This document shows, in pieces, positions 1 to 64,000 of a stretch of DNA of 64,000 nt. The notes under the pieces are model-generated. The model had not been told where the DNA came from, made no database searches, and was given only the letters and a program-made list of their open reading frames with translations. Source of the stretch: Planctomycetota bacterium. Lineage in GTDB: Bacteria; Planctomycetota; UBA11346. The DNA lies in NCBI GenBank assembly GCA_013696105.1, contig JACCZE010000336.1:7865-71864 (forward strand), written 5' to 3'. Position 1 is the first letter of the stretch, and the number at the start of each line of letters is the position of its first letter. Position numbers and translations under genes: made by a program.

Positions 1-1637
1 CGTCGGCGGGATTGTCGAGGTTGCGGTAGATGAAGAACGGCCCGGGAGGACGTTCGGGATCCGGCCCGGAAGCCAGCCACGCGTTGTAGTTCGCCGCCAT
101 CTCCGCTTCGCTCAGTGGAGTCAGCCAGATCTGGCGGTTGCTCTGGTTGTAGAACAGCGCCGCACCGAGCGCGAGGTCGTCGCGCCAGAAGCGGCCTTGC
201 CAATCGAGACCGACGGCATGGATGGTCTCGGCGCCCAGATCCGGGTCGCTGGCGAAGTAGTATTCGCTGATGCGGCTCTCGATCGGCGTGGGCAGCCGGT
301 AACCGCTCGAGTACGACAGCAGCACGAACGAGTCGGTGTCGGGTGCGACGTTGAGCGCGACGCGTGGCGAGAGGTAACCTCCGAACTCGCTGTGCCGATC
401 GTAGCGTACGCCACCGGTAGCGATCGCATCGGCGAGCATCCGGTACTGGGCTTCGGCGAACAGTGCCCGATTGGTGGTGTCCACCTGGGTCCACGTCGAG
501 CGGTCGCGATAGATCCCACCGCGCCCCCACAGGTTCGAGCGCGATCGCCAGCGGTCGTATTCCCCGCCGACGCTCAGGCTGCCGGTGCTCGCGGAGATGG
601 CATCGATCTGCGCGCGCGTGTTGTCCTGGCGGTTGATGAATCCCGCTTGGGTATAGCGGAACGCTTCTGAGGGGACGAACACGGTCTTCTGCGTCTGATA
701 AACCTTGTCGGAGCGGTGATGCAGGTGGCGCAGATGCAGGACCGGTCCCTCGAGCGAGGCGATGACGTCGTCATCGCGGAAGCGCGTGTCGTTCGACCCG
801 GCATCGAGATCGTCGACGAACTCCCAGTGCCGCACGTCGTGCCACTCGTAGCGAGCCTCCAGACGGTGATCGAACGGCATGCGCGCGCCGAGAGTCGCAT
901 GCGCGCGCCGTGCCACCAGATCCGCGTCCCCGGAATCGCCGGTATGCGGGTCCGGAACGTGCCCGAGTCCGCTGTCAACCGCGGGCAGGTCGCCCAGCCG
1001 CGTCGCACCGGCTCCGACCTTGTAGTACAGGATCGGGCCCAAGGGCCCGCGGGCCGACGCATCGACCTCCTGGTGCAGCGGCGTGCCGAGGGCGGCCAGC
1101 GCATGCACCTGGTGGGTACGCGATGGACCGCGACCACGGATGGCGATCACCCCGCCGAACGCATTCGCGCCATAGCCGACCGCGCTCGGACCCTTGATGA
1201 TCTCGACGCGCTCGATGTCGCTGAGATCGATGGTGCCACGCCAGATCACCGAGCCGAACTCCTCCTGCTTGAATTCGCGTCCATCCACGACGACCAGCAC
1301 GCGGTTGTTGAGCAGGCCGTCATAGCCGCGCATGCCCACGTCGAACTGACCGTGACGCGCCTGGTACACGTCGATGCCGGCGATGTAGCGCAGGCGGTCG
1401 GGCAGGGTGATCGCCGGCGTCCCCGTGAGGTCGCGCTCGTCGAGCACCACCACCGCCTGCGGCGCGGTCTCGACACGTTGGCGCCGCCGCGACACCGCCT
1501 CGACCCAGCGGTGCTCATCGACCAGAGCGGTGTCTTCGACCGGAGAGAGCGGCGCCGGCGCCTCGGCAGCACCCAGGCACGATGCGGCGCCGATCACCCA
1601 TGCCACTGCCGATATGCGTGGGCGTCCATCGAGCATC
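1..1637 (-). CDS. TonB-dependent outer-membrane receptor; start codon at 1637, C-terminus runs off the window edge
   Basis: Minus-strand translation from the ATG at 1637 gives a signal-peptide-like N-terminus (MLDGRPRISAVAWVIGAASCLGAAEA). The plug-domain signature IEVIKGPSAVGYGANAFGGVIAI is at about 1140-1210. The barrel region continues to nt 1 with no stop. It is absent from the ORF track because it has no in-window stop. Confidence 0.8.
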
Positions 1638-1700
1638 CCCGCGTTGTGGCCATCCCATCCCCCGCGTCAACGTTCCCCCGATCATCTGCGGCCAGCGGAC

Positions 1701-1764
1701 ATCGAGCCGCGACAAAGCCCGGGGGTAGGCGCGCCCGCGCCGTAGGGGCGACAGCCCCTGCACA
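1701..1764. repeat. 64-bp GC-rich structured repeat, copy A (REP/MITE-like)
   Basis: The sequence atcgagccgcgacaaagcccgggggtaggcgcgcccgcgccgtaggggcgacagcccctgcaca recurs at 1846-1909. It also recurs, inverted and about 95% identical, at 4437-4502. It contains the stem-loop ggggc-gaca-gcccc. Confidence 0.75.
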
Positions 1765-1821
1765 AACAGCGGGCGCCGAGCGGCGGTGGCGGCATACAAT
1801 TGGCGAAGCCAATGCCGCCAC

Positions 1822-1848
1822 GATCAGGACTGCTCTGCAGTCCTGATC
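1822..1848. repeat. Perfect 12-bp inverted repeat with a 3-nt loop (gatcaggactgc tct gcagtcctgatc) between the two direct repeat copies
   Basis: Seen directly in the sequence; it is part of the composite repeat element. Confidence 0.8.
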
Positions 1849-1909
1849 GAGCCGCGACAAAGCCCGGGGGTAGGCGCGCCCGCGCCGTAGGGGCGACAGC
1901 CCCTGCACA
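1846..1909. repeat. 64-bp structured repeat, copy B (direct copy of 1701-1764)
   Basis: Identical to copy A over 64 bp. It is followed at 1912-1929 by the GNRA-tetraloop hairpin caggggc-gaaa-gcccctg. Confidence 0.75.
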
Positions 1910-1911
1910 GA

Positions 1912-1929
1912 CAGGGGCGAAAGCCCCTG
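1912..1929 (-). terminator. GNRA-tetraloop hairpin (caggggc gaaa gcccctg) immediately 3' of the minus-strand gene ending at 1933; possible terminator or mRNA-stabilising REP stem
   Basis: A perfect 7-bp GC stem with a GAAA loop lies 3 nt past the stop codon. No U-tract follows, so it is not a canonical intrinsic terminator. Confidence 0.35.
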
Positions 1930-1932
1930 AGA

Positions 1933-2520
1933 TTAGAGATCCTCCTGCTCGCCGAGCGTTTCCGACAGCCAGCGCAGGACCTCGTGCAGCGCCGGCACGC
2001 CCAGCCGACGCCACGGGCCGATGACGCGGTAGAATGCCGTCTCTTCGAGCAGCGACGCGTCGCGTTCGCGCGCCAGCTCGACCAAGTGCGGGGCGGTGAT
2101 CTCCATGACCTCCGCGAGTGCGACGAGATCGGTGATGATGTCCCCAGTGGTCGCCTCCTGGTCGAGATCGACCGCCGATTCCAGGCGCCGGTACGAGGTC
2201 GACAGGTGGATGCGCGTGAACCAGTCTTCGAGCCGGAGCCGCCACAGCCGGGCGATCTCGCGCCCATCGACCTCGAGCGCGCGGGCCTCTCGCCGCTCCC
2301 GGCTCTCCTGCGGCGCCATGACGAAGTGGAGGAGCCGGTTCTCGGCGCGATGGAGCTGCAGCTTGACCATCGTCAGCTCCTCCTGCCACCGGCGGAAGCA
2401 CGCGGCGAATGCCGCGTCGCCGCTGTGGCACGCGTCGCCGATGTCGGCCAGCCACCGGCTCTGCGACAAGTACAGCGCAGCGAGGGCGCGCAGGAGCTCG
2501 TCGGCCAAGTGTTCGGACAT
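1933..2520 (-). CDS. Hypothetical protein, 195 aa, all-helical; possibly a DinB/YfiT-like four-helix bundle
   Basis: Track ORF with balanced, non-skewed composition (E/L/R rich), unlike the overlapping R/A/G/P-rich frames. No motif I can name with confidence. Confidence 0.55.
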   Translation of the reverse strand: MSEHLADELLRALAALYLSQSRWLADIGDACHSGDAAFAACFRRWQEELTMVKLQLHRAENRLLHFVMAPQESRERREARALEVDGREIARLWRLRLEDWFTRIHLSTSYRRLESAVDLDQEATTGDIITDLVALAEVMEITAPHLVELARERDASLLEETAFYRVIGPWRRLGVPALHEVLRWLSETLGEQEDL

Positions 2521-2650
2521 GGTCGCATGTTAGCGCCTTCACCACCAAGCACAGAGGCCTCCGGCCGTGCCTGCGAGCGCGCTGATCCGACGCCGCATCC
2601 GACCATGGTCGCCCCGGTAGCCATTTACGCCGTGGACCCTAGGCTCCGTC

Positions 2651-4288
2651 ATGACAGCGAAGGGCGGACCGTCCCCCGGAATCGAGGACCTGGTCGAGTC
2701 GTTGTCGCTGTGCGCAGACCGCGCCGAGTTCTACCGGCGGCTCGAGGTCGTGCTTGGTCACCTCCATGCCTTGCCAGCGATCCTCTACCTGCGCACCGGA
2801 GACCTGCTGCATGCGGTGGCGGGCTTCGAATGCTCGAGCGATGTCCCGCCGGTGCCGATCGATACCCTTCCGCGCGGTGGCGACCAGCCGGGCGAACTGC
2901 CAGCGAACCAGTTCCCGCTCATCGCGGGCGATGAGACCATCGGCCTGATCGCGGTCTTCGGTCGCGCACCGGGCGACGCCCAAGCCGTGCATCGGTACGG
3001 CGTGATCGTCGGCGCCACGCTCAGACACCTCGAGCGCAGCGAGGCGCTCGCGCGCGAACTGCAGGCGGCGCAGGAGCAGATCGGGCACCTCGTCGGAGCT
3101 GGACTCCTCCTTCACCACCTCGAGATCGACGTGCTGCTGGTGAAGACGCTCGAGTCGGTGCTTGGTGCGGTCCGCGCCCAGGTCGGCGCGGTGATGATCA
3201 CCGCAACCGACGCCGCAGCCGCTCGCTCCGCGACCTGGGGATTGCGCGAAGCGGCCGTGCAATCACTGCGCTACCGCAACGGGCAGCGGCTGATCGATCG
3301 CGTCCTGGCCGAGCAGGCGACGCTCGCATTCACCCGCGAGGAGCTGCGCGAATCGCTGATCACCGAGGGCCCGATGGTGCACCTCGGCGGGTTGCTGGCC
3401 GTACCCCTGACCGCGCGCGGGCGCAGCCTCGGCTTGGTGCTTTTGGGCAACATCCACGCCTTCACTCCGGGGCAGCGCCGGCTGGCGGAAACCCTCGCCG
3501 GATTCGCCGCGATCGCCCTGGACAACGCGGTGCTGGTCAAGGCCATGGTCGACAACGAGCGGTTGACCCAGGAGCTGTCGATCGCCCGCTCGGTGCAGGA
3601 GGGGATGTACCCGTTGACGGGCCTCGCGGTCGGCGGCGTGTCCGTCGAGGGATCGTCGCGGCCGTGCAATGAGACCGGGGGGGACTACTTCACCTTCCTC
3701 GAGCGCGAGGGTGAGGTCATCGCCATGGTCGGCGACGTCAGCGGACACGGTCTGGGCGCCGCGCTGTTCGCCACCATGGCGCACGCCATCGTCCAGCAGC
3801 AGCTGCATGCGGACGCGGATATCGCCGGCGCTTTCCATGTCCTCAACGAGGGACTGTGCCACGCCCAGAGCGGCCGCTTCATGACCGCGGCGCTGGTCGC
3901 ACTCGATCCGACCACCCGTGCATTCTCGTTCGTCTCGGCGGGACAGACCCCGCTTTTGTGGATCCACGACGGCGAGGTGCAATGGCTGGATAGCGGCGGC
4001 ATGCCGTTGGGCATCGTGCTCGACAATGTGCTGGTCGAGGATCCGCCGCGCCGGCTGTCGGCGGGGGACGTGCTGGTGCTCTACACCGACGGATTCATCG
4101 AGGCGTCCAATCCCGGCGGCGAGGCTTTCGGCGATGCGCGCCTCGCCGCGACCGCGCTCGAGGGGGTAGCTCTCGGACTCGGGCCCACCGAGCTGATGAT
4201 GCTGATCAATTCAGCGGTCGACGCCTGGTGCTCGGGACGCATCCACGAGGATGATCTGACGATGGTGGTGATCGCAGTCGCGGGATGA
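2651..4288 (+). CDS. GAF-domain-containing PP2C-type serine phosphatase (SpoIIE/RsbU family)
   Basis: The N-terminal two thirds are GAF-like. The C-terminal part has the SpoIIE/PP2C motifs ELSIARSVQEGMYP, GGDYF, GDVSGHG, DGFIEA and DDLTMVVI. Confidence 0.85.
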   Translation: MTAKGGPSPGIEDLVESLSLCADRAEFYRRLEVVLGHLHALPAILYLRTGDLLHAVAGFECSSDVPPVPIDTLPRGGDQPGELPANQFPLIAGDETIGLIAVFGRAPGDAQAVHRYGVIVGATLRHLERSEALARELQAAQEQIGHLVGAGLLLHHLEIDVLLVKTLESVLGAVRAQVGAVMITATDAAAARSATWGLREAAVQSLRYRNGQRLIDRVLAEQATLAFTREELRESLITEGPMVHLGGLLAVPLTARGRSLGLVLLGNIHAFTPGQRRLAETLAGFAAIALDNAVLVKAMVDNERLTQELSIARSVQEGMYPLTGLAVGGVSVEGSSRPCNETGGDYFTFLEREGEVIAMVGDVSGHGLGAALFATMAHAIVQQQLHADADIAGAFHVLNEGLCHAQSGRFMTAALVALDPTTRAFSFVSAGQTPLLWIHDGEVQWLDSGGMPLGIVLDNVLVEDPPRRLSAGDVLVLYTDGFIEASNPGGEAFGDARLAATALEGVALGLGPTELMMLINSAVDAWCSGRIHEDDLTMVVIAVAG

Positions 4289-4325
4289 GGGTGTCGGGTG
4301 GCCGCAGGTTCATATTCGGATGATG

Positions 4326-4346
4326 GCGGATAGCGGATAGCGGATA
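4326..4346. repeat. Tandem 7-mer (gcggata x3)
   Basis: Seen directly in the intergenic region between the phosphatase and the S41 peptidase. Confidence 0.7.
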
Positions 4347-4436
4347 GCTGGTCGCCTGCTGATCTCCGGATCGGATTCCGGTTGCGTGCCCTCGGTGCCG
4401 GACCGAGCGGTCGATGCGGTGGCCTCCCAGTCTGTT

Positions 4437-4589
4437 TGTGCAGGGGCTGTGGCCCCTACGGCGCGGGCGCGCCTACCCCCCGGGCTATGTCGCGGCTCGA
4501 TGTCGTCGGAAGCCTCCGACATCATGGCGGCATCGCCTGCGGCGATTGTATGCCGCCACCGCCGCTCGGCGCCCGCAGTTTGTGCAGGG
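4437..4589. repeat. Inverted, diverged copy of the composite repeat at 1701-1909 (core plus tail)
   Basis: 4437-4502 is the reverse complement of the 64-bp core with 3 differences. 4545-4589 is the reverse complement of 1757-1800 (attgtatgccgccaccgccgctcggcgcccgc...tttgtgcaggg). Confidence 0.75.
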
Positions 4590-4650
4590 ACAATGCCTTC
4601 CACCCCCAGGTGCACGGCGTACAGTCGACGGTCGCACAGAAAGGCTCCTC

Positions 4651-7482
4651 GTGGCACTGACGACACGCGCCGTGTTCCTGGCCCTCCTCTTCGCGCTCGG
4701 GTCGGGGACGTCCGCCCCGGGTGCGGATGATCCGGCTCCGTTCCCGGACATGGGCAAGGCCGTGTGCGAGCTGCTCAAGAAGCACTATTACGACCCCAAG
4801 CGATTCCACCCGCGCGTCATGGTCGAGCGCGCGCTGCGCGCCCTCGAGACCAGCGAGATGTCGATCGATACCACCTGGCTGGGCGAGAGCATCGTCCTGC
4901 ACATCGGCGACAGCCCCCGGCAGAAGGTCAATGCGCCCGAGCCGAAGGATGTCGACGAGGCGATGGCGATCATCGAGCAGGTGCGCATCCGCGTCGATGC
5001 CGCCGATTTCCCACCGGCGCGACGACGCGATCTCGACTACGTGCTGATGAACGGCGCGTTGCTGAGCCTGGATCCGCACACGCTGCTGCTGCCCCCCGAA
5101 CCGGCGAAGGAATTCAGCGAGGACATCCAGGGAGAGTTCTATGGCATCGGCGCCTACCTCGCCCAGGACGAGGGCGTGGTCACCATCGAACGCGTGATGC
5201 CCGGGCTCCCTGCTGATCGCGCCGGAGTCGAGGACGGCGACGTCATCCTCGGCATCGACAGCGAGAAGACCGCGGGGCTCAGCCTCGATCAGGCAGTGAA
5301 GCGCATCAAGGGCCCCAAGGGCAGCACCGTGATCCTGACCCTCGAGCGCAAGGGCGTTGCCGAACCCATCGACCTGCCGATCGTGCGCGATCTCGTGCAG
5401 GTGATCTCGACGCGCTCCTTCCGGACCGGCGATGTCGGCTACCTGCGCATGGACGATTTCAGCGCCAACACCGCGCACGAGCTGTATTCAGCGCTGCAAG
5501 AGCTGCAGCAGCCGGGTCCGCTCAAGGCGTTCGTGATCGACCTGCGCTACAACGGCGGCGGCCTGCTCGATCAGGCGAAGCTGATCAGCAATTTCTTCCT
5601 GCCCAAGGCGCGCGAGATCGTGCGCACAGTGACCAACGACGGCAAAGCCGATATCTCCAAGAGCTCGGGGAAGCCCATCCTCGGGGACGTGCCGATGGTG
5701 GTGCTGGTTTCCGGCGGCAGCGCGAGCGCGGCCGAGATCCTCTCAGGCGCGCTCCAGTGCAATGACCGCGCGGTGGTCGCCGGCACCACGACCTTCGGCA
5801 AGGGTTCGGTCCAGGCGGTCAAGCCGCTGCACGACGGCAGCAAACTCAAGCTGACCATCCAGGAGTACCAACTTCCCGGAGGCGTCTCGATCCAGGATGT
5901 CGGCGTCACTCCCGATCTGCGGCTCATTCGCCACAGCGTGCGCGAAGACGGCACCGTCGACCTGGTGCCGTTCACCCGTGAGCGCGAAGTGGATGACGAT
6001 TTCGCCCTCGAGAACAAGAAGCCGTACGAGCACAAGAGCACGTACGAGGTCGGTTGGGTCGCTCCGCACCTGACCAAGGACCAGCAGAAGCAATCGAACA
6101 TCTCGGCCCGCGATTTCCATCCCGACCAGGAATCGTCGCTGATACTGGATATCCTCGTGGATGCGGTCGCCCAGCCGGGCTACGCCGAGGACGCACTGGC
6201 CGCGCGCAAGGCCAACACGCTGCGCCAGTTCCTGCTCGAGCGCATGAAAGCGCCGGTCGCCAAGCGCTCCGAGATCGAGGCCCAGGCCCTCGCGACCCTG
6301 CTTTCAAAACGGTCGACTCCGATCGACTGGGGCGACAAATCGCTGGCCGCTTCCGGCTCGCTGACGCTCAGCTTCAACGGCCCCGCGACGCTCAATGCCG
6401 GGGATCCGGCTTCACTCTCGTTCACCATCGCCAACAGCGCCAGTACCGATACCGGCCGCCTGTTCGGCCTGGTGAAGGCGGACAAGATGAGCCCCTTCTG
6501 GGAAGAGGAGCTGCTCTTCGGCCAGGTTCCCGCCAACGGTTCGGCGACGGGCATCATGGCCTTCAAGGTGCCGCCGCGCCTGTACAGCGGGCAGGAGCGC
6601 TTCACCGTGGAGGTCTACTCCGATGGCGCGTCGGCTCCTTTGGCCAGCCTACCGGTCTCGGTCGAGGTGCGCAGCCTGCTGCGGCCGCACTTCAGCTATT
6701 CGTGGCGGCTCGACGAGCCCAGCGGCGACGGCCAGCTCGATCCGGGCGAAACGGCTCGGGTCCATCTGACCCTGCGCAACGATGGCGACGCCGCATCCTC
6801 GAAGGTGAAGCTGTACGTGTTCAAATCGGATGATCCCTACGTGCAGCTCGGTGAGGTGCGATTCACCTTCGACGCGGGCATCCCCATGGGAGGCGAAGTC
6901 ACCGCGAAGGTGCCCATCACCGTGCTCAAGGAGGTCAAGCGCGGCGGCGTCGCGGTGCCGTTCAGCGCCGAATCGGTCAAGCTGCAGGTACGCGCCGAGG
7001 AAGTGTTCCCCGACGACATCTCGGGTCTCTACCGTTCGACCTTGTTCAACACCATGACCATCCCGGTCGCTCAGCCGCTGGCAGAGGGACGGGTCGTCCA
7101 GCCCATGGTGGTGCTCGATGCCCTCGAGACTCAAGCCGACAACCGGCACAAGCTCCGGCTGAAGGTCACGGACGACAACCTCAAATTCATCTCGCTGTTC
7201 CAGGACGAGGACAAGGTCGATCTGGAATCCGCCGGCGTCCTGACCGCTACCGGACAGGACCGCGCCGACGCAGCGGTGAAATCGAGCGTCTATGAGACCT
7301 TCGTCACGTTGAAGCCGGGACTCAACACCCTGCGCATCGTCGCGATGGACCGGGACGACGTCACCGAGGTGCTGCCTCTGCGCGTCTGGGGTCCCGAGGT
7401 GGCCACGCCGCCGCGCACCGCCTCGACCACGCCGGTTCCGGCAGCGACGCCCGGATCATCGCCAGAGACCGCGGTTCCCTGA
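4651..7482 (+). CDS. S41 family C-terminal processing peptidase (Prc/Tsp-like) with PDZ domain and a long CARDB-like C-terminal extension
   Basis: Motifs FYGIGAYL, a PDZ GLPADRAGVEDGDVILGID, FVIDLRYNGGG, the Ser/Lys catalytic region VSGGSASAAEILSGALQ and TTFGKGSVQ. A GTG start at 4651 is preceded by AAAGG and followed by a signal-peptide-like LVALTTRAVFLALLFALG. The track ORF begins at 4414 inside the repeat; that N-terminal portion was rejected. Confidence 0.85.
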   Translation: MALTTRAVFLALLFALGSGTSAPGADDPAPFPDMGKAVCELLKKHYYDPKRFHPRVMVERALRALETSEMSIDTTWLGESIVLHIGDSPRQKVNAPEPKDVDEAMAIIEQVRIRVDAADFPPARRRDLDYVLMNGALLSLDPHTLLLPPEPAKEFSEDIQGEFYGIGAYLAQDEGVVTIERVMPGLPADRAGVEDGDVILGIDSEKTAGLSLDQAVKRIKGPKGSTVILTLERKGVAEPIDLPIVRDLVQVISTRSFRTGDVGYLRMDDFSANTAHELYSALQELQQPGPLKAFVIDLRYNGGGLLDQAKLISNFFLPKAREIVRTVTNDGKADISKSSGKPILGDVPMVVLVSGGSASAAEILSGALQCNDRAVVAGTTTFGKGSVQAVKPLHDGSKLKLTIQEYQLPGGVSIQDVGVTPDLRLIRHSVREDGTVDLVPFTREREVDDDFALENKKPYEHKSTYEVGWVAPHLTKDQQKQSNISARDFHPDQESSLILDILVDAVAQPGYAEDALAARKANTLRQFLLERMKAPVAKRSEIEAQALATLLSKRSTPIDWGDKSLAASGSLTLSFNGPATLNAGDPASLSFTIANSASTDTGRLFGLVKADKMSPFWEEELLFGQVPANGSATGIMAFKVPPRLYSGQERFTVEVYSDGASAPLASLPVSVEVRSLLRPHFSYSWRLDEPSGDGQLDPGETARVHLTLRNDGDAASSKVKLYVFKSDDPYVQLGEVRFTFDAGIPMGGEVTAKVPITVLKEVKRGGVAVPFSAESVKLQVRAEEVFPDDISGLYRSTLFNTMTIPVAQPLAEGRVVQPMVVLDALETQADNRHKLRLKVTDDNLKFISLFQDEDKVDLESAGVLTATGQDRADAAVKSSVYETFVTLKPGLNTLRIVAMDRDDVTEVLPLRVWGPEVATPPRTASTTPVPAATPGSSPETAVP

Positions 7483-7483
7483 C

Positions 7484-8473
7484 ATGCTCGCGCGACCGCG
7501 CCGCAATCGCGCATCCCCGGCGGTCCGCGCGTTGGTGCGCGAGACGACCCTCTCGACATCGCACCTGGTCCTGCCGCTCTTCGTCCAGGACGGCGAACAG
7601 TCCGAGACGCCGATACCGTCGATGCCGGGTCATGCCCGCCTCGGGATCGAGCGACTCGTTGCGCGCGCGCGCGCGGCGCATGCGCTCGGTATCCAGGCAG
7701 TGGCCCTCTTCCCCGCCCTGGCTGATGCCGCCAAGGATCCGCGCGCGACTCAGAGTGTGAATCCCGAGGGACTGCTCCAGCGGGCGGTGCGCGCGCTGAA
7801 GCGAGCCATCCCGGGCTTGCTGGTCATCACCGATGTGGCGATGGATCCGTATTCATCCCATGGACACGACGGTGTGGTCCACGGCGGTCGTGTGGTCAAC
7901 GACGATACGCTGCCCATCCTCGCCGCGATGGCGGTGGCTCAGGCGCGCGCAGGCGCCGATGTCGTCGCACCATCGGACATGATGGACGGGCGCATCCGCG
8001 CGGTGCGTGAGGCGTTGGACGCCGCGGGTTTCAGCGATGTCGGCATCTGCAGCTATTGCGTCAAATACGCGTCCGCGTTCTACGGTCCGTTCCGTGCGGC
8101 GCTCGATTCGGCGCCGCGTCCCGATGCCGACATCCCTGCCGACAAGACCACCTACCAGATGGACCCGGCCAACATCCGCGAGGCGCTGCGCGAGGTCGCG
8201 CTCGATGAAGCCGAGGGTGCGGACTGGCTGATGGTCAAACCCGGCTTGCCATACCTCGATGTCGTCGGCGCAGTACGGGCTGCGACCACGCTGCCAGTCG
8301 CCGCATACCACGTCAGCGGCGAATACGCGATGCTCAAGGCCGCCGCTGAGCGCGGGTGGCTCGACTTCGATCGTGCGCTGCTCGAGAGCTTGCTGTCGTT
8401 TCGCCGCGCTGGCGCCGATATCATCTTCACCTATGGGGCGATCGAAGCCGCGCGTCTGCTGTCAGCCAAGTGA
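7484..8473 (+). CDS. hemB: Porphobilinogen synthase (delta-aminolevulinate dehydratase)
   Basis: Classic HemB N-terminus RPRRNR..ALVRET.L....LVLPLFV.DG and conservation across its full length. Confidence 0.95.
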   Translation: MLARPRRNRASPAVRALVRETTLSTSHLVLPLFVQDGEQSETPIPSMPGHARLGIERLVARARAAHALGIQAVALFPALADAAKDPRATQSVNPEGLLQRAVRALKRAIPGLLVITDVAMDPYSSHGHDGVVHGGRVVNDDTLPILAAMAVAQARAGADVVAPSDMMDGRIRAVREALDAAGFSDVGICSYCVKYASAFYGPFRAALDSAPRPDADIPADKTTYQMDPANIREALREVALDEAEGADWLMVKPGLPYLDVVGAVRAATTLPVAAYHVSGEYAMLKAAAERGWLDFDRALLESLLSFRRAGADIIFTYGAIEAARLLSAK

Positions 8474-8534
8474 TGGAAGCGACGGGTCGAGGACCGGGAT
8501 ACGTTCCCGGGTAGATCCCGATCGGGCTTGCAGT

Positions 8535-9443
8535 CTAACCATCCAGGGCGCGATCCAGGCGTCCATCGCACGAGTCGAGCAGGGCTTCGGATCGTTCCCG
8601 GGTCAGGTTCCGACGATGCATGACGACCGCGGTCTTCACCGCACCGCCGGCGCGATCGAGCAGGAGGAAGGCGTCCGGGCGGGGAAGTCCGGTCAGGTCC
8701 GAGACGATGCGCGCCGCGCGGTCGCGGAGCTTGTCATTGGTCGCGCGCACATCGACCATCAGGTTCTGGTAGGTCTTGCCCAGGCGCACCATCAGCGTCG
8801 TCGAAATGGTGTTCAGCGTCAGCTTGGTCGCGGTGCCGGCCTTCAAACGGGTGGATCCGGTGAGGATCTCGGGTCCGGTCGCGAGCGCGATCACGTGATC
8901 GGCCTGCGATGCGGGCGGATCCTGCGTGCAGCAGATGAGCGCGGTGAGCGTGGCGGGGCACAGGCGCTTGGCATGCGCGAGGGCTCCGAGGGCGTAGGGG
9001 GTGCTGCCTCCGGCCGCGATGGCGATGACGGTATCGCGGCCATCGAGGTCCAGCGCGGCGAGCTCGGCAGCGGCGCCGTCGAACTCGTCCTCGCGTCCCT
9101 CGCTCGAGCGGCGTAACGAGGCGTCGCCACCGGCGATGATTCCGATCACCCGGTCCGCGCCGACCTGGAACGTCGGCGGAGCCTCCGAGGCATCGAGCAC
9201 TCCCAGCCGTCCGGACGTGCCCGCACCCACGTAGATCAAGCGGCCTCCGGCACAGAAGCGCGGCTCGGCAGCGTCGATCACAGCGATGGTCGCCGCTCGC
9301 GCGCCATCGATGGCGTCCAGCACGCGGCGATCCTCTGACCGCATCAGGTCGACGATGGCAGCGATGTCCATGCGATGCAGATCGATGCTGCGGGGATTGC
9401 GCCCCTCGGTCGGGATCGCGGCTCGATCGGGAGGAAGCGCCAT
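8535..9443 (-). CDS. murQ: N-acetylmuramic acid 6-phosphate etherase
   Basis: The SIS domain carries the MurQ signatures TEGRNPRSIDL, GAGTSGRLGVLDASE, GSTPYALGALA and GSTRLKAGTATKLTLNTIST. The start was moved to the internal Met at 9443 to match the MurQ N-terminus; the track ORF runs to 9725. Confidence 0.9.
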   Translation of the reverse strand: MALPPDRAAIPTEGRNPRSIDLHRMDIAAIVDLMRSEDRRVLDAIDGARAATIAVIDAAEPRFCAGGRLIYVGAGTSGRLGVLDASEAPPTFQVGADRVIGIIAGGDASLRRSSEGREDEFDGAAAELAALDLDGRDTVIAIAAGGSTPYALGALAHAKRLCPATLTALICCTQDPPASQADHVIALATGPEILTGSTRLKAGTATKLTLNTISTTLMVRLGKTYQNLMVDVRATNDKLRDRAARIVSDLTGLPRPDAFLLLDRAGGAVKTAVVMHRRNLTRERSEALLDSCDGRLDRALDG

Positions 9444-9561
9444 GTGCTGAGGACGGTACGCGTCAGGATCGCAGCTCCAGGGGTTGTATGGTCCGGGGCG
9501 GCGGTGCTGGACGACCCCGTGCACAACCATAAACCCCCATTCGCGAGGTCGTGTGCCGCCC

Positions 9562-9930
9562 ATGCCTGCCATCCTGATGGTCGACGACGATCCGAGCATC
9601 CTCATGGTCGGGAAGCTGATGCTCAAGAAGGCCGGCCATCGCGTCCTGACCGCTGGCTCTGGGACCGAAGCCCTGGCGATGCTCCAAGCGAACGACGTGT
9701 CGCTGGTCTTCCTCGATCTGATCATGCCCGGACAGGACGGGGTGCAGACCTTCCGCGCCTTGCGCGAGGCGAAGCCCGAGATCGCCGTGGTGATCGTCAG
9801 CGGACACGACGATGCGCGGTCGTCTGGCGAGTTCTCGACCCTCGGGGATCAGCCGGTGGGTTACCTGCAGAAGCCCTTCACGCTGCTGAGCCTGACCGCA
9901 GCGGCGCAGAAGTATTTCAAGCCAGGGTGA
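9562..9930 (+). CDS. Single-domain response regulator (CheY-like receiver, no output domain)
   Basis: MPAILMVDDDPSILMVGKLML...FLDLIMPG...VVIVSGH places the phospho-acceptor Asp in the DLIMPG context. The start was set at the Met at 9562. Confidence 0.8.
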   Translation: MPAILMVDDDPSILMVGKLMLKKAGHRVLTAGSGTEALAMLQANDVSLVFLDLIMPGQDGVQTFRALREAKPEIAVVIVSGHDDARSSGEFSTLGDQPVGYLQKPFTLLSLTAAAQKYFKPG

Positions 9931-9963
9931 CGGCTCGCGGTCGGGACTGCGCGGCCTAACTGC

Positions 9964-11019
9964 TTAAGGAATCGTCCAACTGCCGGCGATCGGCGGCTGC
10001 TCCACCCCCGTCACCTGCGGCAGCGTGATCGGTACACGGTCCTGGCACAGCGCGCCGAGTATGGCCATCGCCACGCATTCGCGCATGTCCACCGGGATGC
10101 CGAGCTGATCGCTGGTGATGGCAGGGATTCCCGCGCGCTCGCGGATCTCCGCCACCAGGGCGCGATTGCGGGTGCCGCCGCCCGCGAGCACCAGTCGGCG
10201 TGCGGGCACCGCGTGCTGCACGATCACGCGCGCGATGGCGGCGCAGGCGGTGCGCGCGAGGTCCTCGGGCGTGTGCCGTCCGCGGTGGCGATCCACCCAC
10301 GCGGCCAATTCGTCCCCGGTTCCCAGGCTGCGGCCGGCGCGCGCCTGCAACGAGAGTTTCGCGGTCAGGGCATCGAGCGCGCGGCGATCGACGCTGCCTG
10401 CCAGGGCGTGCAGCCCGTCGCGATCATACGGCTGATCGAACAATCGCCGTGCGAGGTGGTCGAGGACCTGGTTGCACGCGCACACGTCCCGGCCGCCGAT
10501 CCGGGAGGTATCGTCGCCGCCCGGCAGGATGGTGAGGTTGCAGAAGCCGCCGAGATTGATGACCGCGCGTGCCTCGGAACCGTGTCGGAACAGGATGTGG
10601 TCGGCGAGCGGAGTGATCGGGGCTCCCTGCCCGCCAGCTGCGAGGTCGGCTGCGCGCAGATCACTCACCACCGGGACCCCGAGCGCCAACGCCAGCGGCG
10701 CTGGCTGGAACAATTGCCAGCTCACCGGGGGAGCGTGGAACACCGTCTGGCCATGCACGCAGACCAGGTCGATGCGATCGGCGCCGAGATCGCGGATCGC
10801 GTCGACATGCAGGGCCGTGAAGGCGAGTGAGGTTTCGCTGATCTCGCGCGCGGTCATCGGCTGCTGCTCGGCCAGGCGTCGCAAGGGCGCCTGCACATCG
10901 CCCAACGGATGGCTCGCGCAGCTCACCAGCTCGGCGCGAATGGCCAGTCCGCTGCCGGTGATGCGCACCAGCGCGACGTCGATGCCATCGAGCGAGGTGC
11001 CGGTCATGCAGCCGACCAC
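9964..11019 (-). CDS. anmK: Anhydro-N-acetylmuramic acid kinase
   Basis: G(C)MTGTSLDGIDVAL is the AnmK N-terminal signature, and the protein ends in AGSWTIP. The track ORF starts at 11160 with a 45-aa basic extension that was rejected. The true start is most likely the GTG at about 11019 or the ATG at 11007. Confidence 0.85.
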   Translation of the reverse strand: MVGCMTGTSLDGIDVALVRITGSGLAIRAELVSCASHPLGDVQAPLRRLAEQQPMTAREISETSLAFTALHVDAIRDLGADRIDLVCVHGQTVFHAPPVSWQLFQPAPLALALGVPVVSDLRAADLAAGGQGAPITPLADHILFRHGSEARAVINLGGFCNLTILPGGDDTSRIGGRDVCACNQVLDHLARRLFDQPYDRDGLHALAGSVDRRALDALTAKLSLQARAGRSLGTGDELAAWVDRHRGRHTPEDLARTACAAIARVIVQHAVPARRLVLAGGGTRNRALVAEIRERAGIPAITSDQLGIPVDMRECVAMAILGALCQDRVPITLPQVTGVEQPPIAGSWTIP

Positions 11020-11156
11020 CAGACGCCCCTTGGTCGGAGCGCGCGTCGTCTGGCGCTGCGGAACCGGCACCAGTCGGGCCGGCTTCACCAGAGTGGGTCG
11101 CGGCTGCGCGCGCACGGGGGCGTCGCTGCGACCGCCGCGTCGACCCAGACGCACCT

Positions 11157-12989
11157 TCATCCCCGCTCCAGGTCGGCGACGATCTCGTCGTATGCGCGCA
11201 CGCTGTCATCCAATCCACCCGGACGGGAGCGCACCAGCCAGAGTTCGCGATGCCGTGCCGTCAGCCGGCGGAACGATTCGGCGAGCGTGCGGCGCCAGGC
11301 CGGATCGGTGGGCGACGTGCGGCGCATCGTCGCGCGGCGTGCGGTCTTCGAGGCCTCCTCCAGCGTGTGCATGATCTCGGCGGTGAGTTCGTGTGCGATG
11401 TCCAGCGGCGCGGAATCGAACAGCTTCGCCAGCCGGTCTTCGACCGACCGCCAGTCCGCTGCCTCGCCGACCCAGGGCTTGTCCCACGGCATGTGCAGGT
11501 CCTGGTAGAGCGCGGAGCGGTTCCCGAGCGGGCGGCGCACGCCATCGGGACCGTCCTTGCCGCCGAGCAGGCGCAGGGGCGCATCGACATCGCCGAGCTC
11601 GTCGAGCCAGCCGCCGAGCGCCAGACTGGCGTCGTCGAAGGCGTGCAGCGAGGTGGCGCGCGGATCGTAGGTCGCCTCGCCGCTCCATGCCCGGTGCGCT
11701 GCCTCGGCGAGCGCATTGAGTTCGATGGGCCATTGCTGGCGGTGGCCGTGATCGCCCCAGCTGGTCACCAGGTATCCGCGTGCGCCGCCAGCGATGCCGG
11801 CGCGTGCCGCTGCCAACAGGTTCCCGCGCCGCGGTCCGGTGCGCCCGACGATGCTGCGCCAGCCGCTGGTGCCGGGACAGACCCACACCTCGCGTCCAGC
11901 CGTACGGAACTGTTCGCACCAGGTCTCGAAGCGTCCGTGCGCTTCGTAATCCCAGGCCAGGCCGATGAGGTCCTCGGGCAAGCGGCCGAGGGCTTCGGGG
12001 TGATGGAGCGCGATGTCGGCCCAGAACATCGGGCGCTTGCCCAGACGGCGCGCGATCGCGCACACCTGTTCGACGAAGCCGAGGTAGACGTCGGCGCGAC
12101 CGCGGCGTTCGACCTCGGCACGGGAGCGGCCCTGTCCGAGATCGTAGGTCTCATCGCATCCGATGTTGATCAGCGGACTCGTGAAGCAGGGGGCGAGCTG
12201 GGAGAGCAGATCATCGATCAGCGCGATCGATCGCGGGTCCCCTGGACACAGGCTGAAAGGACCCTTCAACACGCTATCGTCGAAGGTCCATGGCGTGTCC
12301 TGACCCTGGATCTCGGCCAGCGGCGCGTAGCGCGGATGGGCGAACCAGCGTTCGAGGTGTCCGAAGCAGTTCTGGTTGGCTGCGAGTTCGATTCCGTGGG
12401 ACCGGCAATGGGCGTCGAGCGTACGGATCTCGTCGGGGGTGATCGGCGACCAGCCGCGCCAAGCGTCCTCGTGGCCGATGTAGGCGTAGGTGTGTTCGGT
12501 GTAGAGCTGCAGGTGGTTGATCTTGAACGAAGCCAAGCGCTCGACCGTGGCCAGCAGGTGGGCCATGGTCGGGACCCGGTCGCGCGAGATGTCGAGCATC
12601 ACCCCGCGGATCGGGAATGCCGGACGGTCCTGGATGCGCACGCAGGGCAGTCGACGACCGTACTGCTTCAAGAGCTGTGACAGGGTGCGCGCGCCATAGG
12701 CGATGCCGCGCGCGTCATCGGCCTCGATCAGGATGCGCGAGGGAGAGACCGTGAGCCGGTAGGCCTCGGGATTCTTCAGCGGCTCGATCGCCACGCCGCA
12801 AATGATCTGGGCATCGACCTCGCCATCATCGCTGCCAACGCGGTCGCCCAGGACACGGGCGACCGCCGGCAGATAATCGGGATGTCCATGGATACCGAAG
12901 ACGTGCGGAACGTCGCGCCATTCGCCCACCAGGAGGATCGCCTTGGGCGCCGGCAGCAGCAGCGGGTGCAGGTCCAGGAGCGCGGTCAT
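11157..12989 (-). CDS. Glycoside hydrolase family 20 beta-N-acetylhexosaminidase-like protein, cytoplasmic (no signal peptide)
   Basis: RGVMLDISRDRVPTMAHLLATVERLASFKINHLQLYTEHTYAY and the catalytic region INIGCDETYDLG (D-E pair). The ATG at 12989 overlaps the upstream stop as ATGA. The upper part of the 1025-aa track ORF above 12989 was rejected. Confidence 0.8.
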   Translation of the reverse strand: MTALLDLHPLLLPAPKAILLVGEWRDVPHVFGIHGHPDYLPAVARVLGDRVGSDDGEVDAQIICGVAIEPLKNPEAYRLTVSPSRILIEADDARGIAYGARTLSQLLKQYGRRLPCVRIQDRPAFPIRGVMLDISRDRVPTMAHLLATVERLASFKINHLQLYTEHTYAYIGHEDAWRGWSPITPDEIRTLDAHCRSHGIELAANQNCFGHLERWFAHPRYAPLAEIQGQDTPWTFDDSVLKGPFSLCPGDPRSIALIDDLLSQLAPCFTSPLINIGCDETYDLGQGRSRAEVERRGRADVYLGFVEQVCAIARRLGKRPMFWADIALHHPEALGRLPEDLIGLAWDYEAHGRFETWCEQFRTAGREVWVCPGTSGWRSIVGRTGPRRGNLLAAARAGIAGGARGYLVTSWGDHGHRQQWPIELNALAEAAHRAWSGEATYDPRATSLHAFDDASLALGGWLDELGDVDAPLRLLGGKDGPDGVRRPLGNRSALYQDLHMPWDKPWVGEAADWRSVEDRLAKLFDSAPLDIAHELTAEIMHTLEEASKTARRATMRRTSPTDPAWRRTLAESFRRLTARHRELWLVRSRPGGLDDSVRAYDEIVADLERG

Positions 12990-14626
12990 ACGGGTGCGGG
13001 TTGCGGCTGCAGGTGCGGGTCCCGATCCTCCTCCATCGATCCGCCCCGCGGGTCCTTCATCGACACGCACACCGCCAGCGACACCGCGGTGGCGATGAGC
13101 AGGCGCCACGGCGAGGCGAGGACCAGGCGGTGGATACCCTGATGGGTGCTCAGATCCGGCAGGATCCAGCAGGTGAAATTGTACCAGATCGCCGGCTGCA
13201 GGAAGGCTGTCATGGCGAAGCCCATGACCAGGGAGGAGATGGCGGTGAATGGCGTGCCACGGCGGGTGAACAACGTGGTGAGGAAGACCGCCAGCAGGCC
13301 GGAGTACGCGAAGGTCATCACTCCCAATGCGAACTCGATCAGCGTCTCGTTGTTGTGCTTCCACCACGCCACGCACGCGCATGCGAACAGCGCCAGCACG
13401 ATGCCCCAGCCGACCACCGCCAACCGGCCGATAAGCAGGTAGTGCCGATCCGGACGATTCTTCAAGAGCGGGCGATAGAAATCGTTGACGAAGGCCGACG
13501 CCATCGCGTTCAGGGCCGACAGCAGGCTGGCGAACGCCACCGAGAACAGTCCCGCCATCATCAGGCCGCGCAGTCCCTGGGGCATTTCGTGATGAATGAA
13601 GGACAGGAAGACATCCTTCGCCTTCGGTGTCGGATAGGTCGGTGCGGCCGCGCCCATCAGGTCTGGACGCTGGTAGTACAGGTACAGCAGCAGGCCGATG
13701 GCCATGAACAGCATCGTCACAGGGATGCCCATGAGGATTGCGAACAGCGCCGAACGCCCGCCGCGCACCGCGTCCTTGCAAGTCAGCATGCGCTGGGCGA
13801 GATCCTGGTCGGTGCCGTAAGCGGCGAGGTTGAAGAGCACCCAGCCGGTGATGGCGGTGAACACGGTGAAGGTGGTGCCGGGAGAGAGGTCGAAGCTCAG
13901 CACTGCGAGCTTCGAGTGATCCCCCACTCGGGTGGACGCCAGCTCCGAGACGATCTCGGTCACCGGGATGGGAATGCGGTGGAGCAGGACTCCGGCTGCC
14001 GCCAGGGTCGCGCCGATGAGCACGATGATCTGGATGACGTCGGTCCAGATGATGCTCGCGATGCCGCCGACCAGGGTGTAGACGATCCCGACCAGCGCGA
14101 CCACCGCGATCGCGATGTACAGGTGGTGCGGGTGATCGATGCCGGTGTCGCCGAACAGCAGCAAGGCGGCCGGAGCCGCGGCGATGAACAGCCGCGATCC
14201 GTTGGCGAACACCCGACCGATGACGAAGGTCCAACTCGCGGCCATCTTGACCCCCGGCCCGAAACGTCGGCCGAGCAGTTCATAGACCGTGACCACCTGG
14301 TAGCGGTAGAACACCGGGATGAAGAACCAGCCCACGATCAGCACCGCCAGGATGGCGCCGATGGTGGCCGACAGGTAGGTCAGATCCCCGGCGTAGGACT
14401 GTTGCGGTCCGCCGATGAACGTCGCGGCCGACAGCGCCGTCGCGAGCACCGACAGCGCCACTGCCCAGGGTGGCATCTGCCGCTCGCCGACGAAGTACGC
14501 GTCGGCGGTGGCCGGACGGCGCGAAACGAGGTAACCGGTGACCACCAGCACAGCGAAGTAGGCGGCGAGCACCACCCAGTCGGCGAGCTGGAATGGGGTT
14601 GCCGGCGTTACGAGGGGGGCGTCCAC
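12986..14626 (-). CDS. Sodium:solute symporter family (SSF) transporter
   Basis: A 546-aa polytopic membrane protein with the SSF-typical N-terminus (FQLADWVVLAAYFAVLVVTGYLVSRR...YFVGER) and about 13 TM segments. Confidence 0.85.
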   Translation of the reverse strand: MDAPLVTPATPFQLADWVVLAAYFAVLVVTGYLVSRRPATADAYFVGERQMPPWAVALSVLATALSAATFIGGPQQSYAGDLTYLSATIGAILAVLIVGWFFIPVFYRYQVVTVYELLGRRFGPGVKMAASWTFVIGRVFANGSRLFIAAAPAALLLFGDTGIDHPHHLYIAIAVVALVGIVYTLVGGIASIIWTDVIQIIVLIGATLAAAGVLLHRIPIPVTEIVSELASTRVGDHSKLAVLSFDLSPGTTFTVFTAITGWVLFNLAAYGTDQDLAQRMLTCKDAVRGGRSALFAILMGIPVTMLFMAIGLLLYLYYQRPDLMGAAAPTYPTPKAKDVFLSFIHHEMPQGLRGLMMAGLFSVAFASLLSALNAMASAFVNDFYRPLLKNRPDRHYLLIGRLAVVGWGIVLALFACACVAWWKHNNETLIEFALGVMTFAYSGLLAVFLTTLFTRRGTPFTAISSLVMGFAMTAFLQPAIWYNFTCWILPDLSTHQGIHRLVLASPWRLLIATAVSLAVCVSMKDPRGGSMEEDRDPHLQPQPAPV

Positions 14627-14724
14627 CCGTGAGGGAATACCGACGGATGGCCGCGGTTCCAGAGGCGTCGTCTCCGCGGCTGCGCTTGATGTGGTGCGCG
14701 GTTCCTGGCCCGTAGGTTGAACGC

Positions 14725-15855
14725 ATGAGACATCACCTGCTGGCCGCCGTGATGCTGGTCGCTGCCTCGATGGGTGCCGAGGAGGGGCAGCGCTACCAGC
14801 CGGTCTCGCCCTGGCCGTCGCTGACCTTCACCAAACCCCTGTGCATCGCCCATCCACCGGATCTCTCCGATACGCTCTACCTCATCGAGCAGACCGGTCG
14901 GATCCGCTATTTCCACCAGGGTGAGAAGAACCCGCAGGCCGTCACCGCGCTCGACATCACCGCCAAGGTGAACAGTTCCGGGAACGAGGAAGGCATGCTC
15001 GCCCTCGCCTTCCATCCGAAGTTCGCGTCCGATCGGCGCGTGTTCATCTACTACTGCCTCGACAAGCCCCGGCGCACCCGCCTGTCGAGTTTCCTCGCCG
15101 ACGCGAAGGACCCTGCGAGCTTCGACCCGGCGAGCGAGCGCGTCCTGCTCGAGATCGACCAGCCCTATTCGAACCACAACGGAGGCATGCTGCTGTTCGA
15201 CCGCAAGGGCCTCTTGTACCTGAGCATCGGCGACGGCGGCTCGGGCGGGGATCCGCACGACAACGGTCAGAGCCTGAAGACCCTGCTCGCGAAGATCATC
15301 CGCATCGACATCGATAAAACCGATGGCGCGCGGCCCTACGGCATCCCCGCTGACAATCCCTTCGTCGGCATCGGCGGCGCCCGGCCAGAGATCTGGGCCT
15401 ATGGACTACGCAATGTCTGGCGCATGAGTTTCGATCGCGCGACCGGGGACCTCTGGGCTGGCGACGTCGGACAGAACAAATGGGAGGAGGTCGACGTCAT
15501 CATCAAGGGGGGCAACTACGGTTGGAACGCGCGGGAGGGGAAGCATGTGTTCAAGGACGGGGTGACCGCACAGAAGGCCATCGAGCCGATCCTGGAGTAC
15601 CCGCGCGATGCCGGTCAATCCATCACCGGTGGCTATGTCTATCGCGGAAAGCGTCTTCCCGAGCTGGTCGCTACCTACATCTACGGCGACTTCGCGAGCG
15701 GTCGGATCTGGGGCGCGACGGTCGCGAACGGCAAGCTCTCGACCAACCGCGAGATCGCGCGCGCTGGGGCGATCTCTTCCTTCGGAGAGGACCGCGACGG
15801 AGAGATCTATTTCACGTCCTTCGATGGGCACGTGTACACGCTCGCGAAACCCTGA
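14725..15855 (+). CDS. PQQ-dependent soluble sugar dehydrogenase (sGDH/YliI-like beta-propeller), secreted
   Basis: Signal peptide, then GMLALAFHP, NHNGGMLLFDRKGLLYLSIGDGGSGGDP and YGLRNVWRMSFD, which match the glucose/sorbosone dehydrogenase family. Confidence 0.85.
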   Translation: MRHHLLAAVMLVAASMGAEEGQRYQPVSPWPSLTFTKPLCIAHPPDLSDTLYLIEQTGRIRYFHQGEKNPQAVTALDITAKVNSSGNEEGMLALAFHPKFASDRRVFIYYCLDKPRRTRLSSFLADAKDPASFDPASERVLLEIDQPYSNHNGGMLLFDRKGLLYLSIGDGGSGGDPHDNGQSLKTLLAKIIRIDIDKTDGARPYGIPADNPFVGIGGARPEIWAYGLRNVWRMSFDRATGDLWAGDVGQNKWEEVDVIIKGGNYGWNAREGKHVFKDGVTAQKAIEPILEYPRDAGQSITGGYVYRGKRLPELVATYIYGDFASGRIWGATVANGKLSTNREIARAGAISSFGEDRDGEIYFTSFDGHVYTLAKP

Positions 15856-15882
15856 CGATTCGTAGCCGTCGCCTCATCCTCG

Positions 15883-16587
15883 TCACTGGTGGTCGGCGAT
15901 CCCGGTGTCCTGCTCGAGGTGGGCGAGGTCGTTCACCGACATGATGTGGCCGTAACGCTTGGGTTCGCCGTTGACCGCGACCGCGAACGGGCGCACGCGG
16001 TTGATGCCGGTGTTAGACACCACCAGATGCCAGGTGTGCGCGCGGTCGAGCCCCATCATGTACGACAGGTAGAGACCCATGACGCCGCCATGGCAGACCA
16101 CCAGGATGCGTTCTCCGTGGTGGCGCTCGGCAATGTCGGTCAGGGCCTGGGTGATGCGCAGCGCGCCCATGTTGTAGGATTCTCCGATGCCGCCGCCGCG
16201 GCGCATATCCGGATTCCGCAGCTGCCAGGCCGCCCATTCCTCGGGAAATTTCTCGGCGATCACCGCGCCGGTCATGCCGGTCCAGGTACCGGCGTCGAGT
16301 TCGCGCAGACGGGGGTCGATCAGGATCGGTAGCGCCACGGCGGCGGACAGGTATCCCGCGGTCGCGGTGGCGCGCTGCAGATCGCTGGCATAGAGCGCGG
16401 CGAAGCTCATTCCGGCGAGGCGCTTGGCCACACGCTGCGCCTGCTGGTGACCGGTCGCGGTCAGGGGAACGTCCATCTGGCCGGTGACATAGCCGCCGAG
16501 GTTGCCATCGCTCTGGGCATGGCGCACGATCCACAGTTCGGTGAGTTCGCGCCTGAGAGAGGTCGCGGTGATCGCTGCGCCGCTCAC
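15883..16587 (-). CDS. Histidine phosphatase family protein (phosphoglycerate mutase-like)
   Basis: LWIVRHAQS.N is the RHG motif with catalytic His. The start was set at a GTG overlapping the upstream stop (GTGA) at 16587. The track ORF starts at 16629 and would overlap the neighbour by 45 nt. Confidence 0.7.
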   Translation of the reverse strand: MSGAAITATSLRRELTELWIVRHAQSDGNLGGYVTGQMDVPLTATGHQQAQRVAKRLAGMSFAALYASDLQRATATAGYLSAAVALPILIDPRLRELDAGTWTGMTGAVIAEKFPEEWAAWQLRNPDMRRGGGIGESYNMGALRITQALTDIAERHHGERILVVCHGGVMGLYLSYMMGLDRAHTWHLVVSNTGINRVRPFAVAVNGEPKRYGHIMSVNDLAHLEQDTGIADHQ

Positions 16588-17171
16588 CGCGCCACCGGGA
16601 ACCAAGCCGGCTCGGCGCCTGGCTTCCATTTGATGTTGCAGCCCATGCTCGGCCGTTGATCCGACGGCGCTGGCAGCCCCGCCAGACAGGAGTCCAACGC
16701 CGTTCGCAGGTCCTTCCCAGTCACGGGGAGAGCGTTCTTGGGGCGGGAGTCGTCGAACTGGCCGCGATAATACAGCTTCCGTGCCTGGTCGTAGAGGAAG
16801 AAGTCCGGAGTGCAGGCGGCGCGATAGGCCTTGGCGACCGATTGGTCGGCGTCGTGGGCATAGGGGAAGCGGTAGCCGGCGGAGCGCTTCTCGGCCGCCA
16901 TGGCGGCGAAGCCGTCGTCCGGATACCGCTCTCCATCGTTGCTGTTGATGCCGACGATAGCGACTCCCCGTGGCTGGTAGTCATCCGCGAGTCGAGCGAT
17001 GTCGGCGCGGAGGTGCTTCACGTAGGGACAGTGGTTGCAGATGAACATCACCACCAGTGCCTGCGCGCGCGACAGGTCCTGCAGGCTCAGGGTCCCGCCC
17101 TCGGCCTCGGGCAGCGAGAACGGCGGAGCCGGAGTGCCGAGCGGAACCATCGTGGATGTCTGCGCGACCAT
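16584..17171 (-). CDS. Thioredoxin-fold redoxin (CxxC thiol-disulfide oxidoreductase-like)
   Basis: The CNHC active-site motif sits in a thioredoxin-like context (ALVVMFICNHCPYV). Confidence 0.65.
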   Translation of the reverse strand: MVAQTSTMVPLGTPAPPFSLPEAEGGTLSLQDLSRAQALVVMFICNHCPYVKHLRADIARLADDYQPRGVAIVGINSNDGERYPDDGFAAMAAEKRSAGYRFPYAHDADQSVAKAYRAACTPDFFLYDQARKLYYRGQFDDSRPKNALPVTGKDLRTALDSCLAGLPAPSDQRPSMGCNIKWKPGAEPAWFPVAR

Positions 17172-17324
17172 GACGGCAGCGTAAGAGGCAGACGGGCGAG
17201 TCCACGGAGAGCCAGGTACGGGGCGCGCGTGAAGGGCCGATCAACGACCATGGGCCATCAACCACCAACCACCAGCCACCAGCCACCAACGACTATCCCA
17301 GGAGCGTCCCCCGACGGCAGGCGC

Positions 17325-18353
17325 TCAATGCAGGCTGTCTCGTAGCAGTTCCTTCTTCGCCCGCGCTTCTTCCGCGTTGGCGCGCCGGGTGAAACCGAGC
17401 GCGAAGATGGCGATCACCACCAGGCTGACCAGCCAGCTCTCGATCTCGAGGAATGGGCGGTAATGCAGGTTCCACTGCGCGTTGGCGAGGCGGAATTCCT
17501 CCCGCGCCGTTTCGGCGGCGAGATGGTCGCGCTGGTCCTTGGGCAGATCGGGGTGGCGTTCGTCGGTCAACCGCTGCTGCTCGCGGGCGATGATGTCGAG
17601 ACTCGGAGGTGCCGGCGAACGCGCGTTGACGATGATGACGTGATTGAGCTCGAGCAGACGTTCGGCGGTGGCCCCGACGGAGCGCTCGTACTCGGCTGCT
17701 GTCGCATAGGCGGCAGCAGGCGGAGCGATCGGGGCGCGCACGATGTCGACTGGGGTTTCGAGGATCAGCAGCGCCCCTACCAGACCGACGGCGGCGAATG
17801 CGGCACCCTCCAGACGCGGAAAATGCGACAGCAGGGTGACGAAGCCCTGGGCGGCGAAGCGGATGGCGAGGATGCCAAGGAAGCTGCCGATGATCAGGAT
17901 CCACAGCTTGCCGGATAGTGCGATCGTGGCGGCGATCGAATCCACCGAGAACACGATGTCGGCCAGCTCCACCGCCACGACAGTGCTCCAGAACGCCGAG
18001 AGCCCGGGGATCTTCCAGCTCGGGGCCTTCGGCTCGCCCTCGACGTGCTTCTTCTTCAGGAAATAGGCCACGGCGAGGTACAGCAGGTACGCCCCGCCGA
18101 TCAGCTTCAGGTACCATTTGCTCATGATCCAGACTGCGAGGATCAGGGCTATGATGCGGAAGACGTAGGCGCCGATCAGTCCCCAGCGCAGCGCCCTGCC
18201 CTGCTGCTCCTTCGGCAGTTCGCGCACCATCAGCGCGAGCACCACCGCATTGTCCAACGACAGCAGGCAGTGCAGGACGATCACCACCCCGACCACCAGA
18301 AGGTCGCCGGGGACGAAGGTGTCCAACTGCAGGAAATGGAGCAGCGATTCCAT
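17325..18353 (-). CDS. TerC family integral membrane protein
   Basis: The LSLDNAVVLALMV motif, typical of TerC/Alx family members, with 7-9 TM segments. Confidence 0.85.
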   Translation of the reverse strand: MESLLHFLQLDTFVPGDLLVVGVVIVLHCLLSLDNAVVLALMVRELPKEQQGRALRWGLIGAYVFRIIALILAVWIMSKWYLKLIGGAYLLYLAVAYFLKKKHVEGEPKAPSWKIPGLSAFWSTVVAVELADIVFSVDSIAATIALSGKLWILIIGSFLGILAIRFAAQGFVTLLSHFPRLEGAAFAAVGLVGALLILETPVDIVRAPIAPPAAAYATAAEYERSVGATAERLLELNHVIIVNARSPAPPSLDIIAREQQRLTDERHPDLPKDQRDHLAAETAREEFRLANAQWNLHYRPFLEIESWLVSLVVIAIFALGFTRRANAEEARAKKELLRDSLH

Positions 18354-18429
18354 AGGGAAGCAGGCTGCAGTCCGCAGGTGGTGCGGTCAAGAGCAACCGG
18401 GTCAACCTCGCCCGCTCACTGTGGTCGGA

Positions 18430-19611
18430 TCAGTGACCTGGAACCCCGGGAGCGGCTGGCGCGATCGCCCCGCTACTCAGCGCTTCGGGCAGGAAGTAGA
18501 AGAGCACGCCGATGATGATGTAGACCGACAGCAGCTGGACGCCCTCGAGCCAGTTGGATTCGCCGTCGCCGACCACCTGCTCGGTGACCAGCACCGCGAG
18601 GATGATCGCCAGGACCTCCGCGGTGGTGAACACCAGATCCATTGGTCCGGCTGATTCCGGCCCGATGAAATAGCTGGCGAAGACCAGCACCGGTGCGACG
18701 AACAACGCGATCTGGATGCTTGAACCCAGGGCGATTCCCACCGCCAGGTCCATGCGCTTCTTCATGGCCATGAGGATCGCGGTCGAATGTTCCGCTGCGT
18801 TGCCGACGATGGCGACGATGATGACGCCGACGAAGACGTTGGTCATCCCGAATGCCGTCGCGGCGTGCGTGACCGAGCCGACCATCCACTCGGCGAGGAT
18901 CGACAGCACGACCGTGGCCCCGACCAGCACGCTGATCGCCTTCTTCACGCTCCAGTGCGTGCCTGCGGCTTCATCTTCGACTTCCGCCGCCTGGGCCGAG
19001 GAACCGGTGAACAGCTGCCGGTGGGTGTGCAGCGAGAAGAGCAGGCTGCAACCGTAGGTGATGATCAGCACGATCGCGATCACCAGGCTCAGGCTGAGCT
19101 CCTTGTCGTGGATCGATTCGCCGCCCAGGTGATGGAAGGTCGCTGGGGCGACCAGCGACGCCGCCGCGAGGAACACCATCGAGCTGTAGGAGCTGACGCC
19201 CTTGGCGTTGAAGGGCAGGTTCGGATGCTTCAGTCCGCCAGCGAAGCAGGCGGCTCCGAGCACCAGCAGCAGGTTGCCGATGATCGAGCCGGTGATCGAG
19301 GCCTTCACCACATCGTACATGCCGGCATGCAATGCGATCAGGGCGATGATCAGTTCGGCCGCGTTACCGAAGGTCGCGTTCAGGAGGCCGCCGATGCCAT
19401 CGCCGGTGCGCTCGGCCAAGTGCTCGGTGGCGCGCCCCATCCAACCTGCGGCCGGGATGATCGCCAGGCAGGACGCGATGAAGATCCAGGTATGGTTGTG
19501 GCCGATGAATTCCTGGTACGCCGCGATGGGAATGAAGACCAGGAGCCAGTTCAGCGAGGGCTTGAGGTAGGAGCTCATCGCGGAAGGCTGGTGGTTATCC
19601 GGTCCTGTCAA
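18430..19611 (-). CDS. Ca2+/H+ (cation) antiporter, CaCA family (ChaA/CAX-like)
   Basis: Two alpha-repeats carry GNAAELI and GNAAEHS motifs. An alternative start at the Met at 19578 is possible. Confidence 0.85.
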
Positions 19612-19651
19612 TCAGTCCTGATCGTCGGAGCTGCGGTCACCGAGAAAGCGC

Positions 19652-20371
19652 TCACGTATAGAGGCCGCCGTTGATCGCGAGCACATGGCCGGTCACGTAT
19701 CCGGCGTCGGGCGAGCACAGGTAGGATACTGCCGCAGCGACCTCAGCGACCGTGCCGAGGCGTCCCAGGGGCACGGCCTGCAGCATCTGCTCCAGCGGTA
19801 GGCCCTTGGTCATGTCGGTGTCGATCAGTCCCGGCGCGACCACGTTGGCGGTGACACCGCGCTTGGCGATCTCGCGCGCGAGCGCCTTGGTAGCCGCGAT
19901 CAGCCCACCCTTGGCGGCTGAATAGTTGACCTGGCCTGGATTGCCCATCTGGCCGCTGACCGAAGCGATGGTGACGATGCGCCCTTTGCGCGCCTTGAGC
20001 ATCGGACCCACCAGCGGGCGGACGATGTTGTAGAATCCGCCGAGGCTGGTGTGGATCACCGAATCCCACTCCTCGTCCGCCATCCATGCCAGGAGCCCGT
20101 CGCGGGCGATGCCGGCGTTGACGATCACCGCGTCCGGAGTTCCGCGCTCGTCGAGCAGGCGCTCGATCGCCGCCTTGGCCGCGACCCGGTCGGTGACGTC
20201 GAATGGAACGAGCGCCGCCTGACGACCGGCCGCTCGGACTGCGGTCGCGACCGCTTCCGCCGCCTCGGTGCTGGCGCGGAAATTGATGGCGACGTCGAAG
20301 CCGTCGCGCGCGAGTCGCTGGGCGATCGCGGCGCCAATGCCTCGGCTGGCTCCGGTGACGAGGGCGTACAT
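19652..20371 (-). CDS. 3-oxoacyl-ACP reductase-like short-chain dehydrogenase (FabG family)
   Basis: TGASRGIG Rossmann motif, NAG, S-Y-K catalytic residues (YSAAKGGL) and IASVSG. The start was set at the internal Met at 20371. Confidence 0.85.
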   Translation of the reverse strand: MYALVTGASRGIGAAIAQRLARDGFDVAINFRASTEAAEAVATAVRAAGRQAALVPFDVTDRVAAKAAIERLLDERGTPDAVIVNAGIARDGLLAWMADEEWDSVIHTSLGGFYNIVRPLVGPMLKARKGRIVTIASVSGQMGNPGQVNYSAAKGGLIAATKALAREIAKRGVTANVVAPGLIDTDMTKGLPLEQMLQAVPLGRLGTVAEVAAAVSYLCSPDAGYVTGHVLAINGGLYT

Positions 20372-20566
20372 ACCGGGGGATGATGGCGCCGGAGCGGGGA
20401 TTGGAAGCCACACGGGGATGCGCATCGTTCTCCGTCCTTCGTCCTCCGTCCTCCGTCAACGGCGCCGCGATGGTGTTCGCTGGTCCCGCGTGTGCGTGGG
20501 GAAAGCGGGCATCCGCGGAGAATGCGGCGCTTTCCATTCCCGAGTCGTCTTCGATCATGGGTGGCG

Positions 20567-21811
20567 ATGCGACTGACCACCACCTTCGACATCTTCGCCT
20601 GGTACGACCAGGTGCGCGCCTCGGGCCGTCCGGTGGCGTGGTGCTCAGCGTTCGCGCCGGCCGAGGTCCTGGTGGCGATGGGCATCATCCCGGTCTATCC
20701 CGAGAACCACGCCGCGATGATGGGCGCGCTGTCCGAATCTCGCGACCCCGACCATCCGTACGCCCGCGCCGCCATCACCGCCGCAGAGGGTTCGGGCTAT
20801 CGCAGCCCGCGCCTGTGCAGCTACGCGCTCGCCGATCTCGGCGCACTCACCGGCGGGCGCGCTTCCCCGATCGGGGGGCTACCACCGCCGGACCTGTTCT
20901 ACGCCTGCGATAGCCAATGCGCGGTCGTCGCGCGCTGGGGCGACGAGGTGCAGCGGCACTTCCACGGGCTCGGGGCCCAGGCGCGGGACATCCCGCACTA
21001 TGTGCTCAAGGCGCCCCCGCTCACCCGCTCCGAGCACCACACCCCGGCCGAACTCGCGGGATTCGAGGCGCAGATCCTCGCGCATGTCGATGACATCGGC
21101 CGGCGCTTGGGCCTGACGCTGGATCACGCCGAGCTCGCGCGGGTGGTCGCACGCTCGGCCGAGGCCAACCGCCTGTGGCAGCGCTGCCTCGAGCTCGCGC
21201 GCCAGCGGCCGGCGCCGTGGACCAACCTCGACGCCTTCACCGCGATGGCACCGATCGTCATCGCGCGCGGGACGCAGACCGCGATCGACTACTACCGCGA
21301 TCTGCTGGCCGAGCTCGAGGCGCGCAGCACCGCCGGATACGCGGCGGTACCCGCGGAGACGGTGCGCCTGGTGTGGGACGCCATCCCGATCTGGCCGCGC
21401 AAGAATTGGCTCGCCAAGTTCTGCGCCGAGCGCGGCGCCGCCTTCGTCGCCAGTACCTACACGCATTCGTGGTGGTTCGAGTTCGATGCGACGCGGCCGC
21501 TGGCGACCCTGGTCGAACGTTACGCCTGGAACACCATGAACCGCTCCGGCGCGTGGGTGCTGGACTGGACGCTCGGCCTGGTGCGGGATTACGCCGCCGA
21601 CGGCATCGTCGCGCACTGGAACCGTTCATGCGGGATCTGGAACAGCTACGTGAAGCGCCGCGTGCCCGGTTACCAGGCCGCCGGCGTGCCGCACATCGTC
21701 ATCGAAGCCGACATGGTCGACGCCCGCGCGTTCGACGAAGCCGCCGTCTCGCGCCAACTCGACGACTTCATCACCACTCTGCGCGCCCGGTCTGCGGTCC
21801 GTTCTCCGTAG
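20567..21811 (+). CDS. 2-hydroxyacyl-CoA dehydratase D-component family protein (HgdB/YjiM-like), with no cognate activase nearby
   Basis: GIIPVYPENHAAMMGA, a Cys-containing CSYA region, YVLKAPP and VPHIVIEADMVD resemble PF06050-type proteins. The assignment rests on motif recall only. The start was set at the Met at 20567. Confidence 0.5.
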   Translation: MRLTTTFDIFAWYDQVRASGRPVAWCSAFAPAEVLVAMGIIPVYPENHAAMMGALSESRDPDHPYARAAITAAEGSGYRSPRLCSYALADLGALTGGRASPIGGLPPPDLFYACDSQCAVVARWGDEVQRHFHGLGAQARDIPHYVLKAPPLTRSEHHTPAELAGFEAQILAHVDDIGRRLGLTLDHAELARVVARSAEANRLWQRCLELARQRPAPWTNLDAFTAMAPIVIARGTQTAIDYYRDLLAELEARSTAGYAAVPAETVRLVWDAIPIWPRKNWLAKFCAERGAAFVASTYTHSWWFEFDATRPLATLVERYAWNTMNRSGAWVLDWTLGLVRDYAADGIVAHWNRSCGIWNSYVKRRVPGYQAAGVPHIVIEADMVDARAFDEAAVSRQLDDFITTLRARSAVRSP

Positions 21812-23564
21812 TCGACGTCGGACCTCGGACCTCGGAGCTCGGACTGTCCGCCGCGCACCGCCACAGCCGGTTCTCTCCACCGCTTGGGATCCGCTCCTCG
21901 ATCACGAATCCCGCGGCGACCAGCATGCGCTCCATCTCCTCGGCGGTGATGAAGCACAGCGTGCCGGTATCGGGATTGAACCCGAAACGGGTGGTGAACC
22001 GCTCGCAGGCGGCCACGCTGCCGGCGTCGCCAGCGTCCACGGCGATGCCTTCGCGCAGGAAGAGCCGGCCGCCCGGTCGCAATGCCGCGCGCAGCTGCGC
22101 GAGCACCGCCGCCTGCTCCTGGGCAGGCCAGTAATGCAAGACGTCGAGCAGCATCACGGTATCGAATCGCGGCGGCAGCTGCTGTGGAAAGGGCAGGCGA
22201 CCCTTGAGCAGTTCCCAGCGATCGTTCAGGGGATGGCCCAAACGTGCGAGCACGCGGCGTGCGATCTCGAGCTTGTCCTCGTCGAGATCGACCCCGCAGT
22301 AGCCGCTGACATCCGGGCGCACGGCAGAGAGGGCCGCGACCAGGCCCGGTCCGCAGCCGGCATCGAGCACGCGGCCCCAGGTACCGGTGTCGGCTGCGAG
22401 CTGCCCATAGACCGGATCGCCACGCAGCTTGCCCCGCATGTAGAAACGCCAGTAGGGCGACAATGTCGCCAGCGCGGCGCACATGCGACGGGAACCCGCC
22501 AGCTCGGAACTCGGCAGCCAATCGCGACGCACCCAGGCGGTGACGGTCAGCCAACCGACCAGCGAAGCGACGAGGACCGCGGTCGTGCCGGCGAGGTTCG
22601 GAGACAGCGCCATCGCTGCGATCGTGCAAGCGGGAGCGCACCAGCGCAGCGGCAGCCGTCCGTGGTCGCGCCCCCACCACGTCACCAACGCCAGGGTCTG
22701 GCTTCCCGCGACCGCGACCAGGAAGTCGGTCGTGGGCATGCCGCTCGCAGCGTGACGCACCGGGGTCCCGGAGGCGATCTCCGCGATCTTCCACGACCAG
22801 TCGACGGTGCTCGCGGTCAGGGCGACCACGACCACGGCCAATCCCCATTGCCCGGTGGCTCCGCCCCAGATCACCACCATCGCGAGGATCTGCAGGATGT
22901 CATCGCTGCGGAACACGCCTTCCTGCATGACCGCGCCGATGATCAGCAGCGCCACGGCGACGCGCGACCACAGCACTGACTTCGCGTGCGGCAGAACTTC
23001 GAGCGGAAGCGCTCGCGGTTGGTTCGCGTGCGGACCAGGAGCCAGGGCCCAACGGTTCGTCGCCGCCGGTATCCAGAGACAGCCAAGGCCCACGGCGATC
23101 AGGATCCCCACGGATGCGGGCCATTGGGGCAGCGAGCCGGCCGCCAGGACCTGCGCGGACACCACCGCGAACGAGGTTCCGCGCGACACCGTGGACGCGA
23201 ACGAGTCAGCGCGCGTCGCCCCGAGACCGGCGAGCAGGGGGATCAGGGCGACGAATGAGCCGACCGCGATCGAGGTGGCGTTCGGAGAAGACGTCCCCGT
23301 GTCGCCTCTCACGAGGAGGGTGCCCACGCATACGCCCACCAATGAACTCGCGACCACGGCCAGCCAGGTCGCCGGCGAACGCGCGCAGATCGCCGCTGCG
23401 CTCAGGACGACTCCGAGCGCGATGAGGTCGACCGGGGTCAGGGTTCCCATGATCGGATGCCCCAGTGCCGCCGCGACCGCGATCAGCGCGACCGCCGGGA
23501 TGCCGGCCGCCCACGGATGCCGGCGGCACCAGGATTGCAGCGGGAACCACGCGCGCGCGAGCAT
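21771..23564 (-). CDS. Fusion protein: N-terminal polytopic membrane domain (about 400 aa) plus C-terminal class I SAM-dependent methyltransferase
   Basis: The C-terminus has VLDAGCGPGLVA (motif I) and RPGGRLFL (post-II). The N-terminus has at least 10 hydrophobic helices. The start is uncertain; 23564 was chosen and 23687 or 23450 are possible. Confidence 0.6.
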   Translation of the reverse strand: MLARAWFPLQSWCRRHPWAAGIPAVALIAVAAALGHPIMGTLTPVDLIALGVVLSAAAICARSPATWLAVVASSLVGVCVGTLLVRGDTGTSSPNATSIAVGSFVALIPLLAGLGATRADSFASTVSRGTSFAVVSAQVLAAGSLPQWPASVGILIAVGLGCLWIPAATNRWALAPGPHANQPRALPLEVLPHAKSVLWSRVAVALLIIGAVMQEGVFRSDDILQILAMVVIWGGATGQWGLAVVVVALTASTVDWSWKIAEIASGTPVRHAASGMPTTDFLVAVAGSQTLALVTWWGRDHGRLPLRWCAPACTIAAMALSPNLAGTTAVLVASLVGWLTVTAWVRRDWLPSSELAGSRRMCAALATLSPYWRFYMRGKLRGDPVYGQLAADTGTWGRVLDAGCGPGLVAALSAVRPDVSGYCGVDLDEDKLEIARRVLARLGHPLNDRWELLKGRLPFPQQLPPRFDTVMLLDVLHYWPAQEQAAVLAQLRAALRPGGRLFLREGIAVDAGDAGSVAACERFTTRFGFNPDTGTLCFITAEEMERMLVAAGFVIEERIPSGGENRLWRCAADSPSSEVRGPTSTTENGPQTGRAEW

Positions 23565-23656
23565 GGCAGACGTTGCGCGTCCTCCGATGGGGACGCAACC
23601 GGCAAGCGCCGCTCTCGAGCCTGTTACCGGTTGAACCGCACCTGCCCGCTCCTGCA

Positions 23657-24289
23657 ATGCGCCTCGTGCCCGCGCCCCAGATCGCACCTCCCGGCCATCT
23701 CGATCTGCACGTCGTGCTGGTGGCGCTGACTCCGTCCCTGCTCTGCCTCGCGACGGCGCTCGCGCTGGTGGCCATCGGTCGCCGCCGGGCCGCTGGGTTC
23801 GTCGGCTGGACGGGGCTCGGTGCGGCGTGGCTGCTCCTCGCCGTGTTCCTCAAGCCGGGAGGGATCGCCTCATCGCTCGACGCACCGCTCGCCCAGGGAT
23901 GGGTGGTCATCGGTGCCTGGCAGATCCTGGCCGCTCTGGCCGCCGGCGCCTGGGCTGCCTTTTGTTGGCGGCCGATGCCGGACGGGGTCCCGCCAGCCGC
24001 CTGGGCGTTACGTGTCGCCGTGGCCATGGCCCTGCCGATCTGCGTATTCCCTCCCCTGCTGTTGGCGTGCGAGCCCGACCTGCGCGGGCGTCCCTGGCAG
24101 ACGGACCGCTGGCTCCAGGTCCGACTCGTCGCTGTGATCGGGGCGAGCGTGGCCTGCTGGTGGATCATCGCGCCGCTCGCCATGGCGATCGCAGCGGCGG
24201 TGGTGGCGGCGACGGTGTCCGGTCCCTGGCGGTTGCCGATCGCGCTCGCCTGCCTGGCGGCGATCGCCTCGCTGCGCGCAGCGCTCTGA
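23657..24289 (+). CDS. Hypothetical small membrane protein (about 210 aa, 5-6 TM)
   Basis: Hydrophobic periodicity, W-rich loops and a start right after the convergent neighbour. No identifiable family. Confidence 0.4.
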   Translation: MRLVPAPQIAPPGHLDLHVVLVALTPSLLCLATALALVAIGRRRAAGFVGWTGLGAAWLLLAVFLKPGGIASSLDAPLAQGWVVIGAWQILAALAAGAWAAFCWRPMPDGVPPAAWALRVAVAMALPICVFPPLLLACEPDLRGRPWQTDRWLQVRLVAVIGASVACWWIIAPLAMAIAAAVVAATVSGPWRLPIALACLAAIASLRAAL

Positions 24290-24357
24290 GCGGACGACCA
24301 CTGGCGCACCGATGCCGTGCTTGCATCGCATGGCATCACGGCCGACCATGCCTCGAG

Positions 24358-25320
24358 ATGATCATCGCCTGGATTCCGACCGACAAGGGCTTGACGAAGT
24401 TCGAAGGCCCGATCGTCGACTCCATTCCCGCGCAGGCGGTGTGGCTGGACATGATCGACATCACGCGCGAGGAGGAGCTGCTGGTCGAGAAGCTGATGGG
24501 CATCGACATCCCGACGCGGGCCGAGATGCAGGAGATCGAGGTCTCGAGCCGGCTGTACCGCGAGGGCCCGGTCTCGTACATGACCGCGACCCACCTGATC
24601 AAGACCGAGACCGACAATCCCGAGACCTCTGCGGTCACCTTCATCCTGTGCAAGGACCGCCTCGTCACCCTGCGCTACGCCGAACCGTGGTCCTTCCGCA
24701 CCTTTGGCCAGCGCGCCGCACGCTCGGGCGTATCCAATGCCGAGCAGGTTTTCGTCAGCCTGATGGAGATCACCGTCGAGCGCCTCGCCGATCTGCTCGA
24801 GCTGGTCTCGATCGAGCTCGAGCACTTGTCGCAGCAGATCTTCCGACGGCGCGTCGGCGACGTCGAGCTCGATCTGCAGCGCGCGATCATCAAGATCGGC
24901 ACGTGCGGCAACATCGGCGGCAAGGTGCGCGAGAGCCTGCTCGACAAGAACCGCGTCGTCACCTTCGCGGAGCAGGCGACCCAGGATTGGATGAGCGCGG
25001 ATGGCAAATCACGGCTGCGCGCCGCCCAGCACGACATCCACTCGCTGTCGGACCACGCGACCTTCACCGCATCCAAGATCAACTTCCTGCTCGATGCCAC
25101 CATCGGCCTGATCACCATGGATCAGAACCGCGTGATCAAGATCTTCTCGATCGGCGCGGTGATCTTCCTGCCGCCGACCCTGATCGCCAGCATCTACGGT
25201 ATGAATTTCAAGCACATGCCCGAGCTGCACTGGATGCTCGGATATCCGATGTCCATCGCCATGATGCTGATGTCCGTCGCGACCACGCTCTACTGGTTCA
25301 AGCGCAAGCGCTGGCTCTGA
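24358..25320 (+). CDS. corA: Magnesium/cobalt transporter CorA
   Basis: The C-terminal two TM segments carry the signature YGMNF (IASIYGMNFKHMPEL). Length and N-terminal cytoplasmic domain are typical. Confidence 0.9.
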   Translation: MIIAWIPTDKGLTKFEGPIVDSIPAQAVWLDMIDITREEELLVEKLMGIDIPTRAEMQEIEVSSRLYREGPVSYMTATHLIKTETDNPETSAVTFILCKDRLVTLRYAEPWSFRTFGQRAARSGVSNAEQVFVSLMEITVERLADLLELVSIELEHLSQQIFRRRVGDVELDLQRAIIKIGTCGNIGGKVRESLLDKNRVVTFAEQATQDWMSADGKSRLRAAQHDIHSLSDHATFTASKINFLLDATIGLITMDQNRVIKIFSIGAVIFLPPTLIASIYGMNFKHMPELHWMLGYPMSIAMMLMSVATTLYWFKRKRWL

Positions 25321-25330
25321 CCGGACGCGT

Positions 25331-26653
25331 ATGACCGATCTGACTGGTCGTTCCGTGCTGGTGTGGGGATTCGGCCGCCATGGCGGCGGATTGGCCGCCG
25401 CGCGGCACTGCGCCGCCCACGGAGCTCGGGTGTCGATCCTCGAGCAGCGCCCGCGCGAGGATTTCGGCGCAGCGGGCGCCGAGGCTGCGGCGCAGGGCTG
25501 GGAGTGGCACATCGGCGACGCGGGCCACGCGGCCTTCGGGCGTTGCGACCTGGTGGTCGCCTCTCCGGCGATCCCGCCGCGCGCATGGCCGTTGAAGCAT
25601 CCGCCGCGCTCCTGTCCGGAAGCCCTGTTCTTCGCCGCCCACCAGGGACCGCGCATAGCCGTCACCGGCACCAAAGGCAAGAGCACCACCGCGACCATCA
25701 TCGCGACGCTCCTGGGGTGGCCGGTCGGCGGCAACAGCCACGAGCCGCTGCTCGATACCCTGGCGCGCGACGGCGTGCAGTCGCCGTTGGTGTGCGAATT
25801 GTCGAGCTTCCAGCTGTGGTACCTCGCCGAGATGCGGCCGCGCTTCCAGGTCGCGGTATTCACCAGCTTCGCGCGCGACCACCTCGACTGGCATCCCGAT
25901 ATCGAGCACTACCGCGCCGCGAAGCTGGCGGTGCTGTCGTGGGCAGACTCGTGCGCGATCGCGCCCGAGATGGAGCAGATCGCGCTGAGATGCGCGCCGC
26001 GGCTGGGGAAGATCGTACTCGTCGGCGGCGAATTCCGCGCGCTCGACGGCTCGGTCATCGCCAGACGCACCGACCTGCCGCTGCCCGGCGACCACAATGC
26101 CCGCAACGCCTGCCTGGCGATCAGCGCCGCGCTCAAGATCGGCGTGCCTGCCGCCGAGATCGCGGAACGTCTGCGCGCGGTGCGTGGTCTGCCGCACCGC
26201 CTGGAGACCGTGCACCAGGCAGGCGACTGGCGCTACGTCAACGATTCCATCGCCACCACGCCGGAATCCGCGATCGCGGGCATGAACGCGCTCACCGGTC
26301 CCCTGTGCGTGATCCTCGGCGGTTCGGACAAGGGCGCTGAGTTCATCGAACTCGCGGCCGCTGCGGCGCGGCGCGGTGCCCTGGCGGTCGTCATCGGTCA
26401 GACCGCGCCCCGGATCTCGTCCGCGCTCTCCCTCTACGGCCTGCGGCCCAAGCCGGCGGCGACGATCGAGGAGGCCGTATCCCTGGCGCGCGCCCAATTG
26501 CCTGCGGGTGGAACCATCCTGCTCAGCCCCGCCTGTGCCTCGTTCGACATGTTCCGTGGGTTCGAGGACCGGGGCGAGCGCTTCACCCGTGCCGCTCGCG
26601 CCATTACCGATGATGCTGGCGGAACGCCCTTCGCGGGGAATCATCCGCCATGA
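25331..26653 (+). CDS. murD: UDP-N-acetylmuramoylalanine--D-glutamate ligase (Mur ligase family, MurD-like)
   Basis: VLVWGFGRHG, the P-loop GTKGKSTT, ELSSFQL, NDSIATTP and the C-terminal SPACASFDMF..FE.RG. Confidence 0.85.
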   Translation: MTDLTGRSVLVWGFGRHGGGLAAARHCAAHGARVSILEQRPREDFGAAGAEAAAQGWEWHIGDAGHAAFGRCDLVVASPAIPPRAWPLKHPPRSCPEALFFAAHQGPRIAVTGTKGKSTTATIIATLLGWPVGGNSHEPLLDTLARDGVQSPLVCELSSFQLWYLAEMRPRFQVAVFTSFARDHLDWHPDIEHYRAAKLAVLSWADSCAIAPEMEQIALRCAPRLGKIVLVGGEFRALDGSVIARRTDLPLPGDHNARNACLAISAALKIGVPAAEIAERLRAVRGLPHRLETVHQAGDWRYVNDSIATTPESAIAGMNALTGPLCVILGGSDKGAEFIELAAAAARRGALAVVIGQTAPRISSALSLYGLRPKPAATIEEAVSLARAQLPAGGTILLSPACASFDMFRGFEDRGERFTRAARAITDDAGGTPFAGNHPP

Positions 26654-28284
26654 TCACCGATGTCCGACCAGGGCCCGGCTCGTCGCGCTACCTGCTCGGT
26701 TTCGACCTGCGCCGTCGCCCGCACCTGGAAGCCGACGTGCTGGTGGTGGGTGGCGGAGTCGCGGGCCTGTGCGCCGCGCTCGCTGCGGCGGACCATGGCA
26801 AGGAGGTGCTGGTCCTGGCCAAGGCGACGATGCGCGACAGCAACACCGCGTGGGCGCAAGGTGGCGTGGCGGTGGTGCTCAACCAGGCGGAGCGCGAACC
26901 CGAGGACGACATCGAGGTGCACGTGCGCGACACGCTCGTCGCGGGCGCCGGGCTGTGCGACGTCGACGTGGTGCGCGACATCCTCGGCGATGCAGCCGAA
27001 TCGATCGATCTGCTGCGTCGCCACGGTTGCCTGTTCGACCGGAGTGAAAAGGGGGCCTTGGAGCTGACGCGAGAAGGGGGACACAGCGCCCGGCGCATCC
27101 TCCATGCCAACGGCGACTCGACCGGCGCCGAGATCGTGCGCAGTCTCGCGGCCGCGGCCTCGGCGCATCCGCGCATCACCGTCATCGAGAACGCCTTCGC
27201 CATCGATCTGCTCACCGACGGCGGCCGCGCAGCGGGCGTGATCTATTACCGCCGCGAGGAGCTCGTCGCCGCCCTCGCCGGCACCACCATCCTCGCCACC
27301 GGCGGTTGCGGCCGGGTGTGGCGCGAATCCACCAATCCGCCGGTCGCCACCGGCGACGGACTGGCGATGGCGTATCGCGCGGGCGCGACCCTGGCCGATC
27401 TCGAGTTCATGCAGTTCCATCCCACCACGCTCTACATCGCTGGTGGCGCGCGCCTGCTGATCACCGAGGCGATGCGCGGCGAGGGTGCGGTCTTGAAGAA
27501 CCACGTCGGCGAGCGCTTCATGCCGCGCTACCATGCCGACGCCGAACTCGCTCCCCGCGACGTGGTGACGCGGGCGATCATCAGCGAGATTCGCCGTACC
27601 GGATTCCCGCACGTCTGGCTCGATGCCACGCACCTGGGAGCGGAGTTCCTGCGCGGACGCTTCCCCACCATCTTCCAGGCCTGCGCCAAGCTCGGCATCG
27701 ACATCGCCACCGCGTGGATGCCGGTGCATCCGAGCGCGCACTACCATTGCGGCGGCATCGTCACCGACACGCGCGGCGCGACCTCCATCCCGCGCCTGTG
27801 GGCGGCGGGCGAAGTCGCCTGCACCGGGCTGCACGGAGCGAACCGCCTGGCGTCCAACAGCATCCTCGAGGGACTGGTGATGGGCATCCGCGCCGGCAAC
27901 GATGCCGGCAACGCCGGTGGGCCTCCCGGGCGGGTGCGCATCAGCGCGCCCACGCCCGAGCCCGCTCCGGACGGTTTGGACGTACCGGATCTGGTGCGCA
28001 GCCTGCGCGCGATGATGTGGCGCCAGGTCGGCATCGAGCGCAATGCGGCGGAACTCGCCGTGGCGCGTCGCAGCCTGGCCTTCTGGCTCAGCCACCAGGC
28101 GCGCGGCGGATTCCGTGATCGCAGCGGGTGGGAGCTCCAGAACCAGCTGCTGGTCGGCAGCCTGGTCGCCTCAGCGGCCGAGCGGCGCACCGCCAGCGTC
28201 GGCACCCATACGCGGGCGGATTCGCTCGGAGCGATCGACACGACGCATCTGGGCTATATCCGCACCGATCAGGAACCGCCCTAG
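26650..28284 (+). CDS. nadB: L-aspartate oxidase
   Basis: FAD-binding N-terminus VLVVGGGVAGLCAALAAA, the AQGGVAVVL motif, HYHCGGI and RLASNSILEG. The start overlaps the murD stop as ATGA. Confidence 0.9.
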   Translation: MITDVRPGPGSSRYLLGFDLRRRPHLEADVLVVGGGVAGLCAALAAADHGKEVLVLAKATMRDSNTAWAQGGVAVVLNQAEREPEDDIEVHVRDTLVAGAGLCDVDVVRDILGDAAESIDLLRRHGCLFDRSEKGALELTREGGHSARRILHANGDSTGAEIVRSLAAAASAHPRITVIENAFAIDLLTDGGRAAGVIYYRREELVAALAGTTILATGGCGRVWRESTNPPVATGDGLAMAYRAGATLADLEFMQFHPTTLYIAGGARLLITEAMRGEGAVLKNHVGERFMPRYHADAELAPRDVVTRAIISEIRRTGFPHVWLDATHLGAEFLRGRFPTIFQACAKLGIDIATAWMPVHPSAHYHCGGIVTDTRGATSIPRLWAAGEVACTGLHGANRLASNSILEGLVMGIRAGNDAGNAGGPPGRVRISAPTPEPAPDGLDVPDLVRSLRAMMWRQVGIERNAAELAVARRSLAFWLSHQARGGFRDRSGWELQNQLLVGSLVASAAERRTASVGTHTRADSLGAIDTTHLGYIRTDQEPP

Positions 28285-28363
28285 GTCCCTCGTTGCGACA
28301 TGTGCTTGCGATCGGCCCATGGCCGATCGATCATCCTGCCAGTCTACACGTCCGGAGTCCGCC

Positions 28364-28726
28364 ATGACCGATCCCCAGATCCCCAATCCCGCTGGAGCCA
28401 CGCCCGCGACGCCGATCGAGCCGGTATGGACGGCCGTCGGCAACGCGTCCGAGTGGCCGGCGAACGGCGGACGGCTCGCGCGGGTCGGCGCTCGCCGCAT
28501 CGGGGTCTACCACCATGCGGACGCCTGGTACGCCTTGAAGGATGTCTGCCCGCACGCAGGCGTCAGCCTGGTCCAGGGACCGGTCCACGATGGCCAGGTC
28601 ATGTGCATCGGTCACGGCTGGACGTTCAGCCTCACCTCGGGCGAGGTCGTGCGCGGCCCGCAGGGCGTCAAGGTCGGCACCTATCCGGTGCGGGTGCGCG
28701 AGGGTGTGGTCGAAGTCGCGGTGTGA
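28364..28726 (+). CDS. Rieske [2Fe-2S] domain protein (NirD-like small subunit)
   Basis: CPHAG..L..G......V.C..HGW.F.L.SGE; note that the second pair is C-x-H, as in NirD, rather than C-x-x-H. Confidence 0.7.
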   Translation: MTDPQIPNPAGATPATPIEPVWTAVGNASEWPANGGRLARVGARRIGVYHHADAWYALKDVCPHAGVSLVQGPVHDGQVMCIGHGWTFSLTSGEVVRGPQGVKVGTYPVRVREGVVEVAV

Positions 28727-28784
28727 GCGTGCGGAGCGAGGGCGGTCGGCGGTTCGACTCTTGGTCCCCATCACCAGATCAACC

Positions 28785-28824
28785 TCCACCGATCTCCACC
28801 GATCTCCACCGATCTCCACCGATT
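28785..28824. repeat. Tandem decamer repeat (tccaccgatc x4) 60 bp upstream of tRNA-Thr
   Basis: Seen directly in the sequence. Confidence 0.85.
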
Positions 28825-28886
28825 CGGCCTCGCTCCACCGACCCGGCTTGTCTTGCCCAGGGTCCCTCGTACCGTTCACCGCCCAC

Positions 28887-28961
28887 GCCCGAGTAGCTCA
28901 GTGGTAGAGCAGCGCTTTCGTAAAGCGAAGGTCGGAGGTTCGAATCCTCTCTTGGGCACCA
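28887..28961 (+). tRNA. tRNA-Thr (anticodon CGU)
   Basis: A 75-nt cloverleaf: acceptor gcccgag/cttgggc, D-arm gctc-agtggta-gagc, anticodon loop ttCGTaa, T-arm ggagg-ttcgaat-cctct and a 3' CCA. It is close to E. coli thrW. Confidence 0.9.
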
Positions 28962-29009
28962 TTCCCGATCTCCGTCCCGCACGCTGGCCGCGCTCCCGCT
29001 GAGCGGGGA

Positions 29010-30026
29010 TCAGGCGTAGACCGCGATCACCGGGCGTTGTCCGGATACGCTGATCTCGCGGGTCGAGACGCGCGTGAATCCCGGAAACACCAGCGAATCG
29101 ATATCGATGGTCAGCACCGCCAGTCGCCCGCCCGGGGCGACGCAGCGCGCGATGGCCGGTCCGACGCGGCGATGGAAGTCGGGCAGTGCGCCATCGACGC
29201 CGACCTGCCGGTCCCAGGGCAGGTTGCACACCACCCGTTCCATCGACGCCGCTGCCAATGGCAGGATGCGCGCATCCCACCGCGCGCTCGAGACGGAGGC
29301 GCCAGCCGATCGCGCATGGGTGCGGGCCGCGCTGATGGCATCGCCGTCGAGATCCCCCGCGGTCGCGCGCGCGCCAGCCAGGGCGGCTTCGATCGCGATC
29401 GTGCCGACGCCGCAGCACGGATCGAGGACGCGCATGCCCGGGCGCACCTCGGCCAGCTCCAGCATGGAAGCGGCGATGCTCGGCCTGAGCGAGCCGGGCC
29501 GGTGCGTCCCGAGGTAGGTCCGTTCATGCAGCGGATCCGCTGCCACACGCACGCCGACATAGGCGATCTCGTGCTCGATGAACACGCGCACGTTGAGGTC
29601 GGCTTCGTCGTCGGTCTCGACATGGTTCCAGCCGCTGCGTTCGGCGATGCCCGACGAGACGGCTGCCCGGATCTCCTCGCCCGAATAGTTGCGTTTGCCG
29701 ACGAAGCTGGCGGTGACGGTGAAGCTCGGTGAGGGGGGCAGCGCGCGCACCGCGCGCAGCGCGGTCACGGTCGCGCGCAGATCCAGCCGTCCCGCCAGCT
29801 GCCGCACGGTCGCCAGCACCGCACGCGGACGTGCGATTCCTGCCCAGGTCGCGCAATCGATGAACAAGTCATCGACCGTGCGCAACGACAGCAGCGCACT
29901 GAGATCGCCGGCGACCGTGGCCGTGACACGGCGGTAGCCGACGCTGCCGACGACGGCCAAGCGGCCGAGTTCAGCGGCAGCGACATCTTCCAGCCCGCGC
30001 GTGGTGAGGACGAAGACCGCGGTCAT
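29010..30026 (-). CDS. THUMP-domain class I SAM-dependent RNA methyltransferase (RlmL/Trm-like)
   Basis: An N-terminal THUMP-like region, then VLDPCCGVGTIAIEAALAG (motif I), a DLD acidic residue and NLPWDRQ (DPPY-like motif IV). The start was set at the internal Met at 30026. Confidence 0.7.
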   Translation of the reverse strand: MTAVFVLTTRGLEDVAAAELGRLAVVGSVGYRRVTATVAGDLSALLSLRTVDDLFIDCATWAGIARPRAVLATVRQLAGRLDLRATVTALRAVRALPPSPSFTVTASFVGKRNYSGEEIRAAVSSGIAERSGWNHVETDDEADLNVRVFIEHEIAYVGVRVAADPLHERTYLGTHRPGSLRPSIAASMLELAEVRPGMRVLDPCCGVGTIAIEAALAGARATAGDLDGDAISAARTHARSAGASVSSARWDARILPLAAASMERVVCNLPWDRQVGVDGALPDFHRRVGPAIARCVAPGGRLAVLTIDIDSLVFPGFTRVSTREISVSGQRPVIAVYA

Positions 30027-30154
30027 GGGGAGGATCGAGACGGACCGGTTCCGGCTGGTTCCGATTCCAGCATCATCGGAACGCCAAGACATCGGCGCGC
30101 TGCATCGAGTCCCAGGAGACGGAGGACGTAGGACGGAGGACCCAGCACGTTGTC

Positions 30155-30625
30155 CTATCTCGTCGCGGCCGCGACCTTGAACACCAGCTTGCGATAACGG
30201 ACTTCCGAGCCGGCGGGATGGCAGCAGGGCTTGTGCGCGTCCGCCGGCCAGAAGATCGCGAATTCCTGCGGCCGCACCAGCAGCCGCGTGGGCACGCCGG
30301 GAGGCTGGTGGTAGAAGCGGATGTCGCCATCGGGAGCGAAGTCGTCGCTGGGCGCGAGGTCGCGCATCGGCATCCACTCCATGATCTCGGATCCGGCGAG
30401 ATTAACCTGGATGTCGATGTAGCGGCGGTGCGATTCGAAGCGCTTGTCCTCGGCTGCGCGCGTGACTCCGGACTCGACGATCACGAACAGGTCCTCGCCG
30501 CAGAGCGGATAGCGGCCGTCGGCGCAGGTGCGGGCCTCGTCGCGCCCGCACCAGGCGAACGCCTGTGCGAACAGGGGATGCAGGTGCGCGTAGCGCGCAG
30601 CGTTGGCCAGCGTGTCGAGGATCAT
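30155..30625 (-). CDS. YhcH/YjgK/YiaL family protein (DUF386 cupin-like; sialic-acid-catabolism-associated in E. coli)
   Basis: Near collinear with E. coli YhcH: GRYPL.GEDLFVIV, YIDIQ, FAIFWPADAHKPCC and RKLVFKV. The start ATG overlaps the ACP stop as ATGA. Confidence 0.8.
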   Translation of the reverse strand: MILDTLANAARYAHLHPLFAQAFAWCGRDEARTCADGRYPLCGEDLFVIVESGVTRAAEDKRFESHRRYIDIQVNLAGSEIMEWMPMRDLAPSDDFAPDGDIRFYHQPPGVPTRLLVRPQEFAIFWPADAHKPCCHPAGSEVRYRKLVFKVAAATR

Positions 30626-30882
30626 GCCTTCGCGGGCTGCGAGCGGATGAACGCGTCGAGCGCGGCGAGGCTCGCGAACGCCTTCTTGCCGACATCCATG
30701 TTGCCGATGCGCACGCCGTAGTTGCGCTCGACGATCACCGCCAGCTCGAGCGCGTCGATCGAATCGAGGCCGAGGCCCTCGCCGAACAGCGGGGCGTCGG
30801 GAACGATGTCCGCAGGCGACATGCCTTCGAGGTTCAATCCGGTGATGATCTGCTGCGCCAGTTTCAGCTGCGATTCGCTCAT
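30622..30882 (-). CDS. Acyl carrier protein
   Basis: 86 aa with the phosphopantetheine attachment motif LGLDSIDALEL. Confidence 0.8.
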   Translation of the reverse strand: MSESQLKLAQQIITGLNLEGMSPADIVPDAPLFGEGLGLDSIDALELAVIVERNYGVRIGNMDVGKKAFASLAALDAFIRSQPAKA

Positions 30883-30965
30883 CGCGCGGAGGGTACGTCC
30901 GGCGTCGGCAAGACAACTGGGGGACATGGCGCTCGGTGTCGCCAGATCGGCCAGGATGGAAGCGA

Positions 30966-32519
30966 TCAGCGGTCAGCGACCCAGGTCTCGGCCCAGGCGC
31001 TGAGGGAGCGGTCGGCCTCGACGCGTGCCAGGAGCACGGCTGGACATCCATCGGCGATCAGGTCCTGGGCGATGGCCCGGCCCTGGTCGTCGCTTGCGCC
31101 GAGGATGGTGCACCCCGGGCCGGTGATGCGCAGGCGGATGCTCAGCTCGCCGACCGGCGCGCTCGGAAGCGTATACGGGAAGCGCTGGGGATCGGCGCCC
31201 CGCTCGCGACGGTTGCGTTCGAACGACCGGTCGCTGGCCGCGCAGCCGGCCTCGGTCAGCAATACGACCCCGGTGTCGGCGGGCAGCTCGCCCGATTCCA
31301 TGGCCAGGACGATGAGCGCCCGGCAGGCGAGATCCATGCGTCCCCACATCGGATCGACGCGGCCGATGATCTCGAGCGCGGTCATGCGTGGCAGGCCGTC
31401 GTCTCCGAATTCGCGCCAGGTGCCGGTCTCGTCCTGGTGCCGCCAGCCGCGCGCGTCCATGTCGATGCGGCGGCGCAGTCGGGCCCGGACCGCAGCGCGC
31501 GCCGGAGCCGGGCGGTCGCCGATCACGACCACGCCATTGATGCCGCCGAACCCCGCATTCGCCGAGAGGATCGATCCCGCCGCGAGCGCGTGGACGCCCG
31601 GAGGAAGGACGGTGATCGCACCCGCGCAGCCTTGCTGACGCAGGTTGACCGTGCCGGGAGTCGCGCCACGCGCGCGCGCCGCAGCGGCGATCGCGAATTC
31701 GGCGAGGCCGCACGCACCCAGGCTGTGCCCGAGCAGGCCCTTGATCGCAGTGACGGGTACGCGCGGACAGGTCGCCGCATACGCCAGGCTCTCACTGTCG
31801 TCGTTGTAGCGCGTGCCGGTGCCGTGGGCGACGATGAGCGCGAGGGGCGAATCTCCAGCGCGCGCGATCGCCGCGTTGCACGCCCGCGACACGCCGCTGC
31901 CGTCGCGCGTCGGCCCGGTGAGGTGGTTGGCATCCAGGCTCGCACCCCACCCCTGCAGATGCAGAGATCCGCCATCGTCGTCTGCGGACAGCACCACCGC
32001 GCCAGCGACCTCGCCGAGCGCCAAACCGGCGCGCTCGGCATCGAAGGGATGGCTGCCGGTCGGGTCGAGCGCGCGCAGCGCCGCGAATCCATCGCTGATG
32101 AACGGGCCGATACGGTCCCCCGCCAGCACCAGGACCCGCCGGGCGCGACCGCTCGCGAGCCAGCGCGCCGCCACGCCGCATGCGATCGGCGAACTGGCGC
32201 ATGCTGCGCTCACGGCGAAGGCCGGCGCCGCGAAGTGCTTGCCGAGTTCCGTCGCGACCTGCGCGGGTCCCCCGGCATAGCCTGCACCGCTGATCAAGCT
32301 GTCGCACCAGGGCCCGAGGTCGCCTTTGGTGGTCGCGAAGACGACCAGATCGGGTCGAGCGCCGGCGAGTGCTTCGTTCCCGATGCGGATCAGGGTCTCG
32401 ACCAGTCCCCCCGGCAGCGCCAGTGGTGCGGTGGAGGCGACGCCGGCATCGAGCGCGGCCAGCGTCGCAGCGAGGTCGCCGACGGGCGTGGCGAGGGAGG
32501 TTCCGGCGATGCGCGGCAT
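30966..32519 (-). CDS. Beta-ketoacyl-ACP synthase (KS) with a short N-terminus, fused to a C-terminal Cys-less chain-length-factor-like half domain
   Basis: KS active-site Cys in AVSAACASS, His in AHGTGT and GHSLGACG, and the C-terminal NAGFGGINGVVVI. A further 180 aa or so resembles the KS N-terminal half, with FPYTLPSAPVGELSIRLRITGPGCTILGASDD and the catalytic Cys position replaced. The start is at the Met at 32519. The upper 640 nt of the track ORF were rejected. Confidence 0.8.
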   Translation of the reverse strand: MPRIAGTSLATPVGDLAATLAALDAGVASTAPLALPGGLVETLIRIGNEALAGARPDLVVFATTKGDLGPWCDSLISGAGYAGGPAQVATELGKHFAAPAFAVSAACASSPIACGVAARWLASGRARRVLVLAGDRIGPFISDGFAALRALDPTGSHPFDAERAGLALGEVAGAVVLSADDDGGSLHLQGWGASLDANHLTGPTRDGSGVSRACNAAIARAGDSPLALIVAHGTGTRYNDDSESLAYAATCPRVPVTAIKGLLGHSLGACGLAEFAIAAAARARGATPGTVNLRQQGCAGAITVLPPGVHALAAGSILSANAGFGGINGVVVIGDRPAPARAAVRARLRRRIDMDARGWRHQDETGTWREFGDDGLPRMTALEIIGRVDPMWGRMDLACRALIVLAMESGELPADTGVVLLTEAGCAASDRSFERNRRERGADPQRFPYTLPSAPVGELSIRLRITGPGCTILGASDDQGRAIAQDLIADGCPAVLLARVEADRSLSAWAETWVADR

Positions 32520-32607
32520 GACTGCAGGGTCGAGCCGCCGGTGGCATGGGCAAGGGGCGCGGCCAGTTTCCGGTGTCCTCGCCGTTCCCAGGGCGTATTC
32601 CGCGCCG

Positions 32608-34137
32608 ATGTCCCCGTCCATCGCCTGGATCAGCGGCGCGGCCTTGCCCGCCGATCGGCCGTCCACGCTCGGGGAGCTGTTCTCCCGATGCGTCGCTCGC
32701 TTGGGATCCACCACGGTGCTCGTCGATGGCGAGCTGGGGCTCTCCTGGCAGGACCTGGACCTGTGGTCGGGGCGGATCGCGGCCGCGCTGGCGGATCGGG
32801 TCGCACCCGGAGAACGCATCGCCATCCTCGCGCCCAACGGCGCGGCGCACCTGCTGGTGGAGCTGGCGGCGTGGCGACTGGCGGCAGTGGCCGCGCCGAT
32901 CTTCACGGGATTCGGCCAGCAGCGACTGCGCGCGCTGGTGGCGGAACTCGATCCACGCGTCGTGGTGGTCGCCGATCCTGCGCACGCGGCGTGCGCACCG
33001 CCCGGGGCGGAGATCATCTCGACCGCGCGGGTGCTCGAGTGGGCGCGCTCCTCGGTGCGTGGCATCGATCGACCCGCGTCGGCGCGGACGCCGTGCCTCA
33101 TCCAATTCACCAGTGGATCCACCGGCGCGCCGCGCGGCGTGGTGCTGTGCCACGACAACCTCGCGAGCCAGCAGGCGGCGTTCGCGCAGTTGTGGCCGGA
33201 GATCGGAGCCGGAGATCGCCTCGCGTCCTACCTGCCCTGGCATCACAGCTTCGGCGCGCTCGCCGAGCGGCTGTGGGCGCTGTGCCGCGGGGCGACCATC
33301 ACCGTCGTGCCCGGCGGTGGCCGTGATCGCCAGCGTTTCGTCGACACGGTGCGCGCCGTGCGCCCGACCGTCTTCATGAGCGTGCCGAAGATGCACGCCG
33401 TTGCGCTGGGCGAACACGCTCTGGACGCGCGCGCGCTGCGCTGGGCGTTCACCGCCGGCGCACCGCTGCCCGAGGAGCTGTTCGCCGCCTACCAGCGCCT
33501 GGGTGCCCCGGTCTACGAAGGCTGGGGTCTGACCGAGACCAGTCCCAGCGCCACCATCACGCCTCCCGGATCGCGCCACCATCCAGGAGTGGTCGGCGTC
33601 CCGATCCCCGGCGTCGAGGTCGGCGTCGAAGCTGACACCGGCCGCATCCTGGTGCGCGGTCCCAATGTCATGCTCGGATACCACCGCCGCGAAGCGCCGA
33701 CGCTGGTGGATGGCGGGCTGGACAGCGGCGACCTCGGACGCTGGTCGGATCACGGCCTGGTGCTGACCGGGCGTGCGGATCAGGTGCTGAAGCTCGGCAA
33801 TGGCGAGAAGGTCGCCGCTGCCGAGATCGAGGCGGCGCTGCTCGCGCATCCCTCGGTCCATCACGCGGTGGTCGCTGCCGATGGTGAGCTCATCGCTCTA
33901 CTCGATGCGCACGCCGGCCATCGGATGAGCGCCCTGGCCGACGCCGTGCGCGCGGCGAATGCGGCCGAACCCGTCCCGTATCGACGTATAGCGCGCGCCT
34001 ACGCCCTGTCGCGGCCGTGCACCATCGAGAACGGCCAATTGACCGCGTCGATGAAGGTCGCGCGCGGCGCCGTCCTCTCGATGTGGTCGCGGTGGACCTC
34101 CGAGGGTGGAGCGGAAGTCGTCGCGATCGCGCTGTAG
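32608..34137 (+). CDS. AMP-dependent synthetase/ligase (acyl-CoA or acyl-ACP synthetase-like)
   Basis: FTSGSTGAPRGVVLCH (A3 P-loop), YEGWGLTETS (A5) and GRADQVLKLGNGEKV (A8/A10 region). The start was set at the Met at 32608. Confidence 0.85.
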   Translation: MSPSIAWISGAALPADRPSTLGELFSRCVARLGSTTVLVDGELGLSWQDLDLWSGRIAAALADRVAPGERIAILAPNGAAHLLVELAAWRLAAVAAPIFTGFGQQRLRALVAELDPRVVVVADPAHAACAPPGAEIISTARVLEWARSSVRGIDRPASARTPCLIQFTSGSTGAPRGVVLCHDNLASQQAAFAQLWPEIGAGDRLASYLPWHHSFGALAERLWALCRGATITVVPGGGRDRQRFVDTVRAVRPTVFMSVPKMHAVALGEHALDARALRWAFTAGAPLPEELFAAYQRLGAPVYEGWGLTETSPSATITPPGSRHHPGVVGVPIPGVEVGVEADTGRILVRGPNVMLGYHRREAPTLVDGGLDSGDLGRWSDHGLVLTGRADQVLKLGNGEKVAAAEIEAALLAHPSVHHAVVAADGELIALLDAHAGHRMSALADAVRAANAAEPVPYRRIARAYALSRPCTIENGQLTASMKVARGAVLSMWSRWTSEGGAEVVAIAL

Positions 34138-34239
34138 CGATGTCCATGCGGCAGCCAGCAGCACACCGGCCGTATCACGGTGCTGGTGCTGGTGCTGGTG
34201 CTGTTGGTGATGCTGAGCGCCTCCGAGAGGACGCCGGCG

Positions 34240-34692
34240 TCATCCGTCGCGCGATCCTGGTCGCGTTCCGGAGCGGTCGGCCTCGGAGCGGAGGTCGACG
34301 CGTGGCTGCCCATGAGCCACCGCAGCGAGGACCGCGCGGTGCCAGGGGCTGACGGGAAGACCGGGGAGGGCCGCCCAGGGTGCCGACACCGCGACGTGGC
34401 CGCGCTCGGAGGCCTGCGGGCGCTCGTCCGGCCCGAGCGCGGTACGGAAGAACACGGCAATGAAGCGGTCGCCCTGCCAGAGCTCGCAGCACCGGCTGAA
34501 GCCGGGTGGCCGCCACGCGAGCTCCTCGGCGAGTTCCCGTTCCAGGCACCGTTCCGGGGTCTCGGCGTCGTCGATCCGGCCACCGAAGCAGGTCAGCAGC
34601 GCAGGAGCGTAGCGGGCACCCGGAGGCCGCAGCTGCAGCAGTAGCCAGCCGCGCGCATCCTCGATGACCGCGCAGGCGTACTCGGGAAGCAT
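34240..34692 (-). CDS. NUDIX hydrolase
   Basis: The Nudix box GGRIDDAETPERCLERELAEEL fits GX5EX7REUXEEXGU. Confidence 0.75.
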   Translation of the reverse strand: MLPEYACAVIEDARGWLLLQLRPPGARYAPALLTCFGGRIDDAETPERCLERELAEELAWRPPGFSRCCELWQGDRFIAVFFRTALGPDERPQASERGHVAVSAPWAALPGLPVSPWHRAVLAAVAHGQPRVDLRSEADRSGTRPGSRDG

Positions 34693-34806
34693 GGCGGAGT
34701 ATCCAGCCGCGGATGGCGCCTCAACGCCGATTGCATCGCGCTGGCGTTGTTTTGCCGATCCGTGCTGCGGGCCTTGATCGTGTCCGCGAGCTGGAACCAT
34801 GGTCCC

Positions 34807-36510
34807 ATGCCCACCCTGGTGCAGATCGGCGCCGGAAACATCGGTCGCGGCTTCATCGCGCCGACGTTCGCGCAGGCGGGCTGGTCGGTGGTCCTGGTCG
34901 ACATCGATCGCCGCCGGATCGAGGCGGCCCGCACCCGCGGCCGCTACACCGTCACCGAGGTGGACAACGGCGGATCCCGGTTGGTGCCGGTGGCTCCCGT
35001 GACGGGCGTCGACGCGGCCGACCAGGATGCCGTGGTCGATGTCCTGGCGGCATGCGATCTGGCCTCGACCGCGGTCGGACTCAACGCCCTTGCGCGCCTG
35101 GGTCCGGTGCTCGCGCGTGGTCTGATCGCGCGCTGGGCAGCCGGCCGCGACACCCTGGACGTGCTGCTGTGCGAGAACGGCGCGACGGCGGATGCCATTC
35201 TGCGCGAGGCGGTGATGTCGGCGCTACCGGCGGAACAGCGCGCGCGCGCGCGCGCCAGCCTGGGAATCGTGCGCACCTCGATCGGGCGGATGATCCCTCC
35301 CGGCGATGAGGTGGATGCGTTGGACATCGCGGTCGAGCCGTACGCGCATCTGCCGGTGGATCGCGCCGGATTCGTCGGCGCCATCCCCGTCGTGCCGCAT
35401 CTCGAACCTCGCGCGGATTTCGACCTGGTGCTCGGCCAGAAGCTGTACCTGCACAACCTCACCCACGCCTGCCTGGCCTATGCCGGATGCGCGCGGGGCC
35501 TGGCGACCATCCCCGACTGCATGGAGGACGCCGCGCTCGTGGCTGGCGCGCGCCGTGCAGGCGAGGAGGCGAGCGAGGCGCTCGCTCGCGCGCATGGCGG
35601 AACGGCCGCGGGTCGTGCGCGCGTGCTCGCCGAGTGCACGGACCTGCTCGAGGCGCTGTTCGTACGCTATCGCAACCGCGCCCTCGCCGATCCCGTCGCG
35701 CGGGTCGCCCGGGATCCCGTGCGCAAGCTCGCCGTCGACGACCGGCTGGTGGGTGCCGCACGCCTGTGCCTGGCTCACGGGGTCCAACCGAAGGCCATCC
35801 TCGCCCACATCCTGCTCGCGTGCGACCATATCGTCGCCGCCGACGATCCGGGGGCAGCGCTCTGGCGTTCGCTCCAGGGCCGCGGGGCGCTGGCCACCAT
35901 CGCGGCGATCACCAAGCTTCCACCGGAGGATCCATTCATGCGCGCTCTCGACCTCAGCGATCGCCGCCGCCAAGCCACCCAGTCCATGCGCGCAGCGGGC
36001 CTCGTCATCACCGATCCCGAAGCCGATCTGGTGGAGATCGCCGACTTCGGCCTCGGTCGCTTCGAGCAATTCGGTCTGGCGATCCACGTCTACGTCAACA
36101 CCGCGCGCTGCTGCGCCAAGGAGCTGGTGATGCTGCCGGGACAGATCTGCCCTGAGCACCGGCATCCGCCGATCCCTGGTGGCGCCGCCGAGGGCGGAGA
36201 TCCCGGCAAGGAGGAGACCTTCCGCGTGCGCCAGGGCGAGGTGCACCTGTTCCTGCCTGGACACCACAAGGATGGCGCCGAGCGCACGTTCGCGCTCGGT
36301 CTCGTGCCCGAGGACAAGCGCGATGCCGTGACGGTGTTCAAGCACGTCCACCTGACGCCCGGCAGCCAGTACACGCTCAAGCCCAACACCCCCCACTGGT
36401 TCGTCGCCGGCACGGAGGGGGCGATCGTCAGCGAATTCTCGACGCGCTCGCGCGACGAGGCGGACGTTTTCACCGATCCCGCCATCGTCCGCGTCCCCGA
36501 CCCGGCATGA
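34807..36510 (+). CDS. Fusion protein: mannitol-1-phosphate 5-dehydrogenase-like N-terminal domain plus D-lyxose isomerase-like cupin C-terminal domain
   Basis: The N-terminus VQIGAGNIGRGFI...VLLCENG is collinear with MtlD. The C-terminus KELVMLPGQICPEHRHPPIPGG...GKEETFRVRQGEVHLFLPG matches the D-lyxose/D-mannose isomerase cupin signature. Confidence 0.75.
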   Translation: MPTLVQIGAGNIGRGFIAPTFAQAGWSVVLVDIDRRRIEAARTRGRYTVTEVDNGGSRLVPVAPVTGVDAADQDAVVDVLAACDLASTAVGLNALARLGPVLARGLIARWAAGRDTLDVLLCENGATADAILREAVMSALPAEQRARARASLGIVRTSIGRMIPPGDEVDALDIAVEPYAHLPVDRAGFVGAIPVVPHLEPRADFDLVLGQKLYLHNLTHACLAYAGCARGLATIPDCMEDAALVAGARRAGEEASEALARAHGGTAAGRARVLAECTDLLEALFVRYRNRALADPVARVARDPVRKLAVDDRLVGAARLCLAHGVQPKAILAHILLACDHIVAADDPGAALWRSLQGRGALATIAAITKLPPEDPFMRALDLSDRRRQATQSMRAAGLVITDPEADLVEIADFGLGRFEQFGLAIHVYVNTARCCAKELVMLPGQICPEHRHPPIPGGAAEGGDPGKEETFRVRQGEVHLFLPGHHKDGAERTFALGLVPEDKRDAVTVFKHVHLTPGSQYTLKPNTPHWFVAGTEGAIVSEFSTRSRDEADVFTDPAIVRVPDPA

Positions 36511-37646
36511 CGGCGATCCGCGCGATCCCCGTCGAGGTGCTGCGCCGGTTGGCCGCACGTTTGCACGCGTCCGCACCGCGCGTCGCCCAGCTGCGGCTGG
36601 TCGCCGGGTTCGACGGCTTCGTCGACGAGATGATCTCGGTGGTCGGGACCCGCACCGGCCGCGACGCCTGGACGCGCATGGAATCGATGGCCGAGCTGGC
36701 GCGGGTGATGAGCGCCGCCTCTGGGCGCAACAGCCTGCGCGAGATCGTGGTGCGCAGCCAGGATCCCGGCGGCTGCGCGGTGAATCTCGGCGATGGTCTT
36801 GCCGCATTGGGCGTGGGCGTCGACTTCTTCGGGACCATCGGCTCGCCGCGGCATCCCGCTTTCGACGCGTTCGCGGGTGCCTGCCGTTCGAGCACCGCCC
36901 TGGGACGCTCCTATGGGCGCACGCTCGCCTTCGAATTCGGCGACGGGAAGTTCATGTTCAGCGCGGTCGAGCAGCTCGCCGAGCTCGATCCGCCGCTCTT
37001 CGAGCGCTGCCTCGCCGACGGCTCGTTCACGCGCGCGTGCGCGCAGGCCGGGTTGCTGGCGTTCACCAACTGGACGCTCTATCCGCACATGACCGCCTGC
37101 TGGCGCCTGCTGCACGAGCGCGTGCTGTCGTCGCTCACGCACCATCCCTGGCTATTCCTCGACCTGGTCGATCCCTCGAGTCGGTCCGATGCCGACGTCC
37201 GGGACATGCTCGCGGTGGTCCGCGGTTTCGAAGGCCCGTGCCGGACCGTGCTCGGGGTCAACCTCACCGAGGCGGCGGTGCTCGGGCGCATCGTCGGCCT
37301 GGGCGCACCCAGGCCGGAGTCCCTCGCCGAGCACGCATCCGCGCTGCGCACGACCCTGGGCATCTCGCAGGTGGTCATCCACAACGCCAAGGTCAATGCC
37401 GTCGCCGAGGCCGCGGGCTCGGTGGCATGCGGCGCGGGACCGTTCTGCGAACGTCCGGCGAAGACCACCGGCGCCGGCGACCGTTTCAATGCCGGCTACT
37501 GCCTAGGGCTGCTGCTCGACCTGGAGCCGGAGTCGCGACTGGCCCTGGCCAGCGCCACCAGTGGCTCGTTCATCCGCGCCGCCCACAGCGCGACCCTTGC
37601 GGACACGGCACGCTTCGTCGAGGATTGGGCGAACGGCACCCTGTGA
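36507..37646 (+). CDS. PfkB-family carbohydrate kinase (ribokinase-like fold)
   Basis: The C-terminal anion-hole motif TTGAGDRFNAG. The start overlaps the upstream stop as ATGA. Confidence 0.8.
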   Translation: MTAIRAIPVEVLRRLAARLHASAPRVAQLRLVAGFDGFVDEMISVVGTRTGRDAWTRMESMAELARVMSAASGRNSLREIVVRSQDPGGCAVNLGDGLAALGVGVDFFGTIGSPRHPAFDAFAGACRSSTALGRSYGRTLAFEFGDGKFMFSAVEQLAELDPPLFERCLADGSFTRACAQAGLLAFTNWTLYPHMTACWRLLHERVLSSLTHHPWLFLDLVDPSSRSDADVRDMLAVVRGFEGPCRTVLGVNLTEAAVLGRIVGLGAPRPESLAEHASALRTTLGISQVVIHNAKVNAVAEAAGSVACGAGPFCERPAKTTGAGDRFNAGYCLGLLLDLEPESRLALASATSGSFIRAAHSATLADTARFVEDWANGTL

Positions 37647-38554
37647 CCCAACCTCCGCATCGACGTCCGACCCAACACGATCGCCCACCGCGTCCGCAGC
37701 GCCCCGACCGTCCCCGGCGTCCGGATCGACCGCAGCGGTCTGACGAGCGACGCGTCCAGGCGGTCAGGCCGGGCGTCCCCAATGATCCGCAGCAGCACGA
37801 CCTGCACCCGGATGCGGCGGCGGCGGTGGTCGCGAACGCGCACCTGCCCCCGCGCGAGGTGGTGTTGGAGGTGGGTGCCGGGCGCGGCGCCCTCACCGCC
37901 GCGCTGCTGAAGGCCAAGGCCGTGGTGCACGCGATCGAACGCGATCCCGAACGCTGCCGGCACCTGGAGCAGCGCTTCGCCCAGGAGATCACGCGCGGTT
38001 CGTTGATCATCCATTCCGGCGATGCGCTGGCCATCGCTCCAGCGCTCACTGGTCCCTGGCGGGTGGTGGCCAATCCGCCCTTCAACCTGACCTCGTCGCT
38101 GGTGCGGCGCTGGCTGCTGAACCCGCCCGGAGATCCGCCGACGGCGATCGACGTGGTGCTGCAGTACGAAGCCGGGAAGAAGCTGTGCGGCAGCGACGGA
38201 GCGCACACCCGCTCCAGCCCACTGATGCGGCTGATCGGCAAGCCGTGGATCTCGATGCGCCTGTCCCGCGAGCAGGTCGATCCCCCGAGCCGGGTCAGCC
38301 TGTGCGTGTGGTCGTTGCGGCGCGTGCCGACCTCCCCGCCGGTCGAGGAAGCGCGGCGCATCGACCGCCTGCTCGAGCACGCTTTCGCGGGTCCGCACAC
38401 CGTGACCGAGGCCCTGCGCGGCATCGCGACCAATGTCCAGCTGCGCCGCCAGGGGCAGGAACACGGTTGGGACCCGAATGCCCATGCGCGCACCCTGCGG
38501 CCCTCCGCGTGGCGGCATCTGGCGACGCTGCTGGCGCAGTGCGGGAAATTATAG
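37643..38554 (+). CDS. rRNA adenine N6-methyltransferase family protein (Erm/KsgA-like; resembles short actinobacterial Erm(37)-type) with a Pro/Arg-rich N-terminal extension
   Basis: VLEVGAGRGALTAALL (motif I), an acidic IERD residue and VVANPPFNLTSS (motif IV NPPF). The proposed GTG start overlaps the kinase stop as GTGA. The start could lie further downstream. Confidence 0.6.
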   Translation: MTQPPHRRPTQHDRPPRPQRPDRPRRPDRPQRSDERRVQAVRPGVPNDPQQHDLHPDAAAAVVANAHLPPREVVLEVGAGRGALTAALLKAKAVVHAIERDPERCRHLEQRFAQEITRGSLIIHSGDALAIAPALTGPWRVVANPPFNLTSSLVRRWLLNPPGDPPTAIDVVLQYEAGKKLCGSDGAHTRSSPLMRLIGKPWISMRLSREQVDPPSRVSLCVWSLRRVPTSPPVEEARRIDRLLEHAFAGPHTVTEALRGIATNVQLRRQGQEHGWDPNAHARTLRPSAWRHLATLLAQCGKL

Positions 38555-38679
38555 CGGACAGATGGTTGCTGGTGGTATGTGGATGGTGGTGACATCCGTC
38601 TGATCGGGGTCTGCGAATCACCGGTGACTGTCCACCACCGACCACCAACCTTTTCTACCCCGCATTCCATCCTATCCTC

Positions 38680-40083
38680 ATGTCCATGGCAGAGCAGCGC
38701 GTGGACGTGGTGGTGATCGGCAGCGGCCCCGGTGGCGAGGGTGCGGCGATGAAGGCCTCGAAGGAGGGCAAATCGGTCGCCATGGTCGAGCGGCACAACG
38801 AGGTCGGCGGCGGCTGCACGCACTGGGCGACCATCCCGAGCAAGGCGCTGCGCCACACCATCTTCCGGTTGATGGAATTCCGCTCCAATCCCCTGTTCCA
38901 GTCCGAGAACATCGAGGTCTCGTTTCCGCAGCTGCTGAAGACGGCCGACCGGGTGATCCGCGATCAGGTATCGCTGAGAGCCGGATTCTACGATCGCAAC
39001 CAGGTCAAGGTCACGCACGGACACGCGACCTTCATCGACGCCAAGACCATCGAGGTCGACAGCGGCCAGGCCAACGGCAAGTGCGAGCGCATCATCGCCG
39101 ACGGCTTCGTCATCGCCACCGGCTCGCGTCCGTACCGTCCCGACGATGTCGATTTCACGCATCCGCGGGTGCTCGACAGCGACACCGTCCTCAAGCTCCA
39201 GAGCACGCCGCAGTCGATCACCATCTACGGAGCGGGAGTGGTCGGCTGCGAATACGCCTCGATCTTCCGCAACCTGGGCATCAAGGTGAACCTGGTCAAT
39301 ACGCGCGACAAGCTGCTGTCGTTCCTCGATGACGAGATCGTCGACGCGCTGGCCTACCACCTGCGCGACCAGGGCGTGCTGGTGCGGCACAACGAGACCG
39401 CCGAGCGGGTCGAGACCATGGACGACGGCGTGGTGCTGCATCTGAAGTCCGGGAAACGGTTGAAGACCGACGTGCTGCTGTGGGCGAACGGTCGCACCGG
39501 CAACGCCCAGAACATGGGCCTCGAGGCGCTGGGCATCATCCCCAACGAACGCGGTCAGATCCCCATCAATGAGCACTACCAGACCGCGCAGAAGCACATC
39601 TACGCGGTCGGTGACGTGGTCGGCTGGCCGAGCCTCGCCAGCGCGGCGTACGACCAGGGCAGGTTCGCCGCCACCCACCTGATCGAGGGCAGCTGCGACC
39701 AGCGCCTGGTCCAGGACATCCCCACCGGGATCTACACCAGCCCCGAGATCAGCTCGCTCGGCAAGACCGAACGCGAATTGACCGAGGCCAAGGTGCCGTA
39801 CGAGCTCGGGCATTCGCTCTTCCGCAGCCTGGCGCGCGCCCAGATCACCGGCCAGACCGTGGGCATGCTCAAGATCCTGTTCCATCGCGAGACCCTCGAG
39901 ATCCTGGGCATCCATTGCTTCGGCTCGCAGGCCGCCGAGATCATCCACATCGGCCAGGCGATCATGTCCCAGCGCGGGTCGGCCAACACCCTGATGTACT
40001 TCATCAACACGACCTTCAACTATCCGACCATGGCCGAGGCCTACCGGGTGGCGGCGCTCAACGGGCTGAACCGGTTGTTCTGA
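38680..40083 (+). CDS. sthA: Soluble pyridine nucleotide transhydrogenase (Si-specific NAD(P)+ transhydrogenase)
   Basis: Nearly collinear with E. coli SthA, including [37 protein letters not shown], an NADH-binding [11 protein letters not shown] region and the C-terminal dimerisation domain. Confidence 0.95.
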
Positions 40084-40157
40084 GCCGTGGCGACTCTGCG
40101 AATTGTGGAGAACCCGCGTAAAATGACGACGAGGGGCCTGCGCGCAGGGGGTCCGCT

Positions 40158-40814
40158 GTGAGCGTTCTTCCCGCGGAATTGCCCCTATTCCCGCTCCCGG
40201 ACCACGTGCTCATTCCCGGGCTGCCGCAGCCCTACCGGGTCTTCGAGCCGCGCTACCTCGCCCTGGTCCGTGGCCTGCTGCAGGCCTCCTCCGCCGAGCG
40301 CTGGCTGGCCATGCCATGCCTGGAACCCGGTTGGGAGGCTGATTACCAGGGATCACCGCCAGTCCGCCCGATTGCGGCCGCAGCCCTGGTGCGGCGCATC
40401 GAGGAGGGGCCGGGTGGCGAATATCATATCCTGGTCGAAGGCATCGCGCGGATCCGGCTGGTCGAGATCACCTCGTTCCAGCCGTACCGCCTGGCCCGTG
40501 CAGAGGCCCTGGCGGATCGACCGGAGGTCGCCAGCGCGGCTGCGATGCAGGGACTTCTGGATCAGCTCGCCGGCCTCGGAGATCGCATCGACCTCGACGC
40601 ACTCGGCTTGTCTCTGCTGCTCGCGGCCGATTCTGCGCACCGTCTGCTGGTGGATCGTCTCGGGGCGCTGCTCATACGTGTGACCGACGAGCGTCAGCGA
40701 TACCTCGAAACCGTGGATTTAACCGCACGAATCGCTCAGGTTCGTCGCGAGCTCGACGGCTTGTCGGGGGATGGTGGAGCCATGGATCGGCGATGGAAAC
40801 CATCGACCAATTGA
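40158..40814 (+). CDS. LON substrate-binding (Lon N-terminal) domain protein
   Basis: LPLFPLPDHVLIPGLPQPYRVFEPRYLALV is the Lon N-domain signature. It has no AAA+ or protease domain. Confidence 0.7.
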   Translation: MSVLPAELPLFPLPDHVLIPGLPQPYRVFEPRYLALVRGLLQASSAERWLAMPCLEPGWEADYQGSPPVRPIAAAALVRRIEEGPGGEYHILVEGIARIRLVEITSFQPYRLARAEALADRPEVASAAAMQGLLDQLAGLGDRIDLDALGLSLLLAADSAHRLLVDRLGALLIRVTDERQRYLETVDLTARIAQVRRELDGLSGDGGAMDRRWKPSTN

Positions 40815-41445
40815 CGAGAGGATGGATCCGAGGGCACACAACGACACGATCCTGGCACCGTGCCTGGTCCCGATCACCGCTGAGAACAGGCCACCCGGCT
40901 CGGAGAGGTTCTCTGAATCGCGGTATGATCCGATCATCGGGCAGCGTGCCCATCTGCGCTGGGATCCGCGGTTGCGTCGGGACGTCGGTGCGGTTTCCAT
41001 GATGGATGGATGGAAAGACCCACGCATCGACAGGCGAGGCAACCGGCTTGGATCGGCGTCTCCGTCTCTGCAATGCGCTATACAGGTCGCCAAAGCGGTC
41101 CGGCTGGTCCCGCTATGCCTCACAGGTCGTCGGGGGCCTCGGAATATCGATTCTGGCTAGGACGCCGTGGGTGCGTCCAGTGGCTGAAGACGGGGATGCA
41201 GGAAAACGGATGGTGGACCGGTGCCAGATCCAGGCGGAATTCCTGGGAGAATCCCGGAAATGCCGAGCCCCGGTCCGCCAGGCGCCCGTCGGAAAGCCCG
41301 CAAAATCCCAAAATGTGGAGAACTTGTCGGCAAAGACCTGAAACCTGCTCTTGTCGCTGCCAGCGGAGACGCCAAACATGTCCCCGGTCGGCGAACATCA
41401 TCGCTGGCCCGTGTCCATGGCCGTGGCCGTTCGAGAGGGGTCCCA
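40815..41445. other. 630-bp non-coding, lower-GC region upstream of the dnaB-like gene; possible long leader, regulatory region or unrecognised ncRNA
   Basis: There is no convincing ORF: all frames here give R/P-rich or stop-interrupted products. Local GC drops. It contains a short GATGGATGGATGG repeat and one near-DnaA-box, TGTGGAGAA. Confidence 0.3.
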
Positions 41446-43098
41446 GTGAGCAAACCCAGGCAAGACGCCACCCCGATCCCGACGCGCGAGCTCCCACACA
41501 ACCTCGAGCTCGAGAAGGCCGTGCTCGCCGTCCTGCTGGACGGACGCCATGCCGTGGCGATGCAGCAGGCCCGCGCGGTGGTCGAGCACACCATGGCCTT
41601 CTTCCATCGCGACCACCGCATGGTCTACCTGGCCTGCCTCGAGCTCGACGACGACGGTCACCGCGTCGATGCGCAGTCGGTGCTCGAACTGCTCAGCCGA
41701 TATCCCTTCCAGGCGATGATCGAACGCCTCCGTCAGCAGCAGATCCTGTTCGACAGCGAGCAGCTCGATAGCTTGGACCGTCGCCGCCTGCGTGAACTCT
41801 ACCGCCGCACGGCCGGGGATACGTCCGCCGATTTCGCCGACAGCGCCCTGGCCGCCCTCGGGGGCCCCAATGCGGTGTTCGACCTGATGCAGGCGTTCGG
41901 TCCGGTGGCCGGGATGAAGCGCAATGTCGATCTGCTCTGGGACTATTACCTCAAGCGGCGGATGATCTCGCGGCTTCAGAGCCTGTGCGACAAGGCCTAC
42001 CGTACGCCGGACGAGTTCCCGAAGCTCCTGGACGAGGGCAATCAGGCGATCCTGGACCTGAACCGGATGAACCGGATGGCCACCGTGTTCGGCATCTCGG
42101 ATGTGGTCGACCAGACGCTCAAGCACATCACCGAGCAGAACGCGAACCCCGAGCACGCGGTGAAGACCGGCCTCGAGGATGTGGATATGCGCCTGAATTC
42201 GCTGCGTCCGGGCGGACTGTACGTGCTCGCCGCCCGACCCGGCGTGGGCAAGACCTCGCTCGCCCTGAAGATCGTCGCCAACATCGCCAGCAACGTCGAT
42301 GCCCAGCAAGGTGTGCTGTTCTTCAGCCTCGAGGTCGATCGCGTCGACCTGTTGAAGAAGCTGCTGGCGGCCGAGACGGGCGTCGACTTCCAGGCACTGG
42401 ACAGCGGCATCATCAAGCCCGAGGAATACGCCCTGGTCGAGGAGGCAGGTCAGCGCTGCAAGAGCTGGAACCTGCACCTGATGGACGTCTCGGACCTCAC
42501 CGTGCATGCGCTGCGCTCGGTGGTGAAGCGGCAGGTGCTCGAGAGCCAAGGCAAGTTGAAGCTCGTGGTGCTGGATTACCTGCAGCTGTTGAACAGCCAG
42601 AAGACCGACGCGACCGAATATGAGAAGGTGTCCGAGATCAGCCGCGTCCTCAAGCTGATGGCGATGAACCTGAAGATCCCCGTGCTCGCCCTGTCGCAGA
42701 TGTCGCGCGACAGCGAGAAGGGCGTGGGGAGCACTCCGCGCGATCCGCGCTTGAGCGATCTGCGCGGCTCCGGATCGATCGAGCAGGACGCGGACGCCGT
42801 CCTGTTCATGCATCGCGTCGACGGGGGGGAAGGGTCGAAGGAAGGCGAGGTGCGCAAGATCAAGATCATCGTCGCGAAGAACCGCTTCGGACCGACGGGC
42901 GCGGCAGCGATGGACTTCTACCCGTCGAAGATGCGCTTCGTGCCGTCGCGGGTCGAGGAGGAGATCGAAGGCGACACCTTCGATTCGGTGCCGCACAAGG
43001 CCCACAAGCACCAGCAGCGGAAACGCATGCAGGACAAGCCGTCGAGCGAGGAGGACCAGTTCAGTCCGGGGCCATCCGGTGAATCCGCGCTGTTCTGA
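41446..43098 (+). CDS. dnaB: DnaB-family replicative DNA helicase (divergent, with an acidic/basic C-terminal tail)
   Basis: The N-terminal PHNLELEKAVLAVLL, Walker A GLYVLAARPGVGKTS, the H4 region SQMSRDSEK....PRLSDLRGSGSIEQDADAV and RecA-like C-terminal motifs. A GTG start at 41446 has a GAGAGGGG RBS 6 nt upstream. The first 75 codons of the track ORF were rejected. Confidence 0.8.
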   Translation: MSKPRQDATPIPTRELPHNLELEKAVLAVLLDGRHAVAMQQARAVVEHTMAFFHRDHRMVYLACLELDDDGHRVDAQSVLELLSRYPFQAMIERLRQQQILFDSEQLDSLDRRRLRELYRRTAGDTSADFADSALAALGGPNAVFDLMQAFGPVAGMKRNVDLLWDYYLKRRMISRLQSLCDKAYRTPDEFPKLLDEGNQAILDLNRMNRMATVFGISDVVDQTLKHITEQNANPEHAVKTGLEDVDMRLNSLRPGGLYVLAARPGVGKTSLALKIVANIASNVDAQQGVLFFSLEVDRVDLLKKLLAAETGVDFQALDSGIIKPEEYALVEEAGQRCKSWNLHLMDVSDLTVHALRSVVKRQVLESQGKLKLVVLDYLQLLNSQKTDATEYEKVSEISRVLKLMAMNLKIPVLALSQMSRDSEKGVGSTPRDPRLSDLRGSGSIEQDADAVLFMHRVDGGEGSKEGEVRKIKIIVAKNRFGPTGAAAMDFYPSKMRFVPSRVEEEIEGDTFDSVPHKAHKHQQRKRMQDKPSSEEDQFSPGPSGESALF

Positions 43099-43328
43099 TC
43101 CCTGCGAGGTCGTCAGAACTGGAAGCGCTGAGCGGCCAGCCGCTTGGGTGAACCATCAGGTCACCGTTCGCAACGATAGCCGTTGTTGCATTATTCTGCG
43201 ATCATGTGTGCTGTCGCGCTCGCGTCTGCGAGCAGAGGTATCGCTGTGCCACCAGGAGTTCAGGGCATGACCACGAGTCGGATGCTGCGCGATCGACCGG
43301 TCGGGTCCGGAATGGCAGCCAGACGCCG

Positions 43329-45488
43329 ATGAGCGAACCGGACTCCGCTCCTCCCTCCACGCCGGCCGCACCGCCCGAGGCTGGCGATGCCCGAGCGCCT
43401 GGCGCCGGTGGCCAAGACGCAGGGGGCGGACGTTCGATCACCTTCAAGTCGGTGTTCTTCGGCCTGGCCGGCGTCGGATTCATCGCCTTGTATGCCAACT
43501 TCAACAGCGAGATCCTCAAGCTCAGCTCGATCATCGGCAACCAGCTGCCGATCGGGCCGTTCTTCATCATCCTCGTCCTGGCGACCCTATGGAATCCACT
43601 CGCTGGCAAGGTATCGAGCCGTCTGCGCTTGAGCACGCGCGAATTCGCCGTGGTGCTGGCGATGATGCTGATCTCCTGCTGGCTGCCGATGAGCGGGTTC
43701 TACATGCTCTTCCAGCGGGCGATCATCACCCCGTGGACGGTTGCCGCCGGCAAGCCCGACTGGGAGGTCCACAAGACGCTGTCGCACCTCCCAAAGGAGC
43801 TGTTCCCGCTCGAGCATGAACGCGGGTCCACCCAGGCCGACAAGGAAGCCTACGAGCGGGTCTACGAGAGCTTCGCGCAAGGCATCCCGCACGGGGACGA
43901 GAAGCTGGGGTTGACCGAAGCCCCGTATCGCGAATGGCTGCCCGCGATGATGCGGTGGGCTCCGTTGTTGCTGTTCGTGTCGATCGCGGTCATCTCGCTG
44001 ATCCTGCTCGTGCATCGACAGTGGTCGCATCACGAGCAGCTCGCCTATCCCCTGGCCATCGTCTCGACCGCGCTGATCGCGCGGACCGGGTCTCGGGCCA
44101 CCTCCGACATCTTCTATTCCCGGCTGTTCTGGTTCGGGTTCGCACCCGTGTTTGCGATCCACCTGTTCAATTATCTGCACGCGTGGTTTCCGCTGTACGT
44201 GCCGGAGATCAAGCTGACCACCGAGCTGATCGGGGAATTCAAGGAGATCTTCCCGTCGCTGAAGAACTCGATGACCCACGTCACCTCGATCAAGGTGAGC
44301 TTCCTGATCATCGGCATCGCCTACTTCATCGCATCGGACATCAGCCTCAGCCTGGGTATGGCCTCCTTGTTCGTCAGCGTGTTCACCGCCCAGTTCTACA
44401 TCATGAGCGGCGGCATGCCTGTGGGCTGGGGCGAGATGGCCAACATCCGCGCCGGCAGCTATGTGGCCTACGCTGCCCTGCTGGTCTACACGGGGCGCCA
44501 TTTCTACTGGAAGGTCTTCAACAAGGCGGTCCGGCCCATTTCCCAACGAGAGGATATGGAGGCCGTCTGGGCGGCGCGCATCTTCGTCCTGTCGTTCGCC
44601 TGCTTCGTGGGTTTCCTGATCACGGTGATGGATCTCGACTGGTTCATCGCCCTGATCTACGCCGGCAGCGTGATGCTCTTCATGCTGGTGTTCACCCGCA
44701 TCATCTGCGAAACCGGATTGCCGTTCCTGGCCGCGGGTGTCGACATCATCAATGTCATCACCTCGCTCCTGGGTGCGCCTGCGGTCGGTCCAGGCGCGCT
44801 CGTCGTCATCTATTACCTATCATGCATCATCAAGACTGACACCACCGAGGCGCTGATGCCCTACGTCGCGACCAGCTTGAAGACCGCCGACAATGTCGGA
44901 GTCAGCAGGCCGCGCCTGCTGACGGTCGCCTTCGCGGGCATGACCATCGCGTTCGCGCTCTGCTTCTTCTCATGGACCTACGGGCTCTACGCCAAGGGGT
45001 CGGGCAACAACATGTGGGTGGTGTCGCCGTCGATCTGGGCCCTGGATAACGCGACCACCAAGCTCGCGATCCTCAAGGATACCGAGCAATTGGCGGAATC
45101 AGCGAACACCCACGGTTTGGCCAAGCTTGGCCTGATCCCGCAGAACGTCGGCAACGGGCTGATCATCAAGTGGATGGGATTAGGCGCCTTCTTCGTGCTG
45201 GCATTCTCGCTGCTGCGCTTCCGATTCGCGTGGTGGCCGCTGCACCCTGTGGCATTCCTGGTCTGGGGCACCAGCGCGTCGCGCGTGACATGGTTCTCCT
45301 TCTTCCTCGGATGGTGCATCAAGGAGCTGATCGTGCGATTCGGCGGGGGGCGGAGCTACCAATCGCTCAAGCCGATCTTCCTCGGGCTGATCATGGGCGA
45401 GATCGTGGCGGTGGCGATGACCCTGGTCTGTGGAGCCTTCTACTACTGGTCGACCGGCCTGCTGCCGAAGACGATCGGGATCTGGTGA
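43329..45488 (+). CDS. Large polytopic membrane protein (about 719 aa, about 16 TM), OPT-oligopeptide-transporter-like; paralog of 52592-54547
   Basis: An Ala/Pro/Gly-rich N-terminal tail, then repeated TM helices. Segment-level similarity to the second membrane protein (LSTREFAVVLAMMLIS versus LSRAQLFVLFYLSGTII) and loosely to OPT-family N-termini. The start is at the Met at 43329. Confidence 0.6.
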   Translation: MSEPDSAPPSTPAAPPEAGDARAPGAGGQDAGGGRSITFKSVFFGLAGVGFIALYANFNSEILKLSSIIGNQLPIGPFFIILVLATLWNPLAGKVSSRLRLSTREFAVVLAMMLISCWLPMSGFYMLFQRAIITPWTVAAGKPDWEVHKTLSHLPKELFPLEHERGSTQADKEAYERVYESFAQGIPHGDEKLGLTEAPYREWLPAMMRWAPLLLFVSIAVISLILLVHRQWSHHEQLAYPLAIVSTALIARTGSRATSDIFYSRLFWFGFAPVFAIHLFNYLHAWFPLYVPEIKLTTELIGEFKEIFPSLKNSMTHVTSIKVSFLIIGIAYFIASDISLSLGMASLFVSVFTAQFYIMSGGMPVGWGEMANIRAGSYVAYAALLVYTGRHFYWKVFNKAVRPISQREDMEAVWAARIFVLSFACFVGFLITVMDLDWFIALIYAGSVMLFMLVFTRIICETGLPFLAAGVDIINVITSLLGAPAVGPGALVVIYYLSCIIKTDTTEALMPYVATSLKTADNVGVSRPRLLTVAFAGMTIAFALCFFSWTYGLYAKGSGNNMWVVSPSIWALDNATTKLAILKDTEQLAESANTHGLAKLGLIPQNVGNGLIIKWMGLGAFFVLAFSLLRFRFAWWPLHPVAFLVWGTSASRVTWFSFFLGWCIKELIVRFGGGRSYQSLKPIFLGLIMGEIVAVAMTLVCGAFYYWSTGLLPKTIGIW

Positions 45489-45489
45489 C

Positions 45490-46965
45490 ATGAGCGCTCC
45501 AGGCATCGACGTTCGCGCTCAGCACACGATCCCGTTGGCCAAGGCCACCACGCTGTGCCTGAAGGGTATCACCCATCGCCTGTTCCGTTCGCTGCTGACG
45601 CTGATGGTCATCGTGCTCGCCGTGGCGTTTTTCATGACTCTGCTGTGCGAAGCTGCCTTCACGCGCGCGATCGGAAGAGGCGTCATGTCCGAGGCTGCCG
45701 AGCAGCGCATCCCCGAGCGGCGCGCGAAGATTTGGTTCTCGCAGCCATCGCAGGTCCTGCTCGCGACTCGGTTGGCCACCGCCACGCAAGCGGATATCGA
45801 CGAATTCGCCGCGGTATCGGGAGTCGAGCACGCCCACGTGCAGCACCTCGTCGTTGAAAGCGATCGACAGGCGAGGCTCCTAGCTTTTTTCGCCACCATG
45901 GATGCCGGCAGTCGCGCGGTGCTGATCGGAAAGGTCAAAGGTCGCGAGGTGTTCACGCATCTTTCGGATCCAGCGGGATGGGAGGCTTTCACCCAGGGCG
46001 TGCGTCAGGTCCACGCTTATTCGCTGCCACTGCCGTTGCCCGAGATCAAGACGTTCATCGATGGCTATCCGGGCTATATTCGCGATCTCGATGCCTTCGC
46101 CTCCGCATGGAAGGCCGGTGTTTCTCGTTTCACCGCAGAGCTCGCTCCGATCGCCGGAACCACCGAAGAAGCCGGGTGGCGCGCGTGGCTGGTGTCGGCC
46201 GATGCCGGACAGCTCGCAACCGTCCAGGCGTTGCTGGCACGGCATGGCTTCCGGGATACCCTCGAGATTGTCGCGCGCGTGCGCCAAGGTCTGGCCGACG
46301 CCCAGGTGCGCGACCAGATCGCCGCTGCATTGGATTCGGACAAGGCCGTCGTCGCTTGGAAGAAGACCTTCCTGAACGATCCGTCTCCGGACCAGAAGAT
46401 GGGCTTCATCGCGGACAAGCGGGTGGAGCGGGTCCTGGAGGGGCGGTGGAGCCACGAGCGCCTGACTGCGGTCGCGGCGGGCATCGATCATGAGCACCAG
46501 GTCGCCAATCTCGAGAAGGTGGTGTCCCAGCGCATTCCCGACCAGCGCAGCGATGCGCTGATCAACGGTCGTCAGGCGTTCCTCATGGCCATCTCGTTCG
46601 TGGTATGCATGGTCGGCATCGCCAACGCCATGCTCATGGCGATCACCGAGCGCTTCCGTGAGATCGCGACCATGAAATGCCTCGGTGCCACCGACGGCTT
46701 CATCCTGCAGCAGTTCCTGATGGAGGCGGGCATCCAGGGGCTCGCTGGCGGGGCGGTCGGCATGGTCATCGGTGCAGTGTTGGCCGTGGCCAAGGGATCG
46801 GTCGTGTACGGCTCCTACCTCTATGGATATTTCCCCATCGTCGATGTCCTGATCGCAGCGGCGATCTGCATCGCGACCGGAGTCCTTCTATCCACCCTCG
46901 CCTCAATCTATCCGTCGTGGACCGCATCGCGGATGGCCCCGATGGATGCTATGAGGGTCGAGTGA
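45490..46965 (+). CDS. ABC transporter permease, FtsX/MacB-like (type VII ABC), 4 TM with a large periplasmic domain of about 330 aa
   Basis: TM1 (FRSLLTLMVIVLAVAF), a long extracytoplasmic domain, then the FtsX C-terminal signature ITERFREIATMKCLGATDGFILQQFLMEAG...YPSWTASRMAPMDAMRVE. Confidence 0.85.
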   Translation: MSAPGIDVRAQHTIPLAKATTLCLKGITHRLFRSLLTLMVIVLAVAFFMTLLCEAAFTRAIGRGVMSEAAEQRIPERRAKIWFSQPSQVLLATRLATATQADIDEFAAVSGVEHAHVQHLVVESDRQARLLAFFATMDAGSRAVLIGKVKGREVFTHLSDPAGWEAFTQGVRQVHAYSLPLPLPEIKTFIDGYPGYIRDLDAFASAWKAGVSRFTAELAPIAGTTEEAGWRAWLVSADAGQLATVQALLARHGFRDTLEIVARVRQGLADAQVRDQIAAALDSDKAVVAWKKTFLNDPSPDQKMGFIADKRVERVLEGRWSHERLTAVAAGIDHEHQVANLEKVVSQRIPDQRSDALINGRQAFLMAISFVVCMVGIANAMLMAITERFREIATMKCLGATDGFILQQFLMEAGIQGLAGGAVGMVIGAVLAVAKGSVVYGSYLYGYFPIVDVLIAAAICIATGVLLSTLASIYPSWTASRMAPMDAMRVE

Positions 46966-47729
46966 TGACGTTCGATCCGATCGCTTATGGTCGCGGCAAA
47001 TCGATCCTCGTGCGCGCGCATGGCGTGCAGAAGACCTATGTCCGCGGGGCCGAGGTCACCCAGGCGCTCAAGGGCATCGACCTCGAGATTTACCGAGGCG
47101 AATATATCTGCGTCATGGGTCCGTCAGGCTCCGGAAAATCGACATTCTTCAATATGGTCGGCGGTCTGGATTCACCCACGGCGGGCCGGGTATTCATCGA
47201 CGAGGTCGACATGGCCCAGCTCAACGCCCATGAGCTGGCGTTTCTGCGGTGCCGCAAGATCGGCTACATCTTCCAGTCCTACAATCTGAATTCGGTGATG
47301 ACCGCTCTCGAGAACGTCACGCTGCCGATGACCTTCGCGGGCGTCCATTCTGATGAGGCGCGGCGTCGAGGCATGGAGCTGCTCGAGCGCGTCGGGCTCG
47401 GCGACCGCTGGCTGCACCGGCCCAAGCAGATGTCGGGCGGTCAGCAGCAGCGCGTCGCCATCGCTCGCGCACTCGCCAATCGCCCGTCACTGCTGCTGTG
47501 CGACGAGCCGACGGCGAACCTCGACCTGGTCTCAGGCAAGGAGGTGCACCGTATCCTGCATGATCTCAATCGCGATGACGGCGTCACCATCATCTGTGCG
47601 ACGCACGACCACAACATGCTTGAGGTCAGCAACCGCATGATCTGGATCGCGAACGGCCAGATCGAGCGCGTCTCGTTGAGTTCGGATGTGCGCCTCGAAC
47701 GCGCCAGCCTGGGTGACGACCATGGGTGA
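46965..47729 (+). CDS. ABC transporter ATP-binding protein (MacB/LolD-type NBD)
   Basis: Walker A GPSGSGKST, Q-loop, ABC signature MSGGQQQRVAIARAL, Walker B LLLCDEPTANLD and H-loop CATHD. The start overlaps the upstream stop as TGATG. Confidence 0.9.
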   Translation: MTFDPIAYGRGKSILVRAHGVQKTYVRGAEVTQALKGIDLEIYRGEYICVMGPSGSGKSTFFNMVGGLDSPTAGRVFIDEVDMAQLNAHELAFLRCRKIGYIFQSYNLNSVMTALENVTLPMTFAGVHSDEARRRGMELLERVGLGDRWLHRPKQMSGGQQQRVAIARALANRPSLLLCDEPTANLDLVSGKEVHRILHDLNRDDGVTIICATHDHNMLEVSNRMIWIANGQIERVSLSSDVRLERASLGDDHG

Positions 47730-50700
47730 CCGCATCATGCGTCTGTTCATCGCGTGCTGCGCCGTGGTGTCGCTGACCGCGGCCGAGGCGCATCCCGCGT
47801 ACGATGCCGTGATGGCGGAGTTCTCGCGCCATGACCAGCGCCTGCCCGGTAGCGAAGCGTACCGGTCGAGCATTGCCGAGCTCGAGAAGGTCCTGCGCGC
47901 ATCCGGGCTCGAGCCCCATCGGCAGACGTTCGATACGCTGGTCCCGCGCACGCTCACATGCTCGCTGTCCATCGGCGGAGCGGACATCTCGCCGGTCCAT
48001 CCGCTCGCTCCCAATGGTGTTGCTCCCACCGGAACCTGGGGTGCTCCCGTCTCCGGACCCCTGGTGTACGTCGGCTCCGGATCTCCAGCCGATATGGATG
48101 GCAAGCCGATCGAGGGAAGCATCGCGGTGATGGAGTTCGGCGGACCGCACATGGACGAGGTCTTCGCCCAGGGCGCGCGCGCCGTGGTATTCGTCGGCAA
48201 CGACACCGCGACGCAGTGGTCGGTGGCCAAGCATTTCACCTCGTTGCCTGCGATCGTGCCGCGCGTCTATGTCGATCGCCCGGTCGCCGAGCGCGCGGGC
48301 ATGCTGAGCGCCGATGGCTCCGCAACCGCCACCCTCGACGTCTCGACCGCCTGGGAAGATGTCCAAGGCATCAATGTCTGGGCCAAGGTGCCATCCAAGA
48401 GGCCGCGCCCGCAGGTCGCAGAGGGGGAGACCGCCACCCCTCGGCACGCCTTCGTGCTGTCTGCGAATATGGGGACGTTCGGGTCCGTTCCGGACCTCAG
48501 CCCGCAACGGCGCTGGGCCGCGAACTGCGCCCTGCTCGCGGAAGTCGCGGCACGCCTCCAGCGCGAGCAGGCGGAGGCCGAGGTCTACATCGTCTTCTTC
48601 GGCAGCCATTACTCCGCCGAGGAAGGCGCGCGGTTCTTCTATTACGTGGTCGATAAGCATCGCAAGGGCGCGACCGATCGGGATACGTTGGCCTATCGCG
48701 ATCAATCCGTCTACCGCATGCAGCTCGAGCAGGTGGACCGATATACCGCACTTCTCGACCGCGAGGATTTCGCGGGCTCGACGACACGCGATGCGGTCAT
48801 GGTCCGTCTGCAGCTGAAAAACCACCTGGTGGGTATCGTCAACGACATCAACTACGATATGCGCGCATCGGCCATCGCCCAGAGCGCGCTCGAGAAGCGG
48901 ATTGCGGTGATGTCGTCGACGCGCACAAAGGATCTGGCGGAGGGCGTTCCTGAACTCGAGCATGCAATCGCTACGCAAGTCGCCGAGCAGAAGGAGCTGA
49001 AGACCACCAAGTCGGCGGTCAACGTCCTGCGCGGGGAACTGGCCGAAGGAGCATTCAGCGACAAGGCCGCGATCGCCAAGCATATCGACGTCATCCGCGA
49101 GCGGCTCAAACGCAAACGCGCGTGGCTGGAACGGATGATCGCCCACAACGCGACTTTCATCGAGCTGGCGGGGTCGCTCAAAGGCGAGACCATCATCGGC
49201 CACCTGTCGTTCGATTTTTCGTCCTCCGATCGTTCGTGGATGCTCTGTTGTTTCGGTGAGAATTGCTGGTCACGAGCCGAGGAGATATGGCCGGGCGCGC
49301 TCGGAAAGCATGTCACGGCCTACAAGAACGCGTTCGAGTCGATGCAACCGCGGACGGACGGCGTTGGCGGATTGTGGGTCCCGAGCAATGACGCGCCCTT
49401 CCGCTGGGACGCGTTGAGCACTCCGCACAGCCGCACCATCCCATCGGCCACTGCGGTCGCACTCGGGATCGCCGGATTCGAACTGATGACGCTCGCCGAT
49501 CCCCTCGACCACGACGAAATGCCGGTGCTCGGCGAGTGGAAGCTCGCGCCCCTGGCGCCGATGCTCGCGGATTGGGTGAGATCGCTGGCCGCGGTCGATG
49601 ATCTGCCGGTGAAGACCGGGATCCTGCCGACGGAGTACTTCGCTCCGCTCCAGTATTCGGCCTCGGGCGAGGACCTCACCGGTCTCGAGATCGTCGATCA
49701 GGCAAAGGGGGCTGAAGACGTCCAGGGCCTCGCGCGCAATGCGGTGGCGACGGTCGGCTACATGCCGCACAACATCGCCTCTTTCGAGCCGCCCTACAAG
49801 CTCGGCGCTATCAACATGGTGCTCTCGCGCGTGACTCCGGATGGCCGCGTCTTCGCGCCGAACGTGATCAGGCAACCGGACTACGACCCAACCGGCAACT
49901 ACGTCAACGCCTTCGGTTTCACCTCTGATGGCAGGATCGAGCGCACGTCTCCGAATGGACAGGGCGGGGGCAGCCGACTGAAGCTCTTCTATGCCTTCGG
50001 CGGATCGTTCTATACGCCATTCATCCCCAACGATTACATCTTCGTGAATCGCAGCGATTTCCTCGTGGCCAAGACCGACAGCGGTCCGAAGCGTCAGTTC
50101 TCGGCGTGGTTCCGCGGTTTGGAGGTCTTCTACCAGGATCAGCCCGTCAATTTCAAATACCTCGGCAATGGGATGAACATCCTCGGCATCGAGCAGGGGC
50201 TCGGACACGGCGTGGGGATCCCGATCACGTCGACGGACCTGATCGGCTTGAATGTCACCCGTCGATCCGGACACGACTACTCGGCGCTGAATCTGCAGCG
50301 GTTGAAGGCCCTGCGTGAACGCAATCTGGTCAACAAATCACTCGAGAAGCTGCAGGCTGACGCGCAAGAACAGGTCGATCTGGGCGACTCGTCGCGCAAG
50401 GATGGGGAAATCCGTTCAGCGATCGCGCACGATACCATCGCCACGATCATCGGTAACAGGGTGCATCAGCCGCTTCGCGACAACGCCTCTGACCTGGTGC
50501 AGGCGGTCATCATCCTGCTGCTCCTGTGCATCCCATTCTCGTTCGCATGCGAACGGCTGATGATCGGCGCAGCGTCCATCTATCGGCAGATCATCGGCTT
50601 TCTGAGCATCTTCCTCGCCACCTTCGGCGTGCTGTATGCCACCCATCCCGCGTTCTCGCTGGCCTCGGCCCCGATCGTCATCTTCCTGGCGTTCATCATC

Positions 50701-52599
50701 ATCCTGCTGAGCACCTTCGTGATCTTCGTAGTGATGAGCAAGTTCAAGCAGGAGCTCAAAGCGCTCCAGGGGTTATCCTCGAAAGTCCACGGCGGACAGG
50801 GGGAGAGCAGCACCGCGCTCGCGGCGGTGGTGATCGGCATCTCGGGCATGCGCAACCGGCCCTTGAAGACCTTTCTGACGTCGACCACGGTGGTGCTGCT
50901 GACCTTCACCATCCTGGTGTTCGCCTCGTTCACCTCGAATGTCGGCGTCGTCTCGACCTTCGTCGGAGCCGCTCGCGGTCCGGATCGCATCGAATTCCAT
51001 ACACCATCGTTCATGTTCATCCCCGATCGGCTGCTCGACAGCATCTCGGCGGTCTATGGTGATCGGTTCGACGTCTATCGTCGAGCAGGCTCGTTCAAGG
51101 TCTGGGGAAACGTCGGCACCCGTGATGAGATCGTGAATGTCGCCTTCAACCCCAAGGGCGACAAATACCAGCGCCTTGACAGCATGCTGATCGTCGATGA
51201 GCGCGAGGTCCCGAGGTTGGACCCCTTGTTCGCTCCGTTGGCGCAGCCATCGGACTCCGATCTCCCGCCGATCCTGCTGTCGCCCTTGGTGGCGAAGAAG
51301 GTGGGCCTCGCCATCGGGGATACCGTCACCGTCCGAGGTCAAAGCTATCGTCTCGCCGGCACGTTCGACGGCCCGACGCTCAAGCGCATCGAGAACGTCG
51401 ACGCATCGCGCATGCTTCCTCCGGATTTCGATCGTTCGAGTTCCAGTCTCGGCGTCAGCGCCGACAACCAGGACCGGATGCAGAACTTCTTCAAGAGCCT
51501 GGATTTCACCGGATTCATCTACAGTACGCCGGACATGGTCGGCGTCACCACCTTCGCAGGCATGGCGAAGCTGGGCCGGATCGACAATTACCTGGTAATG
51601 TACCCGAAAACCTCGGATGTCGATGTCGATACCGCTGCGCGCGAGATCGCCTCGTACGTCGATGGCCCGGTGTGCGCCTCCGTCGCAGGCAAGGGAACGA
51701 ACCGCTACATCTTCTCACGCGCGTTCGCCGGCTCAGGATTCATCGAGGTGCTGGTGCCGCTGCTGCTGGGCGGGCTGATCATCTTCAGCTCGCTCCTCGG
51801 GTCGATCGTGGATCGTCAGAAGGAGATCTACACCTTCAGCGCGCTCGGGCTCGCTCCACCGGACGTCGGTGCCCTGTTCTTCGCCGAGTCGGCGGTGTAC
51901 TCGGTCCTCGGCGGCATGGGCGGGTACCTCATCAGCCAGGTGGTCGCAAAGGGCCTGATGGTGCTCTCGGCCCATGGGCTCGCCGACGTACCGGACCTGA
52001 ACTTCTCCTCGCTCTCATCGATCGCGACCATCCTCATCGTGATGCTGACCATTATGCTATCGACCATCTATCCGGCGATGATGGCCGGCCGGTCGGCGAA
52101 CCCCGGCGTCGCGCGCAAATGGAAGATGCCAAAGCCCGAGGGCGACCGCATCGCTTTCACATTCCCGTTCACCGTCTCTGCCGAGAGCATCGGCGGCATC
52201 CTCGCCTTCATTCGCGAGCATTTCGAGAACCACGGAGACGCGACGCTCGGGGCATTCTCCGCGCGCGACATTCGCATCTTCCGTGACGAAGGCTCCGCCG
52301 GGCGACCTCCGTCGACGGGAATCTCCGCCGACGTATCGCTCGCTCCGTTCGACCTCGGAGTGCTGCAGCGCTTCGTCCTGAGCACCCGCCCATCGGATAT
52401 CAAGGGCATCGATGAGGTGGTGGTCGAGCTGACGCGCATCAACGGCGCGCCTGGCACGTGGCTGCGCGGCAATCGCGAATTCATCAACGACCTGCGCAAT
52501 CAGTTCTTGTTCTGGCGCTCGCTGCCGCTGGCGACCACCGAGCATTACCAGGAGATCGCTGCGCGCTCATTCGGCACGGCGGAGGTGTCCCTTGGCTAG
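47722..52599 (+). CDS. Giant (about 1625 aa) secreted/membrane protein: signal peptide, M28-peptidase-like domain with a PA-domain insert (canonical metal-ligand motifs not evident), 3 extra TM helices, then an FtsX/MacB-type permease module (4 TM plus a 270-aa periplasmic domain)
   Basis: Signal peptide MRLFIACCAVVSLTAAEA. A PA-like IAVMEFGGPHMDEVFAQGARAVVFVGND. An M28-like layout VLSANMGTF...AANCALLAEVAARL...VYIVFFGSHYSAEEG with EE retained but the HxD/DD positions replaced. FtsX TM1 RNRPLKTFLTSTTVVLLTFTILVFA. The FtsX C-terminal module RQKEIYTFSALGLAPPDVGALFFAESAVYSVLGG...YPAMMAGRSANPG. The start is at 47722 (or 47737). Confidence 0.75.
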   Translation: MGDRIMRLFIACCAVVSLTAAEAHPAYDAVMAEFSRHDQRLPGSEAYRSSIAELEKVLRASGLEPHRQTFDTLVPRTLTCSLSIGGADISPVHPLAPNGVAPTGTWGAPVSGPLVYVGSGSPADMDGKPIEGSIAVMEFGGPHMDEVFAQGARAVVFVGNDTATQWSVAKHFTSLPAIVPRVYVDRPVAERAGMLSADGSATATLDVSTAWEDVQGINVWAKVPSKRPRPQVAEGETATPRHAFVLSANMGTFGSVPDLSPQRRWAANCALLAEVAARLQREQAEAEVYIVFFGSHYSAEEGARFFYYVVDKHRKGATDRDTLAYRDQSVYRMQLEQVDRYTALLDREDFAGSTTRDAVMVRLQLKNHLVGIVNDINYDMRASAIAQSALEKRIAVMSSTRTKDLAEGVPELEHAIATQVAEQKELKTTKSAVNVLRGELAEGAFSDKAAIAKHIDVIRERLKRKRAWLERMIAHNATFIELAGSLKGETIIGHLSFDFSSSDRSWMLCCFGENCWSRAEEIWPGALGKHVTAYKNAFESMQPRTDGVGGLWVPSNDAPFRWDALSTPHSRTIPSATAVALGIAGFELMTLADPLDHDEMPVLGEWKLAPLAPMLADWVRSLAAVDDLPVKTGILPTEYFAPLQYSASGEDLTGLEIVDQAKGAEDVQGLARNAVATVGYMPHNIASFEPPYKLGAINMVLSRVTPDGRVFAPNVIRQPDYDPTGNYVNAFGFTSDGRIERTSPNGQGGGSRLKLFYAFGGSFYTPFIPNDYIFVNRSDFLVAKTDSGPKRQFSAWFRGLEVFYQDQPVNFKYLGNGMNILGIEQGLGHGVGIPITSTDLIGLNVTRRSGHDYSALNLQRLKALRERNLVNKSLEKLQADAQEQVDLGDSSRKDGEIRSAIAHDTIATIIGNRVHQPLRDNASDLVQAVIILLLLCIPFSFACERLMIGAASIYRQIIGFLSIFLATFGVLYATHPAFSLASAPIVIFLAFIIILLSTFVIFVVMSKFKQELKALQGLSSKVHGGQGESSTALAAVVIGISGMRNRPLKTFLTSTTVVLLTFTILVFASFTSNVGVVSTFVGAARGPDRIEFHTPSFMFIPDRLLDSISAVYGDRFDVYRRAGSFKVWGNVGTRDEIVNVAFNPKGDKYQRLDSMLIVDEREVPRLDPLFAPLAQPSDSDLPPILLSPLVAKKVGLAIGDTVTVRGQSYRLAGTFDGPTLKRIENVDASRMLPPDFDRSSSSLGVSADNQDRMQNFFKSLDFTGFIYSTPDMVGVTTFAGMAKLGRIDNYLVMYPKTSDVDVDTAAREIASYVDGPVCASVAGKGTNRYIFSRAFAGSGFIEVLVPLLLGGLIIFSSLLGSIVDRQKEIYTFSALGLAPPDVGALFFAESAVYSVLGGMGGYLISQVVAKGLMVLSAHGLADVPDLNFSSLSSIATILIVMLTIMLSTIYPAMMAGRSANPGVARKWKMPKPEGDRIAFTFPFTVSAESIGGILAFIREHFENHGDATLGAFSARDIRIFRDEGSAGRPPSTGISADVSLAPFDLGVLQRFVLSTRPSDIKGIDEVVVELTRINGAPGTWLRGNREFINDLRNQFLFWRSLPLATTEHYQEIAARSFGTAEVSLG

Positions 52600-54547
52600 G
52601 ATCGACAAGGAACTGGAGCAATACCGCCAGCTGATGTCAGTGCCATCGGTGTTCGAGAACGGATTCTCGCTCTCAACCTTCTTCGGCGTGATGTTCATCG
52701 CCCTGGTGATGGTGCCTGGATCGTTGTACATGGAGCTGCTCGCCGGCCAGGGTGTCGGATCGTCGGCCCAGTGGGTGACGGTGATCCTGTTCATGGAGAT
52801 CGCGAAGCGCGCGAACGCCAAGCTGTCACGCGCCCAGCTCTTCGTGCTGTTCTACCTGTCCGGCACCATCATCGGGCAGGGTGGCGGCCTCTTGTGGACG
52901 CAGTTCCTGGTGCGCAGCGACGCGGCCCTGGGAGCCGGCATGAGCGGTGCCTTCCCGATCTGGGTGGCTCCGAGCGACCCGGCTGCCTTTGAGAACCGCA
53001 CGTTCCTCCAGGCTGCGTGGCTGCCCGCGATCGGTCTCATCTTCTTCAAGATGTTTTTCGGTCGGCTCGACAACATGGTGTTGGGATACGGCCTCTTCCG
53101 GCTGACCAGCGACGTCGAGAAGCTGCCGTTCCCGCTCGCGCCTATTGGCGCGCAGGGGATGCTCGCGCTCGCGGACGATCTCGAAGGCAAGGCTCAGGTC
53201 CAGGGATCGTGGCGCTGGCGGGTGTTCTCGATCGGTGGCGCCCTGGGCATGATCTTCGGTGTGCTGTTCTACGGCTTGCCGACGATCAGTGGTGCGGTGT
53301 TCGGCACATCGTTCACCGTTTTGCCGATCCCTTTCGCGGACTGGTCGGACTACACCAAGACCTACCTGCCCGCGGTCGCGACGGGCCTGTCGTTCGATCT
53401 CGGCAACATCATCCTCGGTATGGTGATGCCCTATTTCGCCATGGTGGGGTCCTTCATCGGCCTGATCACCACCTTCATCATGAATCCGATCCTGTACCAC
53501 ACCGGGGTGCTGACCTCGTGGACCCCGGGCGACAGCACCGTCGAGACGATGTTCAAGAACTCGATCGACCTCTATTTCAGCTTCGGCATCGGGCTGTCGC
53601 TGGCGATCGCGGTCATCGGCTTCATGGCGGTGTTCAAGCTCAAGAAGAAGCAGCGCGAGGACCATGCCGCGGCCCTCGGCAGCGATATCCCGCCTGGCCG
53701 AGGCGACATCCCCAACCGCGTCGTGCTCTGGACCTACGTGCTCTCGACCATCATCTACATCCTGGTCTGCGGATACCTGGTGGATTGGCACACCGGGGTG
53801 ATGGTGGTCCTGGTGTTCTTCGGATTCCTGTACACGCCGATCATCTCCTACGTCACCGCCCGCCTCGAAGGCATCGCCGGGCAGGTGGTCGAGATCCCCT
53901 ACATCCGCGAACTGTCCTTCATCCTGTCAGGCTATCAGGGGGTGGGGATCTGGTTCATCCCCACGCCGATGGCCAATTATGGCGCCCAGACCGTGTTCTA
54001 CCGGCAGGCGGAACTCACCGGCACCCGATTCACGTCCTTGTGGAAGTCCGAGGTCTTCCTCTTCCCGGTGATGATCGTCGCGACCATCGCCTTCGCGAGC
54101 TTCATCTGGGGACTGGGCGAGATCCCCTCGTCGGTCTATCCCTTCACCCAGCAGATGTGGGAGCTCAACGCCAAGAATGCGGTGCTGGTGATGTCGTCCA
54201 CCACCGGCGAGTACTCGCAGTTCCAGGAGGCGCTCTCCGGAACCAAGGTCGGTATCGGCTTCGGCGTCGGCATGGGCGTCTTCGGTTTCCTCGCCGTCTT
54301 CAATGCGCCGACGACCCTGCTCTACGGTCTGATCCGCGGCATCGGCCAGACCACCCCGCACATGGTGATCCCGCAGTTCCTGGGTGCGCTGCTCGGGCGT
54401 TATTACTTCGAGAAGCGCCTGGGCCTGAAATGGCGCGAATACGTGCCCGTGCTCAGCGCGGGATTCTTCTGCGGTGCGGGCCTCATCACCATGTTCTGCA
54501 TCGGAGTGGTGTTCCTGATGAAATCCAGCAACCACCTGCCCTACTGA
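52592..54547 (+). CDS. Large polytopic membrane protein (651 aa, about 16 TM), OPT-like; paralog of 43329-45488
   Basis: A TTG start with a perfect GGAGGTG RBS 4 nt upstream, overlapping the upstream stop. Hydrophobic throughout, with a GMVMPYFAMVGSFIGLITTFIMNP region. Confidence 0.6.
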   Translation: MARIDKELEQYRQLMSVPSVFENGFSLSTFFGVMFIALVMVPGSLYMELLAGQGVGSSAQWVTVILFMEIAKRANAKLSRAQLFVLFYLSGTIIGQGGGLLWTQFLVRSDAALGAGMSGAFPIWVAPSDPAAFENRTFLQAAWLPAIGLIFFKMFFGRLDNMVLGYGLFRLTSDVEKLPFPLAPIGAQGMLALADDLEGKAQVQGSWRWRVFSIGGALGMIFGVLFYGLPTISGAVFGTSFTVLPIPFADWSDYTKTYLPAVATGLSFDLGNIILGMVMPYFAMVGSFIGLITTFIMNPILYHTGVLTSWTPGDSTVETMFKNSIDLYFSFGIGLSLAIAVIGFMAVFKLKKKQREDHAAALGSDIPPGRGDIPNRVVLWTYVLSTIIYILVCGYLVDWHTGVMVVLVFFGFLYTPIISYVTARLEGIAGQVVEIPYIRELSFILSGYQGVGIWFIPTPMANYGAQTVFYRQAELTGTRFTSLWKSEVFLFPVMIVATIAFASFIWGLGEIPSSVYPFTQQMWELNAKNAVLVMSSTTGEYSQFQEALSGTKVGIGFGVGMGVFGFLAVFNAPTTLLYGLIRGIGQTTPHMVIPQFLGALLGRYYFEKRLGLKWREYVPVLSAGFFCGAGLITMFCIGVVFLMKSSNHLPY

Positions 54548-54601
54548 TGCCGATCACCGCCCGACATCCAGTTGAGACGTGCGCCGATGGGAGGGGATCC
54601 G

Positions 54602-55366
54602 ATGGCTGACTGCCCGATTCCATCCGGCCCCGTGGCTTCGGCCCGCGAGCTGATCGTCCGCGTCAGCGGTGTCGACAAGGTGTATCGCACCGGCCACGAG
54701 ACCGTGTACGCGCTCAAAGGCATCGACCTCGACATCTATCGTGGCGAATACCTGTCGATCATGGGCCCGTCGGGTTCAGGCAAATCCACGCTGTTCAACG
54801 TCATCGGCGCGCTCGACAAGCCCACCCGGGGCGAAGTGGCCGTCGGCTCGGTGTCCCTGCCCAAGCTGAGTTCGGCCGAGCTGTCGTACTTCCGTTGCCG
54901 TCACATCGGCTACGTCTTCCAGAACTACAACCTCATCCAGTCGCTGACCGCGCTCGAGAACGTCACGCTGCCGTTGACCTTCATCGGCGCCGACGACGCC
55001 GAAGCCAAGCGCCGAGCGATGGAGGTCTTGGATTTTGTCGGCCTCGCCGATCGCCTCACCCACAATCCCGGACAGCTCTCAGGCGGTCAGCAGCAGCGCG
55101 TGGCGATCGCCCGCGCATTGGCCAATCGTCCCACCATCCTGCTCGCGGACGAGCCCACGGCGAACCTCGACCTCAAGACCGGCGCGATGGTGATCGACAT
55201 CTTCAAGAAATTGTCGTCCGAGCACGGGGTGACGATCATCACCGCGACCCATGACCACAAGATGCTCGCGGTCTCCGATCGCATCGTCGACATCGCAGCG
55301 GGTCAGGTGGCGCGCATCCGCAACGTGCGCGACCTGAACATCACGGTCGGCAAGATCCATGCCTGA
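54602..55366 (+). CDS. ABC transporter ATP-binding protein (second MacB/LolD-type NBD; paralog of 46965-47729)
   Basis: Walker A GPSGSGKST, LSGGQQQRVAIARAL, ILLADEPTANLD and TATHD. The ATG at 54602 is preceded by GGGAGGGG. The track ORF starts at 54572. Confidence 0.9.
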   Translation: MADCPIPSGPVASARELIVRVSGVDKVYRTGHETVYALKGIDLDIYRGEYLSIMGPSGSGKSTLFNVIGALDKPTRGEVAVGSVSLPKLSSAELSYFRCRHIGYVFQNYNLIQSLTALENVTLPLTFIGADDAEAKRRAMEVLDFVGLADRLTHNPGQLSGGQQQRVAIARALANRPTILLADEPTANLDLKTGAMVIDIFKKLSSEHGVTIITATHDHKMLAVSDRIVDIAAGQVARIRNVRDLNITVGKIHA

Positions 55367-56288
55367 GGCCGACGCGCCGCCGGCGCGGAGGGATGATCGG
55401 CTGCCGCTGCACCTCCAGCGCCTGCGGCACCTGTCGTGGGAGGGCTTCTCCTTCGTGCTTCCTCCGGGCTGGGAAATCACCGCGTACAGCTTGGACGCCA
55501 AGAACGGCCAATTCCAGTTTTTCGAGCGCGGCACATTCCGCGCGCAGTTGGTCTGGCGGAAGGTGCCCAAGGCCCCGGATCTGCCGCGTATCCTCAACGA
55601 GATCCATCGGCGTCAGCTCGAGAAGGATGCGCCCGGTTCCTCGAAGTCGTTCAGCACGCTCGAATTCGCCCAGATCGGTCGGTTCCTGGTCGGCCACGAC
55701 CGGCCTGGCCTACCCTGCCAGGCCTCGCTCTTCCAGCCCGATCGCGGCCTGCTCATCCAGTGGGTCTTCCCCAGCTACGATCCAGGAGATTTCATCACGA
55801 GTTGGATGCCGCTGCTCGACTCGTTCGCGCCGAACGATGCCGCGGAGATGCGCTGGGAGCTGTTCGGCCTGTCGCTGCGGCTGCCGCGAAGCATGACCTT
55901 CGAGGAGATCACTCCTGATCCTGCGAATGTGGCGTTGTCGTTCGAGACCAGGAAGCACGCGAAGCTGGTCGCTCGCCGCATGGGCCTTCCGACCATCGTG
56001 CTCGCCGGTACGTCTCTCGCGCGGGTGCATGCGCGCATCCTCGAGCGCGCCGGATCGCGCATCCTCTCGTGCGAGGATCTCTCCATGGATGGCCACCGTG
56101 CGGTGCGCACGCGCTTCGACCGGCGCGGCATGAAAGGCATGGAGAAGTTGGTCGGCGGCTGGTGGCCCGGAGACGCCTGGATCTGGCACGACGAGATCGA
56201 GGGTCGCATCTATGCCATCGAGCAGTTCGGACCCAGGAAGCAGATTCCGATCGAGTTGTCAGCGATCATCCGCCGGGACGGTCCGTGA
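55359..56288 (+). CDS. Hypothetical protein (309 aa); possibly a degenerate HprK-kinase-C-terminal-like domain without a P-loop
   Basis: No Walker A. The segment LAGTSLARVHARILERAGSRILSCEDL loosely parallels the HprK [27 protein letters not shown] with the P-loop lost. The start overlaps the ATPase stop. Confidence 0.45.
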   Translation: MPEADAPPARRDDRLPLHLQRLRHLSWEGFSFVLPPGWEITAYSLDAKNGQFQFFERGTFRAQLVWRKVPKAPDLPRILNEIHRRQLEKDAPGSSKSFSTLEFAQIGRFLVGHDRPGLPCQASLFQPDRGLLIQWVFPSYDPGDFITSWMPLLDSFAPNDAAEMRWELFGLSLRLPRSMTFEEITPDPANVALSFETRKHAKLVARRMGLPTIVLAGTSLARVHARILERAGSRILSCEDLSMDGHRAVRTRFDRRGMKGMEKLVGGWWPGDAWIWHDEIEGRIYAIEQFGPRKQIPIELSAIIRRDGP

Positions 56289-56674
56289 TGGTCGCTAAGC
56301 CAAAGGGTCCGGGGACACTGGCAGAACAGATGTCGGCAGTCCCGGTGCGCAACGAGAAGGTGCGTGTCGTCGAGCAGTCCGGCGGGGCGCACCTGACCGT
56401 ACCCTTGACCTACCACGCCATGCTGCGGCCACTGGCGTCGGCGATGAAGCTGCGCACCGAGAAGACGTTCCAGCTGGATGTGCTCGCCTACTCGGTGTAC
56501 CGCCGGATCGACGGCGTCGCGACCGTCGAGACCCTCGCTGATCGGCTGAAGGATGAATTCCAGCTGTCATTCCATGAGGCGCGCGTGCTGGTGATGCGCT
56601 ACCTGCAGCTCTTGATGGTTCGTGGACTGGTGGTCCTGGCAAAGCCTCTTCCGGCTCCGACCACCGGGGGCTGA
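56288..56674 (+). CDS. PqqD-family-like protein (RiPP recognition element / peptide chaperone fold), 128 aa
   Basis: VPVRNEKVRVVEQSGGAHLTVPL...FQLDVLAYSVYRRIDGVATVETLADRLKDEFQLSFHEARVLVMRYLQLLMVRGLVVL follows the PqqD/RRE pattern P.....V.......L.....L.LN..A..IW.L.DG..TV.EI...L...F.V....A..DV..FL..L...GL. The start overlaps the upstream stop as TGATG. Confidence 0.5.
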   Translation: MVAKPKGPGTLAEQMSAVPVRNEKVRVVEQSGGAHLTVPLTYHAMLRPLASAMKLRTEKTFQLDVLAYSVYRRIDGVATVETLADRLKDEFQLSFHEARVLVMRYLQLLMVRGLVVLAKPLPAPTTGG

Positions 56675-56791
56675 TCCACTCGGTCGATCCTCTCTGTCGA
56701 AGGTTCGGGTGATCCGAGTGCTGATTCTGGCTGCTTGGCACGACTGGCGCTCACATGGTGAAACACCAGCGCTACGCTCGTGAGGGGCCAT

Positions 56792-58192
56792 ATGTTCCGG
56801 ATTCATCGTGCAGTCTGCAGTCTCGCCATCCTGTGCATGCTTGCCGGATGCGGCGGCGGTGGCGGGGGAAGCACTCAGCCGGTTGGCCAATCCACCACTC
56901 CCGTGACGATCGTAGTTCCCACACGTGCGGATCTGGTCCTGGCTGAGCCCATGCAGATGTCCACGAACTCCGGAGTCACCATCCAGCTCATGGTCCGGAA
57001 CGTCGGCGGCGTCGATGCTGCCGATGTGGGTTTGAAAGCGACCCGAGCCGATGGCACGGTGGTGCATCAGGAGACCATAGCAAGCATGCCGGCAGGATCC
57101 GAGCGGATGGTGATGTTCTCGGACGGCGCGCAGGGGGTCAATCAGACCTTCACCATCGTCGTCGATCCAGACAACCGCATCGTCGAGGCTTTCGAGGACA
57201 ACAACACGATCACCGTGACCTCGACATTCATCGATACGCCTTCGACGCTGAATGGCGATCTGGCTCTCAACGGCGTCCATACCCATGGGGCGGTCTACTT
57301 CGCCGATCCGTCGTTCCATCTCTACATCGAGAACAACACCGACCAGAGTCTCAGCGGCATCACCGTCACCGTCCGTGACGAGGCCTCCGGCCAGGATCTC
57401 TACGGGATGCCGTACACCGAATCCACGGTGATCGCTGCGCATACCGTCGGACCTCGCAGCGGGAACCAGGGAGCGGAGGAGCAGGGGATCTTCCGCGCGC
57501 CGTTCTCCGATCCCGCTTACGCCTCCCAGCCCAAGCCGACCCCTGGCCGCCACGTCTACCACGTCATCCTCGACCCCAATGGGCGCTTCGCGGAGACCAA
57601 TGAGGCCAACAACGACTGGCGCCTCGTCGTCAACGTCCCAAGCGGCTATGGCTATTGGCCGCTATCCAACGGCACGGATACGATCGGAGACACCTACAAG
57701 ACCGATGTCATGTTCCAGGATCCGCACATCCATCCCGCGGATCGCCAGCGCTATGTGACCTTCCATGGTTGGCTCAAGAACAACCACCCGGGCAAGCAAC
57801 TCGTCGGACACGACCTGATCAACGGATCCGACCCGGACTACCCCGGTGTGGCCAAGCGCATCGTTCCCTTCGTGGTCAAGCGCGAGGGCGTGCCGATCAC
57901 CTTGATCGCGCCGGGTTTCGATGCCAACCGCCAGATCAATTACGGGGTCACCGCCGCCGGCAAAGCGTACTTCATCCTACCCGATGCCGGATTGGCGCCG
58001 CAGGCAAACCGCGAGTACCTGTTCATCACCCAGGAGCCGCAATCGACGGGCGAGATCAACTACACCATCGACCTCGATCCGGACAACGTCATCGATGAGC
58101 AGTACGAAGGCACGAACATGGGCCAGGGCCCGATCGACAACAACCACGCCGACTCGGTGGTGGTGATGGATCCGCTCGGCACGCCCGGCTGA
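56792..58192 (+). CDS. Lipoprotein with three CARDB-like Ig-fold repeats
   Basis: Lipobox MFRIHRAVCSLAILCMLAGC followed by a Gly-rich linker. The pattern ADLVL......N.GG..A....L......G......T......G......F..G......T..VDP.N.V.E..E.NN repeats. The ATG at 56792 has a GAGGGG RBS. The track ORF starts at 56780. Confidence 0.7.
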   Translation: MFRIHRAVCSLAILCMLAGCGGGGGGSTQPVGQSTTPVTIVVPTRADLVLAEPMQMSTNSGVTIQLMVRNVGGVDAADVGLKATRADGTVVHQETIASMPAGSERMVMFSDGAQGVNQTFTIVVDPDNRIVEAFEDNNTITVTSTFIDTPSTLNGDLALNGVHTHGAVYFADPSFHLYIENNTDQSLSGITVTVRDEASGQDLYGMPYTESTVIAAHTVGPRSGNQGAEEQGIFRAPFSDPAYASQPKPTPGRHVYHVILDPNGRFAETNEANNDWRLVVNVPSGYGYWPLSNGTDTIGDTYKTDVMFQDPHIHPADRQRYVTFHGWLKNNHPGKQLVGHDLINGSDPDYPGVAKRIVPFVVKREGVPITLIAPGFDANRQINYGVTAAGKAYFILPDAGLAPQANREYLFITQEPQSTGEINYTIDLDPDNVIDEQYEGTNMGQGPIDNNHADSVVVMDPLGTPG

Positions 58193-58358
58193 GACCGGCC
58201 TGGGCGGAGACGACTCCGCCGACTGATCCTCGTTGGCCCGCTCTCGCAGCGGAGCGTCGTTCCAGCCGTTCCACGAACGTTGTTGAGAACTCGTCGAGTC
58301 CCACGCCTTGCGCCTCAGGTCGTCGGTCTACACTGCCAGGCCCGAACGAGCTTGCCGA

Positions 58359-58838
58359 GTGCGCTGCCCCTATTGCAACCAAGATGATGACCGCGTGCTG
58401 GACTCCCGGGCGACCGACGATGGCACCGCGATCCGCCGCCGGCGGGTGTGCAACCCCTGTGGCAAGCGCTACACCACCTACGAGCGCGTCGAGGGCGAAG
58501 AATCGTTGCGCGTGGTCAAGAAGGACGGCCGCATCCAGAGCTTCGACCGCCGTAAGGTGCTTGCCGGAATGATCACCGCGTGCGAGAAGCGCCCGGTATC
58601 CTCCGAGGATCTCGAGGCGTCTGCGAACCGCGTCTATCACCAGCTGCTGAGCCTGGGCGAGCGCGAAGTGGGATCGGCGGTCATCGGCCAGCACGTGATG
58701 GACGAGCTGCACAAGCTGGACCAGGTCGCCTATGTGCGCTTCGCGTCGGTGTACCGCCAGTTCAAGGATCTCGACGAGTTCATGAGCGAACTGCGCCGCG
58801 TCATTGGCGGCGGTGGCCCGCAGCAGAAGCCCGAATGA
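58359..58838 (+). CDS. nrdR: Transcriptional repressor NrdR
   Basis: A Zn-ribbon VRCPYCNQDDDRVLDSR....RRRRVCNPCGKRYTTYE followed by an ATP-cone (VVKKDGRIQSFDRRKV). A GTG start at 58359 gives the canonical M-R-C-P-(F/Y)-C N-terminus. The track ORF starts at 58308. Confidence 0.9.
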   Translation: MRCPYCNQDDDRVLDSRATDDGTAIRRRRVCNPCGKRYTTYERVEGEESLRVVKKDGRIQSFDRRKVLAGMITACEKRPVSSEDLEASANRVYHQLLSLGEREVGSAVIGQHVMDELHKLDQVAYVRFASVYRQFKDLDEFMSELRRVIGGGGPQQKPE

Positions 58839-59013
58839 TGCAATGCGTCCATCCTCGGCGAGGATCCGCACCGAAGCGTGACGCGGCCACCGGGAGGGGA
58901 GCGGGAAAATACTGGCGGCGCATGCGCTGCGATCTAAGAGGGGATCCGCGCGAGCCCGCGGCCTCGACCGGGCGCGCCGCTGCGATCGGGTGTACGCTTC
59001 CGGGATCGACCAC

Positions 59014-60435
59014 ATGAGGCCAGCAGCGATCATCAAGCGTGACGGCCGAGAGGTCCCGTTCGACCTTTCGCGGATCGGCGCGGCCATCTCGAAAGCGCTG
59101 CACGCCGTTTCGATCGATGACCGTGCGCTGGCGATCGAACTCGCACGCGTGGTGCTCGAGCACCTGGAGCGCACCAGCGACCAGGCGAGCCTGGGCATCG
59201 AAGAGGTCCAGGACGCCGTCGTCCACGTGCTGCAGGAGAGCGGGTACTACGAGGCCGCCAAATCCTACATCCGCTACCGAGATGACCGTGAGCGTTTCCG
59301 CCGCGAGCGCCGCGTACGCGGCGATGGCGCGGCGGCGGTCAACCTGGCGGTCATCGACAGCGATGGCCGCCGCCGGCAGTGGGATCGGGTCTGGATGAGC
59401 GATCTGCTGGCGACGCGCTATGGGCTCGACCGCAAGGCGGCGACCGATGCCCTGGTCCAGGTCGAAGGGTTCATCGCCGACAGCGCGGTCACTGAGATCG
59501 GCACCCCGCTGGTCATGAGCCTGGTGGATGCTGCCCTGGTGCGCTGTGGCATGCATTCGGTGGCAGCGGAGTGCGCCCCGCTGCGCATCGACCGCGGAGA
59601 AGCGCGCAAGGCGCTCTCTGGTGCAGCTGATGGCCTCCAGGCGGTGGTGCGCGCGGGCAATCGCACCCTCGAGCAGCTGTCCCTGGCTGAATCGTACCCC
59701 CAGCAGGTCATGCGCCTGTACTGCCGCGGCCGGTTGTGGATCGATGGGCTCGACGATCCGCGCCGCGGCAGCCAGTTCACCGCGACCATCGATGGCAGTT
59801 CGAATCCCTGGCAGGTGCTGACCAACGCCTACAGCATCGCCGCCGATGCCGCCAAACGCTGGCGCCGGCTGCACCTGGTCCTGCCGCCGACCATCCTCGG
59901 GCACCTCGAACGCGGCGCCGCGTCGCTGGTGCAGCCGATCGTCTCGCTGGCCAACCTCGCGCACGTCTACCTGTATTGCGACGGGCGCACGCCCCTGCTC
60001 AGCAGCTGGCCCTTCATCGGACACCGCGTCTCCATCGCCACCTACAACGACGATTTCCTGCTCCTGCGCCAATTGCAGGAGATGAACCTGCACATGCTCT
60101 CGGGTTCGCATCTGATGCGCGGCGGATACCGCGCGCGCGTCGCCGTCGAACTGGCGCTCAACGCGCAGGGCCTGGAAGGGGAATTTTCGCAGATGGATTC
60201 GCTGGCGATGGGACTGGTGTCCGCTGCCAAGGTCCGACTCCAGCAACTGGGCACGACCGAGGGTGCCGAAGCCGATATCCGATTCGCGATCTTCGGACTC
60301 GTGCTGCACTCGACCTCGAACGAGTACCTCGAGCGGCAGGTCATCCAGGAAGCGCTGCGCAACGGCCTCAACGTCACGCGCAGCGCGCATCTGCCCGAAG
60401 ATGCGTGCGCACATTTGGGCAGGCTGCTCGAATAG
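59014..60435 (+). CDS. ATP-cone domain protein resembling the N-terminal part of anaerobic ribonucleotide reductase NrdD, truncated at 474 aa with no glycyl-radical domain
   Basis: The N-terminus MRPAAIIKRDGREVPFDLSRIGAAISKA...YIRYRDDRERF parallels the E. coli NrdD HVMKRDGCKVPFKSERI...YIEYRHDRD. An internal CRGRLWIDGLDD resembles the NrdD RGDIHYHDLD motif. There is no C-terminal RVCGY glycyl-radical motif and no Zn-ribbon. Confidence 0.6.
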   Translation: MRPAAIIKRDGREVPFDLSRIGAAISKALHAVSIDDRALAIELARVVLEHLERTSDQASLGIEEVQDAVVHVLQESGYYEAAKSYIRYRDDRERFRRERRVRGDGAAAVNLAVIDSDGRRRQWDRVWMSDLLATRYGLDRKAATDALVQVEGFIADSAVTEIGTPLVMSLVDAALVRCGMHSVAAECAPLRIDRGEARKALSGAADGLQAVVRAGNRTLEQLSLAESYPQQVMRLYCRGRLWIDGLDDPRRGSQFTATIDGSSNPWQVLTNAYSIAADAAKRWRRLHLVLPPTILGHLERGAASLVQPIVSLANLAHVYLYCDGRTPLLSSWPFIGHRVSIATYNDDFLLLRQLQEMNLHMLSGSHLMRGGYRARVAVELALNAQGLEGEFSQMDSLAMGLVSAAKVRLQQLGTTEGAEADIRFAIFGLVLHSTSNEYLERQVIQEALRNGLNVTRSAHLPEDACAHLGRLLE

Positions 60436-60675
60436 CCGACTCGGCCACCGAGGCCGACATCCGCATTCGCATCGGCGCGGCATCGAGCGATCGCAAAAGC
60501 ATTCGTTCCGCACGACGTGCTGTCCTCTGCGCGGCGATCCACGCCTGCACGACGGACTCGACCTCGACCGTGGCGATCCGGACGTCGAAAAGTTTTTCTT
60601 GAAACATCCGTGATGATTTCAGGCTGCGCCCCCACGCGGACGTTTCAGATAGATCGACCGCGCCGAAAGGACCCC

Positions 60676-61161
60676 ATGGCACATGATGCATCGGTAGCTC
60701 CGAAGGAGCGCGTCAACATCGTCTATCAGGCATCGACCGGCGATGCGCAGCAGGAGAAGGAGCTGCCTCTGAAGCTGCTGATGTTGGGGGATTACACCCA
60801 ACGCGCCGATGACCAGCCGCTCGAGGAACGCAAGGCTGTCGGCGTGACGAAGGACAACTTCGACGATGTCCTCGCCAGCCAATCGATCCGGGTCGCCCTG
60901 CAGGTGCCCAACCGGCTTGCCGAGGACGCGGGTGAGCTCGCGGTGCATCTGTCGATCGCATCGATGAAGGACTTCGAACCCGAGGCGCTCGCACGCCAGG
61001 TTCCGGAACTCGCCAAGCTGCTGGCGCTGCGCGAAGCACTCTCGGCATTGAAGGGTCCGCTGGGCAACGTCCCGGCTTTCCGCAAGAAGATCCAGGATCT
61101 GATCGCGGATACGTCCACGCGTTCCGCCCTGCTGAAGGAAGTCGGCGCCGCCGACGTCTGA
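60676..61161 (+). CDS. tssB: Type VI secretion system contractile sheath small subunit TssB (VipA)
   Basis: KERVNIVYQASTGDAQQEKELPLKLLMLGDY...NFDDVL...SMKDFEPEALARQVPEL matches the TssB pattern. A GAAAGGA RBS precedes the ATG at 60676. The first 53 codons of the track ORF were rejected. Confidence 0.85.
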   Translation: MAHDASVAPKERVNIVYQASTGDAQQEKELPLKLLMLGDYTQRADDQPLEERKAVGVTKDNFDDVLASQSIRVALQVPNRLAEDAGELAVHLSIASMKDFEPEALARQVPELAKLLALREALSALKGPLGNVPAFRKKIQDLIADTSTRSALLKEVGAADV

Positions 61162-61216
61162 TCGCTCCCGCCCTCCCACGCGACCCATTCACGCGACTCG
61201 TCCGAAGGAACGCCCC

Positions 61217-62716
61217 ATGGCCAATCCAGCAGCCCAATCAGCAGCAAAAGCCGCAGCGGCTCCGTCACCTGCACCCAGCGAGTCCTCGCTGCTCGATCAG
61301 ATCATGGCCCAGACCAGGCTCGCGCCGCAGGACGACGGATATGCGATCGCACGACGCGGCGTCGGCGCTTTCATCGCCGAGCTCCTCGCGGGCAGCGAGG
61401 GGGCGAAGGTCGACAAGCAGGCGGTCGATGTGATGATCGCCGAAATCGACCGCAAGGTCGGTCGACAGCTCGACGAGATCCTCCACGACGAACGTTTCCA
61501 GGCGCTCGAAGCCGCCTGGCGCGGATTGAAACTGGTGGTCGATCGCACGGACTTCCGCGAGAACATCAGCATCCGCCTGCTCGATGTCTCCAAGGATGCG
61601 CTGCGCGCCGACTTCGAAGACGCTCCCGAAGTCGTGCAGTCCGGCCTGTACAAGATCGTCTACGCGGGCGAATACGGCCAGTTCGGCGGCGAACCGTACG
61701 GCGCCCTGATCGCCAACTACGACTTCGCGCCAACGGCCCCCGACATCGCGCTGCTGCAGAAGGCGGCGAGCGTGGCGACCATGGCGCATGCGCCGTTCAT
61801 CGCCGCTGCCGCTCCGCGCTTCTTCGGATTGGAGGATTTCGAACGTCTGCCGAACCTCAACGACCTGAAATCGATCATGGAAGGCCCGCAGTACGCCAAA
61901 TGGCGCTCGTTCCGCGAGACCGAGGATGCGCGCTCCGTCGGTCTGACCCTGCCGCGCTTCCTGCTGCGCCTGCCGTACGGCCAGGACACCATCCCGGTCA
62001 AGTCGTTCGCCTATCAGGAGGATGTCGGCGGCCGCCACGGCAATTACCTGTGGGGCAACGCCGCCTTCGCCTTCGCGACGCGGCTCACCGAGAGCTTCGC
62101 CAAGTACCGGTGGTGCCCGAACGTCATCGGCCCGCAGAGCGGTGGATCGGTGGACAATCTCCCGCTGCACCACTTCGAGTCGATGGGCGACCTCGAGACC
62201 AAGATCCCGACCGAGGTCCTGATCTCGGAGCGCCGCGAATTCGAGCTCGCCGAAGAGGGCTTCATCGCCTTGGCCATGCGCAAGGGATCCGACAACGCCT
62301 GCTTCTTCTCCGCCAACTCGTGTCAGAAACCGAAGACCTTCGGCGGCAGCGCAGAAGGCAAGCAGGCCGAGACCAATTACCGCCTGGGCACCCAGCTGCC
62401 GTACCTCTTCATCGTCAATCGGCTGGCGCACTACATAAAGGTGCTGCAGCGCGAGCAGATCGGATCGTGGAAGGAGAGCACGGATCTCGAACGCGAGCTC
62501 AACGCGTGGATCGGGCAATACGTCGCCGACATGGAGAATCCCCAGGCCTCGGTACGCAATGCCCGACCGCTGCGCAGCGCGCAGATCACCGTCGAGGACA
62601 TCCCCGGGGATGCTGGCTGGTACCGGGTGTCGCTGAAGGTGCGCCCGCACTTCAAGTACATGGGCGCCGCATTCACGCTGTCGCTCATCGGGAAGCTCGA
62701 CAAGGACGGCAAGTGA
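61217..62716 (+). CDS. tssC: Type VI secretion system contractile sheath large subunit TssC (VipB)
   Basis: Length of 499 aa and conserved blocks (LLDQIMAQTR, GEPYGALIANYDF, PRFLLRLPYG, PNVIGPQSGG) match TssC. Confidence 0.9.
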   Translation: MANPAAQSAAKAAAAPSPAPSESSLLDQIMAQTRLAPQDDGYAIARRGVGAFIAELLAGSEGAKVDKQAVDVMIAEIDRKVGRQLDEILHDERFQALEAAWRGLKLVVDRTDFRENISIRLLDVSKDALRADFEDAPEVVQSGLYKIVYAGEYGQFGGEPYGALIANYDFAPTAPDIALLQKAASVATMAHAPFIAAAAPRFFGLEDFERLPNLNDLKSIMEGPQYAKWRSFRETEDARSVGLTLPRFLLRLPYGQDTIPVKSFAYQEDVGGRHGNYLWGNAAFAFATRLTESFAKYRWCPNVIGPQSGGSVDNLPLHHFESMGDLETKIPTEVLISERREFELAEEGFIALAMRKGSDNACFFSANSCQKPKTFGGSAEGKQAETNYRLGTQLPYLFIVNRLAHYIKVLQREQIGSWKESTDLERELNAWIGQYVADMENPQASVRNARPLRSAQITVEDIPGDAGWYRVSLKVRPHFKYMGAAFTLSLIGKLDKDGK

Positions 62717-62735
62717 ATCCGATCCCGGTGGCCCC

Positions 62736-63155
62736 GTGGCCGCTGGGATGATGCCGTCGTCATCCCTGCTCGCCCGCCTGGCCCAGCCTGCCGCCGCTGC
62801 GAGCGCACGGCGCGATCGTGGCGCGCTGCTGCGGTCGATCGTGGCCAATCTGCAGAACGTCCTGAATTCCCGGATCGGATCCGCGGCTGCGCAGATGGAC
62901 CTGGGCACGCCGTCGCCGCACGAGATCGCGGCGCATTTCCCGGCATCGATCGGTCACCTGCAGCTGGCGATACGCGCCTGCATCCAGCGCTATGAGCCGC
63001 GTCTGCGCTCGGTCGAAGTCGTCTTCGTCGAGACGTCGCGCGCGTCCCTGATGCTCCATTTTCAGATCTCCGCTCGGCTGGCCGGTGACCTGCACGAAGA
63101 ACTGCTGTTCCGCACGACCGTCGACGCCGCTGGCCGCGTATCGCTGCAGGCCTGA
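62736..63155 (+). CDS. tssE: Type VI secretion system baseplate subunit TssE (gp25-like)
   Basis: SLLARL....SI..NLQNVLNSRIGS...DLGTP......I..CIQRYEPRL..V.V matches the TssE/GPW_gp25 family. An alternative start at the Met at 62748 is possible. Confidence 0.8.
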   Translation: MAAGMMPSSSLLARLAQPAAAASARRDRGALLRSIVANLQNVLNSRIGSAAAQMDLGTPSPHEIAAHFPASIGHLQLAIRACIQRYEPRLRSVEVVFVETSRASLMLHFQISARLAGDLHEELLFRTTVDAAGRVSLQA

Positions 63156-63157
63156 TC

Positions 63158-64000
63158 GTGTCGTCCCTACCGTCGTATTACCAGGACGAGCTCTCGCACC
63201 TGCGCGAACTGGGCCGCGAATTCGCACGCCTCCATCCCGGTTCCGCCTCCCACCTGAGCGAGGACGGGTCAGACCCCGATGTCGAGCGCCTGCTCGAGGG
63301 ATTCGCGTTCCTGACCTCCCGGGTGCGCCAGAAGCTCGCTGACGATCTGCCGGAGATCTCGCACGCGTTGCTTGATCGTCTGTGGCCGGGATTCCTGCGC
63401 CCGATCCCGTCGATGACCATGATGCAGTTCACTCCCGCATCCCAGGCGCGAGAAGCGGTGCTGGTGCCGCGCGGAGCATTAGTCGAATCCGTGCCGCTGG
63501 ACGGAACGCGCTGTGGCTTCCGGACGGCCTACGACACCGAGGTCACGCCGCTGCGGCTGACCGCGGTGGAGCTGGTTCCAGATGATGGCGGCGTGCGCAT
63601 GGGCTTCCAACTGCCCGAAGGGGCCAGCGTCCGTGACCTGGGGATCTCGCGCCTGCGGCTGCACCTGAGCGGAAGTCCCGCTTCTGCCCGCTGGCTGCGC
63701 TGGGCACTGCTGTCGGCGTGCCGCGGGGTGCGTGTGGTCGTCAGCGATACGCAGCGGACGTATGAACTCGGCATCGAAGCGATCCAGCCGGTGGGATTCG
63801 CGCGTGAGCACGCCCTCCTGCCTGACGAACCGCGATCCCTGCCGGCATTGCGCCTGTTGCAGGAGCACTTCGCTTTCCCGGAAAAGTTCCTGTTCGTCGA
63901 TATCGTTGGCCTGGATAGCATCGCTGGACTCGCCCAGGCGCCCTCCTTCGCACTGATCTTCCGACTCGATCGCATACCCGTGGGGGCGCCATCGCTTTCG
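63158..64000 (+). CDS. tssF: Type VI secretion system baseplate subunit TssF, N-terminal part; continues past the window end
   Basis: Translation from the GTG at 63158, 3 nt after the tssE stop, gives SSLPSYYQDELSHLRELGREFARLHPGSASHL...DPDVERLLEGFAFLTSRVRQKLADDLPEISHALLDRLWPGFLRPIPS, the canonical TssF N-terminus. The frame stays open to nt 64000. It is absent from the ORF track because it has no in-window stop. Confidence 0.8.
   Translation, partial: MSSLPSYYQDELSHLRELGREFARLHPGSASHLSEDGSDPDVERLLEGFAFLTSRVRQKLADDLPEISHALLDRLWPGFLRPIPSMTMMQFTPASQAREAVLVPRGALVESVPLDGTRCGFRTAYDTEVTPLRLTAVELVPDDGGVRMGFQLPEGASVRDLGISRLRLHLSGSPASARWLRWALLSACRGVRVVVSDTQRTYELGIEAIQPVGFAREHALLPDEPRSLPALRLLQEHFAFPEKFLFVDIVGLDSIAGLAQAPSFALIFRLDRIPVGAPSLS

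Follow-up and report, generated by a model that had tools for sequence, protein, structure and literature searches.

U309, a predicted tandem PsbP/Mog1-type protein, and its PqqD-like partner are linked to an ABC-transporter cluster of Planctomycetota and Kiritimatiellota

PqqD of PQQ synthesis and the lasso peptide B1 proteins such as TbiB1 are discrete RiPP recognition elements (RREs), small cytoplasmic proteins of the PF05402 family whose partner protein is either separate or fused to them, and PqqD/RRE domains serve as a class-independent flag when peptide natural products are mined. Pairs of a PqqD protein and a larger protein, unconnected with PQQ synthesis, are also known from the HprK-related kinase/PqqD systems (Haft's HPr-rel-A and related cassettes). 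The Mog1/PsbP-like proteins (PsbP, Mog1, DcrB, EagT6, SciW, TplEi and PA3488) have an alpha/beta-sandwich fold and act as binders of proteins or peptides and not as enzymes; the site of action of PsbP, DcrB and TplEi is extracytoplasmic. MacAB-TolC, LolCDE, FtsEX, YtrBCDEF and BceAB combine an FtsX domain and MacB-like topology with LolD/MacB-like ATPases, and we know of no PqqD-like or PsbP-like cytoplasmic accessory pair in any of them.

The locus described here shares features with all of these systems. It lies in a 64,000-nt stretch of planctomycetal DNA (the window), for which a sequence-only reading had placed two open reading frames, of 309 and 128 amino acids, at 55359-56674. Both are present, as is the gap behind them at 56675-56779, which has a length of 105 nt. 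The TGA stop codon of the first gene, whose product is called U309 here, and the ATG start codon of the gene for the PqqD-like protein have one base in common. The two genes overlap by 1–17 nt in 5 of 6 relatives with called genes; the sixth (L003) has a gap of 14 nt instead. Proteins identical to both are deposited from a Planctomycetes MAG as "hypothetical protein" (U309) and "PqqD family protein" (128 amino acids). Neither protein was matched by PADLOC, and a role of the pair in anti-phage defence was rejected on that ground.

The two proteins of the pair

The 128-aa protein had been read as PqqD-like, and this was confirmed: Pfam PF05402 (PqqD) matches residues 55–115 with an E-value of 6.6e-6, its 26.8 bits exceeding the gathering score of 23.4. 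A profile built from 15 members of the subfamily found, among PDB sequences, the solved PqqD 3g2b (E 7e-4) and the lasso-peptide PqqD chaperone 9x90_B (E 2e-3). The fold, a beta-sheet plus a three-helix winged helix, was judged on the fused relative P0017 in place of the window's own protein; its PqqD part superimposes on the lasso RRE TbiB1 (5v1u, 5v1v) with TM-scores of 0.78–0.79 and a Foldseek probability of 1.00. However, the protein belongs to a distinct subfamily. It stays far below the cut-off of every specific NCBIfam PqqD model and is neither a PQQ equivalog (PQQ_PqqD, TIGR03859, 20 bits versus a cut-off of 46) nor a lasso B1 protein (lasso_PqqD_Bac, NF033536, 13.5 bits versus 80). 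Unlike discrete RREs, it has an N-terminal strand of its own ("IPVRN"), which is conserved in the subfamily alignment together with the helix start "LSFxEAR".

U309 has no match in Pfam or NCBIfam at E<=0.1, no match among PDB sequences and no P-loop. Neither a signal peptide nor a transmembrane segment was found in it, indicating that it is cytoplasmic. Its family is large, with 641 representatives at E<=1e-3 among 1.84 billion proteins, and 50 members scanned at E<=1 revealed no recurring Pfam family; the Pfam models for PsbP, DcrB and DUF1795 matched none of them. The AF2 model of U309 (pLDDT 86.8, pTM 0.82) contains an alpha/beta sandwich twice, and the two halves are homologous to each other (hhalign E 2.6e-5), which speaks for an internal duplication. 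Foldseek matched the model to the PDB structures of PsbP, Mog1, DcrB, PA94, EagT6/SciW, TplEi and PA3488. Each half matches PsbP/Mog1-type folds with E-values of 8e-5 to 1e-2, a probability of ~1.0 and target TM-scores of 0.45–0.62. TplEi and PA3488, which are T6SS immunity proteins, have two domains like U309, and their alignments with it span 300–390 columns. The likeness to the Mog1/PsbP-like proteins is one of fold, at only 9–16% sequence identity and without membership at the HMM level, and U309 differs from PsbP, DcrB and TplEi in its cytoplasmic location. As judged from the model, U309 consists of two tandem PsbP/Mog1-type domains and is not a kinase relic.

This answers the suggestion that the 309-aa protein has an HprK-like segment with a replaced Walker A motif and might be an inactive kinase-like scaffold. 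According to this idea, U309 would be a degenerate HprK/P-like kinase that works with PqqD as in the HprK-related kinase/PqqD systems. The idea came from the visual impression of the sequence-only reading, and the tools gave nothing in its favour: the HprK, HprK_rel_A/B and PqqD_rel_X models, including those built by Haft for these cassettes, did not match, HprK families were absent among the 50 family members at E<=1, and the profile search of PDB sequences returned no HprK structure at E<=10. In contrast to the HPr-rel-A cassettes, U309 has neither kinase fold nor kinase motif; every significant fold match was to PsbP, Mog1, DcrB, Eag or TplEi. HMM, PDB-sequence and predicted-fold results together rule the HprK-like reading out; we regard it as refuted and grant it hardly any probability.

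The structural matches bring in the T6SS (type VI secretion system). T6SS sheath genes (tssB/tssC) are indeed located in the window at 60517-62716, 4 kb downstream of the pair. The flanks examined in four distant loci (L010, L012, L094 and L096) are free of T6SS genes, while the ABC-transporter cluster persists there, and therefore a role as T6SS immunity protein or Eag chaperone was rejected; in this respect U309 differs from the Eag- and TplEi-type proteins. Nor is there an adjacent T6SS effector with N-terminal transmembrane helices, as expected for an Eag protein; the neighbours are ABC-transporter genes.

A chaperone of another kind was considered as well. Modelled on the Eag/DUF1795 proteins, which cover the transmembrane helices of effectors of the T6SS, the pair would hold on to hydrophobic or extended stretches in the giant FtsX, OPT-like or DUF6785 proteins (Table 1) before or during their insertion into the membrane, and it would have no place in the working machine. 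Consistent with such assembly or holding, U309 domains match EagT6 and SciW (6xrf, 6xrr, solved with effector transmembrane segments) with a Foldseek probability of 0.96–1.00, the polytopic proteins of the cluster are unusually large and the pair is cytoplasmic. However, the Eag likeness is again at the level of the fold (TM 0.45–0.50, 12–16% identity), PsbP and Mog1 match equally well or better, and DUF1795 was found in 0 of 50 family members. The data fit a chaperone and a stable subunit alike, and we consider the chaperone an unlikely solution.

The transporter cluster around the pair

The pair is part of a set of genes on the forward strand (Table 1).

Table 1. Gene pair and surrounding cluster in the window
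Feature	Position	Strand	Evidence and remarks
DUF6785/DUF6784 membrane protein (760 aa, polytopic)	43206..45488	+	Pfam E 8e-74, 2e-25
FtsXs (511 aa, four-TM MacB-type permease)	45430..46965	+	Pfam FtsX E 2.5e-16; TM map
ABC1 (LolD/MacB-type ATPase)	46677..47729 (maximal ORF)	+	Pfam ABC_tran E 3.5e-33
Giant FtsX/MacB-type permease (1637 aa, internally duplicated)	47686..52599	+	Pfam FtsX, residues 1356-1468
OPT-like membrane protein (651 aa, polytopic)	52592..54547	+	Pfam OPT 30.9 bits versus gathering score 25.8
ABC2 (LolD/MacB-type ATPase)	54572..55366	+	Pfam ABC_tran E 7.5e-35; 8-nt overlap between its stop and the start of U309
U309 (309 aa)	55359..56288	+	ORF; cytoplasmic; two tandem PsbP/Mog1/DcrB/Eag/TplEi-type alpha/beta-sandwich domains (predicted); absent from Pfam and NCBIfam
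PqqD-like protein (128 aa)	56288..56674	+	ORF; PqqD/RRE family, distinct subfamily
CARDB-domain lipoprotein (lipobox LAGC)	56792..58192	+	Pfam CARDB E 7.5e-21; start inferred from conserved GAGGGGCCAnATG

The true start of ABC1 is probably near 46990, since relatives are ~246 amino acids long (246–259 in the equivalent position). ABC2 matches NCBIfam models of the LolD/DevA/MacB type, all below their cut-offs. The giant permease was mapped by hydropathy: ~900 amino acids outside the membrane form an M28/PA-like domain, residues 1016–1061 a cytoplasmic loop and residues 1470–1637 (~170 amino acids) a cytoplasmic domain at the C-terminus; its sequence matches in the PDB are YtrF, MacB, LolF/LolC and the aminopeptidase 2ek8, and its relatives match Pfam Peptidase_M28. 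The zinc ligands of the M28-like domain have probably been lost. This recalls, by analogy, FtsEX, which acts through the catalytically dead EnvC.

The 651-aa protein has ~12 hydrophobic segments and matches the Pfam OPT profile over positions 134–619 of 623; this match puts it, as a distant relative, in the OPT oligopeptide-transporter superfamily. It is kept within the cluster, and its cytoplasmic N-terminal tail (MARIDKELEQYRQLMSVPSVFENGF) is strongly conserved, with the motif DkELEefRxlMevPstFeeGF in 28 homologues. The DUF6785 protein is common but not universal in the cluster and comes in 1–4 copies. For a possible paralogy of the DUF6785 and the OPT-like protein, BLASTP gave nothing significant, and hhalign (probability 3%, E 0.014) aligned only one common stretch, "E-x-L-x-(F/Y)-P-L-A". 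Metagenomes scanned for relatives of the DUF6785 protein yielded none. The CARDB lipoprotein lies outside the core and is restricted to the closest relatives; elsewhere its place is taken by a Big_2, DUF4838 or DUF5060 gene or by a PhyH gene on the opposite strand.

Searching with an alignment of FtsXs led to 80 related loci. The conserved cluster comprises DUF6785, an FtsX permease, an ABC ATPase, the giant M28-like duplicated FtsX, the OPT-like protein and a second ABC ATPase; OPT-like gene and ABC2 follow each other in this order in every related locus examined that reaches that far. The pair is embedded in the equivalent gene set in MAGs of Planctomycetota and Kiritimatiellota and in unclassified ones, at identities as low as ~20%, and no further gene family around the related loci is common to more than four of them. 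An FtsX-domain permease together with a LolD/MacB-type ATPase, the hallmark of type VII ABC systems, is present (Pfam; NCBIfam below equivalog cut-offs; YtrF, MacB and LolF in the PDB). Unlike MacAB-TolC and its relatives, the cluster joins two ABC engines with OPT-like and DUF6785 membrane proteins, and unlike tripartite pumps it has no conserved membrane-fusion protein or outer-membrane channel, as judged from the families common to more than four loci. The literature searched contained nothing on DUF6785, on PqqD with FtsX or on FtsX plus M28 in Planctomycetes, and queries for PqqD with Planctomycetes ABC transporters or with PsbP/DUF1795 returned only unrelated papers; pair and cluster are, as a system, undescribed in that literature.

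How closely the two genes keep together was determined in 38 non-redundant loci, most of which had been fetched with the FtsX permease as bait, so that the sample is biased towards clustered cases. A PqqD gene directly follows U309 in 34 of them, the two are fused in one, and U309 is never found alone (0 of 38), which bears out the co-occurrence of the two genes. Further, a PqqD domain was found at the C-terminus of 6 of 8 longer U309-family members tested (423–489 amino acids) at E<=0.005, in four of them at E<=1e-4; the predicted model of one fusion has a pTM of 0.77. In one locus (L099), the ABC ATPase alone of all cluster genes stays beside a U309–PqqD fusion, with an overlap of 4 nt. The linkage of pair and cluster is strong but not absolute, because two clusters (L063, L070) have no pair within 1–1.7 kb on either side, the fusion P0017 (L098) is solitary with no ABC gene in the surrounding 18 kb, and one locus (L073) has the PqqD gene with no U309 at that position.

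Within the cluster, the pair shifts as a unit among three positions, frequently to the 5' end (arrangements B and C). A place at the 5' end would suit a transcriptional regulator in which the winged helix of the PqqD-like protein binds DNA and U309 senses a ligand, both controlling the operon, and winged-helix regulators that bind DNA are structural homologues of RRE domains and turn up in RRE searches too (PMC7470986). However, the sequence matches are to PqqD/RRE families and to no HTH regulator family, the PqqD gene is translationally coupled inside the operon, following the ATPase, and the sole promoter-like site in 43000-58400 is on the minus strand near 43200. Such a regulator is very improbable.

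Search for a precursor and modifying enzymes

The sequence-only reading took the PqqD fold outside a PQQ operon as a mark of a RiPP system. The first part holds, as the window genes scanned include no pqq genes and gave no pqqB/C/E-type Pfam match. In a RiPP system, PqqD would present a precursor to a modifying enzyme with U309 as scaffold and the ABC proteins as exporter, and the genes for precursor and enzyme could lie elsewhere or escape recognition because they are too short or too diverged. The 128-aa protein is a PqqD/RRE family member, the cluster has ABC genes, exporters being frequent in RiPP clusters (PMC7470986), and the ABC ATPases score on models of bacteriocin and darobactin exporters, albeit below the cut-offs. 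Further, in L098 there is a distance of 400 nt from a radical-SAM/SPASM gene to the fused homologue downstream. However, that gene encodes an anaerobic sulfatase-maturing enzyme (TIGR03942, 417 bits versus a cut-off of 349) and not a RiPP maturase, and the adjacency was found only once; the radical-SAM link was therefore dismissed. A second such gene, in L096, is located in a queuosine operon on the opposite strand.

Among the window genes scanned, Pfam matches to radical-SAM, lasso-cyclase and YcaO families were absent, and the cluster contains no cyclase or transglutaminase-like gene. A short precursor gene had been expected in the gap or elsewhere in the operon. The 105-nt gap contains no free-standing ORF of at least 20 amino acids; the ORFs of this region lie in other frames and overlap with the PqqD or CARDB genes. 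An all-against-all comparison of small ORFs turned up nothing but shadow frames of conserved genes. With the genes masked, no intergenic small-ORF family was common to more than two of 80+ related loci, and the few in common were shadow ORFs or came from near-identical contigs. No conserved small ORF thus exists in or beside the cluster across these loci, and a cis-encoded precursor was rejected. No peptide-modifying enzyme family is conserved beside the pair either, whose genomic partner is the ABC-transporter cluster. In all this the PqqD-like protein differs from discrete RREs: it is without a precursor gene or a radical-SAM, cyclase or protease partner, its constant partner is the tandem PsbP-like protein and its constant neighbourhood the transporter cluster. 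The sequence-only reading had named three outcomes that would speak against it, and two of them were found, since U309 matches an unrelated fold and a conserved small ORF is absent; the third, a missing PqqD/RRE match, was not, the match being significant. The RiPP interpretation is already weakened, and we give it only a small chance.

Proposed role of the pair

Binder-type folds matched both proteins (PsbP, Mog1, DcrB, EagT6/SciW and TplEi for U309, TbiB1 for the PqqD half) and no enzyme family did; therefore, binding is favoured over catalysis. We lean, with little more than even confidence, towards U309 and PqqD being a binding module of the cytoplasm, without enzymatic activity, that is dedicated as an accessory to an ABC/OPT-like envelope machine. 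The module would be made of two translationally coupled polypeptides here and of a single fused polypeptide in some other bacteria. The machine would consist of the small FtsX permease with ABC1, the giant duplicated FtsX with ABC2 and at least one OPT-like or DUF6785 protein. By analogy with RREs, the PqqD half may act as a clamp in which a short, extended stretch of peptide becomes an additional strand of the beta-sheet, and the tandem PsbP/Mog1/Eag-like half may be a platform that binds a protein or a hydrophobic segment, as other members of the fold do. The module would dock at the cytoplasmic face of the transporter, most likely at the ABC2 ATPase or at one of the conserved tails in the cytoplasm, for instance that at the N-terminus of the OPT-like protein; the tie to the ATPase is proposed because L099 has kept only the ABC ATPase beside the fusion. 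Once docked, it could present its cargo, a peptide or protein, or else gate the ATPase activity. The analysis shows the fold assignments, the location in the cytoplasm, the obligate pairing with its fusions, the linkage to the cluster and the lack of enzymes and of a precursor gene; that the pair physically binds the transporter, which segment it holds and which way transport runs are what we infer here.

A more specific proposal, which we think rather doubtful, is that U309/PqqD is the cytoplasmic substrate receptor of a new secretion or uptake machine, a "leader-guided transport without modification". The RRE-type domain, elsewhere a domain of RiPP biosynthesis, would use a leader-like signal to select a peptide or protein segment that is unmodified and pass it to the two-engine MacB-type ABC/OPT-like complex, a machine that would so far be known mainly from Planctomycetota and Kiritimatiellota.

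In sum, the favoured binding module belongs to a sizeable family that is tied to a transporter and has neither precursor nor maturase, which cautions against taking every orphan PqqD for a RiPP marker. The U309 family, which is missing from Pfam and NCBIfam, now has a PsbP-like predicted fold and therefore a first functional handle. The findings also hint at a reuse of leader-type peptide recognition for transport or for the control of transport. A conserved and wholly unannotated envelope system of 7–8 genes is now defined in Planctomycetota and Kiritimatiellota, two groups with a poorly understood envelope biology.

Two overlapping genes and their products

The two ORFs singled out in the sequence-only reading lie exactly where they had been placed (see table). 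The first, encoding the 309-aa protein U309, ends in a TGA stop that has one base in common with the ATG of the second, which encodes the 128-aa PqqD-like protein; the first 8 nt of the U309 ORF are also the last 8 nt of the ABC ATPase gene before it. The window derives from a Planctomycetes MAG, and proteins deposited for a Planctomycetes MAG are 100% identical to U309 ('hypothetical protein H0V44_13340') and to the PqqD-like protein ('PqqD family protein').

Positions of the transporter cluster and further features in the window
Feature	Position	Strand	Remark
GSDH gene	14725-15855		glucose/sorbosone dehydrogenase family
DUF6785+DUF6784 membrane protein	43206-45488
FtsX permease	45430-46965
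ABC ATPase (ABC1)	to 47729
Giant FtsX protein	47686-52599		1637 aa; duplicated FtsX topology, ~900-aa outside domain, ~170-aa cytoplasmic C-terminal domain
OPT-superfamily membrane protein	52592-54547		Pfam OPT 30.9 bits vs 25.8
Second ABC ATPase (ABC2)	54572-55366
U309	55359-56288	+
PqqD-like protein	56288-56674	+
Short conserved motif	~56699-56713		between PqqD and CARDB genes
CARDB start	56792
NrdR	58308-58838
481-aa protein	to 60435		follows NrdR
tssB (VipA), tssC (VipB)	60517-62716		T6SS sheath genes

The 128-aa protein matched PF05402 with 26.8 bits against a curated Pfam threshold of 23.4 (E 6.6e-6, residues 55-115). With the specific PqqD models of NCBIfam, its scores all stayed well under the cut-offs (PQQ PqqD, 20 vs 46; ScmD, 19 vs 100; lasso PqqD, 13.5 vs 80), and no test placed it in the PQQ, lasso, SCM or GeoRSP subfamilies or in a RiPP context. 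Since the PF05402 threshold is passed, though those of the specific models are not, the PqqD part of the original observation is real: judged by its sequence and, through a relative, by predicted fold, the protein belongs to the PqqD/RRE family.

The possibly degenerate HprK-like segment that had been described in U309 was not found by Pfam, NCBIfam, PDB profile search or predicted fold. At E ≤ 0.1, neither Pfam nor NCBIfam gave a match for U309; 50 diverse members of its family, each scanned singly against Pfam at E ≤ 1, had neither a common family nor an HprK family, and the family profile found no HprK chain and nothing significant among PDB sequences, even at E ≤ 10. The AlphaFold2 model, built on an alignment of 12 homologues, was confident (mean pLDDT 86.8, pTM 0.82) and comprised two consecutive beta-sandwich-plus-helix domains; a P-loop fold, a signal peptide and a transmembrane segment were all absent from U309. 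With no HprK match in HMM or PDB profile searches and no P-loop fold in the model, U309 is almost certainly not a pseudo-kinase.

In a Foldseek search against the PDB, each domain matched EagT6 and SciW, both Eag chaperones, as well as PsbP, Mog1, DcrB and PA94 (target TM 0.45-0.62, E 8e-5 to 1e-2, probability ~1.0), and full-length U309 matched TplEi and PA3488, T6SS immunity proteins that also have two domains. An hhalign comparison detected a relationship between the two halves of U309 (E 2.6e-5). The model thus predicts a fold in common with PsbP, Mog1, DcrB, Eag and TplEi, whereas a common sequence family was not detectable. When 1.84 billion cluster representatives were searched with a profile, 641 matched as U309 members at E ≤ 1e-3 (291 at E ≤ 1e-10), more than the first search implied; all retrievable source names were 'hypothetical protein'.

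Pairing and fusion of U309 and the PqqD-like protein

Related loci were collected by exact look-up, a genome scan and a metagenome scan baited with the neighbouring FtsX permease, and their six-frame ORFs were searched with HMMs of both families, which left 38 non-redundant loci with either family. In 34 of them the PqqD gene came directly after U309 in the same orientation, and in one the two were fused; the PqqD gene occurred alone in three, two of them cut by the sequence end, and U309 alone in none. The 34 adjacent pairs and the fusion bear out the proposal that the two genes belong together. Among six relatives whose genes were called, five have a 1-17-nt overlap between the two genes, which suggests translational coupling; the sixth, L003, has a 14-nt gap. 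One locus (L073) has a PqqD gene without U309 at that site, and in another (L042, 20445-21467) the second ATPase gene is followed, on the opposite strand, by a divergent ORF containing PqqD.

Six of eight longer U309 members (423-489 aa) carried a C-terminal PqqD domain at E ≤ 0.005 in a Pfam scan, the strongest being P0017, P0086, P0105 and P0108 (E 1e-4 to 2e-7). In the fusions, a disordered linker of ~35-45 residues is followed by an 'IPVRN' motif, as at the opening of free-standing PqqD proteins. One fusion was modelled (pLDDT 81.5, pTM 0.77), and its C-terminal part superposed with a TM of 0.78-0.79 on the lasso-peptide RRE TbiB1, whose reference structure is a complex with its leader peptide. 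U309 and the PqqD-like protein are both cytoplasmic, have binding-type folds and no catalytic signature, and are co-inherited and sometimes fused; that they form a DNA-binding regulator is very improbable.

The transporter cluster

The pair is encoded together with a two-engine MacB/FtsX-type ABC system and OPT-like and DUF6785 membrane proteins. This set recurs in MAGs of Planctomycetota and Kiritimatiellota and in unclassified metagenomic contigs, down to ~20% U309 identity; the short contig L007, labelled Polyangiales, has the pair only. Most loci were found with the FtsX bait, which skews the sample towards clustered cases; the independent loci found through U309/PqqD with enough flank had the cluster in all but the two fusion loci of P0035 and P0017. 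With its internal order constant, the pair relocates as a block among three positions: after the second ATPase (window, L014, L022, L034, L084), before the FtsX permease (L043-L046, L049, L054, L062, L066 and others) or before the DUF6785 gene (L047, L068, L083, L096). L068 (1-11493) is a circular permutation of the order: OPT, ABC, U309, PqqD, DUF6785, FtsX, ABC, giant. No pair was found within 1-1.7 kb of flank on either side of the clusters in L063 and L070. Beyond the cluster genes, no gene family was common to more than four related loci, and no membrane-fusion protein, outer-membrane channel or peptide-modifying enzyme was conserved across them. The pair has different downstream neighbours: a CARDB lipoprotein in the window, elsewhere Big_2, DUF4838, DUF5060 or an opposite-strand gene. 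Upstream of fusion P0035 (L099, 2021-4110) the cluster is reduced to an ABC ATPase gene, which overlaps the fusion gene by 4 nt, an arrangement suggesting that the module is most tightly linked to the ABC ATPase. The cluster is of the same kind as type VII ABC systems, with an unusual composition.

The DUF6785/DUF6784 gene is present in one to four tandem copies beside the cluster (four in L040, 2-8774; two in L060, 4674-8798) and missing from some clusters; its product and the OPT-like protein have only a short stretch in common, 'E-x-L-x-(F/Y)-P-L-A' (hhalign probability 3%). At the N-terminus of the OPT-like protein, the cytoplasmic tail (first ~25 residues, DkELEefRxlMevPstFeeGF) is strikingly conserved over 28 homologues. 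Residues ~111-308 of the giant, an outside M28/PA-like domain, align to aminopeptidase 2ek8 with the zinc-ligand motifs replaced ('SHHDS' by 'SANMGT', 'GANDDASG' by 'QRRWAANC'), and the domain is probably a pseudo-peptidase; relatives in L012, L094 and L096 still match Pfam Peptidase_M28. FtsEX acts through the catalytically dead EnvC, which the putative pseudo-peptidase domain recalls. Residues 1310-1516 of the giant matched the PADLOC model PDLC01991 'CARF_m8--CARF_LolE_TM' (E 2e-42, vs 6.5e-10 for Pfam FtsX), a name which suggests that relatives of the permease were once catalogued with a minor CARF-like domain. L001, L003 and the P0014 contig, too, have NrdR after the cluster, together with the 481-aa protein, in which Pfam recognises only an N-terminal ATP-cone. 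The T6SS sheath genes, 4 kb downstream, adjoin the cluster in the closest relatives only.

Genomic context and proposed role of the pair

A precursor peptide gene nearby had been considered possible, but no free ORF of at least 20 aa lies in the 105-nt gap downstream of the PqqD gene. Compared with the 68%-identical relative L003, the gap conserves only the short motif GTCGAAGGTTC (L003, ~3455-3470) and the ribosome-binding site and start of CARDB, the latter indicated by conserved GAGGGGCCAnATG. Nor was a conserved small ORF found in operon or flanks: an all-against-all comparison in the first loci gave nothing but shadow frames of conserved genes, and with these genes masked in all loci, no intergenic family was common to more than two, those in two coming from near-identical contigs. 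In Pfam scans, ~30 further window genes had housekeeping functions and no pqqB/C/E-type, radical-SAM, cyclase or YcaO match. The GSDH family is usually PQQ-dependent; despite the GSDH gene, the window genes scanned included none for PQQ biosynthesis. Fusion P0017 (L098, 8563-11365) stands alone: the surrounding 18 kb lack ABC, FtsX and OPT genes, and a radical-SAM/SPASM gene lies 400 nt upstream. This radical-SAM link was treated as chance, since the adjacency was seen once and the gene encodes an anaerobic sulfatase-maturing enzyme (TIGR03942, 417 bits vs cut-off 349). A RiPP role with trans-encoded partners is improbable, given that related loci have neither a conserved peptide-modifying enzyme nor a precursor small-ORF family. 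The genomic partner of the pair is the transporter cluster, not a RiPP pathway.

We consider it somewhat better than an even chance that the pair is a dedicated binding accessory of the transporter. A complex of both proteins would dock on the cytoplasmic face of the machine, where the PqqD half may act like an RRE, using strand addition to clamp an extended peptide segment, and the tandem PsbP/Eag-like half may provide a surface for binding proteins or hydrophobic segments. Candidate docking partners are the second ATPase, since an ATPase is the sole gene still attached in L099, and conserved cytoplasmic tails, among them that of the OPT-like protein because of its conservation. The module could deliver cargo, gate ATP hydrolysis or help in assembly; that it is purely an assembly chaperone is unlikely.

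Our literature search found no papers on DUF6785, on PqqD with FtsX, or on FtsX and M28 in Planctomycetes, and only unrelated papers on PqqD and ABC transporters in Planctomycetes or on PqqD/PsbP/DUF1795. According to the RRE-Finder paper (PMC7470986), RRE-like matches outside known RiPP contexts exist and are still unexplained. In this conserved and wholly unannotated system, contrary to the usual reading of PqqD, a PqqD/RRE-type binding domain would, together with a new partner family, have been recruited to an ABC transporter.
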